Shown: piece after piece, positions 1 to 64,000 of the stretch | Layout: each line of letters opens with the position of its first letter | How positions within the stretch are numbered: the stretch's first letter is position 1 | Assembly (NCBI GenBank): GCA_035544875.1 | Contig: DASZZP010000038.1 | Span: 64,147 to 128,146 of the forward strand | Source of the DNA: Thermoanaerobaculia bacterium | GTDB taxonomy: Bacteria > Acidobacteriota > Thermoanaerobaculia > Multivoradales > UBA5704 | Direction: 5' to 3' | Length of the DNA: 64,000 nucleotides | Translations under genes and position numbers: made by a program | The notes under the pieces: generated by a model | What the model was told of the DNA's origin: nothing | The model's input: the letters and a program-made list of their open reading frames with translations, nothing else | Database searches by the model: none

Positions 1-183
1 GAGATCCAGGCGCGCATCTGGGAGCCCTTCTTCACCACCAAGGCGGTCGGCGAGGGGACCGGCCTCGGCCTCGACATCGCCCTGCGCATCGTGGTCCGCC
101 GCCACGGCGGCACCCTCACTATGAGCTCGGTCCCCGGCGACACCCGCTTCGTGGTGCGCCTCCCGCTCGCCGCCGGAGGATGA
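1..183 (+). CDS. Sensor histidine kinase, C-terminal HATPase_c fragment; the 5' end lies outside the window
   Basis: The frame-1 translation [14 protein letters not shown]...[13 protein letters not shown]...TLTMSS is the G2/G3 box of a histidine-kinase ATP-binding domain. The stop TGA is at 181-183. Confidence 0.8.
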
Positions 184-548
184 CGTGGTCCGCGCGAGCT
201 GTTCTTGGAGCACCTGGAGATGATCGAGAAGGCGACCGAGCTCGCCTGCCGGCGGCACTGCCTGTCGCAGTACTCTCTGTCGGATATTTCGTTCCTGACT
301 AAATCGAGCGTCCCTCTCCCGCCGCCGGCCGCCCACTTCCCTTGTAGGGGTTCACCGGCAGTGGCTGTGGTAGCCCCTGACCACCGACCCCGGAAAGGGA
401 CCGTATCTCTATGTCTCTGCATGATTTACTCCGCCACCTGCGAGTGCTGTTCTCGCATCTTGCGGGCTGGAGTTCCGCCGCACAGCCCGACTCTGGCGGC
501 GCAATGGACCCTGACGGCTAGACCTCCCTCGAGCTTCAGCCGTTTCCT

Positions 549-580
549 GGCGCCGGTGCCGTGCCGGCGCCTCTTTTTTC
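549..580 (+). terminator. Rho-independent terminator: the stem GGCGCCGG/CCGGCGCC with loop tgccgtg, followed by TCTTTTTTC
   Basis: Seen directly: a perfect 8-bp GC stem followed by a 6-T run. It sits about 70 nt upstream of the RBS of the 654..2012 gene, so it could also be an attenuator. Confidence 0.7.
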
Positions 581-653
581 GTCCGTGGGTGTCACATAAA
601 TCAGTTCAGCGGTAACTGTACAAGTGATGGCTTCATCGTCCGGAGGGTAGGGA

Positions 654-2012
654 ATGCCCGAGCAGTGGCATCTGACGGAGGAGCTGTTTCGCCGCTTCCT
701 GGAGCGCACGACGACCAGCCACGAGGGTAAGAAGATCCTGCGCCACCTCTTGCACCGGTGCGACCGCTGCGCCGTCCTTGCAAGACGCGTCGCGCTCGAG
801 GCGCACATCTTCCCCGAGCGCCAGAAGATCGATCTAGATCAACTTGCGCATGCATTCAAAGACGCGATCGACTTCGGAACCAGCGCGGCCCGGCGCATCG
901 CCCTGGAGAGGCTCGAGGGATGGGGACTCTGGTCCTACCTGGAACCGTTCTCCCCGGAAGAGCGAGCCTCGCTCGTGCGCTCGGATGCCGGCCTGCAGAC
1001 TTGGGGTTTGCACCAGCGGTTGCTCGAAGCCAGCCAGGGATACATCAGGTCGGACCCCGCCGAGGCAGTCGACATCCTGCAGTTGGCGGTCGAAGTCGCC
1101 GGCCGAATCGATCCCGAGACGGTCGCCGGCCAGGAAAGAAAGCAAGACCTCCTTGCAGAAGCCCTCGCCTCGCTCGCCAACGCGCAACGGATCGCTTCCG
1201 ATTTCGAGGGCGCTCGAGCCTCGCTCAACGATGCGTGGCTGCACTATGGCGAAGGGACGGGCGATCCGCTGACCAAGGCCCACATCATCAACCTGGAGGC
1301 AAACTGGCTCCGGGATATGGGCGAGTTCGAGACGGCCGAAGCCGCGCTTCAAGAAGCCCTGGCGATCTACAAGAAGATCGACGATCCGCACCAGCAAGGG
1401 CGCATCCTGCTCAAGATGGGGGCAGCGATCGGTTACGTCGATCCTCCGAAGTGCATTGCTCTCACGCGGGAAGCCCTGCGCCTCATCGACCGCGCGGTCG
1501 AGCCGCGGCTCGAGCTCTGCGCCCAGCACAACCTTGCCTGGTTCTTCGCCCAGGCTGGCGAGGGACAGCTCGCGCTCGACGTTCTGGATCGCGCCCGTCC
1601 GCTCTATCGCCAGTTCCCCGACCGCTATACCCAGCTTAGGCTTCACTGGCTGGAAGGAAAAATCGCCCGCAACCTGGGCCAGCTTGGAAGCGCACTCCAC
1701 ATCTTCCGCCTGCTCTGGGAACAGTTCCGTGCCCGCGATCTTCACCATGAGACCCTGCTGGTCTCGATCGATCTTGCCGAAACCTACGTGGCGCGCGGCG
1801 CCTTTGAACCTGCCGAAAAACTCGTGAGAGAAGTCTACCCGATCATGGCATCGTGGAAGCTGCACCGCCACGCTCTGGCTGCCTGGCTCGTGCTGCAAGA
1901 AGCGCTGGAGCTGCGCCAGATCGATGGTGTCTTCGATCGCCTGCAACTCTATTACCGGCGTTACTGGAACAAGGCGGTCGAGTTCGGCGATCGCCAAGAA
2001 TCTGGTCAGTGA
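654..2012 (+). CDS. Hypothetical TPR-like helical-repeat protein (452 aa)
   Basis: A GGAGGG RBS lies 8 nt upstream of the ATG. The composition is protein-like and the repeats are helical (LEAL..AL.IYKKIDDP, LAE.Y.ARGAFE.AEKL). The overlapping 387-aa ORF on the minus strand is an antisense artefact. Confidence 0.6.
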   Translation: MPEQWHLTEELFRRFLERTTTSHEGKKILRHLLHRCDRCAVLARRVALEAHIFPERQKIDLDQLAHAFKDAIDFGTSAARRIALERLEGWGLWSYLEPFSPEERASLVRSDAGLQTWGLHQRLLEASQGYIRSDPAEAVDILQLAVEVAGRIDPETVAGQERKQDLLAEALASLANAQRIASDFEGARASLNDAWLHYGEGTGDPLTKAHIINLEANWLRDMGEFETAEAALQEALAIYKKIDDPHQQGRILLKMGAAIGYVDPPKCIALTREALRLIDRAVEPRLELCAQHNLAWFFAQAGEGQLALDVLDRARPLYRQFPDRYTQLRLHWLEGKIARNLGQLGSALHIFRLLWEQFRARDLHHETLLVSIDLAETYVARGAFEPAEKLVREVYPIMASWKLHRHALAAWLVLQEALELRQIDGVFDRLQLYYRRYWNKAVEFGDRQESGQ

Positions 2013-3358
2013 TCGCGGAAGAGGTCGCCATATTTGAGCGGTTCGCCGTGCTCCCAGGGGCGGTAGCTGTTGCAGAAGTCGATGCGTTCGCCGAGCGGCG
2101 GATGGCTCGACCGCCAGAGCTTGTAGAGCAGGCTTGGCCGCGGGTAGCCGAGGTTCTCGTGCTGCAGCGCGACGAAAGCGGTCGCGGCGGCATGATTGTC
2201 GCGGGTCAGCTCGAGGCCGAAGCGGTCCGCCTCGTGCTCGAGGTGGCGCGAGAAGGCGAGCGCGAGCGGAGCGAAGAGCAGGAAGAACACCCCGAAGAAC
2301 AGCGACAGCAGCGGCAGCGATGCCACGTCGGCAAGCTCGCCGAAGCCGAAGCGGGCACGCCAGCGGGCGATGAGGCCGCCGGCGGTGCGGTGGATGACAT
2401 AGAGCCCCAGCAAGATGAGCGCCGCGGCGAAGACGATTCCCTGCAGCGTGTGGCCGAGCACGTAGTGCCCCATCTCGTGCCCCATTACGAAGAGCAGCGG
2501 CGAGCGGTCGAGCTTGGCGATGATGGTGTCCCAGAGCACGATGCGCTTGGTGTCGCCCAGCCCGCTCACATAGGCGTTGACCTCCTTGGTGTCGACGCTC
2601 TTGCGCACCTCGAAGACCCGGCTGCCCTCGATCCCCGCGCGACTGGCAAGGGCCAGGATCTGCGACTCGAGCTGCTTGTCCTTCATCGGGCCGAAGTCAT
2701 TGAACAGCGGCTCGATCCAGATCGGGCTGACCAGCAGCAGGAAGACCAGGAACGGCACCGCGGCCAGCCCCGTGTAAAGCCACCAGCGGCGCGGGCTCTT
2801 GGCGAGCAGCAGGTACGGCACCCAGAGGAAGATCACGCCGCCGACGAGACCGACCGCGAGTCCCTTGAGCGAGTCGGAAAACCATTTGGCGAAGGTCTGG
2901 TTCGAGAGCCCATAGTCGTGCTGGCGCACGAACCCCGCATAGTAGGCGAGCGGCCAGTCGAGCAAGTAGCTCACGAGGCTCCAGAAAACGAAGTAGAGCG
3001 CCACGACAAAGAACCACTTCCGGCCCAGGCGCTGCGCCCAGCCGCGCAGCCGGGCCGAGAACCCGGTGAATAGAAAGAGCGCCGGCACGGCGACGCCCCA
3101 GAGGACGTCGACCACCCACAGCACGTTGCCGGAACGGTGGTAGCGCGTCGCCTTCTCGTCCGGCTCGGGCACCGCGACCGGCGCGCTCGCCCTGCCGGCA
3201 GCCTGCGCGTCGGTGCTGCCGGCGGCTGGCGCCGGGCCGGCGGCGGCAAGCGGCCCCGCCGACAGCACCACCGCCTGAGCCGGCGGCGGAGCCAGGGCCC
3301 AGCTGGCCGGCAGGAGGACGACAGACTGGATGCAGGCAAGCCTCGTCAGGCGTTCCAT
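2006..3358 (-). CDS. M48-family (Ste24/HtpX-like) zinc metalloprotease, membrane-bound and secreted
   Basis: It has an HEMGHYVLGH (HExxH) motif, multiple transmembrane segments, an N-terminal signal peptide and the downstream glutamate ligand HLEHEADRFG. Confidence 0.85.
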   Translation of the reverse strand: MERLTRLACIQSVVLLPASWALAPPPAQAVVLSAGPLAAAGPAPAAGSTDAQAAGRASAPVAVPEPDEKATRYHRSGNVLWVVDVLWGVAVPALFLFTGFSARLRGWAQRLGRKWFFVVALYFVFWSLVSYLLDWPLAYYAGFVRQHDYGLSNQTFAKWFSDSLKGLAVGLVGGVIFLWVPYLLLAKSPRRWWLYTGLAAVPFLVFLLLVSPIWIEPLFNDFGPMKDKQLESQILALASRAGIEGSRVFEVRKSVDTKEVNAYVSGLGDTKRIVLWDTIIAKLDRSPLLFVMGHEMGHYVLGHTLQGIVFAAALILLGLYVIHRTAGGLIARWRARFGFGELADVASLPLLSLFFGVFFLLFAPLALAFSRHLEHEADRFGLELTRDNHAAATAFVALQHENLGYPRPSLLYKLWRSSHPPLGERIDFCNSYRPWEHGEPLKYGDLFRDH

Positions 3359-3562
3359 GGCGGGGGCCTCCTCTCTCCCTCTCTAGCGGTCTCTGCCAAC
3401 TCTACCCGTCTCTTCTCGTTCCTTGTCGTCCCTTCCTCCCCTTCCTCCCTCCTCGCCTTTCCTGCGCTCGCACCTTCATCCTACCCTCTCGCCCGGGCGC
3501 CGCCTCGCACCGGCCGAAAGCGCGGGTTCAGGAGCGGCGGCGCGCACCCGGTCGGAACGAGC

Positions 3563-6178
3563 TCAGGGAGCGGCAACCACCGACAGATCCGAGAATGCCC
3601 ACGACCAGAGAGGGAAGGAAGCGTGACCGAGTCGATCGCGCCCCAGGCCCAGTGCCGCTGGCGCGGCACTTCCGGGAGCCAACGGCGTGCTCAGCCGCAC
3701 CAGCGACGCTGCCGGCCCCGCCACCACCAGGCTCGCCACGGAGTCGCGTCGCTCGTAGCGCAGCCGCATGTGGACCCAGCGTTCGCCGCCGAGCGTCCAA
3801 GCCGTTTCGGAAGCGCCCTGTCGAGTCACGAGCAGCACGGCGCAGGCGCGGCTCGCCGCGCCGTCCCGGCCTCTCGTCGAGCCGCCGCCGCGCTCGTCCG
3901 GGCCACGCAGGGAGACCCGCGCCAGCTCCGAGCGATTCCCGTCTTGCAGCGTCACCACGTCGTAGACCGCGTTGCTCTCCAGGTCGCCGGAGCGCAGGTC
4001 GAAGGCGACGTCCAACGACCCGGCGGCGGCGCTCGCAGCCGGCAGCGAGAAGGTGCGAAACGAGCGCCCCGGGCTCGGCTCGAAGAAGGCGCCGGGAAGG
4101 AGGCGCAGCAGCTCGCCCCCAGGCATCGATCTCTCCTGGCTCCGCCTTTGGCCCCGCCAGCCCTCTCGGATCTGCCGGCCCTCTAGGCCCTGCCCGGCGT
4201 CCTGGTCCCGCCGCCCCTCCCGCCCTTGCCACCGCTCGAGTCCCTCCCACCCCTCCAGCCCCGCGACCTGCCGGCGCAGGGCGGCCGCGGCCGGGTAGCC
4301 GCTGCCGGCCAGCTGGTCGAGCAGGCGCCGCGCCTGGCGCGGCTCTCCCGCCTCCCAGCTCTCGAGCATCGCCAGGTAGCGGTAGGCGTCGGCCAGACCG
4401 GTGTGCTCGGCGCGCTCGCTCGCGAGCGCCGATCGCGGCCCTTCCGATGGCGCTTCGGGGCGGGCGAAGCGGTGCCGAGGGTCGTTCCACTGCTCGGCGA
4501 TCTCCTGCCAGGCCGCCCGCTCGCCGGCCTCGGGGTGCGGACCCAGGGCCAGACGCCCTTGGAGGACGAGCGCGATGCCGGCGACCGCCAGCAGCCCGGT
4601 CCGCAGCACGAGCGGGCCGCGCAGCCGCAACAGCAGACAACAGGTGCCTGCCAGCAACGTCCCCATCAGGGTCAGGGTGAGCGCGACGCCCAGCGATCGC
4701 CGGACGCCGGGAAGACCGGCGAAGTAGTTGTGCAGGCGGCCGCCGAGGGCCGACCGCAGCGCTCGCGCCCGGGCCTCGGCCGGGTCGTCCACGACCCCGC
4801 TCGCCCACCCCTCCGCCCCTCCCGACGAGGGGACGCCGCGCACCACCAGCGACAGGTCCTGGACCTGGCGCCAATAGAGATTGGCGACGAAGCATCCCCA
4901 GCCGCAGAGCGCGGCAAGTGCCACGATGAGCGCCCGCCGCCCCAGCCTCGAGCTCGGCGGGGCAGGCTGGATCGGCGAGACGGCTCGCCCCGCCGCGGCG
5001 AGATTGGCGAGGCCAATGGCGAGCAGCGGCACGCAGGAGGTCATCCGGCGGGCTCCAAATGAATGACCGCCCCACCAGTCGCGCACCGCGGCGCTGAGGT
5101 AGACCTCCACCGCCAGCACCGCGAGCGCCGCGATCCGCCAGTGCGGCGACAGCCGGCAGCGCCAGGGCAGCAGCAGCCCGGCCGCCGCCAGCGCAAAGAG
5201 CGGCGACCAGGTGAGCAGCCCGGAGTGGCCGGAAAGCAGGAAGTCGGCCAGGCGCGGCGCGGTCCAGCGCATGTACCCCTCGCCCTGCGGCACGGTCAGC
5301 CAGGAACCATACTCGAGGTGCCAGGCGTGAAGCTGCAGCGAGGCCACCACCGCGCCGCCAGCCGCCACCGCGGCCAGCAGCAGGGCCAGCCTCGGCAGGG
5401 CGCGGCGGCCGACGACGAGGAGGGGAGCCAGCGGCACCCAGAGGAGCAGCGCGAAGACCGCATCCTGCCAGCGCACCAGGAAGACCAGGCCGAGGGCCAC
5501 CCCGGCCAGGAGCGCGCAGCCGACTGCCGCGCCGGGGTGGCGGCCAGCGCTTCGGTCCCAGGCGCACACCTCGCGCTCCAGCCAGAGCAAACACGCCACG
5601 AACAGGCAGGTGGCCAGAGCGCTTGGCAGGTGGGCCATGGTGTAGACCGCCGGTCCATAGACCGCCAGCGGCGTGGCGGCCAGCAGCGCCACCGTGGCCA
5701 GCAGCGCCAGGCGGGGGTCGCTCCCCGTGCTCTCCAGCAGGCGGACCAGGAAGCAAGCGATCCCCGCCAGGAAGGCGAGCGACAGCAGGTGGAGCGCGGC
5801 GAGCTGCGCCCGGCTCCAGCGCCGGACCACGGCTGGCGGCGCCGCCGCCGGGCGCAACGGCAGGGCAGCGACGTAGGCCGGCAGCCAGAGCGCCGCCGGG
5901 CCGATGCTGAAGGTGTTCTTGAGGCTGCCGGAGGGGACGGTCGCGGTGAGAAAGGTCTGCAGGTCGCGCGGCGTCAGCTGGGAGTGCAGCGCATCGTTGC
6001 GCAGGTCGAGGTCGCCGTCCTCCACCAGCGACGAGGCCTGCAGTAGGTAGTAGGTGTCGTCCCAGCCGGTCCGTGTGCGGACCTCGCCGAACCCCCAGGA
6101 AAACGCGAAGACCAGGGCGGTAACCTTCAGCGGGGCGCGCCACGCTTGGAGCGCGGGACAGCGGTCCAGGACCGACAC
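3563..6178 (-). CDS. Polytopic membrane glycosyltransferase, GT39/GT83-like (PMT/ArnT family), with a C-terminal soluble domain
   Basis: The N-terminal half has more than 10 hydrophobic helices and a GWDDTYY motif in the first loop. The same-length ORF at 3528..6143 in another frame is a Pro/Arg/Gly-rich artefact. Confidence 0.65.
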   Translation of the reverse strand: MSVLDRCPALQAWRAPLKVTALVFAFSWGFGEVRTRTGWDDTYYLLQASSLVEDGDLDLRNDALHSQLTPRDLQTFLTATVPSGSLKNTFSIGPAALWLPAYVAALPLRPAAAPPAVVRRWSRAQLAALHLLSLAFLAGIACFLVRLLESTGSDPRLALLATVALLAATPLAVYGPAVYTMAHLPSALATCLFVACLLWLEREVCAWDRSAGRHPGAAVGCALLAGVALGLVFLVRWQDAVFALLLWVPLAPLLVVGRRALPRLALLLAAVAAGGAVVASLQLHAWHLEYGSWLTVPQGEGYMRWTAPRLADFLLSGHSGLLTWSPLFALAAAGLLLPWRCRLSPHWRIAALAVLAVEVYLSAAVRDWWGGHSFGARRMTSCVPLLAIGLANLAAAGRAVSPIQPAPPSSRLGRRALIVALAALCGWGCFVANLYWRQVQDLSLVVRGVPSSGGAEGWASGVVDDPAEARARALRSALGGRLHNYFAGLPGVRRSLGVALTLTLMGTLLAGTCCLLLRLRGPLVLRTGLLAVAGIALVLQGRLALGPHPEAGERAAWQEIAEQWNDPRHRFARPEAPSEGPRSALASERAEHTGLADAYRYLAMLESWEAGEPRQARRLLDQLAGSGYPAAAALRRQVAGLEGWEGLERWQGREGRRDQDAGQGLEGRQIREGWRGQRRSQERSMPGGELLRLLPGAFFEPSPGRSFRTFSLPAASAAAGSLDVAFDLRSGDLESNAVYDVVTLQDGNRSELARVSLRGPDERGGGSTRGRDGAASRACAVLLVTRQGASETAWTLGGERWVHMRLRYERRDSVASLVVAGPAASLVRLSTPLAPGSAAPAALGLGRDRLGHASFPLWSWAFSDLSVVAAP

Positions 6179-6297
6179 GGCCGATCCTAGCCTACCGGCT
6201 CCTCTTCATCGCTCTCGCCCGGTGGTCGATCCTGTAGGAGCCGCCGGCCGCCGGGCCGAGCTCCCGGCGCACTCGCTGTCTAGCTTTGGCCCGTGGG

Positions 6298-9045
6298 TCA
6301 GAATACCAGCCGCAAGCCCACTTCGTAGCGCCGCGGCTGCTGGAAGTCGGTGGCGGCGCCGAGCGGCACCTGGTCGGCGCTGGTGTCCCCCCCGCAACCG
6401 CCGGCGAACTGGCAGACCGCGGTCGGCCGCTGGCTCGAGAGAACGTTCTCGATGGTGCCGATCAGCTCTGCGCTGAGCGGTCCCAGGCGGAACGCCTTGC
6501 GCAGCTCGAGCTCCAGGGTGTAGCTGCTGTTCGCGCGCCGGCTGCCGCGCGGCTCCAGGAACTGGGTGCCATAGAGCGGCGGGTCGAGGTTCTGCAGCAC
6601 GCTGTAGGAGAAGGGCGACTCGTAGAGGGCGTTGAAGCCGGCCGAGAATCCGAGCGGCAGCTTGACGAAGCCCTTGACCTTCAACCGGTGCCGGCGGTCA
6701 TCGCTCAAGAAGCCATAGGTATTGACGAAGTGGACCGGGAAGACGTCGAAGTCGGGACCCGAACCCTGGGTGTACTCGACGCTGCCGCGTGACAGCGAGT
6801 AGGCGTAGGAAGCGACCAGGTAGAGGCGGTCGGCGGCGCGGGTCTCGAAGCGCAGCAGCAGCCCGTGATAGTCGCGCCGGGCGGCCGCCGGGTTGGTCAT
6901 CACCAGGTAGGGGCAGTGCACCAGCCCGGGGTCCGCCGTCGGCGTGGGGACGTTCTCGCTGCAGGTGTCCTCCAGGATGTGGCGCGTCTTCTTGTAGACG
7001 TAGGTGAGCTCGATCGAGCTGCGAGAAGCGAGCTGGCGCTGCAGCCCGAGCGTGAGCTCGTCGGCCGCGGCCGGCTGCAGCCGGGGGTCGACCCGGTTGG
7101 GCATGCTGCTCAGCACGTCGAAGAAGGCGTAGCCTGCCGGGTCGCGGTGCAGCGGGTCGGCGATGACCGCTCCGCCGTGGGCGGTGGCATAGCCCCGGCA
7201 CAGCGCCGCGACCTGCGCCGGATCGGCGACGCCAGGCGCGACGACGTCCGAGCACGAGACATAGCGGGTGGTCGGCGCCAGGCTCAGCCGCGCATAGAAG
7301 GGCAGCGAGAGCGCGCTCGGGTGCATGAACCGCCCGTAGCTGCCGCGCAGCAGGGTGTGGGCGTCGCCGAGCAGATCCCAGGCGAAGCCGAACCGCGGCT
7401 GCAGCGCGCTGAGGTTGGCGACGGCGTTGCCGGCCTCGTTGTGGTAGCCGACCGCGTCGTAGCGCAGGCCGAGCTTCACCGTCAGCGACGGCAGCAGGCG
7501 CCAGCCGTCCTGGAGGTAGGCGGCGGCGAGGTCGCCGGTGTAGCTCTTCGCCGGCAGCACCGGCGTCACGCTGAACAGGAAGGGGCCGCCCTGGCTCGAG
7601 TCGTCGACATAGGAGGCGCCGCCGACCGTGTTGTTGAGGGCATCGAGCGCCAGGCGGCCGTAGGAGAATCCAGCCTTGAACTCGTGCCCGCCGCCGCCCC
7701 AGCCCCCGCCGTCCGGCGCGGCCGGGCCGGCGGCGAACCAGGTCAAGCTGGTCTGCCCCTCGGCGCGCTCGCGGGTCGAGGACTGGACGTTGGCGGCGTT
7801 GACCGAGCTGATCTGGGTCGCCTGGTCGAAGACCCCCGGCGTCGCCAGGTCGCCGCTCGCCGGCGCATCGAAGATCCGGCGCCGGTTGACTCCCGCCTGC
7901 AGCTCCCAGAGCAGGTTGCTGCCCAGGGTGGCCGACAGCTCCCCCTGGGAGATGACCGAGCTCTGCCTCTCGGTCGCCGCCGCCGCCGGCTCGACGAACT
8001 GGCTGGCGTTGAAGTTGGTGTTGGTGAACGGCGTCGAGGAAGCCTTGAAGACCGCCCGCCATTGCGGGTCGATCTGCCAGCTCAGCTTGCCGAGGTAGTC
8101 CTCGCCGCGCAGGGTGTTGGCGGTCGGCGACAGGAACGGCGTCGTCGCCTGCTCTTGATACTCCGCCGAGGTGAAGAACCAGAGGCGGTCGAGCAGGACC
8201 GGACCGCCCAGGGTCGCGGCCGGCAGGATGAAGGTACTCTTGTCCCGGCTGGGGTCGAAGTGCGGCCCCTTCTCGCTCAGGGCGCTGGTCCGGTAGCGGG
8301 TGTCGAAGGTGCCGGAGAAGGAGTTGCCTCCCGACTTGGTGATGAGGTTGACGACGCCGCCGGTGGCGCGGCCATATTCCGCCTCGAAGCCGGCGGTGAA
8401 GAACGAGATCTCCTGGATGGCGTCGAAGTTGAAGTTGGTTCCCAGGGTGGCGGTGAAGGGATCGGTCGTGTCGAGGCCGTCGATCAGGTAGACGTTCTCG
8501 CCGACCGTCGAGCCGAAGACGTGGGGGTCGGAGTTGAGCTCGGAGAAGCCGACTCCCGCCGCCGAGCCGATCACCGACTGGTAGAGGCGGTCGTCGGCGC
8601 CGATCGAAGAGCGGTCCATGAACTCGGCGGTGAAGACCTGCCCGGTCGCCACCTGCAGCGGATCGAGCACCGGCGGCTCGGCGGTGACCGTCAGCTGCTC
8701 GGCCAGCTCGCCCGCTTCGAGCCGCGGAAAGACCGCGGTCGTGCGGTCGAGGAAAACGCGCACCTTGGCCAGCTCGATGCTCCGGAACCCGGAAAGCTCG
8801 GCCTTGACCCGGTAGAGGCCCGGATCGAGGCTGGGAAAGAGGAAACTGCCGTCGGCGCCCGTGCGGGTGCTGCGCGCGCCGCCGATCAGCGCCGGCGAGG
8901 AGGCGGTGACGGTGACCCCCGGCAGCGCCTCGCCCGCCGGGTCCTTGACCGTCCCGATCAGCTTGCCGCTCGAGGAGGCGCGCGCCTCCTGGCCGAGCAG
9001 CGCGCCGAGTGCGGCCAGCGCCAGCGCCAGGCGATCGACTCTCAT
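6298..9045 (-). CDS. TonB-dependent-receptor-like outer-membrane protein with an N-terminal CarboxypepD_reg domain
   Basis: The signal peptide is MRVDRLALALAALGALLGQEARA. It is followed by GTVKDPAGEALPGVTVTA...DGSFLFPSLDPGLYRV (CarboxypepD_reg), a TonB plug and barrel (ENVYLIDGLDTTDP, GGVVNLITKSG) and a C-terminal aromatic residue. I moved the start to the internal Met at 9045 (RBS GGGGGGA). Confidence 0.8.
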   Translation of the reverse strand: MRVDRLALALAALGALLGQEARASSSGKLIGTVKDPAGEALPGVTVTASSPALIGGARSTRTGADGSFLFPSLDPGLYRVKAELSGFRSIELAKVRVFLDRTTAVFPRLEAGELAEQLTVTAEPPVLDPLQVATGQVFTAEFMDRSSIGADDRLYQSVIGSAAGVGFSELNSDPHVFGSTVGENVYLIDGLDTTDPFTATLGTNFNFDAIQEISFFTAGFEAEYGRATGGVVNLITKSGGNSFSGTFDTRYRTSALSEKGPHFDPSRDKSTFILPAATLGGPVLLDRLWFFTSAEYQEQATTPFLSPTANTLRGEDYLGKLSWQIDPQWRAVFKASSTPFTNTNFNASQFVEPAAAATERQSSVISQGELSATLGSNLLWELQAGVNRRRIFDAPASGDLATPGVFDQATQISSVNAANVQSSTRERAEGQTSLTWFAAGPAAPDGGGWGGGGHEFKAGFSYGRLALDALNNTVGGASYVDDSSQGGPFLFSVTPVLPAKSYTGDLAAAYLQDGWRLLPSLTVKLGLRYDAVGYHNEAGNAVANLSALQPRFGFAWDLLGDAHTLLRGSYGRFMHPSALSLPFYARLSLAPTTRYVSCSDVVAPGVADPAQVAALCRGYATAHGGAVIADPLHRDPAGYAFFDVLSSMPNRVDPRLQPAAADELTLGLQRQLASRSSIELTYVYKKTRHILEDTCSENVPTPTADPGLVHCPYLVMTNPAAARRDYHGLLLRFETRAADRLYLVASYAYSLSRGSVEYTQGSGPDFDVFPVHFVNTYGFLSDDRRHRLKVKGFVKLPLGFSAGFNALYESPFSYSVLQNLDPPLYGTQFLEPRGSRRANSSYTLELELRKAFRLGPLSAELIGTIENVLSSQRPTAVCQFAGGCGGDTSADQVPLGAATDFQQPRRYEVGLRLVF

Positions 9046-9291
9046 CGCAAATCCCCCCACTGAGGCGCGCTGCGTGCGCGCCCGGGTCTGATTCCTCGAT
9101 TCTATGGGCTTGCCCCGCCGCCGGCGTAAGCGGGAAGAGCGAGCTCGCGAATGAAAACCTCGCGCCCGACAGAACTTGCGCAACCGGACGCCCAGGGAAT
9201 ACCCATCGTCGAGTGCCGGGTTGCGAGCCTTCATGGCGGCCTGGACGGCGAGCAGAGAGCGGACCGTGGCCCACGCCGGCACCGGCCGGCC

Positions 9292-11853
9292 ATGAGACCC
9301 GCCTTCTACCTGCGCGCCTTGGTGCGCGAGTCACGCCGCGCCCGCGGCCGCCTGACCTTCTTCGTCGCCTGCCTCGCCGTCGGCGTCACCGCGGTGGTGG
9401 CGGTGGCGGGCATCTCCGCCAGCCTCGACGAGGGCATCCGGATGGAAGCGCGCCAGCTGCTCGGCGCCGATCTCGCGGTGCGCGGCAGCCGGCCGCTCCC
9501 CCCCGACTTCGACTTCGGCGTAGCCGGGCTGCCGCTGCGCACGACCCAGGTCAAAGAGACCGTTACCGTGGTCTCGGCGCCTCCCGACGCCCAGGGGCGG
9601 CCCGGACGGAGCCAGCTGGTCGAGCTCAAGGCGGTCGCCGGCGAGTACCCCTTCTACGGCAAGCTCGTGCTGCGTCCGGCGCGGCCGCTCGCCGCCTTGC
9701 TCGACGCCGAATCGGCGGTAGTGGCGGTGGAGCTGCTCTCTCGCCTGCACCTCCGGATCGGCGACGCGCTGCGCATCGGCGGGCAGAGCTTCCGCATCGC
9801 CGGCGTGGTCCTCTCCGAGCCCGACCGCATCAGCGTCTCGCTCACTCTCGGGCCCCGGGTCTTCGTTGCCGCGGCAGGCCTCGCCCGCACCACGCTCGAG
9901 GGCCTCGGAAGCCGCTTCACCTACCGCACCCTGATCCAGGTTCCGGCGGGCACCTCGGGCGCGGCGCTGCAGGCCGCGGCCGAGCGGCTCAAGGAGCACC
10001 TGCCCAGCCCGACCATGTTCTTCCGCGTCGAAAGCTACCGCGACGCCCAGCCCGCGCTGCGCGACAACCTGGCCCGCATCGAGCGCTTCCTCGGCCTGGT
10101 CGCGCTGCTCTCCTTGTTCGTCGGCGGCATCGGCGTGGCGCAGAGCGTGCGTGCCTGGATCAGCGGCCGGCTCGATGCGATCGCCGTGCTCAAGTGTCTC
10201 GGGATGCGGCCGCGCGAGCTCTTCCTGCTCTACTTGGGTCAGGCCGCCCTGCTCGGCGTGGCCGGGAGCCTGGTCGGAATCGCCGCCGGCAGCGGCCTGC
10301 AGGCCTTGCTGCCGCGGCTCTTCCCCGAGCTGATCCCGGCCGAGCTGCTGCGCGCCTGGCAGCCGGCTGCCCTGCTGCGCGGCCTTGGTCTCGGCGTGGG
10401 GGTGGCGATTCTCTTCAGTCTGCCGCCGCTCTCGGCGGTGCTGCGGGTGCCGCCGGTGCGGGTGCTCCGCCGCGAGGCCGAGCCGCTGCCGATCCACCGC
10501 TGGACGGCCGCCGCTACGCTGGCGGCGCTCGCCGCCGGCATCTTCGGCTTTGCCACCCTGCAGTCGCGTTCCTGGCTGCTCGGGGCCCAGTTCACCGGCG
10601 GCGTGGCCTTCGCCGCCGCGGCGCTCAGCCTGGGCGCGCTCGCCATCACCCGTGCCGTGCGCCGTCTGCCGCGCCGCTTCGCCCGCCTGCCGCTGCGCCA
10701 CGGCCTCGCCGCGCTGGCGCGGCCCGGCGCCGCGACGCTGTCGGCGATCGTCGCTCTCGGCCTCGGAGTGCTGGTGGTCCTCGCCATGTCGCTGGTCGAG
10801 CGCCGTCTGTCGCGCCAGTTCACCCGCGAGCTGCCGGCCGACGCTCCCAACGTCTTTCTGATCGATATCCAGCCCGATCAGTGGCCGGGAGTCCGGCAGC
10901 TGCTCGCACGCGCCAGGGCGCGGCGCATCGAGTCGGTGCCGGTCATCACCGCCCGCCTGGTGGCCATCGACGGCGTCGGCGCCGAGCAGCTGGTTCAGCG
11001 GCAGCGCAGCGCGCGCCGCACCGGAGACGGCCGCGGCGGCCACCGCTGGGTGCTGACCCGCGAGCAGCGGCTGACCTCGCTCGCCGCCCTGCCGGCCGAC
11101 AACGAGATCGTCGCCGGCAGGCTGTGGAGCGATCCCGGGCGCGCCGAAGCGAGCGTCGAGAAGTCCTTTGCCGACGACCTCGGCGTGCGGCTGGGTTCGG
11201 TCCTGCGCTGGGACATCGAAGGAGTTCCCTTTGACTTGACGGTGACCAGCATCCGCACCGTCAACTGGCGCTCGTTCGGCATCAACTTCTCGGTGGTGGT
11301 CAAGCCGGGGGTGCTCGATCAGGCGCCCCAGCAGCGGTTCGCGGCGGCGCGCATCGCCCCCGGCGGCGAGCAGCGCTTGCAGGACCTGCTCGCGGCGAGC
11401 TACCCCAACATCACCCTGCTGCGCATCCGCGACGTGCTCGAGCGAGTGCTCACCGTCCTCAACCGGATCGCGGTCGGCGTCAGGTTCCTCGGCGCTTTCA
11501 CGGTGCTGGCCGGCATCGCAATCCTGGCCGGGGCCGTCGCCGCCGGCTCGGTGCGGCGCGGCCGCGAGGTCGCCCTGCTCAAGACGCTCGGCCTCACCCG
11601 CCGCGGTGTTGCATCCAGCTTCGCGGTCGAGTACGCGCTGGTCGGCCTGGTCGCCGGCGCGATCGGCGCCGCCGCCGGCGCGCTGCTGGCCTGGGGCGTC
11701 ATCACGCGCGGCTTCAACCTCGCGCCCGAGCTCGAGCCGCTGCCGGTCGGGGCCGCCGTCGTGGCGAGCGTCTTCCTCACCGTCATCGCCGGCCTCGCCG
11801 CCAGCCTCCGCGCCCTCGAGCGCCGCCCGATCGAAGTCCTGCGCAACGAATAG
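9292..11853 (+). CDS. ABC transporter permease with duplicated FtsX domains (MacB/YbbP-like; ADOP-type without the prefix domain)
   Basis: There are two FtsX 4-TM modules (..LKCLGMRPRELFLLYLGQA.., ..LKTLGLTRRGVASSFAVEYAL..) separated by a large periplasmic domain. I chose the Met at 9292 (MRPAFYLRALVRE). Confidence 0.8.
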   Translation: MRPAFYLRALVRESRRARGRLTFFVACLAVGVTAVVAVAGISASLDEGIRMEARQLLGADLAVRGSRPLPPDFDFGVAGLPLRTTQVKETVTVVSAPPDAQGRPGRSQLVELKAVAGEYPFYGKLVLRPARPLAALLDAESAVVAVELLSRLHLRIGDALRIGGQSFRIAGVVLSEPDRISVSLTLGPRVFVAAAGLARTTLEGLGSRFTYRTLIQVPAGTSGAALQAAAERLKEHLPSPTMFFRVESYRDAQPALRDNLARIERFLGLVALLSLFVGGIGVAQSVRAWISGRLDAIAVLKCLGMRPRELFLLYLGQAALLGVAGSLVGIAAGSGLQALLPRLFPELIPAELLRAWQPAALLRGLGLGVGVAILFSLPPLSAVLRVPPVRVLRREAEPLPIHRWTAAATLAALAAGIFGFATLQSRSWLLGAQFTGGVAFAAAALSLGALAITRAVRRLPRRFARLPLRHGLAALARPGAATLSAIVALGLGVLVVLAMSLVERRLSRQFTRELPADAPNVFLIDIQPDQWPGVRQLLARARARRIESVPVITARLVAIDGVGAEQLVQRQRSARRTGDGRGGHRWVLTREQRLTSLAALPADNEIVAGRLWSDPGRAEASVEKSFADDLGVRLGSVLRWDIEGVPFDLTVTSIRTVNWRSFGINFSVVVKPGVLDQAPQQRFAAARIAPGGEQRLQDLLAASYPNITLLRIRDVLERVLTVLNRIAVGVRFLGAFTVLAGIAILAGAVAAGSVRRGREVALLKTLGLTRRGVASSFAVEYALVGLVAGAIGAAAGALLAWGVITRGFNLAPELEPLPVGAAVVASVFLTVIAGLAASLRALERRPIEVLRNE

Positions 11854-11934
11854 CCGCACCGCGTCACTAACCACGCGATCTGGTCTGGAGTCAAACACGA
11901 CTACTCCACTCTCGAGATCGTGAAGCGGCCTAGC

Positions 11935-14900
11935 TTAGTGCGTATCCTGAAGCGTCACCGTGCCCGTCGAGCCCGCAGCCGTGGTCGCCGTTGCCGCGAA
12001 CACGCGGCCGTCCGAGGCCGACGCGCGGAGCGTCCAGGTGCCCGGTGGCAGCGAGCGCACCACCGCGTGACCGTGCTCGAGGCTCCAGGTCGACCGTAGG
12101 CTTCCGAACAGCGGAACAAGGAAGGGCACGCCGGAGGCATCGATCAAGGTCAGCGTGGCGAGGGCGTCAGAGTCGGCAAGATCCGGCGCCATGACGTCGA
12201 GTTGCGCGTACGGCAGAAGGGTCACGGGAACGGGCGGTCCAGGCACCGTCACGGAAAGTCGTGCGACCGCGCTCCCCGTCGACGCCACCAGAGCCTGCCA
12301 CGATCCCGGGGGAACGGAACTGAACCGCACGCGGCCGGAGTCCAAGGAGAGCGCGCTATCGCAGTACACCCAATTGCCGTTCGTATCGAGCACGGCGATC
12401 CGCACATTGAATGGCGCGGCGCCGGGTCCGGCGACATCGAGCGCGAGGCCCGCCGAGGTCTCGAGCCGGAAGACCACGTCGGTCAGGTCGTCAGCGCCCA
12501 CTTGAGCACTTTGCCGGCTCGCCGCGTAGCCTTCTTTGCGCGCTTCGAGGCCATAGGTCCCGCTGCCGACCTCCGCGAAGCGGAAGGCACCGTGCGAGTC
12601 GGTCGTGGCACCTAGAGGCTCCGCCCAGGACGTCCGTGGAGCATTGTCCCTGCCGGCGATCGGGCGCAGCTCGACGCTCGCACCCTCGAGCGGCGAACCG
12701 TCCGTCGCGCCTACAACGACACCGCTCACTGCGGCGGCTGTGAGCTCGATCTGGATCTCACGATCTCCGTCCAGGTCGAACGTGTCGCGCTTCTCCGCGC
12801 CCGTCGAGGAACTGACCACGCGCAGCGCATAGTGGCCACGGGTCAGCCCTGCGATGCGGAATTGCCCCTCGAGATCCGTGCGCGCCTCGCCGCTCGCGGA
12901 TCGATCCATGCCTTCAACCCAAACGCCGGCATCGGCCAACGGCTTGCCGCCGCGCCGAACGACGCCGCTCAGGACCAGGCCGCTTGTGAAGTCGAGGTCG
13001 AGCACGTTGTCGCTCCCGCCTTCGACATGGGCCTTCCCCTCGCCATGACGGCCCTCGACTTCGGCGCTCACCGCCCAATCGCCGGGCGAGAGTCCGTCGA
13101 TCTGGTAGTGACCGGTTGCCTCGGCCTGTCCCGAAGCCCAATCGCCGGTGAGTCCGAGGCGATGCGCCTGGATGGTCAGACCACCCAGGAGCCCAAAGGC
13201 CAGGCCGCGCAGCGCACCGTGCAGCGTGGCACCCGGCTGCAAACGTACTTCCAGACCCTCGACGGGAGCACCCTTGACTGCAATCGGCATCTCTGGTGCA
13301 GTCGCATAGCCCTCGGCGCTGGCGCTCAAACGGTACTGGCCGTCGCTCAGGTCCGCAAAATGGAAGTTTCCTCCCGCGTCGGTCGTCGCCGCGGGCCAGA
13401 CACCGTAGAGCCGGACCTCGGCGTCGCCGACCGGTCGTCCGTCTGGATCGAGCACGACGCCGGCAACCGAAGTGCCGACACGCAATCGCAGATCGCGCTC
13501 GTTGTCCCCGGCCTCGATCTGGATCTGCTCGACACTGCGGCGACCGGAGCCAGACGTCGCGACGATGCGCTGCGCTCCCAGGGGTGCACTCGTGATCGAG
13601 TACTGGCCGTCACCGTCGGTGGTTGCGGATCCTGACGGCGAGCTCTCGATCTCGACGGAGGCACCCACGACCGGCTGGTCGTCGGCCGCGAGGACGCGAC
13701 CATGCAGGGTGGCGGCGCGTTTGAGCAGAAGATCGAGATTCTCCAGGTTCTTGCCGCTCTCCGCCAGGAGACTGCTCAGTTTCGCCGTCTGCCAGCCGGG
13801 CGCCTCCGCCTGGAGGTCGAGGCGACCGAGCGGCAAGTCCTCGATCACGAAGCGGCCGTCGGCGTCGCAGGCCGTGGTCGAGTACCTGAACTCGGCGCTC
13901 CCCGGCCTGAAGACCACCCTGGCGTCTGTGACCGCCTGGCCGTAGGCGTCGTGTACACGCCCGGTGGCGCGCACCGAAGGCCTGAGAGTCAGCTCCACAA
14001 GGCGCTCCGGGTCGACCTTGACTTGCGGTGCAACCTCAGGCGAGAAGCCGCTGTGCGTGACCACGAGGTCGAGCCGATCACCGCTGCGCCGATCGACGAG
14101 CGTGAACCCTCCGTCGGCACCGGTTTCGGCGTCGGGAACCTCCGTGTCAGAGTCGGGTGAACGGCGCCACCGTCCGAGCCATACTTGCGCGTTGGCCACG
14201 GGCGAGCGCTGGGTATTTAGCACGCGACCGACGAGAGTCACTCCCGGCTCCAGCCGAAAGGTGCCGAGGTCTTGCGATCCGGAGCCGGCTTCCACGCTCA
14301 AGGCGGGCGTCTCAAGGGAGGCGAATCCCTGCGCAGACAGCTTCAGGCTGTAGCGCTGCGGCGGCAAGTGCTGCATCTCGAAACGCCCCCTCGCGTCGCT
14401 TGTCGCTCGTCGCTCGCGCTCCGGAATCGCGACGCTCGGCACGCCGCGGCGCGGGTTCGAAAACGCCGCGGCGGTCCACACCACGGTCACTCCTGCGAGT
14501 AGCTTGCCCTGCCCATCCACCACGTGACCAAAGACGCTCGCGCCGCGGCGGACTACGATCGTCCAGTCCCCAGGGAGGCGTGAGGAATCGCGCACCGGCG
14601 GCAGATCGCGCGCCTCGACCGCGAAGTTTCGCGCCAGCGCCGCGACCGCATAGCCCACATCGAAAAGCAGTCCCTTGAGCGCGAACCGTCCGTCCCGGGA
14701 GACGGCGGCTCGCGGTTGATTCTCGGTAAGGTCGGCGCGCCATGTCTCGAATCCGCGTTGCGGCTCGCCGCGCACCTTGACGTTCACTACCGGCTGGCCC
14801 TTTTCATCGACCACTCGACCACGCAGCGCAAAGGTCGGCGGCAAGACGATTGTCGGCGCGCGCCCGAGAAGCAAGCCACCCCACGCGAGCTGGTAGCTCG

Positions 14901-15951
14901 TCGCGTACGCCGTCGCGGCAGCCCGAATCTCCTGAAAGTCGCCCAGCTCGAGAGTGAGGGTGTAACTGCCGGCGGTGTCGGTGCGGACGGCGCGGACCAT
15001 CGATCGAGTCCACACCAAGGCGCCGGCGATCGGCTGCCGAGTACGCTCGTCGAGCACTCGGCCGCTGCCGCTGCGCGGCGCTTCGAGGTCGACGACCAGC
15101 GGCTCGGCACGCGCCACTCCCAGGACGTGCATCGTGCGCGCCGCGCCGTCGGCCGCCGCGAACAGGAGGTCCGAGCCGACGAGGCGCGGAACCATGACGG
15201 TCGCCCCGCCATTGGCTGCGCTGGTCGCGAGCGGCCAGCCCTTGGCATCGAGCACCAGCACACCGGCGCGCGGCTTGCCGTTGGCACCCCGCACGAGGAC
15301 TCGGAGGCCCACGCCCGCCTGCAGATGCACCGTTGCGCCGCTTCCTGCCTTGACCGTGCCCTTCCCTTCGCAGCTCGCGCGCGCGAAGGCGCGCACCGCC
15401 AGGCGCTTGCCGGAGCCGCACTGGAGCCGCACGCGACCGCTGTCGTCGGTCTTGCCCAGGCTCTCGCCGAGCTCCCAGGAACGCTCGTCGAAGGATTGGT
15501 CGACGCCAGTGTCCCGCTGCGCAATTCCTGCAACCCACGCCCCGCGCTGTGGTCTACGCCCGGCGTCGAGCACCGTGACGGCGCAGCCCGCGTCGCGCGA
15601 GAGACTCACGTCGGGCAAGGTTTCATCTTCGAGCAGCGGCGCGAGCGCGACCTCGCGCGGAACCAATCCAGGTGCGCTGGCACGCAGGCGATACACACCC
15701 GCGCCCGGCGCGGACAAATCAAACGAACCGCTCTCACCCGTGGTAGCAGAGGCGAGCGGCGGCGGCGCGTTCTCTTCGACGAGTCGCTGGGCGCGGCTCA
15801 CATTCGACTCGAGCGGGAGGAGCTCCAGACGCGCGCCAGCTACTGGCCCCTGCGCTTCGTTCAACACGCGGCCATGCAGCACGGGCCCCAGCGCACTCCT
15901 TTCGCCGCTCGCCGCGAGCGCGCAGACCAGCCAGCCGAGAAACCATCTCAT
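11935..15951 (-). CDS. Giant secreted protein (1338 aa) made of about 13 tandem CarboxypepD_reg-like beta-sandwich repeats
   Basis: A signal peptide is followed by reiterated HGRVLD/GRVVDEKGQPV...DA.G.F.L..L..G.Y.L repeat units through the whole length. The antisense and alternate-frame ORFs across this region were rejected. Confidence 0.8.
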   Translation of the reverse strand: MRWFLGWLVCALAASGERSALGPVLHGRVLNEAQGPVAGARLELLPLESNVSRAQRLVEENAPPPLASATTGESGSFDLSAPGAGVYRLRASAPGLVPREVALAPLLEDETLPDVSLSRDAGCAVTVLDAGRRPQRGAWVAGIAQRDTGVDQSFDERSWELGESLGKTDDSGRVRLQCGSGKRLAVRAFARASCEGKGTVKAGSGATVHLQAGVGLRVLVRGANGKPRAGVLVLDAKGWPLATSAANGGATVMVPRLVGSDLLFAAADGAARTMHVLGVARAEPLVVDLEAPRSGSGRVLDERTRQPIAGALVWTRSMVRAVRTDTAGSYTLTLELGDFQEIRAAATAYATSYQLAWGGLLLGRAPTIVLPPTFALRGRVVDEKGQPVVNVKVRGEPQRGFETWRADLTENQPRAAVSRDGRFALKGLLFDVGYAVAALARNFAVEARDLPPVRDSSRLPGDWTIVVRRGASVFGHVVDGQGKLLAGVTVVWTAAAFSNPRRGVPSVAIPERERRATSDARGRFEMQHLPPQRYSLKLSAQGFASLETPALSVEAGSGSQDLGTFRLEPGVTLVGRVLNTQRSPVANAQVWLGRWRRSPDSDTEVPDAETGADGGFTLVDRRSGDRLDLVVTHSGFSPEVAPQVKVDPERLVELTLRPSVRATGRVHDAYGQAVTDARVVFRPGSAEFRYSTTACDADGRFVIEDLPLGRLDLQAEAPGWQTAKLSSLLAESGKNLENLDLLLKRAATLHGRVLAADDQPVVGASVEIESSPSGSATTDGDGQYSITSAPLGAQRIVATSGSGRRSVEQIQIEAGDNERDLRLRVGTSVAGVVLDPDGRPVGDAEVRLYGVWPAATTDAGGNFHFADLSDGQYRLSASAEGYATAPEMPIAVKGAPVEGLEVRLQPGATLHGALRGLAFGLLGGLTIQAHRLGLTGDWASGQAEATGHYQIDGLSPGDWAVSAEVEGRHGEGKAHVEGGSDNVLDLDFTSGLVLSGVVRRGGKPLADAGVWVEGMDRSASGEARTDLEGQFRIAGLTRGHYALRVVSSSTGAEKRDTFDLDGDREIQIELTAAAVSGVVVGATDGSPLEGASVELRPIAGRDNAPRTSWAEPLGATTDSHGAFRFAEVGSGTYGLEARKEGYAASRQSAQVGADDLTDVVFRLETSAGLALDVAGPGAAPFNVRIAVLDTNGNWVYCDSALSLDSGRVRFSSVPPGSWQALVASTGSAVARLSVTVPGPPVPVTLLPYAQLDVMAPDLADSDALATLTLIDASGVPFLVPLFGSLRSTWSLEHGHAVVRSLPPGTWTLRASASDGRVFAATATTAAGSTGTVTLQDTH

Positions 15952-16339
15952 CGCTCAACCCCTCGTTGTTCCGCTCGCACTATCGTAGTGCAGGATCGAT
16001 TCGTCAGGATCGAGGTGGCGCTCGGGCCGAGCATCATCAAGCCGATCAACCGGCGCGCCGCTCGCCCGCGTCTCCGCTGGCGGGTGACGAGCCCGCCCGA
16101 GCGCCGGGGCCTGCGGGCGGGATCAGGCGAGGACTCCCCGGCGTCAACTACACTTGTGCAGCCCATTGCCTCATGGCTCGACGCTACCATTGCAATCAGC
16201 CAGGAATCGTTTCAACGTGCCAACCGCCTGCCGCGGGACTGCACGAGCGGCGCCGGCGTCGAGACTCCGCGGTCAAGGCGCCGGCGTGCCGGTTGCCGCC
16301 GTGCGCTCCTTGGACAGTCGCCGCCAGCCGCCGTCAAGT

Positions 16340-16406
16340 TTGACAGCTCTCGCTTTCCCTTCTAGACTACCGACCGACCGGTAGGATTCTACCGAGTGGC
16401 CGGTAG
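16340..16406 (+). promoter_or_regulatory. Sigma70-like promoter (TTGACA-17-TAGACT) overlapping two tandem TetR operator palindromes CTACCG-N6-CGGTAG (16367-16384 and 16389-16406)
   Basis: Seen directly. The -35 TTGACA is at 16340-16345 and the -10 TAGACT at 16363-16368. Two copies of the inverted repeat ctaccg...cggtag lie immediately upstream of the tetR start. Confidence 0.6.
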
Positions 16407-16439
16407 TTGAAAGGATTCTTCTTGGCAAGGGCAGCGGCG

Positions 16440-17162
16440 ATGGGATTGGAGCTGGCGCGGCAGCGGCACCGGGCGTTGCTCGAGACCGCGGCACGCCAGA
16501 TCTGCGCGAAGGGGTACGAGGCGGCCTCGGTGCAGGACATCGCCGATGCCTGCGGGCTCACTAAGGCGGGCCTCTACTACCACATCCGCAGCAAGGAGGA
16601 GCTGCTGCTGGAGATCATGAACTACGGGATGGACATCTTCGAGGAACAGGTCCTGCTGCCGGTGCTCGCGATCGGCGATCCCGTCGCGCGCCTCAAGGCG
16701 TGCATGGAGAAGAACATCCTGCTGGTGACCGACGGGCGGAGCAAGGAGGTCACCATCATCCTGCATGAGCACGACACGCTCACCGGCGCCGCCCGCCAGC
16801 TGATCAACGCCCGCAAAAAGCGTTACGTCAGTTTCCTCGAGTCTTCCTTCGCGGAGGCGATGCGGGAGGGGCGCATCCGCAGGGTCGAGCCGCGGGTGGC
16901 CGCCTTCTCGTTCCTCGGCATGGTGCTCTGGATCTACAAGTGGTTTCGCCCTGACGGCAAGATCCAGGCCGTCCAGCTCGCCCGCGCGATGCAGGACCTC
17001 TTTTTCGGCGGCCTCGAAACCGTGCGGGCGCCCGCCCAGGCACCGGCCCCCCGGGCGGCGAACCGGCCCTCCCGCAAGGCGATGGCGAAGCCGATGGCCC
17101 GGCGGAAGGCGCCGCAGCGGAAAGGCGCCTCGCGACGAGACGGTGTGAGAAATGCGCCCTAG
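16440..17162 (+). CDS. TetR/AcrR-family transcriptional regulator
   Basis: The N-terminal HTH is AARQICAKGYEAASVQDIADACGLTKAGLYYHIRSKEEL. The track start at 16407 is a TTG that lies inside the operator, so I prefer the ATG at 16440. The stop overlaps the start of the next gene. Confidence 0.8.
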   Translation: MGLELARQRHRALLETAARQICAKGYEAASVQDIADACGLTKAGLYYHIRSKEELLLEIMNYGMDIFEEQVLLPVLAIGDPVARLKACMEKNILLVTDGRSKEVTIILHEHDTLTGAARQLINARKKRYVSFLESSFAEAMREGRIRRVEPRVAAFSFLGMVLWIYKWFRPDGKIQAVQLARAMQDLFFGGLETVRAPAQAPAPRAANRPSRKAMAKPMARRKAPQRKGASRRDGVRNAP

Positions 17163-18201
17163 CCACGAGGTGGGGATCGCCGGCTACGGCGCCTACGTGC
17201 CGCGCCTGCGAGTGCGCACCGCCGACATCGCCGCCGTCTGGCAGGCCCGCGGCGCCGCCGCCCCGGCGGTGGCCGAGAAGTCGGTGCCCGGTCTCGACGA
17301 GGACGTGGTGACGATGGCCATCGAGGCGGCGCGCACGGCGCTCGACCGCTCCGGCATGGAGACCGGCGCGATCGGCGCCGTGTGGGTGGGGACGGAGTCG
17401 AAGCCCTACGCCGTCAAGCCGTCGGCGACCATCGTGGCCGAGGCGCTCGGCATCACCCCGCACGTCGTCGCCGCGGACCTCGAGTTCGCCTGCAAAGCGG
17501 GCAGCGAGGCGATGCAGGCGGCGGTGGCGTTCGTCGGCTCGCGCATGGTGGAAGGTGCGCTGGCGATCGGCATGGACGCCGCGCAATCGAAGCCCGGCGA
17601 TGCGCTGGAGTCGACCGCCGGCTGCGGCGGCGCCGCCTATCTCTTCGCCGATGCCGCGGACGCCCTGGCGGTGGTCGAGGCCTCGGTCTCCCACGTCACC
17701 GACACCCCCGACTTCTTCCGCCGCGAGGCCGCCCACTACCCCGAGCATGGCGGCCGCTTCACCGGCGAGCCCTCCTACTTTCGGCACACGCTGGCGGCCT
17801 CGCGCACGCTGCTCGCCGAGGTCGGGCGGGAAGCTGCCGAGTTCGCCCACGCCGTCTTCCATCAGCCGGTGCCGAAGTTCGTGGAGCGGGTGGCCGCCGA
17901 GCTCGGCTTCACCCGGCAGCAGATCCGCACCGGTCTGGTGGGGCTGCGCATGGGCAACGCCTATGCCGGCTCCTCGCTGCTCGGCCTGGCCGCCGTGCTC
18001 GACGTGGCGGCGCCCGGCGATCGCATCTTCTTCTGCTCCTACGGGTCAGGGGCGGGGAGTGACGCCTTCTGCTTCCGGGTCACCGAGCGGATCGCGGCGC
18101 GCCGCCGTGGTCCGACCGTGGTCGAGTACCTCGATCGGCGCCGGCTGGTGGACGGCTACGGCCACTACCTCCGGCTGCGGGGAAAGATCCGTGGAGCATA
18201 G
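17152..18201 (+). CDS. HMG-CoA-synthase-like condensing enzyme (archaeal-type HMGCS / 3-oxoacyl synthase family)
   Basis: The sequence includes MRPSHEVGIAGYGAYVPRLRV...EFACKAGSEA (active-site Cys)...HQPVPKF...GNAYAGSSLL. These are hallmarks of the HMGCS-like protein found with a thiolase and DUF35. Confidence 0.8.
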   Translation: MRPSHEVGIAGYGAYVPRLRVRTADIAAVWQARGAAAPAVAEKSVPGLDEDVVTMAIEAARTALDRSGMETGAIGAVWVGTESKPYAVKPSATIVAEALGITPHVVAADLEFACKAGSEAMQAAVAFVGSRMVEGALAIGMDAAQSKPGDALESTAGCGGAAYLFADAADALAVVEASVSHVTDTPDFFRREAAHYPEHGGRFTGEPSYFRHTLAASRTLLAEVGREAAEFAHAVFHQPVPKFVERVAAELGFTRQQIRTGLVGLRMGNAYAGSSLLGLAAVLDVAAPGDRIFFCSYGSGAGSDAFCFRVTERIAARRRGPTVVEYLDRRRLVDGYGHYLRLRGKIRGA

Positions 18202-18205
18202 GGGC

Positions 18206-19354
18206 ATGAGAGAGGTCTTCATCATCGGCGCCGGGCAGACCCGGGTTGGCGAGCGCTGGGATCTCGGGTTGCGAGATCTCGGCGCCGCCGCCATCCGCGC
18301 CGCCCTGGACGACGCCGGGCTCGAGACGGTGGACGCGCTGGTCGCCGGCAACATGCTGGGCGGAGCGCTCAACGGCCAGGAGAGCCTGGGCGCGCTGCTC
18401 GCCGACGCCGCCGGGATTCTCCCCGCCGAGGCCTGGAAGGTCGAGGCGGCCTGCGCCTCGGGCGCCGCCGCGGTGCGGGCCGCGGCCCTGTCGGTGGCGG
18501 CGGGCGTCCACGACGTGGCGGTTGCGGTGGGCGTCGAGAAGATGACCGACGCCGTCTCCGACCGGGTCAGCGCCGGGCTCGCCACCGCCGCGGACGGCGA
18601 CTACGAGGCCAGCCACGGCCTCTCCTTCGTCGCCCTCTCCGCCCTGCTCATGCGGCGCTACATGCACGAGACCGGCGCTGCCCGCGAGGACTTCGCGCCG
18701 TTCGCGGTCAGTGCCCACCGCAATGCGGCGGCCAACGAGAACGCCATGTTCCGCGATCCAATCTCCGCCGAGGACTACGCCCAGTCGCCGCTGGTCGCCT
18801 CACCGATCGGGGTGTTCGACGCGGCGCCGGTTTGCGACGGCGCCGCCGCCGTGGTGATCTGCGCCCGCGAGCGGCTGCAGACTCACCACCGGGCGGTGCG
18901 AATCGCCGCGGCGGCGGCGGCGACCGACACCATTGGCCTCGCGCACCGCGCCGATCTGCTCACCCTCGGCGCCGCGCGGCGATCAGCGGAGAAGGCGTTC
19001 GCGGCGAGCGGCTTCGCCCCGCAGGACTGCGATCTGTTCGAGGCGCACGACGCCTTCACCATCATCACCGCCCTGTCGCTCGAGGCCTGCGGCTTCGCCC
19101 CCCGCGGCGAGGCGCTCGAGCGGGCCGCGCGCGGCTGCTTCGGGCGCGGCGGGTGCATCCCGCTCTCGACCTGCGGCGGCCTCAAGGCGCGGGGGCATCC
19201 GGTGGGGGCGAGCGGCGCCTATCAGATCGTCGAGGCCACGGCGCAGCTGCGCCGCGAGGCGGGGCCGAACCAGGTGCCGGGCGCCCGGGTGGCGCTCACC
19301 CAATCGATCGGCGGCCACGGCTCGATTGCCGTGACCCACCTCCTCGAGGCTTGA
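18206..19354 (+). CDS. Thiolase-like acetyl-CoA acetyltransferase (SCP-x/archaeal type)
   Basis: The sequence is MREVFIIGAGQTRVGER...VEAACASGAAAVRAA...GHPVGASGAYQIVEA. The real start is the ATG at 18206, 4 nt after the upstream stop; the track's 17555 start is a frame artefact. Confidence 0.85.
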   Translation: MREVFIIGAGQTRVGERWDLGLRDLGAAAIRAALDDAGLETVDALVAGNMLGGALNGQESLGALLADAAGILPAEAWKVEAACASGAAAVRAAALSVAAGVHDVAVAVGVEKMTDAVSDRVSAGLATAADGDYEASHGLSFVALSALLMRRYMHETGAAREDFAPFAVSAHRNAAANENAMFRDPISAEDYAQSPLVASPIGVFDAAPVCDGAAAVVICARERLQTHHRAVRIAAAAAATDTIGLAHRADLLTLGAARRSAEKAFAASGFAPQDCDLFEAHDAFTIITALSLEACGFAPRGEALERAARGCFGRGGCIPLSTCGGLKARGHPVGASGAYQIVEATAQLRREAGPNQVPGARVALTQSIGGHGSIAVTHLLEA

Positions 19355-19360
19355 CGCCTC

Positions 19361-19825
19361 ATGGATCTACCCCGCTATCGTCGCTTGAATTCCGCCTACT
19401 ATCGGCTGGAAGGGAGCCGCTGCCAGGCCTGCGGCGCCTTGTGCTTCCCGGCCCGGGAGCTCTGCGGCGCCTGCCGCGGCCGCGACCTCGTCCCCTACCG
19501 CTTCTCAGGACGGGGGACCATATTCTCCTACGCCGAGGTTGCGCAGCCGCCGCGCGGGTTCGCCGGTCCTTACCTGGTCGCCCTGGTGGACCTCGAAGAG
19601 GGGGTCCGCCTCACCGCCCAGCTCACCGACGTGGATCTCGACGAGGTGCGGATCGGCATGCCGGTCGAGATGGTCACCCGCAGGCTGCAGGAAAGGGGGA
19701 CGCCGGGGCACGGCTACCTCGTCTACGGCTACAAGTTTCGTCCGGCGGCTGCGCCGAGGAGCTCTACCAACGCTCCTTCCGCCGCCTCGCCGACCGGCGG
19801 CGCACCGAGCCGCCACGCAGGCTGA
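19361..19825 (+). CDS. DUF35 OB-fold / Zn-ribbon protein (thiolase-HMGCS scaffolding subunit)
   Basis: It has a CxxC...CxxC zinc ribbon (CQACGALCFPARELCGAC) followed by an OB-fold. It is the third member of the conserved HMGCS/thiolase/DUF35 trio. Confidence 0.75.
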   Translation: MDLPRYRRLNSAYYRLEGSRCQACGALCFPARELCGACRGRDLVPYRFSGRGTIFSYAEVAQPPRGFAGPYLVALVDLEEGVRLTAQLTDVDLDEVRIGMPVEMVTRRLQERGTPGHGYLVYGYKFRPAAAPRSSTNAPSAASPTGGAPSRHAG

Positions 19826-19860
19826 CACCGGGCGCCAACCGGGACGATCGGGGCCAAGGT

Positions 19861-19878
19861 GGGCTAGGCTAGGCTAGG
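19861..19878. repeat. (GGCTAG)x3 tandem hexamer
   Basis: Seen directly as gggctaggctaggctaggtc, at the junction between the DUF35 gene and the PIN remnant. Confidence 0.6.
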
Positions 19879-20026
19879 TCGGGGCCGGCTCGAAGAGCCG
19901 CAGCAGCCCGATCCGGGCCATGCGCCGAAAGTCAGAGTCCAGCGTCCAGAGCGTGCCGGCATGCTCGGCGGTGATGGCTCCGATCAGCAGGTCGCCGAAT
20001 CCAAAGTGCTCGCCTGCCGATTTCAT
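19874..20026 (-). pseudogene. VapC/PIN-domain toxin 3' remnant (C-terminal ~50 aa only)
   Basis: MKSAGEHFGFGDLLIGAITAEHAGTLWTLDSDFRRMARIGLL matches the PIN C-terminal consensus (G..iG..DllIAA.A......LvT.n..DF.ri). Nothing upstream in this frame is PIN-like. Confidence 0.5.
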
Positions 20027-20220
20027 ATGCTCTGAGACGTCAATATTCGATAAAAAGATGCACCAAGCAGCGACCCGGGGCCGACAAGCGCTCGAGAACC
20101 TCCGCCGCGAGACGCGCGCCGAGCGGGCTTCTCCGCCCAGCTCGCGGCAGGGGTGGAGAGGAGTGGCCGGCGCGAGCCTACTCGGGTATCCTGGCCTCCG
20201 GCCAGAAGGCCGTTTCCCCC

Positions 20221-20433
20221 ATGCCGATCGACCTGGAACGGATCGAGCTCGTCGATGACAACATGGCGCACCACTTGCGCGCCCTCTCGGGTGCACAGCG
20301 CCTCGCCATTGCCAGCGGGATGTTCGCTTCCGCTCGGCGCATGCTGAGGAGCCATCTCGTCGCGGAACACCCGGACTGGGACGAGGGACGCCTGGAACGA
20401 GAGGTGGCACGGAGGCTCTCTGGAACAGGATGA
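20221..20433 (+). CDS. Small hypothetical protein (70 aa) with an R-x4-H (HEPN-like) motif
   Basis: The translation is MPIDLERIELVDDNMAHHLRALSGAQRLAIASGMFASARRMLRSHLV... The RBS is weak. It sits 17 nt upstream of the nucleotidyltransferase gene. Confidence 0.35.
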   Translation: MPIDLERIELVDDNMAHHLRALSGAQRLAIASGMFASARRMLRSHLVAEHPDWDEGRLEREVARRLSGTG

Positions 20434-20449
20434 GCTTCTCCGCTTCGCA

Positions 20450-20980
20450 GTGGGCGTCCTCGAAAAGATGGACCTGCCCTATCTCATCACTGGCTCGCTG
20501 GCCACGGTCTTCTACGGCGAGCCGCGCTTCACCAACGACATCGACATCGTGGTCGATCTCCCCGATGCGCAGATCGAAGAGCTTTGCGCCGCCTTCCCCA
20601 GTCCGGAGTTCTACCTCAGCGCTGAAGCGGCGCGGCGAGCGGTCGCGCAGAAGAGCCAGTTCAACGTGATCCATCCCGTCTCGGGCCTGAAGCTGGACTT
20701 CATCGTTCCCGCCGATACCGTCTTCAACCGCAGCCGTCTCGCTCGCGCGCGTTCCATTCACCCGGCGCCCGACTATGTCGCATCCTTCGCCTCGCCCGAG
20801 GACGTCATCCTGATGAAGCTGGACTTTCACCAGCGAGGCGGCTCCGACAAACACCTGCGCGATATCGCTGGCGTGCTCAGGGTCAGCGGCGAGCAGCTCG
20901 ACCGCGGCTATCTCGACTCCTGGGCGCGGCGCCTGGAGCTCGAAGAGACCTGGCAGGCTCTCCTGAGACGGGTGGGGTGA
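20450..20980 (+). CDS. Nucleotidyltransferase-fold protein (minimal NTase / AbiEii-MntA-like; GS-x9-RFTNDIDIV motif)
   Basis: LITGSLATVFYGEPRFTNDIDIVVDL is the Pol-beta superfamily GS...[DE]h[DE] motif. The start is the GTG at 20450 or the ATG at 20468. Confidence 0.6.
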   Translation: MGVLEKMDLPYLITGSLATVFYGEPRFTNDIDIVVDLPDAQIEELCAAFPSPEFYLSAEAARRAVAQKSQFNVIHPVSGLKLDFIVPADTVFNRSRLARARSIHPAPDYVASFASPEDVILMKLDFHQRGGSDKHLRDIAGVLRVSGEQLDRGYLDSWARRLELEETWQALLRRVG

Positions 20981-21125
20981 ATCCGCCAGGGAGCGGCCGC
21001 CGGTTCTACAGTGATACTCCATCGCCGCGCAGGGGGGCGATCACTCCCTGTAGCACCCTCGCGATCGTGACTCGGCTTCGACGCCCGGCCGGTCCGTCCG
21101 GCTTAGAATCGCCAGATGACCAGCG

Positions 21126-21260
21126 GCGGGCGCGGTAGACGCTCCCCATGCCGCCCGCTCCGAGCAGCGACACGATCTCGTAGGGACCGAGGCGGGCCCC
21201 TGGTGCGAGCCGTGTCTCGTCCGCGGCGGTGTCGTCGTCCCCGCCGGAGCTCTTATGCAT
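21126..21260 (-). pseudogene. Ser/Thr protein kinase 5' remnant (glycine-loop region only)
   Basis: [21 protein letters not shown] is a subdomain-I GxGxxG loop. No frame continues into a VAIK motif. Confidence 0.5.
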
Positions 21261-21586
21261 TTGCGTGCCGCCGCGGCCTTCCGTGAAAGCGGTTCGAGAC
21301 TATGAACATGCCGGCCAGGAAGTCAACGGCGGCGGCGCGGTGCCGGCGCGGCCCCACGGCGTGGCGATGAAGTAAGGGCCGCAGGCGATCGGGCCGCTGG
21401 CGCCGCTGCCGCGGCGCGCGGCCGGTGTCCGCACCGGTCCGGCCGCAACAGGCGTATACTTGGGGTTGCCTCTCCGTCGCGGGGCTCGGGAAAGACCGTG
21501 GCGGAGGTCTGGCGCGCAGGCTCTGGGCGTCTGGGTGGTTCCACTGGCGGAGGCCGCGTGCGGTGCTCCGCATGTTGGGGTGTCCC

Positions 21587-21615
21587 TTGACCCCGCGCCC
21601 AAGCGCCGAGAGAAT
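21587..21615 (+). promoter_or_regulatory. Candidate sigma70 promoter for tatA (TTGACC-17-GAGAAT)
   Basis: Seen directly: -35 at 21587-21592 and -10 at 21610-21615, then the GGAGG RBS and the ATG at 21633. Confidence 0.4.
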
Positions 21616-21632
21616 GCTGATCGGAGGTTCCG

Positions 21633-21866
21633 ATGTTCGAAGGACTGTTCCAGCCGATGCACCTGCTCTTGATCCTGGCCATCGCCCTGATCTTCTTCGG
21701 GCCAAAGCGGTTGCCCGAGCTGGGCAAGGGCCTCGGCACCTCGATCCGCGACTTTAAGGACGCGCTCAGCGGCAAGGACGACAAGCCGGCGCCGCCGTCG
21801 CAGATCGAAGCGACCAAGCCTCCGCCGCCGCCAGCGCCGACCGATAGCGGGCGCCCCGACGCCTGA
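21633..21866 (+). CDS. tatA: Twin-arginine translocase subunit TatA/E
   Basis: MFEGLFQPMHLLLILAIALIFFGPKRLPELGKGLGTSIRDFKDAL is the canonical TatA transmembrane and amphipathic helix. A GGAGG RBS is present. Confidence 0.9.
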   Translation: MFEGLFQPMHLLLILAIALIFFGPKRLPELGKGLGTSIRDFKDALSGKDDKPAPPSQIEATKPPPPPAPTDSGRPDA

Positions 21867-22175
21867 TTCCCTCCGCCCGCTGCCTACCACTTAGCCTTCA
21901 CCTCCAGCTCGACTGCCACGCGCGGCGGCGGCAGGACCCGCTGAGCAGCAGCGCTTTGCCCCTCTCCGGGATCGCGATCGGCAGCGGCTTGACTCCCTCC
22001 ACCAGCCCCGCTGCCCTGCTCTGCATAAACTACGTATGATGGTAGTCTGCTATAATCTGTGCGCCAGAATCGCCTGTAGAACTGACAAGTTCCGGCAATG
22101 CGTGATCTCTAGAGACAGCAACGCTGAGTTTCCAAGACACCGTAGTCCTGACCCGGGCCTCCGGACTCCAGCGCG

Positions 22176-22748
22176 GTGGACTGGCCGCTCCCTCCCCGCT
22201 GGCGGGAGCTCATCGCGAGCTGCCTCGCCGCCGCGCCGCAGGCCCGCCCGGCGAGCGCAGCCGCGGTGGCGCGCGCGCTGGCGGCCGGCCTCCCCGCGCC
22301 CTCCGCTTCCCGGAGCCAGCCGCCGCAGCCCGAGGAGGCCGGCAAGTGGATTCGCGGCATCACCGTCAAGGCTCTTGAAACCTTGGTGAGATATGCGTGG
22401 CCTGGCAACGTCCGCGAGCTCGAGCACGAGGTCCGGCTGCTGGTGCAGCGTTGCCCGGAAGGCAGCGCTATCGATTCGTCGATGCTCTCCGAGGTCATCC
22501 ACCGCGCCGGCGACGCTCTGCCCGAGGCCCACGAAGACGACTCCGAGTCGCTCGAGCTGCAACAGGCAACCGATCGTCTCGAGCGCCGGCTCATCGGCTG
22601 GGCCCTGGAACGCAGCGGCGGCAATCGCTCAAACGCCGCCAAGCTGCTGGGCATCTCCCGCAACGGTCTGGCGGAGAAGATGGAGCGCCTGGGGATCGCG
22701 CTGCGGACCGCGCCGGCCACCACCGGCAAACCTGCTAAGATCGATTGA
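22176..22748 (+). pseudogene. Chimeric fragment: a Ser/Thr kinase C-lobe remnant fused to a sigma54-activator C-terminus (AAA+ lid plus Fis-type HTH)
   Basis: WRELIASCLAAAPQARPASAAAVARAL is a kinase subdomain XI. It is followed by ALETLVRYAWPGNVRELEHEV and NAAKLLGISRNGLAEKMERLGI (sigma54 EBP end and HTH). There are no Walker A/B or GAFTGA motifs. An AT-rich patch with many stops lies upstream. Confidence 0.45.
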
Positions 22749-22749
22749 G

Positions 22750-23310
22750 ATGATCAAATCCCAGCCTTCGCTGAAGCTCACCTATCAGGACTTTCTCGAG
22801 CTGCAGGCGGACGGCAAAGGCCGCGAGCTGATCGATGGAGATCTCCACGTGACCCCCGCCGCGACCACCCGGCATCAGGCCGTGCTGCTCAACCTGCTCC
22901 GCGTGCTGGGCAACTTCGTGCATCAAGGACGCGTCGGCGTGCTGCTGCCGCCGCTGACCGACGTCCTGCTGTCGCCGGTCGACGTAGTGCACCCCGATGC
23001 GCTGTTCGTCGGCGGCGACCGGCTCGAGCTGATCAAGGAGAACCATGTCGCCGGCGCTCCTGACCTGGCGATCGAGATCCTCTCTCCCGCCTCGCGCCGC
23101 ATCGATGCGCGGATCAAGCTCCGCCTCTACGAGCGGCACGGCGTGCAGGAGTATTGGATCGTCGATCCGGAGCTCGAAACGATCGAGGTCTACTGCCTTG
23201 CGCAAGGAGCCTACCAGCGCATCGCCGAGCTCGCGCTCGAGCGCCGGGAGGTCTTGACCAGCCCCCTCTTTCCCGGCCTCAGCATCCCGCTGCTCGACGT
23301 CTTCGACTAG
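22750..23310 (+). CDS. Uma2-family (DUF820) restriction-endonuclease-like protein
   Basis: YQDFLELQADGKGRELIDGDLHVTPAAT..H..DLAIEILSPASRRIDARIKLRLYERHGVQEYWIVDP is the PD-(D/E)xK Uma2 signature. The ATG overlaps the upstream stop (TGAGATG). Confidence 0.8.
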   Translation: MIKSQPSLKLTYQDFLELQADGKGRELIDGDLHVTPAATTRHQAVLLNLLRVLGNFVHQGRVGVLLPPLTDVLLSPVDVVHPDALFVGGDRLELIKENHVAGAPDLAIEILSPASRRIDARIKLRLYERHGVQEYWIVDPELETIEVYCLAQGAYQRIAELALERREVLTSPLFPGLSIPLLDVFD

Positions 23311-23477
23311 ACGATCAGCGAGCTCCAGCCCCCTGCCGGGAGAGCAGGGACCACGCAAGTGCCATAGTTGATTCTCCGGCGGCCCGAGTCGGGGTCTCCC
23401 GGCTGCAGGGAGGCGTGGTATCGTTCCTCTCCACTCGGCTTTCTCCTGAGCTCAACACCTTCTCGAAGGGGGTCTCT

Positions 23478-24261
23478 ATGACGGTCCAATCTCCACCCGG
23501 AGCGCAGCCCACAGCGCCGCCACCCGCAGCGCCGCCGCCGCCGCCCCGAAAAGGGCTTCATCCACTGGCCTGGGTCGGCATCGGCTGCCTGGTGATCCTC
23601 CTGATGGCAGCGGCCGGCTTCGGCGTCTTCGCCTGGTGGGTCAAAGGGAAGGTCCAGAAATTCGCCGACAACCCGGCCATGACCGCGGCCGAGGCGGTCG
23701 TGCGGCTCAACCCCGACCTCGACCTGGTCAGCAAGGACGAAAAGGCGCAGACCTTGACCATCCGCGACAAGAAGAGCGGCGAGACGACGACGGTCAGCCT
23801 CGACGACGTCAAGCAGGGGCGCTTCAAGTTCTCGAGCGCCGACGGCAAGTCGGCGACCATCGACGTCAACAAGGATGGCCTCACCGTCAAGGGTCAGGAC
23901 GAGAAGGGGAAGGAGGCGACCTTCACCGCCGGCGCCAACGTCAAGAATCTCCCCTCCTGGCTGCCGGTCTATCCCGGCGGCACCACCCAGGGGTTGCTGT
24001 CGACGACCTCCAACGAGGGCAACGCGCAGATGTTCACCGTTACCTCCGCCGACTCGGTCGACAAGGTCATGTCCTTCTACCAGACCCAGCTCAAGTCGAG
24101 CGGCTTCAGCGTCCAGCCGAACGGTGATGGCGATGGGCGGCCAGTCGAGCGGCGGGCTGCTCACCGCCACCAGCGCCGACGGCAAGCGCAGCGTCCAGAT
24201 CATGCTCTCGAGCAGCGACAAGGGGACCCAGGCGGCGATCACCTTCACCGAAAAGCCCTGA
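23478..24261 (+). pseudogene. Single-pass membrane protein with internal GG-[TS]-GLL[ST]T-S repeats, interrupted by a +1 frameshift near 24130-24140
   Basis: An AAGGGGG RBS precedes it. The N-terminal Pro-rich segment is followed by the TM helix LAWVGIGCLVILLMAAAGFGVFAWW. The repeat ...GGTTQGLLSTTSNEGNAQMFTVTSADS... continues in the +1 frame as GGQSSGGLLTATSADGKRSVQIML...FTEKP*. The frame-0 reading never terminates. Confidence 0.55.
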
Positions 24262-24263
24262 GT

Positions 24264-25619
24264 TCAGTCGGCGAGCGGGCGGCCCTTGGTTTCGACGACC
24301 CAGGGGAGGAAGGCGAGGCCGGCGAGCGGCACGAAGCCGACCCAGAAGAGGGCGGTCAGGGCGCTGGCCAGCGAGTTGGCGCCCTTGGAGGCGATGCCGC
24401 CGACCAGGATCGGACCGGCGGCGGCGATCACCCTGCCGATGTTGTAGCAGAAGCCGGCGCCGGTGCCGCGCAGGCGGGTCGGGAAGAGCTCCGGCAGGTA
24501 GTAGGTGAAGCTGCCGAAGACGCCGAACACCGTGAGGCCGATCAGGAAGTACATGGCAAGGCGGGTCTCCGGCGCCAGGTCGAGGCCGAAGGTGGCGAGC
24601 ACCGCGAGCCCCGAGCCTGCGAAATAGATCGTGAACATCTGGCGCCGCCCGAGCAGCTTGGCCGCCGGGATGGTGAGCAGCGTGCCGAGCAGTCCCCCGA
24701 CGTTGAAATAATTGGTGGCCAGCGCCTTCCAGTGCTCGGAGAGCGCCAGGGTGGCCGCCCGGTCGAGCCCCTGCGCCTTGGCGGTCGCCTGCGCCAGGCC
24801 GGTCGAGATCACCGGAATGAAGGCATTGCAGCTCCACCAGGTGATCAGGGCGACCACCGCCATCAGGAAGCCCGAGAGCGTCAGGGCGCGGTGCTGCTCG
24901 TCGAACAGCATCGCCAGACGCGGCCGTGGCGCCGCCGAGGCGGCTTTCTGCCAGCGCTCCGGCTCGCGGATCATCAGCCGCACCAGGAAGGCGAAGGCGG
25001 CCGGGATCAGCCCGGCCAGGAAGACGTAGCGCCACGACACCTCCGGCTCGGCCTTCCAGAAGCGGCCGGCGATCTGAAAATTGACGAAAGTGGCCAGGAA
25101 GATCCCCAGCGGCGCCGAGGTGTAGAGCAGCGAGCCGGCCTCCACCCGGCGCTTGTCCGGCACCACCTCCGCCACCATCGCCGCCCCTGCCGCCCACTCG
25201 CCGCCGATCCCCAGGCTGGCGACCCCGCGGAAGAGCATCAACACCCACAGGTTGGGAGCGAAGGCGCAGGCCGCGGTGCCGATGGCGTACAGGATCATGG
25301 TCAGCATCAGCGTGCGGGTGCGGCCGATGCGGTCGGCGACCTGGCCGAAGAGGACGCCGCCACAGGCCCAGCCGAGCAGCAGAAGCGAGGTCAGGATGCC
25401 CGTCCAGAGCAGGGTCGCCGATTTCGCCGCCGGCGAGCCGATGGCAAGGCCGAGCAGCGTCGGCACGCAGTTGGGGGCGACGAAGTTGAACAGCACCGCG
25501 TCGAAGGCGTCGAAGCCCCATCCCAGCCAGGCGGCAAACAGCACCGCCCACTGGTAGCCGTTCATGTCGAGCAGCGTGCGGCCGGGCGCCGGCGCCGCGG
25601 CGGTGCCTGTGGAGCTCAT
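24264..25619 (-). CDS. MFS transporter (12 TM)
   Basis: The sequence includes GWGFDAFDAVLFNFV...ADRIGRTRTLMLTMILYAIGTAACAFAPN...GIGGEWAAG (MFS motifs). A GGAGGAG RBS is present. Confidence 0.85.
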   Translation of the reverse strand: MSSTGTAAAPAPGRTLLDMNGYQWAVLFAAWLGWGFDAFDAVLFNFVAPNCVPTLLGLAIGSPAAKSATLLWTGILTSLLLLGWACGGVLFGQVADRIGRTRTLMLTMILYAIGTAACAFAPNLWVLMLFRGVASLGIGGEWAAGAAMVAEVVPDKRRVEAGSLLYTSAPLGIFLATFVNFQIAGRFWKAEPEVSWRYVFLAGLIPAAFAFLVRLMIREPERWQKAASAAPRPRLAMLFDEQHRALTLSGFLMAVVALITWWSCNAFIPVISTGLAQATAKAQGLDRAATLALSEHWKALATNYFNVGGLLGTLLTIPAAKLLGRRQMFTIYFAGSGLAVLATFGLDLAPETRLAMYFLIGLTVFGVFGSFTYYLPELFPTRLRGTGAGFCYNIGRVIAAAGPILVGGIASKGANSLASALTALFWVGFVPLAGLAFLPWVVETKGRPLAD

Positions 25620-25650
25620 GGCCTGCTCCTCCCCTGGGGTCGGTCAGCTA

Positions 25651-25851
25651 GGTGGTCCAGGACAGAAATCCGGCAACATATCCGCCGGCTCTCCGCGCCC
25701 CCGGCGGCGTTGCGACCTGCAGGGAGTGCCGCTACAGGCGGAAGCTGCGGCCGCCTCCTCAGCGTATTCCCGATACGCTTGCGTCGGCGCGCCTTGCCGG
25801 GAACGCGGATTGCTCGGCGCCTCCGTTACCGGATTTCTGTCCTGGACCACC
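25651..25851. repeat. 201-bp element bounded by perfect 23-bp inverted repeats (ggtggtccaggacagaaatccgg / ccggatttctgtcctggaccacc); MITE-like or a large structured leader
   Basis: Seen directly. The IRs are at 25651-25673 and 25829-25851. There is an internal small hairpin gcgtattcccgatacgc. It lies between the rnd stop and the MFS start, 31 nt upstream of the MFS ATG. Confidence 0.6.
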
Positions 25852-25892
25852 AAGCGCGAACAATAGCAGCCGGACCGGCCGGACCGGCGCCT

Positions 25893-27053
25893 TCAAGTCG
25901 CCGAGCCGGCCAGGCGCAGCAGCTCCTCGCCGACCACCGCGCGGCGCCAGCCGCAGAGCTCGGGCGGCAGTCGAGGCTCCGGGTCGGTCAGGGCGCTCCT
26001 GAGCAGCGCGTCGAGGATGCGCCGCGGCGCCAGCAGCTCGGGCGCCAGGTCGAGGGCGACCGCCCGCGCCCGCACCGCATCGCGGAAGAGCCCTTCGAGC
26101 TGCCGCGCCGCCACGGCCGAAGGCGGCCGCCAGCGCTCGGGGGGCAGCTCCTCGGGCGGCAGCTCCACGGCGCGGCGGACGATCTCGAGCCATTGCGCGC
26201 CGTCGCGCGCCGCCTGCTGGGCGTCGAGAGCGGGAAGGCGCTCGAGCTCTTGCGCGGTGAGCGGCTGGCGGACCGCCAGGCTGAGCAGCAGATCATCACG
26301 CAGCACGAAGCTGCGCGGCAGATCGCGCCGCCTGGCCTCGCGTTCGCGCCACGCGGCCAGAGCCCGCAGCACGCCGAGCTGCCGCCGCTTGAGGCGTCCG
26401 CCGCTCCGTAGGCGGCGGTAGGCGGTCTCGGGCTCGGAGTCGAAGCGGGCGGTATCGAGGAGGGCCGCGGAGTCCTCCCGCGCCCACTCGAGCCGCCCGC
26501 GGAGCTCGAGCTCGCGCCGCAGACGCGCATAGAGCGGCAGCAGGTGGCTCACGTCTTCGGCGGCGTAAGCGAGCTGGGCCGGCGAGAGGGGCCGCGCCAG
26601 CCAGTTGGTGCGGGTCTCGCCCTTGCCGAGCTCGACCTCGAGCAGCGCCGCCACCAGCCGCTGATAGCCCAGCGCCGCGCCGGCCCCGGCCAGCCCGGCC
26701 GCCACCTGGGTGTCGAAGAGCGGCGCCGGCAGCGCCCCCAGAACGCGGTAGAGGACCTCGATGTCCTCGCTCGCCGAATGCAAGACCTTGAGCGGTGCGG
26801 GAGCTCGCAGCAGCGCGGCGAGCGGCTCGAGGTCGATGCCGGCCAGCGGGTCGATCAGGTAGGCGGCGCTGTCGTCGGCGATCTGGATCAGCCCCAGCCG
26901 CGGGAAGAAGGTCCGCTCGCGCACGAACTCGGTGTCGAGCCCGATCACCGGCTGGCGCTGCCAGCCAGCGACCGCCGCGGCCAGGGCGCCCGTCGTCTCC
27001 AGCCGCACGACGGGCAGCCGGGCCGAAGGGAGAGCGACGGCGAGGACGGTCAT
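25893..27053 (-). CDS. rnd: Ribonuclease D (DEDDy 3'-5' exonuclease plus HRDC)
   Basis: GLDTEFVRERTFFPRLGLIQIA...YAAEDVSHLLPLY are the Exo I-III motifs, and the C-terminal part is HRDC-like. The start was moved to the Met at 27053. Confidence 0.85.
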   Translation of the reverse strand: MTVLAVALPSARLPVVRLETTGALAAAVAGWQRQPVIGLDTEFVRERTFFPRLGLIQIADDSAAYLIDPLAGIDLEPLAALLRAPAPLKVLHSASEDIEVLYRVLGALPAPLFDTQVAAGLAGAGAALGYQRLVAALLEVELGKGETRTNWLARPLSPAQLAYAAEDVSHLLPLYARLRRELELRGRLEWAREDSAALLDTARFDSEPETAYRRLRSGGRLKRRQLGVLRALAAWREREARRRDLPRSFVLRDDLLLSLAVRQPLTAQELERLPALDAQQAARDGAQWLEIVRRAVELPPEELPPERWRPPSAVAARQLEGLFRDAVRARAVALDLAPELLAPRRILDALLRSALTDPEPRLPPELCGWRRAVVGEELLRLAGSAT

Positions 27054-27066
27054 CGTAGGGCCGATT

Positions 27067-27435
27067 CTAGCCCCCCTTGCCGCCCGTCCGCGTCTGCCGC
27101 TGGTGGATCGAAACCACGCTGTGATCGACCACGATGCCATCGTCCGCGGCGAGACGTCCGTAGGACTTGCCGTTGACGAACAGCTCCGCGCCTCGAATCA
27201 GGACGTCTGCATCGCGGCACGGAGTGAAGCGGTAGACCGGCTGGCCTGCCGGCGCCGTTTCTCGGCGTGGCGGTGGAACGCTCGTGCGGTAGCAATCGGT
27301 CACTACCACCCAGTGGCTGCCGACGTTCGCTTCGACCCGGCCCAGCAGCAGGTTGTTGGATCGGCTGCATGCTGCTGCCACGAGCGCCACCACGCACCAG
27401 CCGCTCAGCCCGAGCGTGCCAATCATCACCTTCAT
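27067..27435 (-). CDS. Small lipoprotein (122 aa), hypothetical
   Basis: A strong GGAGGA RBS precedes it. The signal peptide has a lipobox (LVAAAC|S). It lies 13 nt upstream of rnd on the same strand. Confidence 0.6.
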   Translation of the reverse strand: MKVMIGTLGLSGWCVVALVAAACSRSNNLLLGRVEANVGSHWVVVTDCYRTSVPPPRRETAPAGQPVYRFTPCRDADVLIRGAELFVNGKSYGRLAADDGIVVDHSVVSIHQRQTRTGGKGG

Positions 27436-27630
27436 GGAGTCGTCCTCCGTTTCCCTTGCCTATGCCTTGCTCGATGCCATAACATAGAGTACTTTGTACC
27501 GCAAAGTCAACCGTTGAGCGCCGTCCCGGCGACCGCGGGCCCATCTGCCGCCTTGCGGAAGCAATCCGCCGCAGGTGCGGCGACCGGCGGTGGCTTTACT
27601 GGCGGCCACGCAGTGGGACAGAATTGCGCC

Positions 27631-28407
27631 ATGCGACGCGAGCTCTCGGCTACCCTGCTCGCCGGTCTCCTCGCGATCATCTCGGTCGGCGCCGCCGGCT
27701 GGCCCGTGGCCGCGGCGGCGCAGGCGGTCAAGCCGGTCGACGAAACCCTCCTGGTGCCGGCCAAGGAGCTCTCCGACTACCTTCTGCAGAACATGATCGG
27801 GATCGCCGCCGTCTCGGTCGGGCTGGGAGCCGACGAGCAGGAGGAGACGCCGACCATCTATACCCTGGATGGCGACCGTCTCATCCCCTCTGGCAAGATC
27901 TTCCTGCGCGGAACTCGCCCGATCAGCACCTATCGGGTGGGCACCAGTCCGATCGTCAACCTGAGCCGCGCGGTGGTGCGGCGCTATCCGGCTCTCGAGC
28001 ACCGGGGGAGCTACGTTCGCGTCGCCCTCGATCCGAGCGGCCAGCGAAGCGAGTGGCTGCGCCTCACCCCGGAAGGGGCGTTTCCCGGCAGCGTCGACTT
28101 CGTCGACTTCGGCGACGCCAGCAGCTTTCGCTGCTACCAGCTCGATCTCTTCTATTTCAACGGCAGCGGCGAGCGGAAGCTCTTCGAACGGCCGGAGAAG
28201 AACGCGCCCTCCCGGCCCATCTCATCTACCCCCGGCAAGCCAGGCTATGTCGCGGGCGACATCGTGCCCCTGCAGCGCAAGGGCAACTTCTTCGAGATCG
28301 CCGCGGTCGCCGGCATGAACGACCCCAAGACCCCGATCGGCTGGGTCGAGCTCAAGGACCCGAGCGGCAAGCTCACCATCTGGTTCACCCCCGGCCCCGA
28401 CTGCTAG
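27631..28407 (+). CDS. Secreted hypothetical protein (258 aa)
   Basis: The signal peptide is MRRELSATLLAGLLAIISVGAAGWPVAAAAQA and the sequence is protein-like. The upstream part of the track ORF is an artefact. Confidence 0.65.
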   Translation: MRRELSATLLAGLLAIISVGAAGWPVAAAAQAVKPVDETLLVPAKELSDYLLQNMIGIAAVSVGLGADEQEETPTIYTLDGDRLIPSGKIFLRGTRPISTYRVGTSPIVNLSRAVVRRYPALEHRGSYVRVALDPSGQRSEWLRLTPEGAFPGSVDFVDFGDASSFRCYQLDLFYFNGSGERKLFERPEKNAPSRPISSTPGKPGYVAGDIVPLQRKGNFFEIAAVAGMNDPKTPIGWVELKDPSGKLTIWFTPGPDC

Positions 28408-28445
28408 GAATAATGATGCGAACCTCTGAGACGGGTCACTAGCGG

Positions 28446-29036
28446 TCAGTTCGTCTCACCGATCCGTCGGGGCAGCATCACCACGCTCTCACCAGGTTCA
28501 ATGATGTGGGCGTGCTGACTGCGGACCTCGTGAAGCTGAGCAGCCTGCTTGTAGAAATTGCCAATCGCGTAGCCGCACAGCAGCGCGAAACCATGCGTGA
28601 AGGCGAGCTTGTTCCAGAGCATTTCGAGACGAATTGCCGCGTCCTTCCTCTCCTGCTTCCACAGGACATCGACCATCTCGCCGTAGGCGCGCAGAACGGC
28701 CTGCGGACGGTCGCCGAGAATCCGCTGAATCACGCCCCCTACGTTGGCTTCAAAGGCGTTCGGGTCCGGGAAGTCGCCGACCATGAACAGGCCAAGGGTC
28801 TCAGCGGCATCGAGGACCGTCAGGTCGCAGCCGCTGCACGCCTTCTCCACATTGATGAGACGCGCTTCCAACCGGTCGAGGAGCGCCGCCCTGTGCGATG
28901 GAGTTGCAATGATGAGCGCCGGCTGCCCAGCGATCAGCCCCTCGCTGAGGAAACTGGAGACTGTCTTGAACAGGTCTTCCTCATCCCCGTAGAACTGGAC
29001 GGCGTGATGGTGGTCGACGGTAGGCTGATCAGTCAT
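28446..29036 (-). CDS. MEDS-domain protein (methanogen/methylotroph DcmR sensory domain)
   Basis: HAVQFYGDEEDLFKTVSSFLSEGLIAGQPALII is the MEDS N-terminal signature. Confidence 0.7.
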   Translation of the reverse strand: MTDQPTVDHHHAVQFYGDEEDLFKTVSSFLSEGLIAGQPALIIATPSHRAALLDRLEARLINVEKACSGCDLTVLDAAETLGLFMVGDFPDPNAFEANVGGVIQRILGDRPQAVLRAYGEMVDVLWKQERKDAAIRLEMLWNKLAFTHGFALLCGYAIGNFYKQAAQLHEVRSQHAHIIEPGESVVMLPRRIGETN

Positions 29037-29088
29037 CTGGAACCTCCAAGTAGACCCAAGAGTGTAAGCAAGAACACTGCCAAAAGGA

Positions 29089-31407
29089 TCAGGAGAAACG
29101 CTCTCCCAGGCGCTCGATCACCTGGGCAAGATCGGGCACCGTGGTCAGCACCGGCGCCAGAGGGTCCTCGCGCAGCCGGCGCAGGCGGGCGGGGACGGTG
29201 GCCAGAGTGAAGGCGCGCACGTCGAGGCGCGCGCCGACCTCGCGCCAGGTGAGGGGGGTCGAGACCGGGGCACCGGGGAAGGGGCGTACGGAGAACGGTG
29301 CGGCGAGCAGCTTGCCGCGGCCGTTTTGCAGGGCGTCGACGTAGACCCGGCCGCCGCGGGCCGGGATCGCCCGGACGGTGGTGGCGATGCGCGGCAGGCG
29401 GGCGACGACGAGCCGTGCCAGGAGCTCGGCGAGCTGGCGCGACTGTTCGTGGTCGAACTGTCCCCCGAGGGGCAAGAGGACATGCAGGCCGCTGCCGCCG
29501 CTGGTCTTGATGAAGGCGGTGAGGCCGATCTCCTCGCACAGCTCGTGGATCTCGCGGGCGATGTGGATGACGTCGGCGAAGGGCGCTCCCTTCGGATCGA
29601 GGTCCAGGATGCACCAGTCCGGCCGCTCAAGGGCGGCGAAGCGGCTCGACCAGATGTGGAGCGGGATGGCGCCGAGGTTGACCAGGGTGAGCAGCGATTC
29701 GACGCTGTCGCCGAGGAAGGCGTCGATCGTGCGCTCCCCGGCCTCGCCCTGCAGCCGCACGCTGCGCAGGCCGGCGCGGGAGGCTGCGTGGAGCGTCTCG
29801 GCGCTCTTCTGGAAAAACGACTTGCCGGCGATGCCGTCAGGATAGCGGTCAAGGACCAGCGGCCGGTCGCGCAAGTAGGCCAGCAGCCAGGGGCTGACGG
29901 CGTAGTAGTAGCGGGCGAGATCGCCCTTGGTGTAGCCCTCGTCGGGCCAGAACACCTTTCCCGGCCGCACCAGCTCGATCGGCAGCTCGCCCGTCGCATT
30001 CGAGCCCGGCACCGCTGGAGCCTGCCCCTCGCGCCCCCCACGCCCGCCGGACCCGCCACCCCGCACCGCTGCGCGGCCCGGACTCTCTCCGCCGACCGTG
30101 CCACGACCGGCCGGGACACCTCCCGCCGCCCCTCCCGGTTCTGCCGCGCGGCCCGCGCGCCGCCGGCCGGCGGCGCTCTTCCTCACCGCTGGCGGCGCCG
30201 ATGCCCCTGACTCCACCTGCGGCACCGATCCAGGGGTCGGCTCTCGCTCTTCCTCCGGAGCGGCCGCGTCCAGATCTTCGGGATGCCGGCAGTCTTGCGC
30301 CCTCTTGTCGTCGCGCAGGCGCAGGAAGATCGGTTGGCGCAGGCTGCCGCCTTCGGTCCACTCCTTGTAGCGGACTTCGCAGACCAGCTCGGGAGCGACC
30401 CAGACCGTCGACCGGTCCGCCCGCGCCGTGTCGCCGCGCAGCCCGAGGGCGGCCGGCTGGCGCCGGCGGGCGCTGGCGAGCCGGGCGGCGATCGCGGCGC
30501 GGGTCGCGCCGTTCCAGCCGCTGCCGACGCTGCCGGCATAGAGCAGACCGCCAGGGGTGTGGACCGCCATCTGCAAGGCCCGCAGGTCGCCGGACGCGGC
30601 CATCACGAAGCCGACCACCGCGAAGTCGCCGCTCCGGTCGACCCGGATCTTCTGCCAGTCGGCCGAGCGCCCGGCCTGGTAAGGGGAGTCGGCGCGCTTT
30701 GCCATGATCCCCTCGAGGCCCAGCCCCGCGACCGCCGCGAATAGCTCTTCGCCGCGCTCGGGCAGCTCGTCGACATAGCGCAGCGTCCCCCCGCCCTCGC
30801 CCGTCGCCAGCACCTGGCGCAGCGCCGACTTGCGGGCCGCGAGCGGCAGCGGCCGCAGATCGAAACCCGCGCAGGCCAGCAGATCGAAGGTGAAGAGGGT
30901 CGCCGGCGCGGCGGCCGCCGCCCGCGATGTGTCGGCGCCCGGTTGGCGCAGCGCCCGCTGCTGCAGCAGGCCGAAGCTCGGCCGAAAGGCCGCGTCCAAG
31001 ACCACAACTTCGCCGTCGACGACGAGGTCCGGGAAGGGCAGCTCGGTCACCGCGGCCACCAGCTCCGGGAAGAGCTGCGTGGCGTCGCGGCCGCTCCTGT
31101 AGAGCAGGCGCACTCTCCCGGCATCCTTGCCGGCGAGCATGCGGAAGCCGTCGTACTTGAGCTCGAACCACCAGCCGGGACCGCTGAACGGCCGCTCGCG
31201 GGTCTCGGCCTGCATGGGCACGACCTCGGCGACGTTGACCGCCAGGCGCGGCGCGCCCAGCCGGGTCAGCAGGCGGCGCAGCTCGGGGGCCGAGCCGGCC
31301 GCCGGCGCTCCAGCACCGCCGGCAGCGCCAACGCCGGCAGCGGCGCCGCCGGCGCGGCGGCCGCCGCCGCTCGGGGTTGCGTCCTGTCGTTTCTTTCCGC
31401 GCGCCAT
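29089..31407 (-). CDS. ligD: ATP-dependent DNA ligase LigD (ligase domain plus C-terminal polymerase/primase domain)
   Basis: ELKYDGFR is the adenylation Lys motif, and ligase motifs III-V follow (LEGIMAKR). The C-terminal LigD-Pol domain includes GKSFFQK, FIKTSGGSGLHV and YVDALQNGRGK. An alternative start at the Met at 31215 has a better RBS. Confidence 0.85.
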   Translation of the reverse strand: MARGKKRQDATPSGGGRRAGGAAAGVGAAGGAGAPAAGSAPELRRLLTRLGAPRLAVNVAEVVPMQAETRERPFSGPGWWFELKYDGFRMLAGKDAGRVRLLYRSGRDATQLFPELVAAVTELPFPDLVVDGEVVVLDAAFRPSFGLLQQRALRQPGADTSRAAAAAPATLFTFDLLACAGFDLRPLPLAARKSALRQVLATGEGGGTLRYVDELPERGEELFAAVAGLGLEGIMAKRADSPYQAGRSADWQKIRVDRSGDFAVVGFVMAASGDLRALQMAVHTPGGLLYAGSVGSGWNGATRAAIAARLASARRRQPAALGLRGDTARADRSTVWVAPELVCEVRYKEWTEGGSLRQPIFLRLRDDKRAQDCRHPEDLDAAAPEEEREPTPGSVPQVESGASAPPAVRKSAAGRRRAGRAAEPGGAAGGVPAGRGTVGGESPGRAAVRGGGSGGRGGREGQAPAVPGSNATGELPIELVRPGKVFWPDEGYTKGDLARYYYAVSPWLLAYLRDRPLVLDRYPDGIAGKSFFQKSAETLHAASRAGLRSVRLQGEAGERTIDAFLGDSVESLLTLVNLGAIPLHIWSSRFAALERPDWCILDLDPKGAPFADVIHIAREIHELCEEIGLTAFIKTSGGSGLHVLLPLGGQFDHEQSRQLAELLARLVVARLPRIATTVRAIPARGGRVYVDALQNGRGKLLAAPFSVRPFPGAPVSTPLTWREVGARLDVRAFTLATVPARLRRLREDPLAPVLTTVPDLAQVIERLGERFS

Positions 31408-31441
31408 CGAAAAACCGCGTAAGGAATGGTATATTAGCCGA

Positions 31442-32515
31442 ATGAGCGCGCGACCCTTCGCTTCAGGAATGGTTTCTTTCGGCCTGGTCACGATCCCGGT
31501 GAAACTTTACTCGACGGGTGAAGCCGCGGCGGGCATCCAGCTCAACATGCTGCACAGCAAGTGCGGCACACGGCTCAAGCAACAGTATGTCTGCCCGACC
31601 GATGACGAAATCGTTGGAAGAGAGGAAATGGTGAAAGGCTATGAATACGCCAAGGGCCAGTATGTCCTCTTTTCCGAAGAAGAGCTGAAAGCGCTCAACC
31701 GCGAGGCGACCAACACCATCGAGATCGCCGAGTTCGTGCCCATCGAGGAGGTCGACCCGATCTACTTCGAGAAATCGTATTACCTGGGTCCGGACAAGGG
31801 CGGCGAGCGTCCGTACCGCCTGCTCGCCGAAGCGATGAAGACCACCTCGCGCGCGGCGCTGGCGCGCTATGCCGCGCGCGGCAAGGATTATCTGGTTCTG
31901 ATCCGCCCCTTCGAGGAAGGGCTCATCATGCAGCAGCTCCGTTATCACGACGAGCTGCGCTCGTTCTCCGAAGTGCCGATCGCTCCGGCCGAGGTCCGCG
32001 AGCCGGAGCTCAAGCTTGCCATCCAGATCATCGATCAGATCGCCACCGACCGCTTCGACCCCGCGGCTTACGAGGACCAGGTCAGGAAGCAGACGCGCGA
32101 GCTGATCGACAAGAAGGTGGCCGGCCAGGAGATCACCGCCGCCCCCGTCGAGGCGCCGAAGGCGCAGATCATCGACCTCATGGCGGCGCTCAAGGCCAGC
32201 CTGTCCTCCGGGAGCGCTGTGGGCAAGCCGTCGCGCCGCGCGGCCCGGTCCGCCGCCAGCCGTCCAGCCCGCGCCACCCTCGCGACCAGCGCCAGCGTGG
32301 AGCCGGCCCCCGCGGCCGCACCGTCCCGCGCCGCCGCCGCCGCAGCGACATCGCGCTCCACGGGTTCGCAACGTGGCGCGCGCTCTGCGCAGTCCCGGCC
32401 CAAGGCGGCGGCCACCGCCGACCGCAAGCCGCCGCACCCTTCCCCGCGCCAGTCGCTGCGCGAGGCCCCCGTCACGGCGCCTTCCCTGACCAGGAAGCGA
32501 GATTCGAAGCGCTGA
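31442..32515 (+). CDS. ku: Ku end-binding protein (NHEJ) with a basic C-terminal tail
   Basis: MVSFGLVTIPVKLYS...YEYAKGQYV is the Ku core. It is divergent from ligD with only 34 bp between the two start codons. The TATATT -10-like box abuts the ATG, so the mRNA may be leaderless. Confidence 0.9.
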   Translation: MSARPFASGMVSFGLVTIPVKLYSTGEAAAGIQLNMLHSKCGTRLKQQYVCPTDDEIVGREEMVKGYEYAKGQYVLFSEEELKALNREATNTIEIAEFVPIEEVDPIYFEKSYYLGPDKGGERPYRLLAEAMKTTSRAALARYAARGKDYLVLIRPFEEGLIMQQLRYHDELRSFSEVPIAPAEVREPELKLAIQIIDQIATDRFDPAAYEDQVRKQTRELIDKKVAGQEITAAPVEAPKAQIIDLMAALKASLSSGSAVGKPSRRAARSAASRPARATLATSASVEPAPAAAPSRAAAAAATSRSTGSQRGARSAQSRPKAAATADRKPPHPSPRQSLREAPVTAPSLTRKRDSKR

Positions 32516-32551
32516 CGTCCGGCTGAACGCTCGCGGAGTAGACTGAGGGCG

Positions 32552-33433
32552 ATGGATCGCCCTTCAGCTCGCGGCGGCTATTCGATGCGCGAGGTGGCGG
32601 CCCTGCTGGGCCTGACCGCGGCGCAAATCCGCTCCTATGTGCGCGCCGGCTTCGTCTCTCCCGAGATGGGGCCGCGCGGCGAGCTGCTCTTCTCGTTCCA
32701 GGACCTGGTGCTGCTGCGCACCGCCAAGGCTCTCGCCGCGGCACGCATTCCGCTCCGCCGCATCCGCATCGCGCTCGAGAACCTGCAGGAGCAGCTGCCG
32801 CAGGGGCAGCCGCTGACCGGGGTGCGCATCTCGGCGCAAGGGCACCATGTGGTGGCGCGCGATGGCGGCGAGGCGTGGCACCCCGAGTCGGGCCAGACGC
32901 TGCTCGATTTCGAGGTCGCGGAGCTCGAACGCCAGGCGGCCGCGCTCGGTCCCCACCTCGCCGCCGTCCCTCCGCTTGCCTCCGCCGCCGCGGCGCCTGC
33001 CCCGCTGCAGGAGACGGCCAGCGCCGCCGACTGGTACGAGCGCGGCGTCGAGCTCGAGGACGAGGCCCCGCTCGAGGCGGTCCAGGCCTACCGGCAGGCT
33101 CTCGAGCTCGCGCCCGGGCTCGCCGACGCCCACCTCAACCTGGGCCGCCTGCTGCACGAGAGGGGCGACGTGCCGGCCGCCGAACGCCACTACCGCCAGG
33201 CCCTCGGCGCGCGGCCGGGCGACGCGGTAGCCGCCTACAACCTGGGCGTCGCCTTGCAGGACCTCGGGCGGCTACGGGAGGCGGCCGTCGCCTACGAGGA
33301 GGCGCTCGTCAGCGACGAGAGCCTGGCCGACGCCCACTTCAACCTGAGCGGCGTCTACGAGGAGCTGGGCGAGCGCGCCGCCGCCTTCCGGCACCTGAAG
33401 ATTTTCCGCGCTCTCCTCGGCGGCACGCAGTAG
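32552..33433 (+). CDS. MerR-type HTH plus TPR-repeat protein
   Basis: YSMREVAALLGLTAAQIRSYVRAGFV is a MerR HTH. The C-terminal part carries TPR repeats (AYRQALELAPGLADAHLNLG..., AYNLGVAL..). Confidence 0.7.
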   Translation: MDRPSARGGYSMREVAALLGLTAAQIRSYVRAGFVSPEMGPRGELLFSFQDLVLLRTAKALAAARIPLRRIRIALENLQEQLPQGQPLTGVRISAQGHHVVARDGGEAWHPESGQTLLDFEVAELERQAAALGPHLAAVPPLASAAAAPAPLQETASAADWYERGVELEDEAPLEAVQAYRQALELAPGLADAHLNLGRLLHERGDVPAAERHYRQALGARPGDAVAAYNLGVALQDLGRLREAAVAYEEALVSDESLADAHFNLSGVYEELGERAAAFRHLKIFRALLGGTQ

Positions 33434-33445
33434 CTCGGCCGCCGC

Positions 33446-35590
33446 CTATTGCGCATCCTTGGCCGCCGAGGCTCCGGCGGCTGCAGAGGTCTCGCCTGCC
33501 GTGGCGGGGGGCTCGGCCGCGCCGCCGCCTGGAGGCGCGCCGGGTGCCGCGGCACCGGCACCGGATTCCGCCTCCCAGGGCTCGCGCGCCGCCGCTCCGG
33601 CGCCGGCCGGTCCGCCTGCACCGGCGGCCGCTCCCGCCTCGGCCCCGCCTGCACCGGCGGCCGCGCCGCCCGCGGCGACTGCCGGCTCGGCTGCTCCTGC
33701 TGCGCCGCTGCCCACCGCGGAAGCGTCGCCAACCTCCGGCGTCGCCAGAGGCGCCAGCGCGGGCGCGGCCGTCGCCTGCTCCACCGGCCGGGGCTCGGCG
33801 ACCGGCTCCACCGGCCGCGCCTCCTCGAGAGACCGCTCCGCCTCGGCAGACCGTCCCGACCTGGGGGATCGTTCCGACTTGCGTAGCCGCTCCGCGGAGG
33901 AAGAGCGCTTGGCCTTACGAGGCCGTTCCGCCCTTGGCGCCCGCTCCGCCGCCGCGCGGTTTGCCTGCCCGCCCGCCGCCTCGGCCCGCATCGCCTCCAC
34001 GCTGGCTGGCTTCGCCTTCGCCCTTCCGGCCTTCGCTCTTGCCTTCACTGCCTTCGCCCTCCCGGCTCTCGCTCTCGCCTTCTCGGGCTTCGGCTTCGCT
34101 CCTCCGGCCTTCGCCTTCACCCTTCCAGCCTTCGCCCTCACCCTTCCGGCCTTCGCCTTCACCTTCCTGGGCTTCGCCTTGGCCTTGGCGGCTTTCGCCT
34201 TCGCCTTGTCGGGCTTGGCCTTCGTCTTGGGCCCTGCCTTCGCCTTCCCCGCTTTTTCCTTCGCCTTTACTTTTTCAGGCTTGGCCGCAGTATCCGCGGT
34301 TCTTGTCTTGGTCTTGCTGGATTTCGCCTTCGCCAGCGAGGCGCTCTCCCCGGCCTCGAGCTCCGGGAAGTGCCGCACTCCTCCCGAGCGGCGGGCCGGC
34401 TGCGCCCCTGCGGACAAACCCTGCCTGGCCGCCTTCTTGTTCACGACCCGCTCCTCGCCTTTCTTCTTCGGCTTGGCCGCCGGCAGCGACTCGGGCACCG
34501 GCCGCTCGCGCCACGCGTTCCAGTCTTCCTTCACCGCCTCCAGCATCTGCCAGGCGGCACGGTGCAGCCAGCCGCTCTCGCGCGAGGCGAGGTCGACCAG
34601 CAGGGCGTGCGCGGTGCGGCTGCCGAGGTGGATGTTGGCGGTCTCCCATCCCATGGCTTCGAGCAGGCGGATCTCGTCGCGCTCCTTCGGGAGCTCGTGG
34701 AGCTCGATGCGCGTGCAGTCGGGCGCCAGCCGGCGCACCATCCAGCGCCTCCTCAGCTTCACCCAGGGATCGACGCTACGGATGGCCTTGTCGACGATCA
34801 TCTGGTAGAGGATCTTCGTCTCGCCCTCGCCGCCATGCGCCCACACCGCGGCCGAGGGCGCCAGCGCCTTGGCTTCGCGCGCGATCCTTCCCCCCTGCCA
34901 CTCGGCCAGCGCCACGAAGCGCTGCCTCCCCAGGCTGCCGAGGCCGGCGACCCGGTGCACGATGCGGCGCGGCAAGTCGGGCCTGGGAAGCATCTCGGAG
35001 AGCGCCTGGACCGCCTTGGGCGGCACGTCGCCCTTGAGCTTGGGAATGCTCTCCATCTTGTGCCAGAAATCCCCCGGATCGGCCAGCCGGTGAACCGCCA
35101 TGTGGCGCAGCGCTTTCCAACGCTCGGCGAGGACCAGCGCCTTGCCGCCCGCCTCGAGGGCCGCCTGGTAGCCGCGCAGGATCGCTTCGTCGGCCTCTTT
35201 GGCCGAGATGCGGACCAGCTGGCTGCTCTCCACCGCCAGATGAGCGCTGGTGGCGACGCGAACCAGGTCGTGGACATAGGGCAGCCGGCAGGTCTCGTCG
35301 AAATCGTTGATACCCCAGACCAGGCGTCCCTCGGCGTCGCGCCAGGTGCCGAAGTTCTCGATGTGCAGGTCGCCGACCGCCAGCACCTCGGGCGCTCCGG
35401 CGAGGTCGCTGCAAACCTCGGGGAAGATCTGGGCCCAGCGGTAGTAGGTGGCGCGCAGGAAGGGGAAGGCCGCCTGGCTCATCCGCTGGTGCTTGAGGTC
35501 GAGGTCGGCGCGGATCAGGAAGAGCTGCTCGCCAAGCCAGCTTTCATAGGACTTCGTCGCCTGTTGGATCGTCATGCGAGGGGAGCTCAT
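33446..35590 (-). CDS. DUF2252-domain protein with a long C-terminal Lys/Ala-rich (histone H1-like) low-complexity tail
   Basis: The N-terminal 400 aa have DUF2252 motifs (ATYYRWAQIFP, VGDLHIENFGTWRD.EGRLVWGINDFDE). The tail is AKAKAKPRKVKAKAGRVRAKAGRVKAKAGG.... Confidence 0.75.
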   Translation of the reverse strand: MSSPRMTIQQATKSYESWLGEQLFLIRADLDLKHQRMSQAAFPFLRATYYRWAQIFPEVCSDLAGAPEVLAVGDLHIENFGTWRDAEGRLVWGINDFDETCRLPYVHDLVRVATSAHLAVESSQLVRISAKEADEAILRGYQAALEAGGKALVLAERWKALRHMAVHRLADPGDFWHKMESIPKLKGDVPPKAVQALSEMLPRPDLPRRIVHRVAGLGSLGRQRFVALAEWQGGRIAREAKALAPSAAVWAHGGEGETKILYQMIVDKAIRSVDPWVKLRRRWMVRRLAPDCTRIELHELPKERDEIRLLEAMGWETANIHLGSRTAHALLVDLASRESGWLHRAAWQMLEAVKEDWNAWRERPVPESLPAAKPKKKGEERVVNKKAARQGLSAGAQPARRSGGVRHFPELEAGESASLAKAKSSKTKTRTADTAAKPEKVKAKEKAGKAKAGPKTKAKPDKAKAKAAKAKAKPRKVKAKAGRVRAKAGRVKAKAGGAKPKPEKARARAGRAKAVKARAKAGRAKAKPASVEAMRAEAAGGQANRAAAERAPRAERPRKAKRSSSAERLRKSERSPRSGRSAEAERSLEEARPVEPVAEPRPVEQATAAPALAPLATPEVGDASAVGSGAAGAAEPAVAAGGAAAGAGGAEAGAAAGAGGPAGAGAAAREPWEAESGAGAAAPGAPPGGGAAEPPATAGETSAAAGASAAKDAQ

Positions 35591-35724
35591 GGGTCCTCCG
35601 ATGACCTCCTGCCAACCGCCGGCGGGGTCGCGGCGTTGGCGTCAGCTACAGCGAGGACGGCGCCAGAGTATAGCGTGGCGATGTGACAGCGAACAGGCGG
35701 CGGCCCGCGCCCCCAGCACCCGGC

Positions 35725-37275
35725 TCAGCGCTCGTACGACGTTTCACGGTCGAGCACCGCCAGCGTCTGCTCATAGATCGAGTCCGCCTCCTCAGGGGTG
35801 TCGGCGATCGCGGTGACGCCCAGCTTGCCGAACTCGGACACCGCGCCGATCAGGTGGAAGAGGACCCCTGACTCCGAACCGAGGCTGTAGTGCAGCCGGT
35901 TGACGGTCAGGATCTCGATCAGGTCGTCCGGCAGCAGCCCGCGGTAGGCCTCCGACTGCAGGTTGTCGGTCGCGCGGTAGCACTTCGGGTGCCCGGTCGG
36001 GGTCCAGAACTGTCCGGTCGCGGCGTCGAGCGAGCCGCCGGTCAGGAACTGCAAGGCGAGGTAGGGGTGAGTGGTGCCGCCCATCCGCAGGTTGATCTCG
36101 AGCGCTGCCAGATTGAAGGGTTCGTCTGGCAGATCGCGCCAGATCAGGAAGTCGACCGCGAAGCGGCTCACCACGCCGCGCGCCGCCAGCACCCCGCCGA
36201 TCTTCACCCCGGCCTCCTGGATGCGCAGCCGGTAGGCGTCGCGGGCCGGGAAGCGGCAACCGAGGAAGATCTGCTCGGAGGCGCCGCCCAGGATCTGATC
36301 GTGCGAGGAGATCACCAGGACCTCGCCCTGCGGGCTGATCCGCAGCTGGACGCTGGGCGAGACTTTCTCGCGGCCGCCGATGAATTCCTCGACGATGCCG
36401 CCCATGGCGGCGAACTTCTCGAAGTAGCTGGCCGGGGTCTCGTCGTCGACCGAGAGCTCGAGCGCCCAGAGCGCCTCGTCGATCACCGGCCGCGAGGCGA
36501 CGCCTCCCGCCGCCGCCGCGGGCGGATAGCGAAAGATGGCGTTGCCCTCGCCCGAGAAGCTCTCGTCGAGCTTGATCACCGCCTTGCGCAGGCCGGGACG
36601 GCGGCGCCCGAGCTCGGCGAGCGCCCCGACCACGTCGCGCCGGTCGCGCAGGTCTTCGGCCCCTTCGGGCAGCGGCACGCCGGCCTCGCGGAAGACCTTG
36701 CGGCTGCCGGACTTGCTGCCGAGATGGGAGAGGCTCGGGTCGACGCCGTTCAACGGGATCCCGAGCAGCACCGCCAGCTGGCGCTCGAGAGGGGTGGAGT
36801 TGAAGACCGTGAGATAGGCCCGGGCAGGGTCCTGGATGCCGTCGCGGATGCGCTGGATCAGGCGCGGCCGGGCAAGGATCTTCTCGGTGAGTGAGCGCGG
36901 CGAGGCGTCGTACGCGCAGAGCAGGGTGAGCCGCGCCCGCGCGTGGCTCGCCGGGATGCCGGCCAGCAGCTGGAAATAGTACTCGAGGATCATCGGGTGG
37001 ACCGGCTGCGAGGTGACGTAGACCATGCGCGCCCGCGGGTTGCGCATCCGGATGAGCAGGAAGAGCAGGCGCTCCTCATAGAAGCTGGCCCCCGCCAGCT
37101 TCTCGAGCCCGCCGCGGTCGAGAGTCAGCGACGGCACCACGACCGAGGTGTGAGGTTCCTGATCGCGCAGGGTCAGCGCCTCCCAGACGTCCGCGAGCCG
37201 CGGCTTGAGCGCCTCGAAGGCGGCGATCTCCTGCTCCAGCGACAGCTCCCAGGGAAAGAGGGGCTTGCCGGTCAT
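35725..37275 (-). CDS. PGM1-like ATP-grasp peptide/amide ligase
   Basis: It has the pre-ATP-grasp N-domain (LFPWELSLEQEIAAFEALKP...) and an ATP-grasp core (VIKLDESFSGEGN, GGTTHPY). The true start is the Met at 37275, which overlaps the upstream stop as ATGA. Confidence 0.7.
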   Translation of the reverse strand: MTGKPLFPWELSLEQEIAAFEALKPRLADVWEALTLRDQEPHTSVVVPSLTLDRGGLEKLAGASFYEERLLFLLIRMRNPRARMVYVTSQPVHPMILEYYFQLLAGIPASHARARLTLLCAYDASPRSLTEKILARPRLIQRIRDGIQDPARAYLTVFNSTPLERQLAVLLGIPLNGVDPSLSHLGSKSGSRKVFREAGVPLPEGAEDLRDRRDVVGALAELGRRRPGLRKAVIKLDESFSGEGNAIFRYPPAAAAGGVASRPVIDEALWALELSVDDETPASYFEKFAAMGGIVEEFIGGREKVSPSVQLRISPQGEVLVISSHDQILGGASEQIFLGCRFPARDAYRLRIQEAGVKIGGVLAARGVVSRFAVDFLIWRDLPDEPFNLAALEINLRMGGTTHPYLALQFLTGGSLDAATGQFWTPTGHPKCYRATDNLQSEAYRGLLPDDLIEILTVNRLHYSLGSESGVLFHLIGAVSEFGKLGVTAIADTPEEADSIYEQTLAVLDRETSYER

Positions 37276-38387
37276 GCGCTGGTCTGGGTCATCCGGTCCA
37301 GGAGTCGATCTTCGTGGAGGTCGGGCTGGTGGCCGAGCGCCTCGGCGCGGCGCCGCAGCTGGCGGTAGGCGAAGTAACGCAGCGGCCCCCACAGGGTGCA
37401 CTCGGTCGTCCATTTCAGGCGGGCATCGCTGCTGCCGTCCGGGAGCTGGCGGCTCAGGATCTCGCGCCGCTCCGCCACCCACTCGCCGCTGACCTCGCCG
37501 CGCCGCAGCTTGGCCTCGAGCAGCTCGAGCAGGCCGGGACGGTCGACGATCTCCGGATGGTGGTTGACGCCGAACACCCGGGGCATTGTCCCGTCCCGGT
37601 CGCGCGCCAGCTCGGCCATGGTCAAGGCATCGCCCCGCGGCCCGCCGGCGCCCAGGGTCTCATAGCCGATCGGGATCGTCCCCGGCGGCAGCGGCCGCGG
37701 CCAGGGGAGCAGGTCGAACAGCCGGTTGTCGAGCACCAGCAGGCGCCCGCCCGGTGCCAGGGCGGCCGCGAGCTCGCCGCCGGCGCGGCCGAAGAAGCGG
37801 CTGAACCAGGGGTGGGCCTCGGCCTCGGGGGTCAGCATGCTCTCCAGCACGCCCGAGCTCTTCCCCCCTTTTTCGGCGCCGCGCAGCTCGGGCCGCGCGA
37901 TCCCCGACCAGCGGCACATGACGCCAAAGCTGTGGCAGACGGCGAGCAGCACGGCGCCGGGGTCGGCCTGGATGGCGTCGAAGAGCTGGAACAGCGGTGC
38001 CTCCCAGGAGGGGTCCTCGCGGATCCCCTGGCAGCCGGGCGTCACGCCGTCGTTGCGGTGGGGATCGAGGTGGCCGGGCCCGCCGGTGCCGAGGTAGATC
38101 GTATAGCGGCCTCCCGGGAGCTCCGGCAGCATGCCGTGGCGGCGGACGTCGAAAGAGAGGACACGGAGATGGACCCCGGTGCGGTGGCGCAGCCGGAGGA
38201 GATCCTCGTTCTCCTCGAGCAGCGAGCGGACGAGGGAATCGTGGCCTAGGTTCGGCCAGCCGTGGTTCATGTCGAGCACGGCCACGTCGACGGCCTGCTC
38301 CTCGGCCGGCGGGATCTCGTGCGGCCGCTCGATGCGGACATAGCGCGAGTCGTTCTGGCCCGCCGGCGGCATCGCTCGCTGTTCCAT
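37272..38387 (-). CDS. Class-I glutamine amidotransferase-like protein
   Basis: LLAVCHSFGVM is the nucleophile elbow, and GTGGPGHLDP and HHPE are also present. Its stop overlaps the ATP-grasp start. Confidence 0.7.
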   Translation of the reverse strand: MEQRAMPPAGQNDSRYVRIERPHEIPPAEEQAVDVAVLDMNHGWPNLGHDSLVRSLLEENEDLLRLRHRTGVHLRVLSFDVRRHGMLPELPGGRYTIYLGTGGPGHLDPHRNDGVTPGCQGIREDPSWEAPLFQLFDAIQADPGAVLLAVCHSFGVMCRWSGIARPELRGAEKGGKSSGVLESMLTPEAEAHPWFSRFFGRAGGELAAALAPGGRLLVLDNRLFDLLPWPRPLPPGTIPIGYETLGAGGPRGDALTMAELARDRDGTMPRVFGVNHHPEIVDRPGLLELLEAKLRRGEVSGEWVAERREILSRQLPDGSSDARLKWTTECTLWGPLRYFAYRQLRRRAEALGHQPDLHEDRLLDRMTQTSA

Positions 38388-38420
38388 CGGGTCGGGCCTA
38401 AAGAGAGCGTTCCGTCCGGG

Positions 38421-39512
38421 CTAGCAATCTGGCTTCCGGCCCTGCACCGCTTCGCCGCAGCCGCCGCCGCACTCGTCCTGCTCGAGCTGGACCGTCACGT
38501 GATGGATGCCGAAACGGGCGTCGAGAGTCCCGCGCACCTCCTCGAGGGTCGCGCCGCGCGCCTCGGTGTCGCTGACCACGAGGTGGGCCGAGAGCGCCTC
38601 CTTGCCCGAGGTGATCGTCCAGACGTGAAGGTCGTGGACTCCCAGCACCCCGGGGACGCCGGCCAGCGCCTCGCGCACCTCGACCACGTCGAGGTGCTTG
38701 GGCACTCCCTCCATCAGCACCCCCACCGATTCCTGCAGCAGCGACCACGCCGAGTAGATGACCAGCAGGGCGATCACGATCGAAGCCGCCGGATCGGCCC
38801 AGCGCCAGCCGTAAGCCCAGATCAGGGCGCCGGCGACGATGGTCTGCGCGCTGCCGAGAGCGTCGGTCGCCACGTGCAGCCAGGCGCCGCGCACGTTCAG
38901 ACTCTCCGCCCGGCCGGCGGCGAGCAGCTGCAGGCCGACCAGGTTGAAGAGCAACCCGCCGGCGGCGATCGCCATCATGACCGGCGCATCGACCGCGGGC
39001 GGCTGGGCCAGGCGCCGGAAGGCCTCGACCAGGACATAGATCGAGATCGCCACCAGGGTGGCGCCGTTGGCCAGCGCGGCCAGGATCTCGGTGCGGTGGT
39101 GGCCGTAGGTGCGGGTCGGCGTCGGCGGCCGCCGCGCGATGCGGATCGCGAACACCGAGAGCCCCAGCGCCGCCACGTCCGACAGCATGTGCCCGGCGTC
39201 GGCCAGCAGGGCCAGCGACCCGGTGATGTAGCCGCCCACCGCTTCCGCCACCATGTACGCCGCCGCCAGCCCCAAGGTCCACAGCAGCCGGCGCTCGTTC
39301 GCCGTCCCGGCGGCCCCCGCCGCCCCCGCCGAAGCACCGTGCGCGTGCCCGTGGGCATGGCCGTGGGCATGCCCATGCGCATGCCTGCGCCTGGCGGGTG
39401 CCGGCGCCTCTTCCGCGGGCGTGGCTAGCGCGGGCGCCAGCGCGGACCGCTTCTCCCCTGCTGCCGGCGGCGCCGGCGGCGCCTGCTGGGAGAACGTGGG
39501 GTGGTTGGCCAT
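38421..39512 (-). CDS. czcD: Cation diffusion facilitator (CzcD-like Zn/Co/Cd exporter) with an N-terminal (HG/HA)n metal-binding tract
   Basis: HAHGHAHGHAHGHAHG precedes 6 TM segments with HMLSD...HVATD motifs and a C-terminal cytoplasmic domain. The start is the Met at 39512. Confidence 0.8.
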   Translation of the reverse strand: MANHPTFSQQAPPAPPAAGEKRSALAPALATPAEEAPAPARRRHAHGHAHGHAHGHAHGASAGAAGAAGTANERRLLWTLGLAAAYMVAEAVGGYITGSLALLADAGHMLSDVAALGLSVFAIRIARRPPTPTRTYGHHRTEILAALANGATLVAISIYVLVEAFRRLAQPPAVDAPVMMAIAAGGLLFNLVGLQLLAAGRAESLNVRGAWLHVATDALGSAQTIVAGALIWAYGWRWADPAASIVIALLVIYSAWSLLQESVGVLMEGVPKHLDVVEVREALAGVPGVLGVHDLHVWTITSGKEALSAHLVVSDTEARGATLEEVRGTLDARFGIHHVTVQLEQDECGGGCGEAVQGRKPDC

Positions 39513-39723
39513 GGCCCTACTAGAGTACCAGCACCTCGGCCGCCCGGTCTTCCCCCCCGGCCGGGAAGGGTCGGGCCTCCAGCGCAGCTGCCTCGAGGAG
39601 GCTTTTCCAAAGAGTTGGGTAGCCCGCGCGCCCGATGAAAGCGCTGAAAGCGCGCTCGCCAACGCCCGAGCATTCTCTACCCGGCGCTGGCCGTGGGCAC
39701 GTCTCTCGCGAGCTCAGTCGATC

Positions 39724-42366
39724 TCAGCGCCCGCGCTGGATCTCCAGGGTCGAGAGGCGGGCGGGCGGCGGGCAGGGGAGCTCCCCCTTCACCGTGCGCC
39801 AGAGGATGGCGTTGAGCTCGGCCGGCGCGATGGCGTCGGGCGCGGTGAGGTCGAGGCCGAGCGACTGCCGCGCCGCCGGTCCGTCGGCCGGGTTGGTGTC
39901 GGTGAGCGGCTGCGCGGGGATCAGCGCCTGGTACGGAGTGGGATCGGGAGCGGCGGCGAAGATCTCGCGCAGCGGCCGGCCGAAGGTGTCGAACTGGGTC
40001 AGCGTGCCCAGGCCGAGGATCTCCTCGATGGTCGCCACGACGTCGGTGGTGTTGACGAAGCGGTGCACCGTGCCCGGGCGACTGTAGGGCGAGATGACCA
40101 GCAATGGAGCGCGGTGGGAATCGACGTGGTCGGGGCCGTTCTGGGCGTCGTCCTCGACCACGAAGACCACCGTTTCGCGCCAGAACGGGGAGCGGGTGAG
40201 CGCTTCGACGATGCGCCCGAGCGCCAGGTCGTTGTCGGCCATGTAGGCACGCGGCGTCGGCAGCCCCGGACGAGCGCCCGCGGTGTGATCGTTGGGCAGG
40301 TGGAGGATCTCGAGGGCCGGCATCGACCCGCGCTCGACGAAAGTCCGGAATTCGGCCAGCCAGGCATCGGCGCGCTTCTGATCGGGAATGGTCAGGTCCC
40401 ACGCCGGGTAGGTCGGGCTGGTGAAGGGCTGCAGCGACGGCACCGTCGCGCGGTAAACCGTGGCGCCGCCCGCGTCTTTGCCGGCCTTGCCGAACTCGCC
40501 ATAGTTGCGCACCTCGAGGCCGCGGGCACGGGCAAGGTCCCACAGGTGGCCGCTTGCCGGTTCGTCGGCGTCGCCTTCGTCGCCCTCGCCGCCGCGCCGG
40601 CTGGAGTAGCCCGAGGGCGTCGTCTTCTCGGTGTAGTCGGTGGCGTAGGCGGCGGTCGACCAGGAGTGCCCTTGGGTGCTCACCTCGCCGTTGGTGAAGA
40701 AGCGGTCGTAGAGCCCGAAGCGCTGGGCGAGGGCGCGGTGATTGGGGGCCTCGGTCGCGTGGAAGAAGAGCAACCCCGGATCGCCGTCGCCGCCCGGCAG
40801 GTCGCCGAACACCTGGTCGTAGGTGCGGTTCTCCTTGATGACGTAGACGACGTGGCGGAGCGGCGGGTAGAGCGCCGCCTGCGCTCCCGCTATTGCGTCC
40901 ACGCTCGCACCGGCTCCTACGCCGGCGCCGGCGGCGGCGCCTGCACCGCCGCCCGTGCCCGCACCGGCACCTTGGCGCGCGCCCCGCGCCCGGAGCCCGC
41001 CGCCCGAGCCATGGGCCGCGGCGGCGGACGCACCGCCCACCCAGCCGTTGGCCTGCGCCACGCGCCGGGTGCAGGCGGCGAGGGCGGCCCGCGCCGGCAG
41101 CGCCGGCAGCACGGTCAGGGTGCCCTCGGTCTGGCCGAGGGTGTAGCTGCGCGGATCGCGCTCCGGAGCGGCCGGCTGCGGCCCGCGCGGGTTGGGGCCG
41201 GAACCTCGCCCCTTGCCGTTCACGACCAGCAGCGACTCGCCCGCGGTGAGGACCGCGGTGGGATACCAACCGACCGGAATGCGCCCGGCGAGGCGGTCGC
41301 GCGGCGGGCTCGGGCCGCCCGGGACGCCGGAGGTCCCGGAGGCGAGGTCGAATACTGCCACCGCGTTGCTGTCGGACTCGGCCACCAGCAGGCGGCGGCC
41401 GCCGTCGGCCAGCGCCAGGGCGCTCGGGGTGCTGCCGCTTGCCGGCCCGCCGGGCGGCGGGTCGCGCAGCTCGGCGATCAGGCGCCGCATCCCGGTGTCG
41501 ACCACCGCCACCCGGTCGGTGCTGGCCGAGGCCACGAACAGGCGCGCGCCGCCGGGGCTCAGCAGCAGGGCCGAGGGGTGGCGTCCGACCTCGATGCGGC
41601 CGGCCTCGACGATCTCGCCCGCCGGCTCACCCAGGCGTGGCGACGGCCCGCCTGAAAACACGGCGACCGTCGTGCCGCCCCAGGCCGAAACGTAGACCTC
41701 GCCACGCGGACCGGCGGCGACCGCATAGGGATAGCGGCCGGCGGGCAGCCGCTGCACCACCTTGCCGCTCGCCAGATCGACGACCGCCAGGGTGTCGGCG
41801 AGATTCTCGGCGACGTAGAGCCGCTTGCCGTCGGGCGACAGCGCGAGGCCGGCCGGAAAGCGAGTGCCGAACTTGGCCTGCCCCTTGTCGGCGAGCGGCA
41901 GGCTGCCGGCGGGAACGGCGGCGCCTCCCTTCCAGGCGAAGCGGAAGACCACGTCCTCGTTGCCACCGGCGACGTAGAGAGTGCGGCCGTCGGCAGAGAA
42001 AGCCAGCCCGAGGAAGGCCGCGGGCAGCTCCAGCGACTGCAGCACGCGGCCGCTTGCGATCTCGACCACCTGGATCCCCTGCTGGCGCCAGCCGGCCAGG
42101 AGCACCACGACGCGGTCCCTTTCCGGCGCCAGCGCCATGGCAAGCGGCATGTTGCCGAGGTCGAACGAGCGCCCCGCCGGGTCGAGCCGGGCGCCGGTCG
42201 GCAGCCGCGCCGGCGCGCTCTCGAGTGGTGCGGCGGCGGCAGCCCGTGCCCCAAAAGTGCCGGGACTACCGAGAGTGCCGAGGGCGCCGAGCGCGCCGAG
42301 GGCGCCCAGAGTGCGAAGAGTGCCAAGGGTCAGCAGCCCGCCGATGCCGGCTACCGCCGCCTTCAC
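39724..42366 (-). CDS. Secreted fusion protein: YVTN/lactonase-type beta-propeller, a Gly-rich linker, and a phosphoesterase (phospholipase C/acid phosphatase family) domain
   Basis: A signal peptide is followed by repeated ...LYVA/LFVA...VAVVD/VAVFD blades. The linker is GAGAGTGGGAGAAAGAGVGAG. Then come YVIKENRTYDQVFGDL and the remaining phosphoesterase motifs. Confidence 0.8.
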   Translation of the reverse strand: MKAAVAGIGGLLTLGTLRTLGALGALGALGTLGSPGTFGARAAAAAPLESAPARLPTGARLDPAGRSFDLGNMPLAMALAPERDRVVVLLAGWRQQGIQVVEIASGRVLQSLELPAAFLGLAFSADGRTLYVAGGNEDVVFRFAWKGGAAVPAGSLPLADKGQAKFGTRFPAGLALSPDGKRLYVAENLADTLAVVDLASGKVVQRLPAGRYPYAVAAGPRGEVYVSAWGGTTVAVFSGGPSPRLGEPAGEIVEAGRIEVGRHPSALLLSPGGARLFVASASTDRVAVVDTGMRRLIAELRDPPPGGPASGSTPSALALADGGRRLLVAESDSNAVAVFDLASGTSGVPGGPSPPRDRLAGRIPVGWYPTAVLTAGESLLVVNGKGRGSGPNPRGPQPAAPERDPRSYTLGQTEGTLTVLPALPARAALAACTRRVAQANGWVGGASAAAAHGSGGGLRARGARQGAGAGTGGGAGAAAGAGVGAGASVDAIAGAQAALYPPLRHVVYVIKENRTYDQVFGDLPGGDGDPGLLFFHATEAPNHRALAQRFGLYDRFFTNGEVSTQGHSWSTAAYATDYTEKTTPSGYSSRRGGEGDEGDADEPASGHLWDLARARGLEVRNYGEFGKAGKDAGGATVYRATVPSLQPFTSPTYPAWDLTIPDQKRADAWLAEFRTFVERGSMPALEILHLPNDHTAGARPGLPTPRAYMADNDLALGRIVEALTRSPFWRETVVFVVEDDAQNGPDHVDSHRAPLLVISPYSRPGTVHRFVNTTDVVATIEEILGLGTLTQFDTFGRPLREIFAAAPDPTPYQALIPAQPLTDTNPADGPAARQSLGLDLTAPDAIAPAELNAILWRTVKGELPCPPPARLSTLEIQRGR

Positions 42367-42438
42367 CGGCCGAGCTCCGGCAACGCAAGTCGTCTCATTG
42401 CGGTCGGATGATAGCCCGGTGGCGCGCGATGCGGCGCC

Positions 42439-43341
42439 TCATCGCGTGACAGTTTCGCGGTACCAGCGGCAGCCGCGGCGCAGGGGGCAGAGCTCGCAGC
42501 GCGGGGCAGCGCGGCGGCAGAGCTCCTGGCCGTGACGCCGGAGAAGCTGATGGGCCTCGATGAGCCAGCTGTAGTCGTCGGGGAGCTGCGGCGCCACGGC
42601 GGCCGCGGCGGAGCGGTATTGCTGGGTGTACTTCGGGCTCTCCTGGCCGAAGCCGAGGCGGATCAGGACGCGCAGCGCGTTGGAGTCGGCGCCGAGGCTG
42701 CGGGCGCCGCGGGCGAAAAGCATGATCTTGTCGGCGCCCGGCTCGCCGATGCTCGGGAAGCGGCGCAGGAGCTTGTGGCCGCTGCCGGCGGCCACCCGTA
42801 GGGCGAGCTCCCGCTCGCCCATCTCGAGCGCGATGGCCGCCGCCTGCTGCAGCTTCGCGGCGCGATGGGCGGGCAGCATCCCGCCGCCGGCAATGACCTG
42901 CGCCAGCGCCTCGGGGGGACGACCGAGCAGCGCCTCCGGGTCGATTCCGACCTCGCGGCGCAGGCGCTCGAAGACCGCCAGGCGGCGCTCGTCGTCGACC
43001 AGGTAGCCGACGTTCTCCCACACCACCTGAGCGAAGGGCTCGGTGACGTGCGGCGGCGCCGGAGCGCCGTAGTAGTCGCGCAGCCGGCCGACGATCGAGA
43101 GCAGGTCGGGCAGATCGCCGCGCCCAGCCTGGTCGGATGCCGGGTCGCGACCTGCCGGGAGATCCCTCCGGGGAATGCCGCTCGTCCACCGCGGACGAGC
43201 GGCGGCCGGCAATGGTAGATGGGCCGGCCGACCCCGCGATTCTTTCGGAGACGCGGGGTTCCTGCCCCGCGGTTTTTTCGGAGACGCGGGGTCCCCGCCC
43301 CGCGGTTTTTTCGGAGACGCCGGGTCCCTGCCCGGCGTCAC
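42439..43341 (-). CDS. HhH-GPD / endonuclease III-family DNA glycosylase-like protein with an N-terminal PKKPRG (AT-hook-like) repeat tail
   Basis: [16 protein letters not shown] is a helix-hairpin-helix. C-x6-C-x2-C-x5-C ([17 protein letters not shown]) is a [4Fe-4S] loop. The GTG start overlaps the pncB stop as GTGA. The N-terminal [11 protein letters not shown] x3 is encoded by the tandem repeat at 43241-43339. Confidence 0.6.
43241..43339. repeat. 3 x 33-bp tandem repeat (ccccgcgRttYtttcggagacgcSgggtYcctg); each unit is an internal hairpin ccccgcg...cgcgggg
   Basis: Seen directly. It lies at the 5' end of the HhH-GPD ORF on the minus strand. Confidence 0.7.
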
Positions 43342-44831
43342 GGCTGTCCCTTCCGGGAGGCGGCGGAGGCTTCGGCGCGGGCGGCCAGGATCAGCCGGGT
43401 CTTGAGGTCATAGTAGCCCTGCTCGAGACCGACCGGGTACTGGTGGGGATAGACGAAGCGCTTGATGCCGGCGTGAAAGCGGCCCAGCTGCTCGGCCGCC
43501 CGGCGCCGCACTTCGGCGAGCGCCGGCGGCGGGCTCAGCCGGCGGCCGCGCCGCAGTACCGGTACCAGCAGGTCCTCGCCGGCTGCCCCGGCGGGTATCG
43601 TCCGGCGCCTGGTCATGTCCAGCGGATCAACCATGGTCGGCTCCTCCCCGATCCCGCGCTCGGCGTCGTAGATCACGTCCGCCAGGAACTCGCCGTCTTC
43701 GTGGTAGCGCCGGACCTGCTGGATGCCGGGATTCGAAACCTTGACCGCCTGCTCCGAGAGCTTGAGCCGGTACTGCCAGGGACCGCCCTGCTCGCGCACC
43801 GCGGTCAACTTGTAGACCCCGCCCAGGGCGGGGTCGCCGTCGGCAGTCACCAGGCGGGTGCCGACTCCCCAGACGGCGATCTGCGAGCCCTGCTGCTTGA
43901 GGCTTTCGATGACGTGCTCGTCGAGGTCGTTGCTGGCCAGGATGGAGGCGCCCGGGAAGCCGCCCTCGTCCAGGATGCGCCGCGCCTGGCGGCTCAAGTA
44001 GGCCAGGTCGCCCGAGTCGAGCCGGATCCCGATCAGCTCGCTGCCGCGCTCGCGCAGCCGCCGGCCAGCTTCGACCGCATGCCTCACCCCGTCCAGGCTG
44101 TCGTAGGTGTCGACCAGGAAGACGCAGTTATTGGGCAGGGCCTCGGCATAGGCGGCGAAGGCCTCGGGCTCGGTCGCGAACGACAGGACCCAGCTGTGGG
44201 CATGGGTGCCCTTGACCGGAATGCCGAACAGCTTGCCCGCGAGGGTGTTCGAGGTCCCGGCGCAGCCGCCGACGAAGGCGGCGCGGCTGGCCGACAGCCC
44301 GCCGTCGACGCCATGGGCGCGCCGCAGGCCGAACTCGAGCACCTCCTCGCCGCCGGCGGCAAGCACCACCCGCGCCGCCTTGGTGGCAATCAACGTCTCG
44401 TAGTTGAGCTGGTTGAGCAGCGGCGACTCGAGCAGCTGGCACTGGGCGATCGGGCCGGTCACCCGCAGCAGCGGCTCGTGCGGGAAGACCACCGTCCCCT
44501 CGGGAACCGCGTCGAGGTCGCAGCCGTCGAAGCGCATGGCCGCCAGGAAATCGAGGAACGGCGGCGCGAAGAGCGGTGCGCCGTCGTTGCCGGTCAGGCC
44601 GGCCAGGTAGGCGAGGTCCTCGTCGGCGAAGCGCAGGTTCATTAGGTAGTCGACCGCCGGCTCGAGGCCGCAGGCGATGGTGAAGCCGCCGGCGAACGGG
44701 TTCTTGCGGAAAAAGAGATGGAACGCCGCCTCCTTCTGGTGGGTGCCCGACCGCCAGTAGGCATACGCCATGGTCAGCTGATAGAGGTCGGTCAGCAGGG
44801 CCAGCGAGTCGCGGTAGAGGCGGTGGAGCAT
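43338..44831 (-). CDS. pncB: Nicotinate phosphoribosyltransferase
   Basis: [15 protein letters not shown]...HSWVLSF...VFLVDTYD... matches the NAPRTase family. I chose the Met of MLHRLYRD (~44831, GGTGA RBS) by comparison with the E. coli PncB N-terminus. The track start at 44954 and the Met near 44900 are alternatives. My line-based base counting disagrees with the track by about 1 nt here. Confidence 0.8.
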
Positions 44832-45008
44832 GGGCGTCACCAATGCTATCGCGAGGCGGACGCCGACCCCGGTCGACGGCTGCGCGTAGAGGCTGCGCAT
44901 GCTAGCGTTCGTTCTTTCTGTTGTATCATCTGACTCGGCGTTGAAATGACGCACGATCGCCTGTATATTAACTAGAGCACCGACGATCAGTCGGCAAAGG
45001 AGCGCGAA

Positions 45009-45479
45009 ATGAGCGAGGTGGTCTACGTTTCAGAGGTGAGGATCGAGCGCCAGGCTGGACCGCTGCGGCTCGCCTACCTGCCCGCGGAGGCCCATCCGGT
45101 GGTATTCGGCGTGCACGGCGCCGTCGCGGCGCACTACAAGGTGAACCCTGACCTGCTGGAGCCGCATGCGACGACGCTGGACTATGTCGTGGCGGCCACC
45201 GGCGGCTGACTCACCGGCACCTTCGGGGGCGCGCTGGAGGCGCGCAAGATCGACGCAAGCAACCGGCTGCTGCGGGCCGAGGTCAGGGGCGAGATCGAGC
45301 TCGAGGACCACGTCCTGGTCATCCGGCGTATCCACGTCACCTATCGGCTCTCGGCTCCGGCCGCGGTGAGCGAGGTCGTCACGCGGGTGCATGCGGTTCA
45401 TGCCATGAGCTGCCCGATCTACCGCTCGCTCTACAAGGCCATCGACATCACGACCGAGGTGAGGCTCGAGGAGCCCTAG
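45009..45479 (+). CDS. OsmC/Ohr-family peroxiredoxin with an in-frame TGA (45207-45209) at the peroxidatic Cys position; candidate selenoprotein or nonsense pseudogene
   Basis: An AAGGAG RBS precedes it. [10 protein letters not shown][TGA]LTGTFGGAL aligns with the OsmC ...aLagCf.mTf... motif, and the resolving CP motif ([11 protein letters not shown]) is 64 codons downstream. The same frame runs across the TGA to the TAG at 45477. Confidence 0.55.
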
Positions 45480-45589
45480 AGCTTCTGGCCTCCCGTACCC
45501 CGGGGTCGGAGAGGAAGCACCGTCGCCTTTGACGAGGTACTCTCCGGACGTGTGAGGGACCAGCCGCGGGACCGACGACGCAATCGTCC

Positions 45590-45901
45590 TTACGGGCAGA
45601 CCGCGAGGGCGCTCGTGTCCTGGATCGGCTGGAAGGTCGTGCTCTGCGGGTTGCGGTAGATGTGGCTGGCTCCGGTCTGGGTGTCGGTCACCGTGGTCGC
45701 CACCTGGACGTTGGTCAAGCCGCCGGCGAAGACCCAGTAGTTGTGGTTGAGGCCGCAGCCGTTCAGCACCTTGATCACTTCCTCGACATTGGACTGGCTA
45801 AAGAACCAGAAGTAGCCGGTGTCGGGAGTGAGCTGGACGGCATGCAGCGCGGGCTGTGTTGCCTTTGACCGTGGGTTCGGGTAGCGTGCCTGCACGCCCA
45901 T
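45590..45901 (-). CDS. Orphan 103-aa ORF homologous to the duplicated C-terminal domain of the M12B protease at 51376..53523
   Basis: GYFWFFSQSNVEEVIKVLNGCGLNHNYWVFAGGLTNVQVATTVTDTQTG aligns with GAFFFTDPGNLELLAKILNLGNRIAVFYGTLSDLEYTLTVTDTQTG in the protease. There is no signal peptide, and the start overlaps the hflK start (CCATGG). Confidence 0.35.
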   Translation of the reverse strand: MGVQARYPNPRSKATQPALHAVQLTPDTGYFWFFSQSNVEEVIKVLNGCGLNHNYWVFAGGLTNVQVATTVTDTQTGASHIYRNPQSTTFQPIQDTSALAVCP

Positions 45902-46970
45902 GGACCATCACAGAGAGCCCGAGCCCGACTCGGATCCCCGGCGTCCGATCCTGGCCCACCTCCCGCGCTTGACGACTTTCGACGGCGGCCGCCTGTCGCG
46001 TTTCCCCAGCCGGCGCTGGGGGCTGCTGCTCGCCGGTGTCGCGCTGCTCGTGCTGCTGCTGTCCTCCTACTATCAGGTCGCTCCCTTCGAGCAAGGCGTG
46101 GTGCTCCGCTTCGGCCGCTACATCGGCACCGTGCGTCAAGGTCCGCATGTCAAGCTGCCCTTCGTCGACCGGGTCTACAAGGTGCCCACCGAGCGGCAGC
46201 TCAAGGAGGAGTTCGGCTTTCGCACCATCGAGCCCGCCCAGCGCAGCACCTACCAGAAAGGAGGCTTCGAGGCCGAGTCGCTGATGCTCACCGGCGACCT
46301 CAACATCGCCGACGTCGAATTCGTCGTGCAGTACCGCATCGTCGACCCCTACCGCTACCTCTTCGTGCTCGAGAATCCCGAGCAGATGGTGCGCGCCGTG
46401 GCCGAAGCCGAGATGCGCGGCGCGGTTGGCGACCTGGGCTTCGACGAAGTGATCAAGACCCGCCGCAACGAGGCCGAGGAGCAGGTTCGGCGGCACATGA
46501 ACTCCATCCTCGCCCTCTACCGCTGCGGCATCGACGTCAAGCTGGTGCAGCTTCAGGATGTGCACCCGCCGGAACCGGTCAAGGACTCCTTCGAGGAGGT
46601 CAACCGCGCGCTGCAAGAGATGGAGCGCTCGATCAACGAGGCGCTGCAGGAGCGCAACAAGATCCTGTTTCGCGTCGAAGGCGAGGCCAAGCAGCGGATC
46701 GCCCAGGCCGAGGGCACGCGCATCGAGCGCATCAACCGCGCCCTGGGCGACGCCAAGCGCTTCGATCTGCTGCTCGCCGAGTACCGCAAGGCGCCGATGG
46801 TGACGCGGCAGCGGCTCTACCTCGAGGCCATGCAGGAGGTGCTGCCGGCGACCGGCCACCTGGTGATCGTCGACGACGCGGTCAAAGGGTTGCTGCCGCT
46901 GTTCAACTTGCAACCGCCCGCAGCGGCCGGCGCCAGCGGCCACAAAGACCGCGAGGAGCCCAAGCCGTGA
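45900..46970 (+). CDS. hflK: HflK (SPFH/band-7 modulator of FtsH)
   Basis: It has a TM helix followed by an SPFH domain (VLRFGRYIGTVRQGPHVKLPFVDRVY) and a coiled coil. Confidence 0.85.
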   Translation: MDHHREPEPDSDPRRPILAHLPRLTTFDGGRLSRFPSRRWGLLLAGVALLVLLLSSYYQVAPFEQGVVLRFGRYIGTVRQGPHVKLPFVDRVYKVPTERQLKEEFGFRTIEPAQRSTYQKGGFEAESLMLTGDLNIADVEFVVQYRIVDPYRYLFVLENPEQMVRAVAEAEMRGAVGDLGFDEVIKTRRNEAEEQVRRHMNSILALYRCGIDVKLVQLQDVHPPEPVKDSFEEVNRALQEMERSINEALQERNKILFRVEGEAKQRIAQAEGTRIERINRALGDAKRFDLLLAEYRKAPMVTRQRLYLEAMQEVLPATGHLVIVDDAVKGLLPLFNLQPPAAAGASGHKDREEPKP

Positions 46971-47983
46971 GCCGGCGCGCGGCGATTGTCGCCTCTCTGC
47001 TCGCGCTGCTGCTGCTCAACGGCGCGACCTTCGAGGTCAGCGAAGGCGAGTCGGCGATCGTCGTCCGCCTGGGCAAGATCAGCCGCCGGCCGATCGCGAA
47101 GCCGGGCCTGTACTGGAAGCTGCCGCTGTTCGACGATGTGATTCGCTTCAACGCCCGTATCCTCGCCTGGGACGGAGAGCCCGAGCGAATCCCGGTGAAG
47201 GATTCCAAGTTCATCTTCGTCGACACGTTCGCCCGCTGGCGGATCACCGACCCGGTGCGCTTCTACAATGCGGTCAAGGACGAACGCGGCGCGCAGAGCC
47301 GGCTCGACGACGTTCTCGACGGCACGGTGCGCGACGTGGTATCGACCCACTACCTGCTCGAGCTGGTGCGCACCACCAACCGGCCGCTGCAACACGGCCC
47401 GGCGCGCGGCGAAGACGAGGCGCAAGGCACGGCGATCCAGCAGGTGCTGCAGACCGCCCTCGGGCCGACGCCGAGCGGCGCGCCCTCCGAGGCGGCCATG
47501 GGCGAAGCCCAGGTCGCCGGGCGGCGCGTCGAGGTGCGCGACCAGATCTTCGCGGAGAGCGACCGCAAGCTGCGCGAGCTGAACCTGGGCATCGAGATCG
47601 TCGACCTGCGCATCAAGCGCATCGAATACACCGACCAGGTCAAGCGCGACGTCTACCTGCGCATGGTCTCCGAGCAGCAACGGATCGCGGAGCGTTACCG
47701 CGCCCAAGGGCAGGGCAAGAAAGCCGAGATCGCCGGACTCACCTCGCAGGAGCAACGGCGCATCGAATCGGAGTCGTACCGCACTGCCCAGGAGATTCTC
47801 GGCCGCGCCGAGGCCGAATCGACGCGCATCTACGCCGCGGCCTACGGCAAGGATCCCGAGTTCTATCGCTTCGCGAAAAGCCTCGAAACCTACCGCAAGG
47901 CGCTGGGCAAGGACGACACCCTGATCCTCTCCTCCCACAGCGACCTGCTGCACTACCTGCAGAACGCGCAGCCGCAGCACTGA
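46967..47983 (+). CDS. hflC: HflC (SPFH/band-7)
   Basis: IVVRLGKISRRPIAKPGLYWKLPLFDDV. It overlaps hflK by 4 nt. Confidence 0.85.
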   Translation: MSRRAAIVASLLALLLLNGATFEVSEGESAIVVRLGKISRRPIAKPGLYWKLPLFDDVIRFNARILAWDGEPERIPVKDSKFIFVDTFARWRITDPVRFYNAVKDERGAQSRLDDVLDGTVRDVVSTHYLLELVRTTNRPLQHGPARGEDEAQGTAIQQVLQTALGPTPSGAPSEAAMGEAQVAGRRVEVRDQIFAESDRKLRELNLGIEIVDLRIKRIEYTDQVKRDVYLRMVSEQQRIAERYRAQGQGKKAEIAGLTSQEQRRIESESYRTAQEILGRAEAESTRIYAAAYGKDPEFYRFAKSLETYRKALGKDDTLILSSHSDLLHYLQNAQPQH

Positions 47984-48336
47984 TCCGGGCTCACCCATCG
48001 CCTCAACGCGATCACCTAGAAGCGTGAGGGCTCTCTACATCTCGGCCGGGGTGGCGGGCGAGGTCGGCGCGCACGGCGGCGGCGGCGGCGCCGAGGGCGG
48101 TGGCGTGGCGCAGCGTAGCGGTCTAGAGATCGCGGCCGCGGAAGAGGGTCTGGGCCTCCAGAGGCCAGAGCGTGGCGCTGAGAGAATTTCTAGGGCCGGA
48201 GCTCCTCTCCCATGATCGTCGCCACTACTGCCGAAAAGTCCAGGTCGGCCGCCCCTTTTTCTACGGCCGAGTCGGGAACCCGGCCGCCAGACCCAGTCCG
48301 GGCGGGGAGCCGGCCGTCCTATCCACCCGCTGCGCC

Positions 48337-49317
48337 TCAGCGCTGCGGTGCCGGTGGAGGCTTCGGCCCTGTCTTTGACTCGCGATAGCCGGCGTTTCTG
48401 GCGTCGGCCTCGGTCATGCATTGGCCGTGCTTGGTCTTGCCGTACCAGCGCTCGCCCTCGCGGTAGAACACCTTGCTGCCGGGGTTTGCCCAGACCATGT
48501 CCTTGGCGCACTGCCGCGCTCCGGCCTCGACGGTGCCCGCGCCGCCCGCGCTGCCGGTAGCGCCCGCCGGAGCCGCGTTCGCGCCACTCGCCCCAGGAGC
48601 TCCCGCCGGACCCGCTGTGCCCGCCGGACCGCCGGCCGCCGGCGGCGAGGCGGGAACGGGAGGCGAGGCTGCGCCGGCCGCGGCAGCCGGCATCGCCGAA
48701 GCCTTACCGGCCGAGGCGTAGGGGGCCAGCTTCGCGATCGCCGCGGCCGGCAGACCGGCGCGCATCAGGTCTTCCACGGTCGAGTAGGGACGCGCGGCGA
48801 TGATCTTCTTCGCGATCGCCGGCCCCACCCCGGGAAGCGTCGTGAGCTGTTTCTCGGTCGCGGAATTGAGGTCGACCTTCGGGGCCGGGGGTGGCAGCGC
48901 GCCGAGCGCCCTCTCCTGGGCGGGCGTCCTGGCGGTGCCCGGCCCCGCCGCGCCGCGGAGCGCAGGCGGGGTGGGAGGCGCTCCCGTGGCTGCCTGCTCT
49001 CCCCGCCGTTCAGTTCCGGCGGCGGCACCTACGGTCACCAGCCGCGCGATCTGATCGACCGTCTTGGCCGGCACCCCGGCCCTGATCAGGTCGGTCACGG
49101 CGGCGTAGGGACGCCCGGCAACGATCTTCATCGCCGTGGTGGAACTGACCCCCGGCAGCTTCTCGAGCTCCTTCATACTCGCCAAGTTGATGTCGATCAA
49201 CCCAGGAGGTTGATTGGCCGCCGACGCCGCCAACCAGCCGGTCGATGCCACCGTCATCGCCAAGGCCAGGCAGAGTGCGGTCCAGGCGAGCCGGCACCTG
49301 CTGCTCGTTGCGTTCAT
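48337..49317 (-). CDS. ComEA-like secreted DNA-binding protein (two HhH modules) with a C-terminal Cys-pair domain
   Basis: IDINLASMKELEKLPGVSSTTAMKIVAGRPYAAVTDL and VDLNSATEKQLTTLPGVGPAIAKKIIAARPYSTVEDL are two ComEA helix-hairpin-helix units. The start is the Met at 49317, which gives a signal peptide. Confidence 0.75.
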   Translation of the reverse strand: MNATSSRCRLAWTALCLALAMTVASTGWLAASAANQPPGLIDINLASMKELEKLPGVSSTTAMKIVAGRPYAAVTDLIRAGVPAKTVDQIARLVTVGAAAGTERRGEQAATGAPPTPPALRGAAGPGTARTPAQERALGALPPPAPKVDLNSATEKQLTTLPGVGPAIAKKIIAARPYSTVEDLMRAGLPAAAIAKLAPYASAGKASAMPAAAAGAASPPVPASPPAAGGPAGTAGPAGAPGASGANAAPAGATGSAGGAGTVEAGARQCAKDMVWANPGSKVFYREGERWYGKTKHGQCMTEADARNAGYRESKTGPKPPPAPQR

Positions 49318-49427
49318 CGGCTCTTCTCCTTTCGCGGCGTGCCCCGTGCCAGTATCGCGCGGGCTGGCACCCGCCGCCGAGCTCATTCAGGAGACGGCGA
49401 CAGCCGCGGCGCCTCGCCCGCTCACCT

Positions 49428-50819
49428 ATGATAGAGCCTATGGAACGCCAAGACCTCATCGCCAGATACCGCGCGACGCGAGCTCTGAGCGTTGCGCTCT
49501 GCTCCCCCTTGGCGTCCGAGGACTACCGCGTCCAGTCGATGCCCGACGTCAGCCCGCCGTGGTGGAACCTGGGCCACACCACGTGGTTCTTCGCCAAGAA
49601 CATCCTCGAGCCCTTCGGCCGCTATGGCGCCGGCGACGCGCGCTTCGAATATGCGCTGAACTCGTACTACGAGTCGCTGGGGCCGCGCCTGGCCCGCGAC
49701 CACCGCGGGCTGGTGACCCGCCCGACGACCGCCGAGATCTACCGCTTCCGCGCCTCGGTCGACGAGCGCTTCGGAGCTCTGGTCGCCGAGGCCGGCGAAG
49801 CCGATTACCCGCGGCTGCAGTTCCTAGCCCTGACCGGCATCCAGCACGAGCAGCAGCACCAGGAGCTGCTGGTGACCGAGATCAAGCACATCCTGGGCTC
49901 GAACTTGCCCGAGCTCCGCGAGCCCTACCTGCCCGCGGCGGGCGGCGGCACGCCGCCGGCGCTGGCGGAGCGCGAGCCCGATCCGGCCGGCCGCGTCGCA
50001 CCCTCCGGGCCGCTGCCCGCGCGGCCGGTCGCGTTTGCCGGCGGCCTGTTCGAGTTCGGCAACCTCGAGGGAGGCTGGTGCTGGGACAACGAGATGCCCG
50101 TGCACCGGGCCTATCTCGAGCCTTTCGTCCTGCTCGACCGCCTGGTGACCAATGGCGAGTACCTCGAGTTCATCGAGCAGGGCGGCTACGCCGACCCCCT
50201 GCTGTGGCTGGCCAACGGCTGGGCGCGGGTGCAGGAGGCCGGCTGGTCGGCGCCGCTCTACTGGGAGCGCGAGGGCGGCAGATGGCAGCTGTGGACGCTC
50301 GGCGGCCGGCGCGCCCTCGACGTCGACGAGCCGGTCTGCCACGTCAGCTTCTACGAAGCCGACGCCTATGCCCGCTGGCAGGCGCGCCGCGGCGGCGCCT
50401 CGGCCGGCGCTCGCCTGCCGACCGAACGCGAATGGGAACATGCCGCCCGCGTCGCCGGATTCCCGGGACCGGCGCCGAACTTCCTGGAGAGCGGCAGCCT
50501 CCACCCGCGCCCGTTCGCGCGGCCGGGCGCGCCGGCAGCGCAGGGGCCGCCCGCGGCGGCCGAGGACATGGGGATGGCGCAGCTCGGGGGTGACGTGTGG
50601 GAATGGACCTCCAGCCACTACGAGCCCTATCCCGGCTACCAGCCCTTCGACGGCAATCTGATGGAATACAACGGCAAGTTCATGGACAACCAGCGCGTCC
50701 TGCGCGGCGGCTCCTGCGCCACCCCCGCCGCGCACATCCGGCCCAGCTACCGCAACTTCTGGCCCGCCGACACCCGCTTCCAGTTCACCGGCATCCGCCT
50801 CGCGCTGCCCATGGCCTGA
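49428..50819 (+). CDS. egtB: EgtB-like sulfoxide synthase (DinB_2 plus FGE-sulfatase domains)
   Basis: WWNLGHTTWFF...EQQHQELL is the DinB_2 iron-binding triad. GGDVWEWTSS...RVLRGGSC is the FGE/SUMF1 domain. Confidence 0.75.
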   Translation: MIEPMERQDLIARYRATRALSVALCSPLASEDYRVQSMPDVSPPWWNLGHTTWFFAKNILEPFGRYGAGDARFEYALNSYYESLGPRLARDHRGLVTRPTTAEIYRFRASVDERFGALVAEAGEADYPRLQFLALTGIQHEQQHQELLVTEIKHILGSNLPELREPYLPAAGGGTPPALAEREPDPAGRVAPSGPLPARPVAFAGGLFEFGNLEGGWCWDNEMPVHRAYLEPFVLLDRLVTNGEYLEFIEQGGYADPLLWLANGWARVQEAGWSAPLYWEREGGRWQLWTLGGRRALDVDEPVCHVSFYEADAYARWQARRGGASAGARLPTEREWEHAARVAGFPGPAPNFLESGSLHPRPFARPGAPAAQGPPAAAEDMGMAQLGGDVWEWTSSHYEPYPGYQPFDGNLMEYNGKFMDNQRVLRGGSCATPAAHIRPSYRNFWPADTRFQFTGIRLALPMA

Positions 50820-50839
50820 GACGAAGCTCCCCGGCGCCG

Positions 50840-51343
50840 CTACCAGCCCGCGGTGCCCGCTCCGCCTTTGAACGGACCGACGATCTCGGCGGTGATCCAG
50901 CCGCCGTAGAAGTCTCCCGGCTGGGCGCGCGCCGGCTCGCCGTCGACCAGGCAGCGCTCCATCGCCTGGGGATAGAAGGCGACGTGATCGCGGATCTCCT
51001 TGTAGCTCAAGGTCGGCTCGGGGTAGCTCCAGGCGGCATCAGGCGCCCGCCGGCCGCCGGCCGCCACGTCATAGTAGCTGGCAAGACCCTTCCACTCACA
51101 AAAGCTGCGGCGCTCCGAGGGCAGCAGGTGCTCCATGCGGATGTCGGACGGCGGCAGGTAGTAAACCGGCGGATGACTGGTCTCCAGCACGCGCCAGCAA
51201 CTCCGGCTCTCGGCCAGCAAGACGCCGCCGAAATGGATCTGGACGAGCTTGGCGCAGCGCTCGAGCCGCGGCGGGCGCGGGTAGTCCCAGACCGACTCCT
51301 GCCCCGGCCCGGGCACCACGCGCTCTATCGCAACACGCTTCAT
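50840..51343 (-). CDS. DUF427-domain protein
   Basis: PVYYLPPSDIRMEHLLPSERRSFCEWKGLASYYDV...VAFYPQAMERCLVDGEP is the DUF427 signature. Confidence 0.65.
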   Translation of the reverse strand: MKRVAIERVVPGPGQESVWDYPRPPRLERCAKLVQIHFGGVLLAESRSCWRVLETSHPPVYYLPPSDIRMEHLLPSERRSFCEWKGLASYYDVAAGGRRAPDAAWSYPEPTLSYKEIRDHVAFYPQAMERCLVDGEPARAQPGDFYGGWITAEIVGPFKGGAGTAGW

Positions 51344-51375
51344 GAGCTCCGCCTTCTCACCCTACCGGCCGCTTG

Positions 51376-53523
51376 CTAGAGGCTGAAGGCGGTGTTGTCG
51401 AGACCTCCGCAGAACTTGCCGGCTTGGTTATGGTAGGTGTTGACCTTGCCGGTCTGGGTGTCGGTCACCGTCAACGTGTATTCGAGGTCCGACAGCGTGC
51501 CATAGAAGACCGCGATCCGGTTGCCGAGGTTGAGGATCTTGGCCAGCAGCTCGAGGTTGCCTGGATCGGTAAAGAAAAAGGCGCCGGTCACATCCGACGA
51601 GAGCCTGACCGCCCCCCCTTGCCCGCTCGTGCCATTGCCCGCGTTGGACCAGCTCATGGTGAGCCCAAAGCGGCCGCTCAGCAGACAGAGCGTATTGGAG
51701 TCGGGACGGCACGAGCCCGAAGCGGCGGCGCCCTCGGACTCCGCCAGCACCGCGAGGTGGCCGGCGAGCGGCGACTGCGGTAGGGGCAGCGGCGCGGCCG
51801 GGTTCGTAGCTGCCGCGAGAAGGTCCGCATCCGGCGGCGCCAGCGCGGCGATTCGCGGCGCCTTGCGCGGCGCCCACGGCGCGCCTCCGCCGCTGTCGCC
51901 GCCGCCGGGGGCGTCGCTCGCCAACGTGGCGCTCTTGGTGAACGCGTTCTGATCGATCGCGCCGCAGTCGCCGGCCGTGTTGCTGTAGCTCTTGCCGTCG
52001 CCGGTCTGGAGATCGGTCACGATCATCGTGAAGTGCAGGTTGGTGAGCTCGCCATAGAACAGCTTGATCACCGTCCCGAAGTCGAGGATCTTGACGATGA
52101 GCTCGACGTTCGTCGGGTCGCCGAAGGAGAAGAACCCTGCTTCGTCGGTACGCGGGATGGCGACGCCGAGGCCGTTGGAGTTATCGAACTGGTTTTGCCA
52201 CAGCACGTCGACCTTGAAGCGGCCGCCCAGCAGACAGAGATTGTTGGGCCCCTCGAGACAAGTTCGCTCGGGCATGAAGGCCGCCGCCAGGTCCTTGGTG
52301 CTGCTGATGGTCTGCGCGTTGTCGCGCTGGTTCGGGATGCCGGTCGGGACTCCCCTGAGGCTGACTCCGGGATTCGAGTAGTAGGGCTGCACCGCGCAAC
52401 CCTGCACGCACTGGTTCTCGTACGACATGATGGTGCGGAACTGGCCGTCCACATAGTGGCCGAAGGAGAAGGGGAACGAGGCCTGCGAAGCGGGAGCGCC
52501 GTTGGCGGGGTCGTGCTCGCAGCCGAGGTTATGCCCCAGCTCGTGCGCCAGCGCCATGACGCTGGTGGTGCAGGTGCGCAAGACCGCCGAATAGGCGAAA
52601 GGCGCGAAGTCGCTGCTCAGGGCGTCGCGGCGCATGACCCAGGCGAGGCCGCAGAAGTTCTGCATCTGGTCGACGATCAGCGACACCAGGTCGGCGCCGT
52701 AGAGGCGGCGCAGCCGCGCGACGGTCGGATCGTTGGTCACCCATTCGAGATCCTGCTGCGCGTTGCCGGTCTCGGTGTAGTTGACCTCCTGCATCTGCAC
52801 CGGCACGTAGCGGGCGTTGATCTGGCTGTTGATCAGACCGCTGTTGGAGAGGTCGATGGCCGTCTGGAGGGTGAGCAACAGCCCCGCCAGCCCCTTCGAG
52901 TCGGCCACGTCGGCCGCTGTGTAGAGGAGCAGGACGCGGATGCGGGTGGGTGCCGCCGAGGCTTTAGCGTGGGGCAGCGGCAACTCCTTCGCCAGGCTGC
53001 CGTTGAGCGGCGGCTCCAGCGGACCGCCGCAGGGCTTGAATCGGCTCTGATCGATCTCCATCAGCTTGTGCTCACCGGGCGCGCCGGGGGCCACCTGATA
53101 CACCGCGGTGCGCAAGAAGATCAGGCCTGACATCTGATGATCGATGACCGTCAGGGTGGCGGAACCGATCCTGCTCCTGCCGTCCTCCGGATCGAGGAGA
53201 TCGCCGCGCCATGTGTAGTTCTCCATGCCGCGCTTCTCGAGGTCGGTGCGCACCGTGGGATAGATCTTGCCGTCGAGCAGCGGCAGCGCCAGGCCGGAGT
53301 GCAGGGCCGCGAAATCGACGCTCACCAGGCGCTCGGCGACGACCTCCGGGGCCGATAGAGGCGCCGACTTGAGGACGCCGGAGTCGAGGAACCGGAACAG
53401 ATCGCGGCCCTCGGTACCGGGGAGCAGCGGTCCCGCGGCCGCCGCCGGCGGCGTCCCGGCGATCAGCGCCAGCAACGCGAACGCTGCGATCGAGGTGTAG
53501 ACCGGCAGACTCTTGCGCGACAC
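51376..53523 (-). CDS. Secreted reprolysin/M12B-like zinc metalloprotease with two C-terminal copies of an uncharacterised ~100-aa domain
   Basis: It has a signal peptide and the metzincin motif HELGHNLGCEHD (HExxHxxGxxH). The C-terminal unit C.LL.GRF...W..G.FFF.DP.N.EL..KIL..G....FYG.L..L..T..VTD.QTG appears twice. Confidence 0.8.
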   Translation of the reverse strand: MSRKSLPVYTSIAAFALLALIAGTPPAAAAGPLLPGTEGRDLFRFLDSGVLKSAPLSAPEVVAERLVSVDFAALHSGLALPLLDGKIYPTVRTDLEKRGMENYTWRGDLLDPEDGRSRIGSATLTVIDHQMSGLIFLRTAVYQVAPGAPGEHKLMEIDQSRFKPCGGPLEPPLNGSLAKELPLPHAKASAAPTRIRVLLLYTAADVADSKGLAGLLLTLQTAIDLSNSGLINSQINARYVPVQMQEVNYTETGNAQQDLEWVTNDPTVARLRRLYGADLVSLIVDQMQNFCGLAWVMRRDALSSDFAPFAYSAVLRTCTTSVMALAHELGHNLGCEHDPANGAPASQASFPFSFGHYVDGQFRTIMSYENQCVQGCAVQPYYSNPGVSLRGVPTGIPNQRDNAQTISSTKDLAAAFMPERTCLEGPNNLCLLGGRFKVDVLWQNQFDNSNGLGVAIPRTDEAGFFSFGDPTNVELIVKILDFGTVIKLFYGELTNLHFTMIVTDLQTGDGKSYSNTAGDCGAIDQNAFTKSATLASDAPGGGDSGGGAPWAPRKAPRIAALAPPDADLLAAATNPAAPLPLPQSPLAGHLAVLAESEGAAASGSCRPDSNTLCLLSGRFGLTMSWSNAGNGTSGQGGAVRLSSDVTGAFFFTDPGNLELLAKILNLGNRIAVFYGTLSDLEYTLTVTDTQTGKVNTYHNQAGKFCGGLDNTAFSL

Positions 53524-53635
53524 GAGAACCCCCTTGGGACGACGCCTGGGCCTTGGCGCTGATCCCGCTGAAAGAGGGAATTATACCACCGTCCCATACC
53601 CCTCCCGCGCGCCGAGCCCCGGAGGCGCCGCGTCC

Positions 53636-53700
53636 ACGACCACGAGATTCCCGGCCGGGCCGAGCCCTTCGCGCGACCGCCTCGCCGGGCGCATTCCGGT
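53636..53700 (+). repeat. About 60-bp near-identical copy of an internal segment of the propeller/phosphoesterase gene (41.24-41.30 kb), in the padR upstream region
   Basis: gagcccttcgcgcgaccgcctcgccgggcgcattccggtcggctggtt matches the reverse complement of the 41.2-kb segment at about 44 of 48 positions. Both encode ...PSP.RDRLAGRIPVGW. Confidence 0.55.
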
Positions 53701-53796
53701 CGGCTGGTTGGCCATCCGCCCACCATCATCTCCATTCTCACCTTGCCATCTCAGGGGTCGCCGTGCGAAGATGCCCTTAGATCTTTAGGGGTGACC

Positions 53797-54129
53797 ATGG
53801 GAAGACGAGATCGAGACCTGTTTCAGGGAACGCTGGACATGTTGACGCTCAAGGCGCTGATCTGGGGCCGGCGGCACGGCTACGAGGTCATGCGCTGGAT
53901 CCGCCAGATCTCCGGCGGCCATCTCCAGGTCGAGGAGGGGGCCCTCTACCCCTCGCTGCACCGCATCGAGGCGCGCGGCTGGGTCGAGTCGGAGTGGGGG
54001 CTCTCCGAGAGCGGTCGGCAGGCCAAGTTCTACCGCCTGACCGCTGCCGGCCGCCGCCAGCTGGAGCTCGAGACGACCACCTGGCGCAGCTACGTCGAAG
54101 CGGTCGCCAAGGTCCTGGCCGCGGTCTGA
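53797..54129 (+). CDS. PadR-family transcriptional regulator
   Basis: LTLKALIWGRRHGYEVMRWIRQISGGHLQVEEGALYPSLHRIEARGWV is the PadR winged helix. The start is the internal Met at 53797 (AGGGGTGA RBS). Confidence 0.85.
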   Translation: MGRRDRDLFQGTLDMLTLKALIWGRRHGYEVMRWIRQISGGHLQVEEGALYPSLHRIEARGWVESEWGLSESGRQAKFYRLTAAGRRQLELETTTWRSYVEAVAKVLAAV

Positions 54130-54141
54130 CCGTACGCTGCC

Positions 54142-56850
54142 ATGGCGACCGGCTACTTCCAGGAGCGACGGCCCGCGGCGAAGGGGCGGCGGCGCTTCTC
54201 GCTCGGCGCCGAGCACCGCGACCCGCGCAGCCTGCGCGGCGAGATCGAGAACGAATTCGACGCCCACCTCGAGAGCGCCGCGCGCGAGCTCCTCGAGGCC
54301 GGCCTCGAGCCGCCGGCGGCCTGGGAGGAGGCGCGGCGCCGCTTTGGCGACCGCGAGAGCTACCGTGCGGCTTGCCACCAAATCGATCTACGGCACCGCA
54401 AGGCGCGGCGCCGGGGAGAGATCATGAACGACCTGCTGCAGGACTTGCGCTTCGCCGGCCGGACCTTCCGCCGCGGACCGGGATTCGTGGCCGCCTCGAT
54501 CCTCACCCTCGCCCTCGGGATCGGCGCCAACGTCGCGGTCTTCTCGGTGGTCTATGGGGTGATGCTCAAGCCCCTCCCCTTCCCCGACCCCGAGCGCCTG
54601 GTCATGCTGTTCGAGACCAACCCGGAGTTCGGCTGGACGGCGGCGGAAGTCGCCCCCGCCAACTACCTCGACTGGCGCGAGCCCAACCGCGCCTTCGCCG
54701 ACATCACCGCCTACAACGATTGGATCGCTCCCGTCACGCTTACCGGGGACCACGAGCCCGAGGTGTTGAGCGCGGCGGCGGTGACCGGCAACTTCTTTGC
54801 GGTGCTGGGCGTGCCGCCTCCCTTGGGGCGCGGGCTGCGCCCCGAAGAGACCTGGCGCGGCCACCGGGTGGCAGTCCTTTCGCATCGGCTCTGGCAGCGC
54901 CGCTTCGGATCGGACCCCGCGGTGCTCGGCAGGACGATCACGCTCAACAGTGCCGCCACCACGGTCATCGGCGTGATGCCCGCCGGCTTCAGCTTCCCCT
55001 TCCGCGACCTCGACCTCTGGGTGCCGGTCGGATGGCGGCCGGAGAATCGCGCCACGGTCCATTTCCGCCAGGCCCACAACCTGCGTGCCGTGGGGCGCCT
55101 GCGGCAGGGCGTCACCCTGGAGGAAGCCCGCGGCTACCTCGCGACGATCGCGGCCCGACTGGCCCGAGCGTACCCGGCGACCAACCGCGTCATGGGCGCG
55201 GGACTCGCGCCGCTTCAACAGTGGGTCGCCGGTCCGCGGCGGCTGCCGCTTCTCGTCCTCCTCGGGGCGGTAGCCCTCGTGCTGCTCGTCGCCTGCGCCA
55301 ACGTCGCCAACCTGCAGCTCGCCCGCGCCACGGTTCGCACCCCGGAGATCGCCCTGCGCAGCGCCCTGGGCGCCGGCAGATGGCGGCTCCTGCGGCAGCT
55401 CTTCACCGAGAGCTTGCTCCTCTCCCTGCTCGGCGGGGTGGCCGGGCTGGGGCTCGGGCTCTACGGCACGCGCGGGCTGCTGGCGATCGGCCCGGCCGAC
55501 CTGCCACGGGCCGAAGAGATCCACCTCCACGGCGTGGTGCTCGCCTTCGCCTGCGGCGCCACGCTCCTTGCAACCCTGCTCTTCGGCCTGGCGCCCGCTC
55601 TCCAGGCGGCGCGCGCCGAGGCCGGCCTGGCGCTCCAGCGCGCGGGGTGCGGCACCGCGAGCCGGCGCATCCGCCGGACGCGCGACGGCTTGATCGCCGG
55701 CGAGGTCGCGCTGGCGGCGGTGCTCGTGATCGCCGCCACGCTGCTGCTCGACAGTCTCGGCCGTCTGCGCCAGGTGGACCTCGGCCTGCGCTCCGACCAT
55801 GTCCTGTCCGCGAGCCTCTCGCTTCCCGGCGTCAGCTATCCCAGAGTCGCCCAGGTCGTCGCCTTCTACCAGGAGCTCTGCCGGCGGGCGCGCACGCTGC
55901 CGGGAGTCCGCACCGCCGGGCTCGCCGATGGCCTGCCGCCGACCGGCGCCGGCTGGACAGGCGTTTTTGCGATCGCGGGGCGCCCCGGCGGAAGCGACTT
56001 CCATCACCGGCTGGTCAGCCCGGATTATTTCGGCGTCTTCCGGGTCCCGCTGCGGCGCGGCCGCACCTTCACCGAGGAGGACGGCAAGGAGGCGCCGGGA
56101 CAGGTCCTGGTCAACGATCGCTTCGCGCGCGAGTTCTTTAGCGGCGAGGACCCGATCGGGAAACGCCTCACCATGGACACCGTCGACAACCGCCCCGCCC
56201 CCAACGCCCGCTGGCGCACCGTGATCGGGGTGGTCGGCGACGAGAAGCTGCTGGGGCCCGCGGCGCCGGCGCCGGCGCAGATCTACGAACCGCTGCCGCA
56301 GAACGCCGACCAGGGGATGCAGCTCGTGGTGCGCACCGCGGGCGACCCGCTGGCGATCGTCGGGCCGCTGCGCGCCCTGGTCCGCGAGATGGACCGCAAC
56401 CTGCCGCTGCTCGCCGTCGCCAGCATGGACGAGATCGTTTCCCGCTCGGTCGCGAGCGAGCGCTTCCTCACGCTCCTCATGGCGCTCTTCGCGGCGATCG
56501 CCCTGACCCTGGCGGCGGTCGGCGTCGCCTCGGTCATGGCCTACAACGTCGCGCAACGCACGCGCGAGATCGGCGTCCGCCTGGCGCTCGGCGCCGCAGG
56601 GGGCCAGGTCGTCGGCCAGGTGGTGCGCCAGGCAATGCGCCCGGCCGCGCTCGGCATCGCCGCCGGCCTGGCCGGCGCCCTCGCCGCCTCGCGGCTCCTG
56701 CAGGGCCTCCTGTTCGCGGTCCGCGCCACCGATCCCACCGTCTTCGCCGCCGTCGCCCTCGCCCTCACCCTCGTCGCCCTGGCCGCCAGCTACCTCCCCG
56801 CCCGCCGCGCCCTGCGCATCGACCCCATGCTCGCCCTGCGCCACGACTAA
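54142..56850 (+). CDS. ADOP-family permease (acidobacterial duplicated orphan permease: prefix domain, MacB-like periplasmic domain and two FtsX modules)
   Basis: The N-terminal permease-prefix domain is ...LEPPAAWEEARRRFGDRESYRAACHQ... It is followed by two FtsX 4-TM modules. It sits immediately downstream of padR. Confidence 0.85.
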   Translation: MATGYFQERRPAAKGRRRFSLGAEHRDPRSLRGEIENEFDAHLESAARELLEAGLEPPAAWEEARRRFGDRESYRAACHQIDLRHRKARRRGEIMNDLLQDLRFAGRTFRRGPGFVAASILTLALGIGANVAVFSVVYGVMLKPLPFPDPERLVMLFETNPEFGWTAAEVAPANYLDWREPNRAFADITAYNDWIAPVTLTGDHEPEVLSAAAVTGNFFAVLGVPPPLGRGLRPEETWRGHRVAVLSHRLWQRRFGSDPAVLGRTITLNSAATTVIGVMPAGFSFPFRDLDLWVPVGWRPENRATVHFRQAHNLRAVGRLRQGVTLEEARGYLATIAARLARAYPATNRVMGAGLAPLQQWVAGPRRLPLLVLLGAVALVLLVACANVANLQLARATVRTPEIALRSALGAGRWRLLRQLFTESLLLSLLGGVAGLGLGLYGTRGLLAIGPADLPRAEEIHLHGVVLAFACGATLLATLLFGLAPALQAARAEAGLALQRAGCGTASRRIRRTRDGLIAGEVALAAVLVIAATLLLDSLGRLRQVDLGLRSDHVLSASLSLPGVSYPRVAQVVAFYQELCRRARTLPGVRTAGLADGLPPTGAGWTGVFAIAGRPGGSDFHHRLVSPDYFGVFRVPLRRGRTFTEEDGKEAPGQVLVNDRFAREFFSGEDPIGKRLTMDTVDNRPAPNARWRTVIGVVGDEKLLGPAAPAPAQIYEPLPQNADQGMQLVVRTAGDPLAIVGPLRALVREMDRNLPLLAVASMDEIVSRSVASERFLTLLMALFAAIALTLAAVGVASVMAYNVAQRTREIGVRLALGAAGGQVVGQVVRQAMRPAALGIAAGLAGALAASRLLQGLLFAVRATDPTVFAAVALALTLVALAASYLPARRALRIDPMLALRHD

Positions 56851-56946
56851 TTAGGTTAGCGGGTTGACCAAGGCTCAGCCATAGGAATCGGCCTCGTCGG
56901 GGCGCAGATCAGGCTCGTTTGCGTGGCACTGGCGCAAACGTGCTCT

Positions 56947-59900
56947 CTACTGGTGAGAGTATTCGGGCGACGTAGCCGCCTCGCCTCTCCTGTCGAGCTC
57001 AGCCAGCAAGGCGAATAGCTTCCCCAGATTGGTTGGCTTGAGCAGATGCACATCGAAACCGGCTTCCCGCAAGCGAGCCCTATCGGCCTGATACCCGGTC
57101 AGGGCGACGAGAAGCACCCGCTTGCCAAGCACCTCGCGAAGGTTATGGGCAAGCTCGTAGCCGTCCATCTTGGGCAGCCCCAAGTCCAGGAGCACTACCT
57201 CGGGCTTGAGCTCTCCCACGACAGTCAGCGCGGCGACCCCGTCGGGCACCGCTCGGGCTTCGTGCCCCTGAATGGTCAAGATCTTCACCAGCGCCTCGGC
57301 AGCGTCCATCTCGTCGTCGACGACCAGGATCCTGCGAGCAGTGACCGGGAACAGAGCGGCTTGCTCCTCCTCGGGTGTGGCGAGACGTCCACGGCGCAGC
57401 CGTGGCAGCGTCACCACGACCTCGGTGCCCTTGCCCGGCCCGGCGCTGAATGCGTCGACGTGCCCCCCGTGCATCTGCACCAGGCTACGGACGAGCGCCA
57501 ATCCGAGCCCCAGACCCCCTCTTGCGCGGTGGAGACTTGCCGGAGCCTGCGTGAACAGGTCGAAGACGTGCTCGAGCACTCCCGGCTCCATGCCGATGCC
57601 TGTGTCTCGAACCGAGAGTTTGACCGTGTCATCCGTCGCGTCCACGGAGAGCCAGATCCGGCCCCCGTTGTCGGTGTACTTCGCCGCGTTTCCCAGCAGG
57701 TTCTCCATCACCTGCGCTAGTCGCACCGCATCCCCCAGCACTAGGACGGTCCCTCCCGGCGGCAAGGAAACCGTGAGCTCATGCTGGGCGGCCTCGAGCA
57801 TCGGCTTCACGCTTTCGATCGCCGCCTTGGCTGCCTCCGCGACATCGGCCGCATCCCGCGTCAGCTCGAACTTCCCCGAGATGACCCTCGCCACATCCAG
57901 GAGCTGGTCGAGCATCGCTGTCATGCGCCGGGTCTGCCTCTCCATCATGGCTCGGATCTGCTCGACCGAGCCGCCGCCGGTCAGGCGCATGAGATCGAGT
58001 CCCGTGGTGAGCGCCGCCAACGGATTGCGCAGCTCATGGCCGAGCATCGCGAGGAACTCGTCCTTGCGTCGATCGTCCTGCGCCAGCTCGTCGGCTCGGC
58101 TCTGGGCTACTATCTCGGCCTTGCGCAGGTCGGTCACGTCCTCGATCGATACCAGGATGAGGTCGGGGCGGCCGTTGCGCGCCATCACATCGGCATTGAG
58201 TCTCATGCTGCGCCAGCCGATCCTCTCGAACAAGTGATCCACGTCGTAGTCACGGATCTCCCGCTCTCTGCGGAGGGCCTCTTCCAATAGAGCCCGCACC
58301 CTGGGAATGTCCCATTGCCCGTTGCCGAGCTCGTAGATCCGTCGGCCCTCCGTTTGCTCCTCGTCGATCTGGAACGTCGCATAGAACGCCGCGTTCGCCG
58401 AGACGACGCGGTGGTCCATGTCGAGGACGAGAAGGGGCGTGCGTGAGGTCCGGATGATTGCCTCCGCATAGAGCCGGGCGTGCTCACTCGCGGCAGCCGC
58501 CTGCTTTTGCACGGTGATCTCGTGAAAGGTTAGGCAGACTCCGTCGATCTCTTCCTCTTCGGTGCGGTAGGGAAGGATTCTCCTCAAGAACCATCGACCG
58601 TCCTCGGTCGACACCTCCACTTCGATGGGCGCGTGCTCCGCCAGCACGCGCACGGCATCGGAAAGCATGTTGTCGTCGCGGACCTGCATCTTGATATCAG
58701 GAAGCGAGCGGCCGATGTCGGCCGGGACGATGCGCATGACCGTGGCGCACGCAGGCGTAAAGCGCCGGATCCGGAGCTCGCGGTCGAGGAAGATGGTGGG
58801 AACGTTGGCGCTCATCAGCAGATTGTTGAGGTCCGAGGTGAGGGAGCGCAGCTCCTCGTTTCTTTCCTCCAGCTGACGGTTGATGGTCGTCAGCTCTTCG
58901 TTCAGGGATTGCAACTCTTCCTTCGACGACTCGAGCTCCTCGTTGCTCGACTGAAACTCCTCGTTTAGGGAGAGGAGCTCTTCGTGGCTTGCGCTGTGCT
59001 CCTCGGTGGCGGTCCTGAGCTGATCGACCGCGGCCCGTAGCTCATCCCTTGTATCCTGGAGCTCCTGCTGGATCTGGCCTGTGAACGACCCAGCCTCCCC
59101 ACCAGCCTCATCCGCGGCGAAGGAGGGCCCAGCCGACATCGGGAGGTCTCGGAAGGCAACGAGGAATAGCCCGCCGGCACGCGAGACGGACGTGATCGGC
59201 TCGATGACGATCTCGATCCGAGGGGCGGTGTCCCGCTCCAGCCGCATGCCAGTGACCGTAACCAGCCGTTTGTGCTCGATGGCCTCGGCGAGGCCGGACC
59301 GCAGCCTTGCGTACAGCTCGGGCCGCACCCAGGAGAGCAAGTCCAACTTGGCCTCGCCCTGGGGCCGCGTCAGGTACTTGTCCGTCGGCCCGAAGAAGTA
59401 GAGGATCTCGAGTCCCTGGCCAATCACCACGCAGGGCGAGGTGTACCGTTGAAGCACCAGCTTCTCGATCAGGCGGGGGGCCTTCTGTGTCTCCGTCGGT
59501 GCCCGTCGCTCCCGTAGAGCGCGCACCGGAGCCAGCTCGGCTGCCCGGTGCGCCATGCGGTAGCGGTGAGCCCGCGCGAGCCCTATGGAGCGATAGATCC
59601 GGTGCTTGCCCGCAACCTCCTCGAAGAGATCGGTCCGCCGGCCGATCGTCTCGGAGGCGCCGAGCCATAATGTACCTTGGGGCCGAAGCGAGAAGTGAAA
59701 GAGCTCGAGCAAGCGCTCTTGCGCGGACGGCTCGAGGTAGATGAGCACATTGCGGCAGCTCACCAGCTCGAGGTGGGGAAACGGTGGATCGGAGAGCAGG
59801 TCATGGGCCGCGAACGTGACCGCGTCGCGCAGGGGGCGCTCGACCTCGAAGCCCTCGCCGGAGCGCCGAAAGAACCGTCGCAAGCGATCAGAGGAAACGT

Positions 59901-61026
59901 GCTCTGCAATGCTGGCCGGGTATAGCCCCCGCCGCGCGATCGCCAGCGCTTCACCGCTCGCGTCGGAGGCAAACACCTTCAGCTTGAAGCGGCTTCCCGC
60001 GGTCTCGAGACGCTCAATGCAGACCATGGCGAGGCTGTAGGCCTCTTCGCCGGTGGCGCAGCCCGCCGACCAGACCCGCACCGCGGTGGCGTCGTCCCTT
60101 TTCTCGGCCAGCGCCGGCACGATCTCTCGTGCGAGGAGCTCCCATTCCTCGGCATCCCGGAAGAAGCTCGTGACGCCTATGAGGATGTCGCGATAGAGCT
60201 CATCGACCTCCCCCGGATGCGACCTCAGGTACTCGAGATAGCCCTGCCACCCGGAGAGGCTCTTGAGCTCGATGCGACGCTCGGTTCGGCGCTGGAGGGT
60301 ACCCGTCTTGTAGTCGCGAAAGTCGACGCGGTACCGTTTGCCGAGCTCCGCCAAGATGGCCTGCAGCCCCTCGCCCGACTCGCCGGTCGCCTGCTGTTCG
60401 GGCTCTCTGGCGGTGGGGCGGACCCGGGGTGCGGCGGCGTACCCGAGGAGAATCTCCCCCATCTCCTCTGGCGGCACGACCGTGTCGGCGGCACCCGTAT
60501 CGATGGCGCTCCGAGGCATCCCGTCGTACTCCGCCGTCTCGGGATCCTGAACGAGACACAACCCGCCCGCCGAGCGGATGTCCTTCAAGCCGGCGGACCC
60601 GTCGTTGCCGGTTCCGGAGAGCACGATGCCGACCGCGCCCTCCTTCTGATCCGCCGCCAGCGCGGAGAAGAACTTGTCGATGGGCCTGGCGCGGTAGTGA
60701 GGCTCTTCAGGCGCACCGGCTTCCAACGCTCCGTCGCGGATGCTGAGCGATGTCGCCGGCGCGATGACGTAGACATGGTTGGGCTCGACGCGCTGGTTGC
60801 CGGTGACCTGCGAGACTTCCATGCGGGTCTTCCGCTGCAAGATCCCGGCGATATGGCTCTCCTCGGCTGGAGCAAGGTGGACGACGATGATGAACGCCAT
60901 GCCCTGGTCGGCGGGGGCGCCCTGGAGGAACCGCTGGCACGCACCGAGCCCTCCGGCAGACGCGCCGACACCGACTACCAGGACCGGTGATGGGTTGCCG
61001 GCGGACGCCGAAGGTCTAGCCCCCAT
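56947..61026 (-). CDS. CheB-methylesterase / CheR-methyltransferase / PAS / histidine-kinase / receiver hybrid signalling protein (1359 aa)
   Basis: It has a CheB catalytic domain (GASAGG...HLAP..ESHIAGIL) and a CheR SAM-methyltransferase (VWSAGCATGEEAYSLAM). After a coiled coil and PAS domains come the HisKA (LGHELRNPL) and HATPase (GGLGLGLALV) domains, then a receiver (ILVVDDE...DLGLPKMDG). Confidence 0.85.
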   Translation of the reverse strand: MGARPSASAGNPSPVLVVGVGASAGGLGACQRFLQGAPADQGMAFIIVVHLAPAEESHIAGILQRKTRMEVSQVTGNQRVEPNHVYVIAPATSLSIRDGALEAGAPEEPHYRARPIDKFFSALAADQKEGAVGIVLSGTGNDGSAGLKDIRSAGGLCLVQDPETAEYDGMPRSAIDTGAADTVVPPEEMGEILLGYAAAPRVRPTAREPEQQATGESGEGLQAILAELGKRYRVDFRDYKTGTLQRRTERRIELKSLSGWQGYLEYLRSHPGEVDELYRDILIGVTSFFRDAEEWELLAREIVPALAEKRDDATAVRVWSAGCATGEEAYSLAMVCIERLETAGSRFKLKVFASDASGEALAIARRGLYPASIAEHVSSDRLRRFFRRSGEGFEVERPLRDAVTFAAHDLLSDPPFPHLELVSCRNVLIYLEPSAQERLLELFHFSLRPQGTLWLGASETIGRRTDLFEEVAGKHRIYRSIGLARAHRYRMAHRAAELAPVRALRERRAPTETQKAPRLIEKLVLQRYTSPCVVIGQGLEILYFFGPTDKYLTRPQGEAKLDLLSWVRPELYARLRSGLAEAIEHKRLVTVTGMRLERDTAPRIEIVIEPITSVSRAGGLFLVAFRDLPMSAGPSFAADEAGGEAGSFTGQIQQELQDTRDELRAAVDQLRTATEEHSASHEELLSLNEEFQSSNEELESSKEELQSLNEELTTINRQLEERNEELRSLTSDLNNLLMSANVPTIFLDRELRIRRFTPACATVMRIVPADIGRSLPDIKMQVRDDNMLSDAVRVLAEHAPIEVEVSTEDGRWFLRRILPYRTEEEEIDGVCLTFHEITVQKQAAAASEHARLYAEAIIRTSRTPLLVLDMDHRVVSANAAFYATFQIDEEQTEGRRIYELGNGQWDIPRVRALLEEALRREREIRDYDVDHLFERIGWRSMRLNADVMARNGRPDLILVSIEDVTDLRKAEIVAQSRADELAQDDRRKDEFLAMLGHELRNPLAALTTGLDLMRLTGGGSVEQIRAMMERQTRRMTAMLDQLLDVARVISGKFELTRDAADVAEAAKAAIESVKPMLEAAQHELTVSLPPGGTVLVLGDAVRLAQVMENLLGNAAKYTDNGGRIWLSVDATDDTVKLSVRDTGIGMEPGVLEHVFDLFTQAPASLHRARGGLGLGLALVRSLVQMHGGHVDAFSAGPGKGTEVVVTLPRLRRGRLATPEEEQAALFPVTARRILVVDDEMDAAEALVKILTIQGHEARAVPDGVAALTVVGELKPEVVLLDLGLPKMDGYELAHNLREVLGKRVLLVALTGYQADRARLREAGFDVHLLKPTNLGKLFALLAELDRRGEAATSPEYSHQ

Positions 61027-61199
61027 TTCTCACACCGGCTCGTCGCGAGGCGCCGCAAACGGGCCTAGATCCAAGGCGCGCGCGGGTCGGACGACCGAGG
61101 CGTGCTCGAAGCACGTCGAGGGAGTCCGACCGAGCGCAACGCAGGAGATAGGCCCGTTTCCGGAGCCGCAGCAGAGGTGGTGTGAGAAATGGGGGCTAG
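61016..61199. promoter_or_regulatory. Perfect 21-bp inverted repeats (ctagcccccatttctcacacc ... ggtgtgagaaatgggggctag) flanking a ~142-bp segment; the left copy contains the start codon and RBS of the CheB/CheR hybrid gene
   Basis: Seen directly. The IRs are at 61016-61036 and 61179-61199. The start codon (61026-61024, minus strand) is inside the left IR. There is a nested IR aaacgggccta/taggcccgttt. The right copy starts a 17-codon ORF on the plus strand. Confidence 0.55.
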
Positions 61200-61568
61200 G
61201 GCCTTCTGGATTGCGGGTCATGCCGTTCGGTTCCTCGGGTAGGCGGCCTTTGACGTACGTGCTGGCGAGCTTGCTTTACCAAGTCCCCCATCGCGACGTG
61301 AGGTAAATGGATGGACTGGCAATCCGAGGATAAGGAAGGATTGCCCTGCCTGATGATTCTACACCGGTGAGCCGCCCGAATTGCTCGGCGGGCGCGCACC
61401 GAGAAGAAGCTGCGTAAAGACTCCGAGGAACATCCGGATCCTATGAGGCGCGGGAGCGCGCCAAGGCCTCGCGAACCCGCTGGGGACCGCTGCTCGAGGC
61501 TCTGAAGGGCGGGAGAGCGCGAGCCGCGCCCCCGAGCCCATGGTAGAGTCGCCGATGAGCGAATCCCG

Positions 61569-62768
61569 TTGCGCATCCGAATGAAAGAGGCACGCGGCGC
61601 TGAGGAGAGACGGGAGGCCCCGCCGCGCTGGGCGGCGGAGGAGGAGCCGCAGCTGCGCTGGGCCACGATCCTCAAGATCGTCACCGCTCTGGCGCTGGTC
61701 TGGGCGGTCTGCGAGCTGTGGCAATTCCTCATCCTCTGTGCGTTCGCACTGCTGCTGGCCACCACCGCTGAGCCTCTGGTCACCTGGGCGGAGCGGCGCG
61801 GCCTCGCACGCGGCGTGGCGGTACTGCTCCTCGGGCTGATCGGCGTGGCGCTAATCGCCGCGGCCATGTTCTTCGTGGCGCCTCCCTTCGTCGAACAGAT
61901 CCAGGCTCTGTTGCACAACCTCGGCGGCCTGAGCCGGCACGTCGTCGAGCAGGTGCGGCCGACTTCGCCCTTCTTCGCTGGAGTGCTCGCCCAGGTATTC
62001 GAGCTGCCGCACTCGCCACAAGTCGCGACCTGGCTGCGGAAGCCACTTCTGTGGGGTCAGGTCGCCGTCGGCGCGGTGGTAGCCTCTGCCTTCGCCTTCA
62101 TGCTGATGCTCTACCTGATCTACCACGGCAGGCAGACGTACGCGTGGCTGCTCGCGTACATGCCCCGCCGCCACCGCCAGAAGATGGCGGAGACGATTCC
62201 CGAGGTCTCCGACGTGGTGCTCGCCTACATGCGCGCGCAGATCGTGACGACTCTCATCTTCACCGCTTTCGCCTTCGCCGTGCTCACCATCTTCCACGTG
62301 CCGGCGTCTTTGCCGCTCGCCGTGCTCGCCGGGATCTGCGACGTCATTCCGCTAATCGGCATCGTCATCGCCACCACGCCGGCGGTGCTGCTCGCGCTCA
62401 CCGTGTCACGGCTCGCCGCTACCGCGGTGCTTGCCCTCTACCTCCTCTACGCCGCGTTCGAGGGCTACGTCCTGGTGCCGCGCCTCTACGGCCGGCACCT
62501 CCGGCTATCCCCGCTGGTCGTGCTGATCGCCCTCGCGGTGGGGGGGCGGCTGCAAGGAATCGCCGGCGCGCTGCTCATCCTCCCCCTCGTTGCCGCGTAC
62601 CCGATCATCGAGCGCATCTGGCTGTCTGGCTACCTTGGCGACCATGTGCTCGACGACCATTCGGCGCTCGAGCAGGCCGCCCCGGGAGAGCAGCCGGCGG
62701 TCGTCGACGCCGTGATCCAGGGTGTTCCCCACGAGGAGTCGCCGACGACGCCGTCGGAAAGCCGGTGA
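61569..62768 (+). CDS. AI-2E family transporter (PerM/UPF0118)
   Basis: It has 8 TM helices and the conserved ...GICDVIPLIGIVIATTPAVLLAL... and ...ILPLVAAYP... motifs. Confidence 0.75.
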   Translation: MRIRMKEARGAEERREAPPRWAAEEEPQLRWATILKIVTALALVWAVCELWQFLILCAFALLLATTAEPLVTWAERRGLARGVAVLLLGLIGVALIAAAMFFVAPPFVEQIQALLHNLGGLSRHVVEQVRPTSPFFAGVLAQVFELPHSPQVATWLRKPLLWGQVAVGAVVASAFAFMLMLYLIYHGRQTYAWLLAYMPRRHRQKMAETIPEVSDVVLAYMRAQIVTTLIFTAFAFAVLTIFHVPASLPLAVLAGICDVIPLIGIVIATTPAVLLALTVSRLAATAVLALYLLYAAFEGYVLVPRLYGRHLRLSPLVVLIALAVGGRLQGIAGALLILPLVAAYPIIERIWLSGYLGDHVLDDHSALEQAAPGEQPAVVDAVIQGVPHEESPTTPSESR

Positions 62769-62802
62769 GGGCCCGCGCAAGCGGCAAGGGCCGCGGGGTC
62801 GG

Positions 62803-64000
62803 CTAGCCGGGTTGCTGATCCGCTGCCGAGGCCTCGTCGGGGCGCAGACCAGGCTCGCCGCAGCGCTCGAGGATGGCGGCGCGGACGGCATCGCGCAGGC
62901 GGAGGGCGGCAGACCAATCTGCGCCGTCGGGGCGCTGGGCGGGGGCGAGTGTGACTTCGACCGCGCCGCGACGGAATAGCCAGGCCTCATCGCGGAGGAC
63001 GGTGCGGCTGCCGCGGATGACCGCCGGGACGACCGCGGCGCCCGCCTCCGCGGCGGCCAGGAACGCCCCCATGCGGAACGGGAGCAGGCCCGGAGAGCGT
63101 CGGAGGGTGCCCTCCGGGAAGATGATCAACGACTCGCCGCTCAGCAGCGCCGCGACCGCTTTGCGCACTTCGCCGGTTACCTGGCTGGCGTCGAATCGCT
63201 CGACGAAGAGCGCGCCGACGCGGCGCAGCAGCACCCGCGACAGCAGGTGGTCTTCGAGCTCCCCCTTGACGACGAAGGCGAGCTCGGCGGGAAGCGCGGC
63301 GGAGAGCACGACGCCGTCGAGATAGCTGGCGTGGTTGGAGGCCACGACGAGCGGCCGGCCACCCCCGCCACCACTCCGGACGCCGCCGCCAGGCGCTCCG
63401 GCCCCGGCCGCGGCCAGCCGCTCGAGGCCAGAAACGCGCAGCGGGATGCCGGCGAGCCGGAACATGAGACGCGCCGTGCCGCGCAGCAGGCGGCGGCGGC
63501 GAGCGCGGCCGGGCAGCAGCGCGACGGCTCCCCAGAGCGGCAGTCCGAGCAAGCCGAAGACGAGCCAGGCGTAAGCGGTGTAGAGCAGGGTGCCGGCCAG
63601 GCGGGCGCGGCGCCCAAGCTGCGCTCGGAGGCCGGTCCAGGCGAGGCGGGCGAGCTGCCACCAGAGCGCAGCGCCGCGCCGGCCCAGCCGGCCGCTCGCG
63701 TAGAGGTCGCGGCAGGCCGAGCGCCGCACCTTGCCGCTCGAGGTCTTGGGCACCGCGTGCGGCGGCGCCAGCACCACCTCGTCTGCCGGTGCGCCCAGCA
63801 GATCGACGGTCTTCTCGAGCACCGCCTCGCGCAGCCGCTCGCGCGCCGCCTCCTCGCGCTCGCGCGTCTCGGCGACCACCACCAGGCGCTCGGTACCGGT
63901 CGCCGGATCGGCGCTGCCGAAGGCGGCGACACACCCCCGGCGCACGCCGGGCACCTGACCGACCGCCTCCTCGAGCTCGTGCGGGTAGAGGTTACGCCCG
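62803..64000 (-). CDS. Acyl-CoA/ACP synthetase (AMP-binding C-terminus) fused to a lysophospholipid acyltransferase (Aas-like); the 5' end lies outside the window
   Basis: The frame stays open to the window edge, reading ...GRNLYPHELEEAVGQVPGVRRGCVAAFG...PKTSSGKVRR, which is AMP-binding C-terminal motifs. The acyltransferase domain follows (NHASYLD H-x4-D and FPEGT motifs). Confidence 0.8.
   Translation of the reverse strand, partial: GRNLYPHELEEAVGQVPGVRRGCVAAFGSADPATGTERLVVVAETREREEAARERLREAVLEKTVDLLGAPADEVVLAPPHAVPKTSSGKVRRSACRDLYASGRLGRRGAALWWQLARLAWTGLRAQLGRRARLAGTLLYTAYAWLVFGLLGLPLWGAVALLPGRARRRRLLRGTARLMFRLAGIPLRVSGLERLAAAGAGAPGGGVRSGGGGGRPLVVASNHASYLDGVVLSAALPAELAFVVKGELEDHLLSRVLLRRVGALFVERFDASQVTGEVRKAVAALLSGESLIIFPEGTLRRSPGLLPFRMGAFLAAAEAGAAVVPAVIRGSRTVLRDEAWLFRRGAVEVTLAPAQRPDGADWSAALRLRDAVRAAILERCGEPGLRPDEASAADQQPG

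Follow-up and report, generated by a model that had tools for sequence, protein, structure and literature searches.

A stretch of about 3.7 kb in the genome of an uncultured member of the Thermoanaerobaculia (Acidobacteriota), at positions 19745-23480 of the 64-kb window (the whole stretch of DNA that was analysed), is a patchwork, with three intact modules set among broken toxin and signalling genes. The intact modules are a MenAT1-type toxin-antitoxin (TA) pair, tatA and a Uma2 nuclease. The patch also holds remnants of four genes, whose original functions are no longer possible: a PIN tail, two kinase pieces (glycine loop, C-lobe tail) and the lid and helix-turn-helix (HTH) of an activator. 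The evidence supports the view that these fragments truly derive from a PIN toxin, a sigma54 activator and one or two Ser/Thr kinases. The patch is probably a lineage-specific mosaic, built up through several independent events (insertions, deletions, possibly inversions) where gene order is not conserved. A first-pass annotation had listed gene remnants, a TA-like pair, Uma2 and an AT-rich island around tatA; all of these are present, each with statistical support and some with refined coordinates.

The left junction lies inside a DUF35/OB-fold (ChsH2-type) gene (19361-19825, + strand; Pfam OB_ChsH2_C, E = 9.8e-20). Homology by blastn to the Thermoanaerobaculia loci L006 (83%) and L005 (77%) ends at 19745, and in tblastn against relatives the gene product is matched over residues 1-128/136 of 154 and no further. 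The last ~27 codons (19745-19825) thus form a lineage-specific 3′ tail. The C-terminal remnant of a VapC/PIN toxin follows on the - strand (19874-20041, ~50 aa; callable ORF 19874-20026). A complete VapC/PIN toxin is a PIN fold of ~120-130 aa with four conserved acidic residues; here only model positions ~88-120 are present. The matches are to positions 88-119/120 of PF01850 (E = 0.017), 113-141/143 of TIGR00028 (E = 0.009) and 94-122/125 of NF047959 (E = 0.049), each weak and sub-threshold in its model, and all three fall at the same C-terminal end, consistent with the 3′ remnant that had been annotated. The first two thirds of the toxin, from its N-terminus, are absent, as is any antitoxin, and no PIN signal was found upstream of the remnant in any reading frame. 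A low-GC island (19961-20070, minimum 50% GC) sits at its 5′ break.

The first intact module is the TA pair (20221-20980, + strand), previously described as a 70-aa protein plus a nucleotidyltransferase; both genes are confirmed and the assignment can be refined to a predicted MenA1/MenT1-like pair, comprising an Rv0078B-type antitoxin and a DUF1814 nucleotidyltransferase toxin. In Mycobacterium tuberculosis MenAT1, the toxin, a nucleotidyltransferase, extends tRNA 3′ ends by added nucleotides and so prevents charging; the small antitoxin counteracts it. The antitoxin (20221-20433, 70 aa, intact) matches PF18993 with E = 2.6e-9 and 37.4 bits, above the gathering cut-off of 27.1. It lies directly upstream of the toxin gene (20450-20980, 176 aa, apparently intact), with a gap of 16 nt; an alternative ATG at 20468 would give 170 aa. 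In phmmer the toxin matches MenT1 (PDB 8AN4) with E = 2.3e-4 (~24 bits; residues 12-127 on 22-140, 116 residues), its score against Pfam AbiEii (E = 8e-4, 19.8 bits) is under the gathering cut-off of 22.5, and the NCBIfam and PADLOC profile libraries gave no match. The toxin segments EPRFTNDIDIVV and LMKL align with EPRFTRDVDIVV and AMKL of MenT1. The catalytic residues of MenT1, T39, D41, K137 and D152, are the positions that were mutated (PMC10435456); three of them are matched in the alignment, by Thr and Asp in EPRFTNDIDIVV and by Lys in LMKL, and the fourth residue is beyond the aligned part. The layout resembles that of MenAT1 (Rv0078B-Rv0078A), a ~70-aa PF18993 antitoxin just upstream of a ~180-aa DUF1814/AbiEii-family nucleotidyltransferase (MenA1, Rv0078B, has 68 aa), and the residues matching the EPRFTRDVDIVV segment and the AMKL lysine appear conserved (PMC10435456). 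The host here is an acidobacterium, not M. tuberculosis, the toxin is only distantly related to MenT1, and its tRNA activity is predicted from sequence. A homologous two-gene module (77 aa and 185 aa) also occurs in the unrelated locus L064.

On the opposite strand, an 84-aa ORF (21006-21260, - strand) carries a kinase 5′ remnant. Its kinase homology is confined to residues 18-45 (nt 21126-21209), the glycine loop, which is 86-93% identical over 28 aa to Ser/Thr kinase N-termini (E down to 8.5e-8 in a search of 5.8 billion proteins); the tail is unrelated. Five NCBIfam kinase models match at the loop (AfsK, E = 9.4e-5, and four others), and the 60 PDB matches listed, out of 69, are all kinases, the best among those listed being PknE (E = 0.026). 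Pfam Pkinase did not match this ORF, and no kinase continuation was found in other frames. A complete Hanks-type kinase domain runs from the glycine loop through the VAIK lysine, HRD, DFG and APE to subdomain XI. The - strand piece comprises the glycine loop only, as the first-pass annotation had stated, and the + strand piece (below) subdomain XI only.

A GC-rich spacer of 372 bp (21261-21632) separates this remnant from tatA. A six-frame Pfam scan found no family match in it, and a promoter scan found two outward-facing promoter-like sites (- strand, 21326-21299; + strand, 21587-21615), with 0.2 expected. The tatA gene (21633-21866, + strand, 77 aa) matches PF02416 with E = 1.8e-17 and 62.7 bits, far above the cut-off of 21. 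TatA/E proteins are short, with an N-terminal transmembrane helix and an amphipathic helix. GGAGG lies 5 nt 5′ of the ATG and GC3 is 0.88-0.95. The claim that tatA is intact and has its own promoter therefore stands in its first part; the + strand site, TTGACC-17-GAGAAT, is a candidate promoter by consensus match.

The AT-rich island, first placed at 22020-22130, spans 22011-22150 (+ strand) with a minimum of 47% GC. It carries the only + strand TATAAT in the window (22051-22056), with TGn just 5′ of it; the resulting extended -10 box TGCTATAAT (22048-22056) is aimed at the downstream ORF190, 120 nt away. The palindrome TCTCTAGAGA (22106-22115) lies inside the island as reported, but the window holds 188 perfect 10-bp palindromes and this one alone is therefore unremarkable. 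No copy of the island was found elsewhere, Rfam gave no match and the RNA fold z-score is -0.48. The window has seven low-GC islands of the same kind, of which at least three separate divergent genes. These similar islands and the extended -10 box give it the look of an ordinary promoter region, likely that of the ORF190-Uma2 pair; a role as junction scar is not evident. The statement that everything else in the region is 70% GC does not hold: the TA pair has 62-67% GC (window mean 69.9%), and the island at the PIN break is a second low-GC segment.

ORF190 (22176-22748, + strand) is a chimeric ORF of 190 aa. It had been read as a kinase C-lobe remnant, on the strand opposite to the glycine loop, fused in frame to a sigma54-activator C-terminus that lacks the AAA+ core, and our results agree. 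Residues 54-184 (nt 22335-22727) contain the lid and Fis-type HTH_8 of sigma54 activators, with matches to AAA_lid_14 (profile 21-81/87, E = 4e-11) and HTH_8 (E = 2.5e-13); 29 NCBIfam families, mostly sigma54 activators, match this C-terminal part. Activator homology begins at residue 54 (nt ~22335), i.e. at the lid, and every homologue spans only ~64% of the ORF. The AAA+ core of such activators carries Walker A/B and the GAFTGA loop. A six-frame Pfam scan found this core (PF00158, Sigma54_activat) neither in ORF190 nor in other frames of the patch; with no further core pieces, it was deleted and not frameshifted. The closest activators are FHA-...-AAA+-HTH proteins encoded near a kinase gene. 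Residues 54-184 are 58-65% identical to the lid and HTH_8 end of such FHA-domain sigma54 enhancer-binding proteins (NtrC/PspF class; loci L003 and L004), whereas the FHA domain, the central region and the entire ATPase core are missing from ORF190, which has an apparently kinase-derived N-terminus instead. The sigma54 (-24/-12) motif TGGCAC-N5-TTGC, with at most one mismatch, occurs at three sites in 64 kb against 3.3 expected; none is a plausibly placed promoter in the patch, the site at 20264-20278 falling within the antitoxin coding sequence.

Direct searches (Pfam, PDB and two whole-database searches) did not detect a kinase C-lobe in ORF190. Residues 5-42 (nt 22188-22301; fragment boundaries chosen by eye) were appended to two truncated real kinases, which raised the Pkinase scores by 10.2 and 9.0 bits and the PK_Tyr_Ser-Thr scores by 14.5 and 11.6 bits and lengthened the alignment to profile position 258/263. 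As controls, thirteen shuffled copies and a reversed one gained at most 3.4 and 0.3 bits. The PADLOC PD-T4-6 models match residues 5-56 at profile 238-290/311 (E = 2.6e-4, sub-threshold). The graft test and this one library match support the idea that residues 5-42 behave as the last kinase subdomain. Of the profiles that the first-pass annotation had proposed as a check, HTH_8 was found, PIN appeared only below threshold, and Pfam Pkinase and Sigma54_activat had no match.

One nucleotide past the ORF190 stop begins the third intact module, a Uma2-family PD-(D/E)XK endonuclease gene (22750-23310, + strand), as had been annotated. Its match to PF05685 is full-length (2-171/172, E = 7.8e-33), and it also matches PADLOC PDC-S03 (E = 8.6e-37). 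Further right, outside the region first described, lies a frameshifted gene for a membrane-anchored protein (gene X; 23478-24261, + strand). In relatives it is conserved beside an MFS gene; here a frameshift at ~24117-24120 splits it, and tblastn with its L016 orthologue gives a frame-3 match at 23547-24116 and a frame-1 match at 24121-24255. The mosaic probably extends to 24261.

The syntenic alignment that had been suggested gave the limits of collinearity and not the uninterrupted ancestral kinase, vapBC and sigma54-activator genes. Collinearity with relatives stops at 19745, within the 3′ end of the DUF35 gene, and is regained only at 23672, where synteny with L016 and L017 is restricted to a blastn block at 23672-25613. 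The M48 peptidase gene that lies downstream in L005 and L006 sits at 2011-3184 of the window, on the other strand. Copies of the MFS gene in 80 loci are 64-84% identical to it, and none of these loci shares the window's other neighbours, except gene X in two (L016, L017). Even the nearest available genomes are only 75-84% identical in DNA, share no common gene order across the patch, and allow neither ancestral intact genes nor exact breakpoints nor a rate of events to be recovered.

That the entire patch was acquired horizontally as a single island, with the fragments already aboard, is unlikely. Synteny is lost abruptly at both sides, GC is reduced over 19900-20900, and the content (MenAT-like pair, Uma2 matching PDC-S03 models, PIN remnant) is of the defence/TA-island type. 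Against this, no integrase or transposase (six-frame Pfam scan), tRNA, Rfam match, or direct or inverted flanking repeats were found at the patch, and GC3 is native-like (0.85-0.95) in tatA and ORF190. The flanking blocks are themselves rearranged among relatives, hence the synteny loss is not specific to insertion. It is less probable still that the fragments are assembly artefacts, in which metagenomic reads were wrongly joined at conserved motifs of kinases or activators. The genome was assembled from a metagenome, the kinase homology ends directly after the most conserved motif, and a Logan contig ends at 19652, near the left junction. However, this independent, conservative Logan assembly of SRR12277194 is 100% identical over 19652-33310 (13.7 kb), all internal junctions included, which makes a mis-join by one assembler unlikely, although the two assemblies probably go back to one set of short reads. 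A chimeric join at a motif common to kinases should also lead into another kinase and not into unrelated sequence, and the intact genes are densely packed with consistent frames.

A separate question is whether ORF190 functions as a small DNA-binding protein, with the kinase-tail/lid/HTH_8 chimera produced together with Uma2 from the putative promoter in the AT-rich island. It might act as a repressor or in a Fis-like manner, on the enhancer sites of the former activator or on DNA in general; we regard this as unlikely. The frame is open and its GC3 is of coding type (0.82-0.95 in frame from ~22130). None of the 16 family-invariant lid/HTH residues has been lost, and 39 of the 40 columns with at least 90% conservation are kept. 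For these reasons ORF190 may not simply be degraded, but recent or still used. This conservation test is biased, since the comparison set was picked by similarity to ORF190 and a recent deletion would look identical. AlphaFold2 models residues 61-175 confidently (pLDDT 79-97, with a dip to about 62-70 over roughly residues 111-130), but residues 1-55 reach only 46-63. The extended -10 box and the abutting Uma2 start also count in favour of a working protein, whereas the GTG start has no clear ribosome-binding site and the lid is cut at profile position 21. No protein with the architecture or N-terminus of ORF190 was found among 5.8 billion or 1.84 billion proteins; in these sets it has no orthologue that would mark it as a conserved intact small regulator, and the refuting condition named in the first-pass annotation thus leaves the remnant reading standing. 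There is a precedent in Fis, likewise a stand-alone HTH_8 DNA-binding module parted from an ATPase and held to descend from the C-terminal domain of NtrC (Morett and Bork 1998, as cited in PMC7166090). ORF190 differs in being a singleton known from sequence alone, where Fis forms a conserved, abundant family.

Several independent truncations are the best reading of the patch. Its anatomy needs at least five separate truncation or junction events, whose order and number we infer, and the flanks are collinearity breaks, in line with the repeated insertion and deletion originally proposed; the "recombination hotspot" also proposed there would be a further claim, calling for one site to have been hit again and again in several lineages. 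When the MenAT1-like pair arrived, the leftward kinase gene would have lost its 3′ part and a vapBC module its 5′ part. In a second deletion, the last part of a rightward kinase domain would have been fused in frame with the lid of the activator gene. That kinase would have lost its 5′ part up to the AT-rich promoter-type island, and the upstream DUF35 gene would have gained a foreign 3′ tail. ORF190 would then most likely be a young remnant, co-transcribed with Uma2 from the extended -10 promoter of the island and presumably incapable of sigma54 activation. We note that one Thermoanaerobaculia relative has a cluster of TA genes immediately next to a kinase gene. Known TA/defence gene clusters with decayed neighbours in bacterial chromosomes offer a parallel, as a VapC remnant, a nucleotidyltransferase TA pair and Uma2 are likewise clustered here at a synteny break; the patch differs in having no detectable mobility genes or boundaries and a housekeeping tatA in its middle.

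The patch is ordinary genome wear where gene order is not conserved, and not a new system. Its three intact modules presumably function like their families. The curiosity that it raises is ORF190, as a candidate working Fis-like DNA binder.

The first-pass annotation described a degraded patch shaped by repeated insertion and deletion, and all the items it listed exist in the sequence, in a segment running from about 19745 to 23480. Window positions 19652–33310 are matched at 100% identity and without gaps by a Logan contig from run SRR12277194; all internal junctions of the patch are therefore reproduced by a second assembler. The contig ends at 19652, some 90 bp short of the left junction and synteny break at 19745, and this end could be an assembly-graph branch from a co-existing strain variant. 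Relatives were sought by a genome scan with the DUF35 protein and a metagenome scan with the MFS protein. The syntenic comparison proposed earlier succeeded in placing the edges of collinearity, and found no relative with the ancestral state. On the left, the two useful relatives from the DUF35 scan (the Thermoanaerobaculia loci L005 and L006) align to 16362–19745 with 77–84% identity and then diverge completely. The break sits inside the DUF35/OB-fold gene, whose final ~27 codons occur only in the window. In both relatives an M48 peptidase gene comes next; its window counterpart is located at 2011–3184 on the other strand. The region 16362–19825 is a TetR, HMG-CoA-synthase-like, thiolase-like and DUF35/OB-fold cluster with 83–84% DNA identity to L006, which we take to resemble the archaeal-type thiolase/HMGCS/DUF35 arrangement; exact-sequence look-ups of the window thiolase and DUF35 proteins found neither on record. 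On the right, what the window has in common with two metagenome loci (L016 and L017) is limited to 23672–25613, the MFS gene plus the gene next to it. MFS orthologues (64–84% identity) occur in 80 loci and the adjoining gene in two of these; none of the 80 holds the window's other neighbours or the patch. The gene for a membrane-anchored protein at 23478–24261 (+) lies beside MFS in L016 and L017, and the window copy is frameshifted at ~24117–24120, possibly a further degraded gene or a read error common to both assemblies. No integrase or transposase was found at the patch, and a tRNA/tmRNA search gave no match. Searches for direct, inverted and tandem repeats identified none bounding the patch; apart from a (GGCTA)x3.4 run at 19862–19878, the matches were short and at chance level. 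A six-frame Pfam analysis of 19700–23520, covering 58 further open frames of ≥40 aa, returned only toxin–antitoxin families and a chance-level match.

Two remnants are located on the minus strand. The proposed VapC/PIN 3′ remnant is at 19874–20041 (−) and matches PF01850 (88–119 of 120, E = 0.017), TIGR00028 (113–141 of 143, E = 0.009) and NF047959 (94–122 of 125); every match is sub-threshold, yet all three fall at the same C-terminal end of the model. No PIN-like sequence is present upstream of it in any frame. Its PDB matches were to repeat proteins (Pizza) only and were rejected as spurious. The second, an 84-aa ORF at 21006–21260 (−), is indeed a Ser/Thr-kinase 5′ remnant holding the glycine loop only. 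Pfam gave no match to it. Residues 18–45 share 86–93% identity with many Ser/Thr kinases of acidobacteria at their N-termini (E down to 8.5e-8 in a 5.8-billion-protein database), the glycine loop of five NCBIfam kinase models is matched, and the PDB matches listed are all kinases. Kinase homology is absent past YRAR in all frames. Many public 66-aa proteins (P0133–P0218) also begin as a kinase N-terminus and then run out of frame, all stopping at one and the same length. We rejected these as a family, as they diverge after about 45–55 residues and have a common end length. Judged by their sequences they look like frameshifted kinase genes sharing one out-of-frame stop, which we guess to be a TGA across conserved Leu-Asn codons; their source is probably indel-rich long-read assemblies. 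In another Thermoanaerobaculia MAG a PhdYeFM/PIN/YoeB cluster lies directly upstream of a kinase gene.

The 70-aa protein and nucleotidyltransferase noted beside these remnants do form a pair, which appears intact and has a GC content of 62–67%, lower than its surroundings. By its match to PF18993 (E = 2.6e-9) the 70-aa protein is an antitoxin of the Rv0078B type. The sole PDB relative of the predicted nucleotidyltransferase is MenT1 (8AN4, E = 2.3e-4), whose 68-aa antitoxin is MenA1, Rv0078B (PMC10435456). The nucleotidyltransferase segments EPRFTNDIDIVV and LMKL align with EPRFTRDVDIVV and AMKL of MenT1, in which T39, D41, K137 and D152 have been mutated (PMC10435456). A homologous pair (a MenA1-like protein of 77 aa and a nucleotidyltransferase of 185 aa, with a 4-nt overlap) is found at 5110–5897 of locus L064, ~4 kb from an MFS orthologue, with surroundings that are otherwise unrelated. 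The gene tatA is intact, as claimed (E = 1.8e-17), and the Uma2 endonuclease is full length (E = 7.8e-33). GC3-like periodicity (phase 1, 0.85–0.90) runs beyond the tatA stop on both strands (21860–22026), overlapping a 42-aa ORF at 21898–22026 (−) that has no family match and may be another unrecognisable remnant.

The 190-aa ORF at 22176–22748 (+), ORF190, was predicted to join a kinase C-lobe to a sigma54-activator C-terminus lacking the AAA+ core. The activator portion is unambiguous: the C-terminal two thirds match AAA_lid_14 (21–81 of 87, E = 4e-11) followed by HTH_8 (E = 2.5e-13), with 58–65% identity to a subfamily of sigma54 activators. By tblastn this homology begins at residue 54 (nt ~22335), and AlphaFold2 models residues 61–175 confidently (pLDDT 79–97). 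Neither ORF190 nor any other reading frame of the patch contains the ATPase core; it has been deleted rather than frameshifted, and ORF190 cannot activate sigma54. A search for sigma54 promoter patterns gave chance-level matches only. Full-length relatives in the long contigs L003 and L004 are FHA-...-AAA+-HTH_8 proteins. They belong to a module conserved in both (L003 3805–10933; L004 3741–10924), which comprises a Ser/Thr kinase (−), an AAA_16/TPR protein (+) and the sigma54 activator (+), the last broken in L003 by a frameshift near 9850.

The kinase portion is less direct. The 63-aa N-terminus gave no kinase signal in Pfam, chance matches in the PDB, no homologue in a word-seeded search of 5.8 billion proteins and, when 1.84 billion representatives were searched in full with HMMER, only itself. 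Since this stretch still shows strong in-frame coding periodicity (GC3 0.88–0.95 from ~22130), we used a graft test, which measures the bits added to a domain model when a short fragment is joined to a truncated real member. Residues 5–42 (LPPRWRELIASCLAAAPQARPASAAAVARALAAGLPAP) were placed on two real kinases that had been truncated ahead of subdomain XI. The fragment added 10.2 and 9.0 bits to Pkinase and 14.5 and 11.6 bits to PK_Tyr_Ser-Thr, against 2.0 and 7.0, and 4.5 and 3.0 bits, for the kinases' own native segments; the maximum for 13 shuffles and one reversed copy was 3.4 and 0.3 bits, respectively, the shuffles being few and the fragment boundaries picked by eye. With the ORF190 fragment in place the alignment reached profile position 258 of 263. 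Two PADLOC models of PD-T4-6, which we take to be a protein kinase, independently match residues 5–56, one at its positions 238–290 of 311 (E = 2.6e-4) and the other at 240–282 of 347 (E = 8e-4). AlphaFold2 places two helices at residues 7–36 with low confidence (pLDDT 46–63). With these caveats we accept the N-terminus as a probable kinase tail; the earlier assignment is upheld by the graft test and the PD-T4-6 models and was not recovered by direct searches.

Upstream of ORF190, the reported AT-rich island is present at 22011–22150, with a minimum of 47% GC in a window averaging 69.9%. Its exact TATAAT (22051), which the + strand of the 64-kb window has nowhere else, follows TGn, giving an extended −10 box facing ORF190 and Uma2. 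The only other TATAAT in the window, likewise TGn-extended, is at 53580–53588 (−), at the border of genes 51376–53580 (−) and 53572–54129 (+). Perfect 10-bp palindromes number 188 in the window, only five of them AT-rich, and the one at 22106–22115 is among those five. The island is one of seven low-GC stretches of this kind across the window; another lies where the PIN remnant is broken at its 5′ end, and at least three more separate divergent genes, LigD and Ku among them. The divergent LigD–Ku pair (29089–32600, islands at 31411–31700 between) encodes LigD, a ligase plus primase-polymerase, and Ku, which together make up the non-homologous end-joining repair system. No copies of the AT-rich island, the 20000–20110 junction or the 21261–21632 spacer were found in the window or ~0.87 Mb of retrieved loci. 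Rfam had no match in the whole window, island included, and the fold of the island plus leader is not unusual (z = −0.48). The simplest reading of the island is a putative promoter region.

Repeated insertion and deletion is supported, as the anatomy of the patch requires at least five events. The DUF35 gene would have gained a foreign tail, vapC would have lost its 5′ part, the leftward kinase its 3′ part beside the toxin–antitoxin pair and the rightward kinase its 5′ part, and an in-frame deletion would have joined kinase to activator. The frameshift beside MFS may be a sixth. The geometry would also permit a single kinase gene, cut in two by an inversion around tatA, as the source of both kinase pieces; this would fit their orientations at the cost of an extra ~600-bp deletion. 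A recombination hotspot is not established, because no genome near enough to reveal the ancestral state or recurrent events was found. The earlier observation is confirmed and sharpened, and its interpretation partly supported.

ORF190 itself may be a recently formed remnant, or it may function as an HTH protein. We consider it improbable that it is a newly born regulator, created when a deletion joined a kinase tail to the lid and HTH_8 at the end of a sigma54 activator. The deletion would then have placed ORF190 under the AT-rich sigma70-type promoter, co-transcribed with the Uma2 nuclease. Fis (PMC7166090, citing Morett and Bork 1998) provides a precedent for a functioning HTH protein of this sort. 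Were the newborn-regulator reading true, ORF190 would be a Fis-like DNA-binding protein still early in its history, repeating in nature the route by which Fis is proposed to have arisen from NtrC.

The patch is an ordinary phenomenon and the main value of the finding is annotation. Public records label the 84-aa ORF "hypothetical protein" and ORF190 "helix-turn-helix protein"; better labels are kinase remnant and kinase/activator chimera without ATPase. The graft test may help elsewhere to recognise pieces of domains that are too small for a standard profile search. For the Acidobacteriota a putative MenAT1-type toxin–antitoxin pair is added, and the patch is a clean example of toxin–antitoxin and nuclease cassettes gathering at broken signalling genes.

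Follow-up and report, generated by a model that had tools for sequence, protein, structure and literature searches.

The ligases of the PuuA/PuuD, IpuC/IpuF, AtdA1/AtdA2 and EgtA/EgtC systems are GS/GCS-like, not ATP-grasp enzymes. Known pairs formed by a GS/GCS-superfamily ligase and a class-I glutamine amidotransferase (GATase)-fold protein, such as PuuA/PuuD, are ligase/hydrolase pairs, and in systems of this type oxidising or modifying enzymes act between ligation and deglutamylation. EgtC is a class-II, not a class-I, amidotransferase, and EgtA belongs to the GCS2 family. A class-I GATase paired with an ATP-grasp enzyme has a precedent in carbamoyl-phosphate synthetase. In C26 peptidases and class-I GATases the S1 pocket is gamma-glutamyl-specific, and the glutamyl-binding Gln of this pocket is, in GGP1, Q104, found in a C-x-G-x-Q context (PMC12958103).

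The locus analyzed here lies in a window (the whole stretch of DNA studied, 64,000 nucleotides) from a Thermoanaerobaculia bacterium, and is made up of two overlapping minus-strand genes, GATL and AG (Table 1), which probably build or trim a small amide-linked, likely gamma-glutamyl, metabolite. Both ORFs, as well as the AVCHSFG motif of the first, are found where the sequence-only reading had placed them, and the ATGA overlap it had described is confirmed by the junction DNA, agcgcATGAccggc; because of this sequence, the TGA stop of GATL (37274-37272) overlaps the ATG start of AG (37275-37273) by 4 bp. The ligase, counted from the ATG at 37275, is of 516 aa plus the stop, not of the 517 aa given in that reading. 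The length of GATL in Table 1 comes from ORF reading of the window; the public gene call starts five codons later, at 38372, and yields a protein of 366 aa. Third-position GC is 0.92 and 0.85 in the two ORFs of the pair, values typical for genes of this window of about 70% GC. Homologues of GATL and of AG number in the thousands each, and both are therefore real genes. Both proteins of this two-gene module model as soluble. No clear promoter or terminator was found in the window between the CDF gene, GATL, AG and the DUF2252 gene, and the CDF exporter is probably co-transcribed with the pair in this window.

Table 1. Features of the GATL-AG locus (positions in the window)
Feature	Position	Strand	Basis
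ATGA stop/start overlap, GATL-AG coupling	37272..37275	-	sequence
GATL, divergent predicted class-I glutamine-amidotransferase-fold protein (MEROPS C26-like), 371 aa	37272..38387	-	translation, AF2, Foldseek, alignments
AG, BesA/PGM1-clade ATP-grasp carboxylate-amine ligase, 516 aa	35725..37275	-	Pfam, NCBIfam, PDB searches, AF2
CDF (ZitB-like) metal exporter, 33 bp upstream of GATL	38421..39662	-	Pfam Cation_efflux 4e-43, ZT_dimer; NCBIfam CDF
DUF2252 protein, long K/A-rich low-complexity tail, 134 bp downstream of AG	33446..35590	-	Pfam DUF2252, translation

AG is an ATP-grasp ligase of the PGM1/BesA clade with intact catalytic motifs. In Pfam it matches ATP-grasp_IQCH (1.7e-22, 80.5 bits, cut-off 27) and PGM1_C (1.3e-12, 47.5 bits, cut-off 22.5). 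It had been described as a PGM1-type ligase with a pre-ATP-grasp domain plus a grasp core; the clade, PGM1_C and the grasp core stand, but the PreAtp-grasp match is sub-threshold (13 bits, cut-off 27.5) and the protein is much nearer to BesA than to PGM1. A sequence search of the PDB retrieves BesA (8yi6) at 2e-40, and at 2.8e-51 when a profile is used; no PGM1 structure is matched in either search. The sequence alignment to BesA begins at residue 56. The AF2 model, in which residues 37-127 are of low confidence, matches by Foldseek BesA (2.5e-25), 8ynd (5e-16; 8ynq is matched too) and PGM1 (3wvr/3wvq, about 1e-14), and BesA and PGM1 structures rank ahead of biotin carboxylases and PurK. The ATP-grasp elements of AG are K235 (AVIKLD), the loop SFSGEGN (239-245), the EE pair at 296-297, and E393-I-N395-L-R397; K235, S239-N245, E296/E297, E393, N395 and R397 are invariant in 25 AG homologues. 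Against the NCBIfam BesA model (NF042917) AG scores 165.8 bits (1.4e-48) vs. an equivalog cut-off of 750 bits, and is therefore not a BesA ortholog. The suggestion that the ligase lies outside well-characterised families held in the profile searches, which place it in no characterised equivalog family; neither cyanophycin synthetase nor glutathionylspermidine synthase was matched in Pfam and NCBIfam at E<=1. In a Thermoanaerobaculia MAG at NCBI, the identical protein bears the name 'peptide ligase PGM1-related protein'.

No family model exists for GATL, which in all annotations is called 'hypothetical'. Searches of Pfam and NCBIfam gave zero matches even at E<=1, PF00117 (GATase) and Peptidase_C26 included; the GATase-like assignment of the sequence-only reading is upheld by structure and transitive homology, not by Pfam. 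According to the AF2 model (pLDDT 87, pTM 0.89), GATL is a class-I GATase-fold protein with an intact predicted Cys-His-Glu triad. The predicted nucleophile, Cys151 in AVC151HSFG (residues 147-158 read LLAVCHSFGVMC), sits in the model at an elbow formed by strand 146-150 and helix 152-161, His277 and Glu279 in NHH277PE279, part of GVNHHPE (residues 273-279). None of the three residues varies among 30 members of the family, nor in a set of 15 sequences including Bacteroidota relatives. The oxyanion-strand motif is G100TGGPG105, of which G102-G103-P104-G105 are invariant in the alignments. The protein also features long conserved inserts and a C-terminal helical extension of about 90 aa (residues 283-369), and many homologues carry an N-terminal Cys-rich motif which could be zinc-binding.

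Foldseek comparison of the GATL model with the PDB gave 68 matches at E<=1e-3, the best 50 of the 68 being all class-I GATase-fold proteins. The best match, GGP1 (9k7k, E 7.5e-11), is about 1000-fold ahead of the next ones and is followed by MetA, PabA, GuaA-GATase, the gamma-glutamyl-polyamine hydrolase SpuA and CarA (1c30, 1.5e-4); TrpG was also matched. PfpI/DJ-1 proteins are found neither among the best 50 of the 68 structural matches nor in Pfam/NCBIfam, and no other curated family is matched, a result in line with the novelty previously attributed to the pair. A GATL profile run against the PDB gave only a marginal match to GuaA at the HPE motif (E 0.21). GATL is linked transitively to PF00117 through P0349, a protein which carries this domain. 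The residue at position C+4 is an invariant Gly155 in GATL (CHSFG), a Gln in the Bacteroidota relatives and in P0349 (CHSFQ, CYSFQ). GGP1 and canonical GATases also have Gln at this position, which takes part in binding the alpha groups of the glutamyl moiety. Because Gly155 replaces the Gln, the acyl group handled by GATL may not be glutamyl. Both fold assignments of the sequence-only reading are borne out by the tools, and its interpretation of the pair is supported.

In Acidobacteriota, GATL and AG are conserved together as a unit of two genes. Both are found in 73 of 80 related loci, and are adjacent and co-oriented in 72 of the 78 whose sequence extends far enough to be evaluated (about 92%). 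The gap between them is at most 100 bp in 63 of 70 measured pairs, and a 4-bp overlap was inferred in 23 of the 70. ATGA overlaps are by themselves common in operons; it is the kept adjacency, not the overlap alone, that exceeds chance. Nearly all the evaluable loci are labelled Acidobacteriota. At least 195 species representatives carry the pair, as do thousands of metagenomic sequences. Identity across classes is 70-80% for AG and about 60% for GATL. Full-text searches of the literature on the ligase and amidotransferase families concerned brought up no account of the GATL-AG pair.

The CDF exporter gene upstream and the DUF2252 gene with its KA-rich tail downstream are present as previously noted, but reflect local synteny and lie outside the conserved unit. 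Each is found beside the pair in 8 of 80 related loci, in close relatives only, and both were rejected as components of the system. Other loci carry near the pair genes for GCS2, a class-III aminotransferase, an amidohydrolase, an NHL protein or an AMP-binding enzyme, none of which is present in the window.

The sequence-only reading had found no precursor-peptide ORF near the pair, and this was extended to 70 loci: within 600 bp of the pair, no cluster of 18-90 aa ORFs is common to more than 7 of the 70, and the small ORFs common to few loci, all close relatives, are other reading frames of the adjoining genes. No Rfam match, to riboswitches or to other known RNAs, was found in the window and in seven loci. 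The lack of a conserved small ORF bears on the hypothesis that the target of the pair is a protein, or a ribosomal peptide, whose gene lies elsewhere. AG would then attach an amino-acid or peptide tag, in the manner of PGM1, which acylates the N-termini of peptides, and of PafA, which tags proteins; GATL would be the deamidase or de-tagging peptidase, in a role like that of Dop. Ribosomal peptides are the acceptors of PGM1, whose PGM1_C domain is found in AG, the very high conservation of AG would fit a macromolecular substrate, and the Cys-rich motif of GATL homologues, if zinc-binding, could mediate protein contacts. The hypothesis is nevertheless unlikely, as the 600 bp around the pair hold no conserved small ORF in the 70 loci, AG is far nearer to BesA, whose substrates are free amino acids, than to PGM1, a protein that the profile search misses, and the recurrent neighbours are metabolic (GCS2, class-III aminotransferase, amidohydrolase, AMP-binding enzyme).

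GATL and its wider relatives always adjoin ATP-dependent carboxylate-amine ligases, which belong to unrelated families (GCS2, ATP-grasp-like). Across the wider relatives the most persistent partners are GCS2-type and other carboxylate-amine ligases; the clade-B loci L088-L106, as well as about 15-20% of the window-type loci, have GCS2 directly upstream. A four-gene cassette, encoding an ATP-grasp-like protein of about 318 aa, GCS2, a type-1 GATase and a GspS/circularly-permuted-ATP-grasp-like protein of about 400 aa, is common to Bacteroidota and soil metagenomes, and a reordered version of it is found in locus L138. The Bacteroidota ligase-like protein of about 400 aa was rejected as an AG homologue: profile-profile comparison detected only the K...SFxGxG loop motif and no significant overall similarity. 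No description of the function of the cassette was found in the literature that could be searched.

The association with GCS2 is relevant to another hypothesis, by which the pair would serve ergothioneine or another low-molecular-weight thiol, AG being an analogue of EgtA/GshA that makes gamma-glutamyl-cysteine, GATL an analogue of EgtC/GGP1 that takes the glutamyl group off again. The window carries a bona fide EgtB gene about 11 kb from the pair (TIGR03440, 474 bits vs. a cut-off of 360), GATL relatives have as their commonest partner GCS2, the family to which EgtA belongs, and GGP1, the best structural match of GATL, cleaves the gamma-Glu-Cys bond. Only the two closest relatives, L001 and L006, however, have EgtB close to the pair, the other 78 loci lacking it there, no EgtD is adjacent, and AG would be redundant as a gamma-Glu-Cys ligase wherever GCS2 is present. 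This hypothesis is very unlikely. The link to ergothioneine through the EgtB gene of the window is not supported, the gene being near the pair in L001 and L006 only.

The best reading, to be held tentatively, is that AG, as a ligase, and GATL, as a gamma-glutamyl-type amidohydrolase, act on one small metabolite. AG would use ATP to activate a carboxylate as acyl-phosphate and join it to an amine, most likely by a gamma-glutamyl-type isopeptide bond; BesA, the nearest characterised relative of AG, joins the gamma-carboxylate of glutamate to an amino-acid amine. Cys151 of GATL would attack a gamma-glutamyl-type amide, form a thioester, and release or transfer the acyl group, GATL thus removing or turning over the group that the partner ligase installs. 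Such a 'put on, take off' logic would be that of PuuA/PuuD, EgtA/EgtC, the BesA pathway, and glutathione synthesis combined with GGP1, a further parallel being the glutathionylspermidine synthetase/amidase of E. coli. In some lineages the GCS2-type ligase encoded directly upstream may supply an extra ligation step. Retention of the hydrolase while the family of the neighbouring ligase changes fits sequential enzymes acting on a metabolite, and the known pairs of a GS/GCS-superfamily ligase with a class-I GATase-fold protein are ligase/hydrolase pairs too. In favour of a gamma-glutamyl chemistry are GGP1 as the best structural match of GATL, the match to SpuA, the gamma-glutamyl specificity of the S1 pocket in C26 peptidases and class-I GATases, and the closeness of AG to BesA. 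No conserved small ORF flanks the pair, and no riboswitch was found. The substrate is probably a free metabolite (an amino acid, an amine or a short peptide), not a peptide encoded at the locus.

Some features of the locus run counter to the ligase/hydrolase reading. The conserved core consists of two genes, with no conserved modifying enzyme between the steps, and a bare ligase plus hydrolase would for this reason make a futile cycle, unless regulated or served by unlinked genes. Tight coupling and very high conservation are typical of the subunits of single enzymes. Gly155 occupies the position of the S1 Gln.

The main rival reading, possible if rather doubtful, is that GATL and AG are the subunits of a glutamine-dependent amidoligase similar to CarA/CarB or MurT/GatD. 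GATL would hydrolyse glutamine, ammonia would be channelled to the acyl-phosphate held by AG, and the product would be a carboxamide. The pair is a self-sufficient two-gene module, kept as a unit in about 92% of the evaluable loci; the order GATL to AG is fixed, the genes often overlap by 4 bp or are separated by a very short gap, the conservation of both proteins is unusual, the triad and the oxyanion motif of GATL are intact, and the glutaminase subunits PabA, GuaA, TrpG and CarA are among its structural matches. The best structural match, however, is a peptidase, not a glutaminase subunit, and the substrate-binding Gln of canonical GATases is replaced by Gly155. GATL relatives which lack AG reside beside GCS2 or other ligases, whereas a glutaminase subunit that had co-evolved with AG and was dedicated to it would not be expected to do so; BesA and PGM1, the AG relatives that have been characterised, use amino-acid or peptide amines, not ammonia, and no natural GATL-AG fusion is found among the homologues listed. 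If the amidoligase reading were true, the pair would be, to our knowledge, only the second type of GATase/ATP-grasp holoenzyme after carbamoyl-phosphate synthetase.

Whether as sequential enzymes, the favoured reading, or as subunits, the chemistry of the pair would give a function to a gene family that is large and strongly conserved. The pair may conceivably turn out to be a new glutamine-dependent ATP-grasp amidoligase, or the core of an Acidobacteriota-specific pathway for a gamma-glutamyl peptide or low-molecular-weight thiol, though this is open to doubt. The lineage-specific pathway, if true, would be related to the uncharacterised multi-ligase cassette that Bacteroidota have as well. 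In either of these two cases, if true, a GATase family invisible to Pfam, with an altered S1 site, would imply a new enzyme activity and a new abundant metabolite of soil bacteria; Acidobacteriota rank among the most abundant bacteria in soil, few of them having been cultured. The chemistry of the pair would also uncover either a glutamine-dependent ligase of new architecture or a new metabolite of gamma-glutamyl type, and could explain the related GCS2/GATase/ATP-grasp cassettes of Bacteroidota.

Among known systems, BesA (L-propargylglycine--L-glutamate ligase, Streptomyces cattleya, 8yi6) has the same ATP-grasp subfamily fold and domain order as AG, to which it is 27-30% identical over nearly the full length, and the motifs GSKSG, SPS, HDQxLxG, GCRFPA and EINLR are found in both. 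In contrast, none of the bes genes (halogenase, PLP lyase, hydroxylase) is near AG, and AG is paired with a GATase-fold protein, BesA is not. The pheganomycin peptide ligase PGM1 (3wvq/3wvr) and the Streptomyces peptide ligases 8ynd/8ynq resemble AG in overall fold (TM about 0.67), but identity is only 16-18%, and AG has no linked precursor peptide or secondary-metabolite cluster. CarA/CarB and MurT/GatD are, like the pair, two-gene units in which a class-I GATase-fold gene lies directly beside that of a ligase or synthetase driven by ATP; CarB belongs to the ATP-grasp enzymes, and the structural matches of GATL include CarA. Yet none of CarA, CarB, MurT and GatD has a detectable sequence relationship to the pair, and the relatives of AG use amino-acid amines. 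GGP1, the plant gamma-glutamyl peptidase, and the MEROPS C26 peptidases, to which the gamma-glutamyl-amine hydrolases PuuD and SpuA can be added, share with GATL a Cys-His-Glu triad on a class-I GATase fold and a main-chain oxyanion hole, although identity is 13-14% and GATL differs in the Gly at C+4, the C-terminal extension and the inserts. The GATase of the four-gene cassette is the closest detectable outgroup of GATL, both proteins featuring R82, P88, GGPG, W128, C151, R169, G179, R222, H277, E279 and the C-terminal helices. The order GCS2, GATase, ligase is the same in the cassette and in Vicinamibacteria-type loci, whereas in the window clade the downstream ligase is a BesA/PGM1-type ATP-grasp enzyme and the gene for the protein of about 318 aa is absent, the window itself lacking GCS2. 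The likeness to PuuA/PuuD, IpuC/IpuF, AtdA1/AtdA2 and EgtA/EgtC is in gene arrangement, the gene of an ATP-dependent carboxylate-amine ligase adjoining in all of them that of an amidotransferase-fold hydrolase.

In the window, whose GC content is about 70%, genes were selected by third-position GC. GATL, the protein with a glutamine-amidotransferase (GATase) fold, and AG, the ATP-grasp ligase, are encoded within a run of co-oriented minus-strand genes (44954 to 33446). The GATL stop and the AG start overlap by 4 bp (junction DNA ...agcgcATGAccggc...). Both genes and the overlap also appear in a public gene call for the identical contig, which differs only in placing the GATL start at Met6; sequence and gene call together bear out the overlapping two-gene pair described in the sequence-only reading. 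The CDF exporter placed upstream, 33 bp from GATL in the window, and the DUF2252 protein placed downstream are present in the same run. The K/A-rich tail ascribed to the latter is real and long (about 350 C-terminal aa), made up by a histone-H1/AlgP-like K/A-rich repeat (KAKAKAAKAKAKPRKVKAKAGR...) followed by an A/G/E-rich remainder; conservation among DUF2252 relatives is confined to the first ~375 residues. The exact AG protein is named 'peptide ligase PGM1-related protein' in an NCBI Thermoanaerobaculia MAG, and GATL homologues are annotated as 'hypothetical protein' throughout.

Features of the window, with genes of the minus-strand run first
Feature	Position	Strand	Remarks
NAPRTase	in run 44954 to 33446	-	first listed of run
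HhH-GPD glycosylase	in run 44954 to 33446	-	after NAPRTase
Beta-propeller/phosphoesterase protein	in run 44954 to 33446	-	after HhH-GPD glycosylase
CDF metal exporter	38421-39662	-	before GATL
GATL	37272-38387	-	371 aa; LLAVCHSFG and GVNHHPE in translation
AG	ATG at 37275, end at 35725	-	516 aa; downstream of GATL
DUF2252 protein	33446-35590	-	after AG
MerR-TPR regulator	32552-33433		after LigD/Ku
LigD and Ku	29089-32515	- (LigD), + (Ku)	divergent NHEJ genes; LigD: ligase + primase-polymerase
880-aa ORF	3563-6205	-	GC3 0.89 (strong coding signal); unmatched in Pfam and NCBIfam
1360-aa fusion	56947-61029	-	single ORF: CheB methylesterase, CheR methyltransferase, PAS domains, histidine kinase, receiver domain
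EgtB	49191-50819	+	DinB_2 + FGE-sulfatase; TIGR03440 474 bits vs 360-bit cut-off
Tandem repeat	43240-43340	+	three copies of ~33-bp unit (TTTTTTCGGAGACGCGGGGTnCCnGCCCCGCGG), between NAPRTase and HhH-GPD genes

Read on the plus strand, each copy of the ~33-bp unit resembles a terminator, with a T-run after a GC hairpin, but the genes on either side are on the minus strand.

GATL has no match in Pfam or NCBIfam even at E<=1, and nothing significant was found by sequence in the PDB; with the family profile, GMP synthase was matched only marginally (E 0.21), at the F-G-V-x-x-HPE motif. AlphaFold models the protein with confidence (pLDDT 87, pTM 0.89), giving a strand-Cys151-helix nucleophile elbow and a C-terminal helical extension of ~90 residues. 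Foldseek searches of the PDB hit, among the matches listed, the class-I glutamine-amidotransferase fold exclusively, with the Arabidopsis gamma-glutamyl peptidase GGP1 on top (E 7.5e-11 to 1e-9), followed by homoserine O-succinyltransferase, PabA, GuaA GATase domains, SpuA (a gamma-glutamyl-polyamine hydrolase), TrpG, CTP synthase and CarA. Exhaustive search of 1.84 billion cluster representatives with the profile yielded just 269 clusters at E<=1e-3, mostly fragments, which marks the family as compact and isolated in sequence. A divergent member carrying PF00117, P0349, bridges it to Bacteroidota 'type 1 glutamine amidotransferases'. C151, H277, E279 and G102-G105 are invariant in the family alignment; the catalytic triad, the GGPG motif, R82, W128, R169, G179 and R222 are invariant in the joint alignment with the Bacteroidota proteins. 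The residue at nucleophile +4 is Gln in the Bacteroidota proteins, GGP1 and canonical GATases, and invariantly Gly155 in GATL. According to the GGP1 structure paper (PMC12958103), this Gln serves to recognise the glutamyl alpha groups, and C26 peptidases share with glutaminases the architecture of S1, the pocket for the glutamyl group. Fold matches, invariant triad and Gly155 point to GATL as a class-I GATase-fold protein with intact catalytic apparatus and an atypical S1 site. Because the S1 Gln is replaced by Gly155, the acyl group handled by GATL may be other than glutamyl.

Many GATL homologues (family alignment A1; e.g. P0052, P0053, P0074, P0117) carry an N-terminal Cys-rich extension of ~30 aa (M-P-I-A-C-R-x-K-...-F-C-x3-C-P-x3-P-C-G-x-F), possibly zinc-binding; in the corresponding loci it lies upstream of the tblastn match. 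The extension is missing in the window GATL and its closest relatives.

AG matches ATP-grasp_IQCH (1.7e-22) and PGM1_C (1.3e-12) in Pfam, and the grasp core proposed earlier stands; for the pre-ATP-grasp domain proposed with it, the Pre-ATP-grasp model remains below threshold. In NCBIfam only the BesA model matches, with 166 bits vs an equivalog cut-off of 750. BesA (8yi6) is also the only solved relative retrieved by sequence (2e-40 with the single sequence, 2.8e-51 with the family profile), PGM1 being undetected by either search of solved structures. For the AlphaFold model of AG (pLDDT 71, residues 37-127 predicted poorly), BesA is the top match (2.5e-25); the Streptomyces peptide ligases 8ynd/8ynq come next, followed by PGM1 (~1e-14) and, lower down, biotin carboxylases and PurK. 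AG is much nearer BesA than PGM1, yet is no BesA ortholog. The ATP-grasp catalytic elements (K235, SFSGEGN loop, EE296-297, E393-x-N395-x-R397) are invariant in 25 AG homologues and, with the clade matches, mark AG as a BesA/PGM1-clade enzyme that looks active. The initial interpretation of an amidotransferase-like protein plus a PGM1-like ATP-grasp ligase holds by structure and profile matches; AG falls in no well-characterised ligase family, and GATL matches no characterised-peptidase family in Pfam or NCBIfam.

Relatives were found in 195 species in a scan with one genome per species, and the best 80 of the 195 were analyzed. Nearly all of these loci are from MAGs labelled Acidobacteriota (Thermoanaerobaculia, Vicinamibacteria, Holophagales), with one labelled Planctomycetota; across these classes, identity to the window proteins is 69-80% for AG and 53-66% for GATL. 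AG is present in 73 of the best 80 loci (among those lacking it, two are incomplete and one has AG 7 kb off), and is adjacent to and co-oriented with GATL in ~72 of 78 evaluable loci. By estimated stop-start distance, 23 of 70 pairs overlap by 4 bp and 63 lie within 100 bp; the gap is ~1-1.3 kb in four loci, in three of which (L009, L010, L027) an NHL/beta-propeller gene is inserted by ORF call. CDF and DUF2252 genes reside beside the pair in just 8 of the 80 loci, all close relatives. Each further companion family of the pair occurs in ~10% of loci at most. GCS2 (the gamma-glutamyl-cysteine ligase family), which sits immediately upstream on the same strand, is recurrent, as are an Amidohydro_3 protein, a class-III aminotransferase, an AMP-binding enzyme and MFS transporters. 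The order GCS2, GATL, AG is found in about 15-20% of window-type loci, those with AG as partner. Around the pair, related loci share no conserved small ORF, in line with the precursor-peptide ORF sought in vain from sequence, and it is improbable that the pair tags a protein or peptide. An Rfam search of the window and seven loci matched no family. EgtB, a bona fide ergothioneine sulfoxide synthase, has no EgtD adjacent, the next gene, on the other strand, encoding a DUF427 protein, and is near the pair in just L001 and L006, the closest relatives; action of the pair in ergothioneine or thiol metabolism is regarded as very improbable.

A sigma-54-type -24/-12 promoter-like element, [TG]GGC-N7-TTGCA, was detected in 11 of 70 loci (L007, L011, L014, L024, L032, L033, L037, L038, L041, L043, L060) vs 0.7 expected from background, and is spread over at least three lineages. 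The tblastn match to GATL begins near residue 16; measured from that point, the element is ~100-190 bp upstream, which in the loci inspected places it ~30-90 bp ahead of the predicted ATG. In the window, no such element immediately precedes the pair.

L032, L033, L037 and L038 also feature, upstream of GATL on the opposite strand, an ORF of ~55 aa (MxKNPERKPQALSLEVEALEQxCNPGCGSSTTSNKCTCPISxxTxGSLFTAxxTS). It looks like a RiPP precursor, its leader being followed by a core rich in Cys/Ser/Thr, but was seen in this set of related loci alone and may have nothing to do with the GATL/AG pair.

A metagenome scan seeded with a divergent GATL branch was also carried out. GATL proteins 41-52% identical to the window's (L088-L106 and others) are not followed by AG, and have GCS2 directly before them. 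In these loci a four-gene cassette encodes a ~318-aa ATP-grasp-like protein, GCS2, GATL and a ~409-aa protein with weak glutathionylspermidine-synthase/circularly-permuted-ATP-grasp similarity. The same cassette, often with a PF00756 esterase gene first, surrounds Bacteroidota GATases (L083-L086), the ~318-aa proteins of the metagenomic and Bacteroidota groups being 50% identical, the ~400-aa proteins 34%. In L138 the order is aromatic-amino-acid-lyase-like protein, GCS2, 314-aa protein, 488-aa circularly permuted ATP-grasp, GATL. Across the window-type, L088-L106, Bacteroidota and L138 arrangements, genes of this GATase clade thus always have ATP-dependent carboxylate-amine ligase genes beside them, but of differing families, and the window's clade is the version with a BesA/PGM1-type ATP-grasp neighbour.

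The four-gene cassette is conserved in Bacteroidota and in the soil and peat metagenomes of L088-L106, and is apparently uncharacterised. The most divergent full-length GATL-like proteins, from low-GC bacteria (L081 and L082, P0349/P0391 clade), have a Peptidase_M14 carboxypeptidase gene after them in place of a ligase gene.

Amide ligases paired with amidotransferase-fold enzymes are a known general kind, already predicted bioinformatically. The literature as searched does not describe this particular combination, in which a GATase family that Pfam does not recognise and whose S1 site is altered has, across Acidobacteriota, an ATP-grasp of the BesA/PGM1 clade as its partner. Both proteins have intact catalytic residues and form a tightly coupled, conserved unit, but the function is inferred. 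Tentatively preferred is a mechanism in which AG would form an amide via an acyl-phosphate, probably a gamma-glutamyl-type bond, and GATL would cleave or transfer such a bond via a Cys151 thioester. The main rival, a glutamine-dependent amidoligase like CarA/CarB, is considered only a little less probable: it better explains the translational coupling of GATL and AG and the sufficiency of two genes, but sits less easily with the peptidase-like structural neighbour of GATL, the swapping of partner ligases among GATL relatives, and the amino-acid nucleophiles used by the relatives of AG.

For the proposed synthesis of an amide by AG and its cleavage or transfer by GATL, a precedent is E. coli glutathionylspermidine synthetase/amidase, one self-contained unit which makes and breaks a bond. 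BesA, the closest characterised relative of AG, produces a gamma-glutamyl dipeptide, and GGP1, the closest solved structure to GATL, hydrolyses a gamma-glutamyl isopeptide; relatives of GATL, moreover, are found beside GCS2. The logic proposed for GATL and AG is the same as in PuuA/PuuD, EgtA/EgtC, the BesA pathway and glutathione synthesis with GGP1.

Follow-up and report, generated by a model that had tools for sequence, protein, structure and literature searches.

The gene and its surroundings

On the forward strand of the window (the whole 64-kb stretch of DNA that was analyzed), positions 45009-45479 make up a single frame of 157 codons, which opens with ATG at 45009, closes with TAG at 45477-45479 and carries one internal TGA at 45207-45209, the only in-frame TGA inside this OsmC-family gene. 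Translation through that TGA yields 156 residues. The features of the locus, and the evidence by which each was placed, are as follows.

44941-44969, plus strand: promoter-like TTGAAA-17-TATATT, about 40 nt 5' of the start codon (consensus scan, a pattern match only)
44996-45002, plus strand: Shine-Dalgarno-like AAAGGAG, 6 nt 5' of the ATG (direct reading of the sequence)
45009-45479, plus strand: OsmC-like gene, candidate selenoprotein, 156 codons, with putative Sec67 and with Cys135 (translation, Pfam OsmC)
45207-45209, plus strand: in-frame UGA, putative selenocysteine codon, residue 67, at the peroxidatic position (ortholog codon alignment)
45229-45245, plus strand: SECIS-like hairpin GCGCGC-UGGAG-GCGCGC, inside codons Gly74-Arg79 (RNAalifold, synonymous-site conservation)
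45411-45413, plus strand: TGC of Cys135, the presumed resolving cysteine, in HAMSCP (homolog alignment)

The promoter-like site matches the consensus at 10 of 12 positions and is the one such site found against 0.2 expected. The N-terminus of the predicted protein, MSEVVYVS, agrees with that of full-length homologs. Over 45057-45300, the TGA included, a Logan contig (L169, run SRR12277194) has exactly the window's sequence; it may share the window's reads.

The gene is flanked by a divergent nicotinate phosphoribosyltransferase gene and, on the opposite side, by a small unknown ORF, beyond which lie two adjacent Band_7 (HflK/HflC-like) genes. A convergent ORF directly 3' of the OsmC-type gene (45590-45901, minus strand, 103 codons) has a GC3 of 0.89, a strong sign of coding, and matches nothing in Pfam; a 101-residue gene is called at the equivalent place in the L169 contig. 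Apart from a Prx-like gene that is taken up below, the neighbors of the OsmC-type gene are not conserved among relatives.

Protein family and fold

With cysteine written for the internal stop, the protein matches the Pfam OsmC profile (PF02566) over residues 57-150 with an E value of 1.1e-11 and 45.5 bits; this exceeds the gathering cut-off of 27.5 and places the protein in the OsmC/Ohr superfamily. A sequence-profile search of the PDB returned nothing at E <= 0.01 and OsmC/Ohr proteins as weak matches (E 0.03-0.4), so that a search by fold was needed. An AlphaFold model was made for the Cys-containing ortholog P0002, which is 72% identical to the window protein, from a 36-sequence alignment; its pLDDT is 94.5. 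The top Foldseek matches of this model in the PDB are all of the OsmC/Ohr type (TM 0.6-0.75). Among them are Ta0195 (2onf), Ohr (1usp), E. coli OsmC (1nye/1qwi) and T. thermophilus OsmC (1ukk), with TM 0.66-0.72, E 5e-9 to 1e-7 and 11-18% identity to the modeled protein.

The fold of the ortholog model is thus the one common to the two-cysteine organic hydroperoxide reductases of the OsmC/Ohr type (1qwi/1nye, 1ukk, 1usp/1zb9, 2onf). The window family also shares their placement of the redox residues, the first in a long helix and the second, a cysteine, past the second helix as part of a C-P motif: in the P0002 model, residue 67 lies within the long helix 56-78, and Cys135 is located where helices 118-134 and 136-141 meet. 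Profile alignment sets the TGA column against the cysteine of Thermus OsmC (1ukk, 'HAGCF') and Cys135 against the CP motif of OhrB (2bjo) and of 1ukk. By alignment, then, the UGA holds the peroxidatic position. Both redox residues of the OsmC/Ohr type are conserved, the first as the U/C column and the second as Cys135 in its C-P motif; the Cys135 column is cysteine in 116 of the best 120 of 2230 homologs, and Cys135 is invariant in alignments A1 and A2. The window family differs from the known reductases in an N-terminal stretch of about 55 residues whose sequence is its own and in the apparent replacement, within the window's clade, of the peroxidatic cysteine by selenocysteine; its hydroperoxide activity is putative.

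These results bear out what an earlier note had read from the sequence of the locus: that translation through the TGA gives a complete 156-residue OsmC-family protein (the translation itself and the PF02566 match), that the TGA stands at the position of the peroxidatic cysteine (cysteine in 32 of the best 120 homologs, aligned with the 1ukk cysteine) and that a second cysteine follows in HAMSCP.

Conservation of the TGA codon

A protein search returned 2230 homologs, and column statistics were taken from the best 120. Of these, 79 have W at the TGA column, 32 have C, 4 have G and 2 have L, and there is one R and one A. The remaining entry, P0095 (88% identical, 'OsmC family protein' of 90 aa at NCBI), starts directly after the TGA. 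What the DNA encodes at this column was read from the P0095 contig (L001), from 80 JGI metagenome loci and from 80 loci in genomes of GTDB species. Counting the window, 162 of 165 sequences have TGA opposite 45207-45209 (161 of the 164 loci); the three exceptions, L002-L004, have TGG and are one lineage. Since the loci were picked by their similarity to the window's clade, in part through the pattern GTFGGALEA, the figure of 162 in 165 describes this clade and not the OsmC superfamily as a whole. The proteins of these loci are 58-88% identical to that of the window. They come from Pyrinomonadaceae/Blastocatellia, Bryobacterales/Solibacteraceae, Terriglobia/Acidobacteriaceae and Thermoanaerobaculia, and a few further loci are from Binatia, KSB1, Calditrichaceae and one 'Cytophagia' MAG.

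P0032 and P0039 are W entries of the database; in the DNA of loci whose flanking residues are identical to theirs, the codon is TGA. The W entries are consequently TGA translated under another code, as verified for these two, and the same probably holds for at least some of the G entries. Database W or G at this column (for example P0032, P0039, P0031 and P0040) has the look of a systematic annotation artifact that hides a selenoprotein. The TGG of L002-L004 had suggested taking the W column as genuine tryptophan, with the window's TGA a nonsense mutation of TGG; this was dropped on the evidence of TGA in 162 of 165 sequences and in the DNA behind P0032 and P0039. Cysteine forms, the usual counterparts of selenoproteins, account for the 32 C entries, and their TGT and TGC codons are confirmed in the DNA of L165-L168.

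The coding sequence beyond the TGA is under selection. Compared with L001, its closest relative, the window has a dN/dS of 0.078/0.395 (~0.20) after the TGA and 0.076/0.592 (0.13) before it; more distant pairs behave in the same way around the TGA, and the frame after the TGA is open as far as the family's normal C-terminus. Purifying selection downstream of the UGA shows that translation continues past it. In the window at large, TGA terminates 21 of 40 plausible genes, and a scan of the window for internal TGAs flanked on each side by coding signal yielded, besides the OsmC gene, only ordinary gene junctions. Together these two observations rule out a global reassignment of TGA.

The hairpin downstream of the TGA

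The hairpin at 45229-45245 consists of a 5' arm (45229-45234), a loop UGGAG (45235-45239) and a 3' arm (45240-45245). Its stem has 6 bp, or 7 with a possible closing U-G pair that leaves GGA at the apex; it begins 19 nt after the UGA, and the loop lies 26 nt after it. As PMC1088965 describes them, bacterial SECIS elements are stem-loops a short way past the UGA whose small apical loop contains G, and the window's hairpin has these features in its position and in its small, G-containing loop. Rfam, at its gathering thresholds, has no match anywhere in the window. The folding energy of 45207-45270 is unremarkable for a sequence of 70% GC (z = +0.68 against shuffles). Energy being uninformative in DNA of this composition, the evidence for the hairpin is comparative.

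The comparison covers 138 unique sequences that contain the TGA, the T of which is counted as position 1. RNAalifold finds a consensus hairpin of -11.6 kcal/mol, and the pairs G23-Y39, Y24-G38, G25-C37, C26-G36, G27-C35 and C28-G34 are retained in 136-138 of the 138; U29 can pair with R33, with an apical GGA left over. G occupies the synonymous positions +27, +30 and +36 in 137-138 of 138, C or U (either of which pairs with G) fills +24 and +39 with almost no exception, and at the first positions of the leucine and arginine codons in the hairpin the alternative codon families are never used. Outside the hairpin, four-fold sites of this alignment reach an entropy of 1.6-1.9 bits, which is near saturation. 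Double compensatory changes are absent from the 138 sequences, the pattern being one of invariance and of variation confined to wobble pairs, and for that reason the support for the hairpin is synonymous-site conservation rather than covariation. The constraint on the hairpin, as judged from these sites, is one on the RNA, beyond any on the protein. A constraint of this kind explains why all TGA forms have one and the same ten-residue sequence across the hairpin, whereas the distant Cys forms vary there (GTLGRALxxRK and similar).

The earlier note had described the same GCGCGC-UGGAG-GCGCGC hairpin and judged its place right for a bacterial SECIS. The hairpin is real, although it starts 19 and not 18 nt after the UGA; its assignment as a SECIS draws support from synonymous-site conservation in the 138 sequences and none from the ordinary folding energy.

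Forms in which the codon has changed are informative about what the hairpin does and does not signify.

P0002 (L165), close Cys form: codon TGT, hairpin kept
P0006 (L166), close Cys form: codon TGC, hairpin kept
L002-L004, Trp form: codon TGG, hairpin kept
P0120 (L171:4202-4204), Leu form: codon TTA, hairpin kept
P0103 (L167/L168), more distant Cys form: codon TGC, hairpin lost (GGG GCG CTC GAC GCA CGC)

Each of these codons (TGT, TGC, TGG, TTA) is one mutation away from TGA, and L165, L166, L002-L004 and L171 retain the hairpin sequence GGC GCG CTG GAR GCG CGC. Because Cys, Trp and Leu variants keep it, the hairpin by itself is no proof of selenocysteine. The distribution suggests that selenocysteine was ancestral in the clade and that the Cys, Trp and Leu variants would be recent losses with a fossil hairpin. 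The comparisons that the earlier note had proposed thus favor its reading: the aligned codon is TGA in nearly all of the clade's sequences, the window's included, and Cys-containing homologs exist, the distant ones without the hairpin.

Selenocysteine machinery and a second TGA gene in relatives

The 64-kb window contains no tRNA detectable by ARAGORN and no SelA, SelB or SelD homolog (ORF translations inspected by eye, and tblastn with the L124 proteins). The case for selenocysteine decoding in the window's organism accordingly rests on its relatives. ARAGORN finds 15 tRNAs in the 1.69 Mb of fetched loci, two of which are tRNA-Sec (in L054 and L124), and tblastn with SelD, SelA and SelB of L124 matches only L124 and L054. 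The components, and one example of a second gene with an in-frame TGA, are located as follows.

L124 4041-5138, minus strand: selD (NF002098, 513 bits)
L124 5229-6662: selA (TIGR00474, 582 bits)
L124 6659-8578: selB (TIGR00475, 413 bits)
L124 8631-8726: tRNA-Sec (ARAGORN)
L054 5216-5312: tRNA-Sec (ARAGORN)
L054 5368-5898: start of selD, a fragment (tblastn)
L054 1650-2957: AhpC/TSA-DsbD_N gene with TGA at 2118-2120 (further examples in L113, L015 and L131)

In L124, a Bryobacterales MAG, the selD-selA-selB-tRNA-Sec cluster (4041-8726) is separated by 1.3 kb from the OsmC-type TGA gene that follows it (10001-10462); in L054, tRNA-Sec and then the selD fragment come after the OsmC-type gene (3001-3468), within 2 kb. 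In 35 related loci the OsmC-type gene is immediately preceded by a second gene with an in-frame TGA, a fusion of AhpC/TSA and DsbD_N domains. Its motif is FFRSADW-U-P[FY]C (W-U-P-x-C), and it has a conserved hairpin of its own, CAGCU-SGUSG-AGCUG, the stem of which starts 14 nt after the UGA. The gene is of the kind of the Prx-like/AhpC-TSA selenoproteins with UxxC; its hairpin, with G and U in the loop, is comparable to that of the OsmC-type gene, whereas the gene itself and the fold of its product are different. The AhpC/TSA-DsbD_N gene is absent from the window. A CcdA/DsbD-like and a ResA-like sequence in L054 were also considered as a fusion with an internal TGA and were rejected: they are separate genes, the second with an ordinary CxxC motif.

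From the selenocysteine machinery and the second TGA gene beside orthologs it follows that bacteria with such orthologs do decode UGA as selenocysteine. By analogy, the UGA would be decoded in the same way in the window's own organism.

A probable selenocysteine codon and its alternatives

The reading that we favor, at a probability of about 0.88, is that 45009-45479 encodes a single OsmC/Ohr-fold protein of the thiol-peroxidase type, 156 residues long, and that the TGA at 45207-45209 is a selenocysteine codon, with selenocysteine replacing the first active-site cysteine of this OsmC-like protein. On the standard mechanism, a ribosome arriving at the UGA would find the hairpin at 45229-45245, with its apical GGA, 19 nt downstream, acting as a bacterial SECIS; the hairpin would recruit SelB-GTP with Sec-tRNA(Sec), and selenocysteine would be inserted in place of termination. 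From the chemistry of OsmC/Ohr proteins, the selenol of Sec67 would then attack a hydroperoxide, Cys135 would resolve the resulting selenenic acid to a selenenylsulfide, and a thiol or lipoyl donor would reduce the latter. Binding of SelB to this hairpin is predicted by analogy, as are the peroxidase chemistry and the substrate of the protein.

The selenoprotein interpretation was already that of the earlier note, and it now has behind it the conservation of the TGA and of the hairpin, purifying selection and the machinery in relatives. That note's alternative was a nonsense pseudogene, a dead gene in which TGC or TGG had mutated to TGA and from which a 66-residue fragment would be made. Gene callers agree with such a break, the closest NCBI relative (P0095/L001) being annotated as separate 66-aa and 90-aa products, and the selenocysteine machinery is not seen in the window. 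A dead gene would not, however, be expected to show the same TGA in 162 of 165 sequences that are 58-88% identical and come from several phyla, a frame open to the family's normal C-terminus, a dN/dS of about 0.2 after the TGA and, downstream of it, a Cys135 conserved to the extent described above. The conserved TGA and the downstream dN/dS effectively exclude a pseudogene, which we regard as the least credible explanation of the locus. Only slightly less implausible is a split gene, in which residues 1-66 and 68-156 are made as two polypeptides by reinitiation after the TGA and assemble into an OsmC-like protein. An annotation pipeline did call a 90-aa product that begins right after the TGA in L001, but in the window the codon that follows the TGA is CTC, which is no start codon and is not preceded by a Shine-Dalgarno sequence; the long helix 56-78 of the P0002 model would be cut midway, and the catalytic residue, which homologs keep as cysteine, would be lost.

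Decoding of the UGA as one of the standard amino acids deserves more weight than either of these, yet it too is improbable. It would require a code in which UGA is Trp or Gly, or near-cognate read-through promoted by the hairpin, for example by tRNA-Trp to give Trp67. Many database entries do have W or G at the TGA column, and the genuine TGG of L002-L004 and the TTA of L171 imply that a residue without redox function can be encoded there. Against it, TGA ends 21 of the 40 plausible genes of the window, where this internal TGA is the only one that looks coding; TGA is what the DNA has behind the W entries P0032 and P0039; homologs have cysteine at this column, aligned with the catalytic cysteine of OsmC; and a complete selenocysteine machinery and a second gene, with a U-x-x-C motif, adjoin orthologs.

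Relation to known OsmC-like selenoproteins

An 'OsmC-like protein' (COG1765/YhfA-type, with a UxxT motif) is among the selenoprotein families that Zhang, Fomenko and Gladyshev described in 2005 from the Sargasso Sea, on three Sec-containing sequences (PMC1088965), and the family is still listed in reviews of 2022 and 2026 (PMC9312934, PMC13188914). An early survey has only three selenoprotein families in Acidobacteriota. The window's clade has in common with the known family the PF02566 domain, selenocysteine (in the reading favored here) for the first conserved cysteine with a threonine shortly after it, the existence of Cys homologs, and a hairpin with an apical G that follows the UGA within the coding sequence. 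It differs in its motif, which is U-L-T-G-T (UxT/UxxxT) with Thr at +2 and +4, whereas the known family has UxxT, with Thr at +3, and in its extent: the known family was defined on the three marine sequences, whereas the window's clade has at least 160 members, mostly from soil Acidobacteriota. The known family has a curated NCBIfam model, NF041052 'OsmC-related (seleno)protein', with a cut-off of 95 bits; the window protein scores 19.6 bits (E 6.5e-4), below that cut-off, which leaves it outside the curated family. With the family's reference sequences (AACY01145085, MBR72571.1, MCS5647933.1), the comparison is by description and by this NF041052 score.

Public records of the window's clade are truncated or have W or G at the selenocysteine position, and JGI names the homologs 'uncharacterized OsmC-like protein'. 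Given the known family, the low NF041052 score and the truncated or mistranslated records, the gene is a new representative of a selenoprotein type already described, and it apparently belongs to a large and unannotated clade of that type. A more extended reading, to which we give even odds as a whole, is that this is a distinct, uncatalogued Sec-OsmC clade, separate from the marine NF041052 family, widespread in soil Acidobacteriota and with selenocysteine ancestral; that in many genomes it would form, with AhpC/TSA-DsbD_N, a two-selenoprotein module of peroxide or thiol redox chemistry that is sometimes physically joined to selD-selA-selB-selC; and that the 17-nt GCGCGC-UGGAR-GCGYGY would be a minimal SECIS that hardly varies and dictates the peptide GGALEAR.

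If the favored reading is correct, the gene is intact, and splitting it into 66-aa and 90-aa products, or translating its TGA as Trp or Gly, misdescribes at least 160 genes of soil Acidobacteriota and neighboring phyla. The clade would add an abundant selenoprotein to the Acidobacteriota and would imply that part of the peroxide defense of these soil bacteria depends on selenium. It would also offer an example of a compact SECIS, one in which the hairpin restricts six codons and the GGALEAR peptide marks the Sec forms. The current understanding of how selenocysteine is decoded is left unchanged by this OsmC-like clade.

Other genes of the window

A protein with DinB_2 and FGE-sulfatase domains is encoded at 49191-50819 (plus strand), 3.7 kb 3' of the candidate selenoprotein gene; the two domains are those that EgtB-type sulfoxide synthases combine. 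A DUF427 gene at 50840-51361 (minus strand) comes after it. At 29089-32515, inspection of the translations by eye points to a LigD-like ligase/polymerase ORF on the minus strand and a Ku-like ORF on the plus strand, the stop-to-stop frames of which overlap at 31103-31506.
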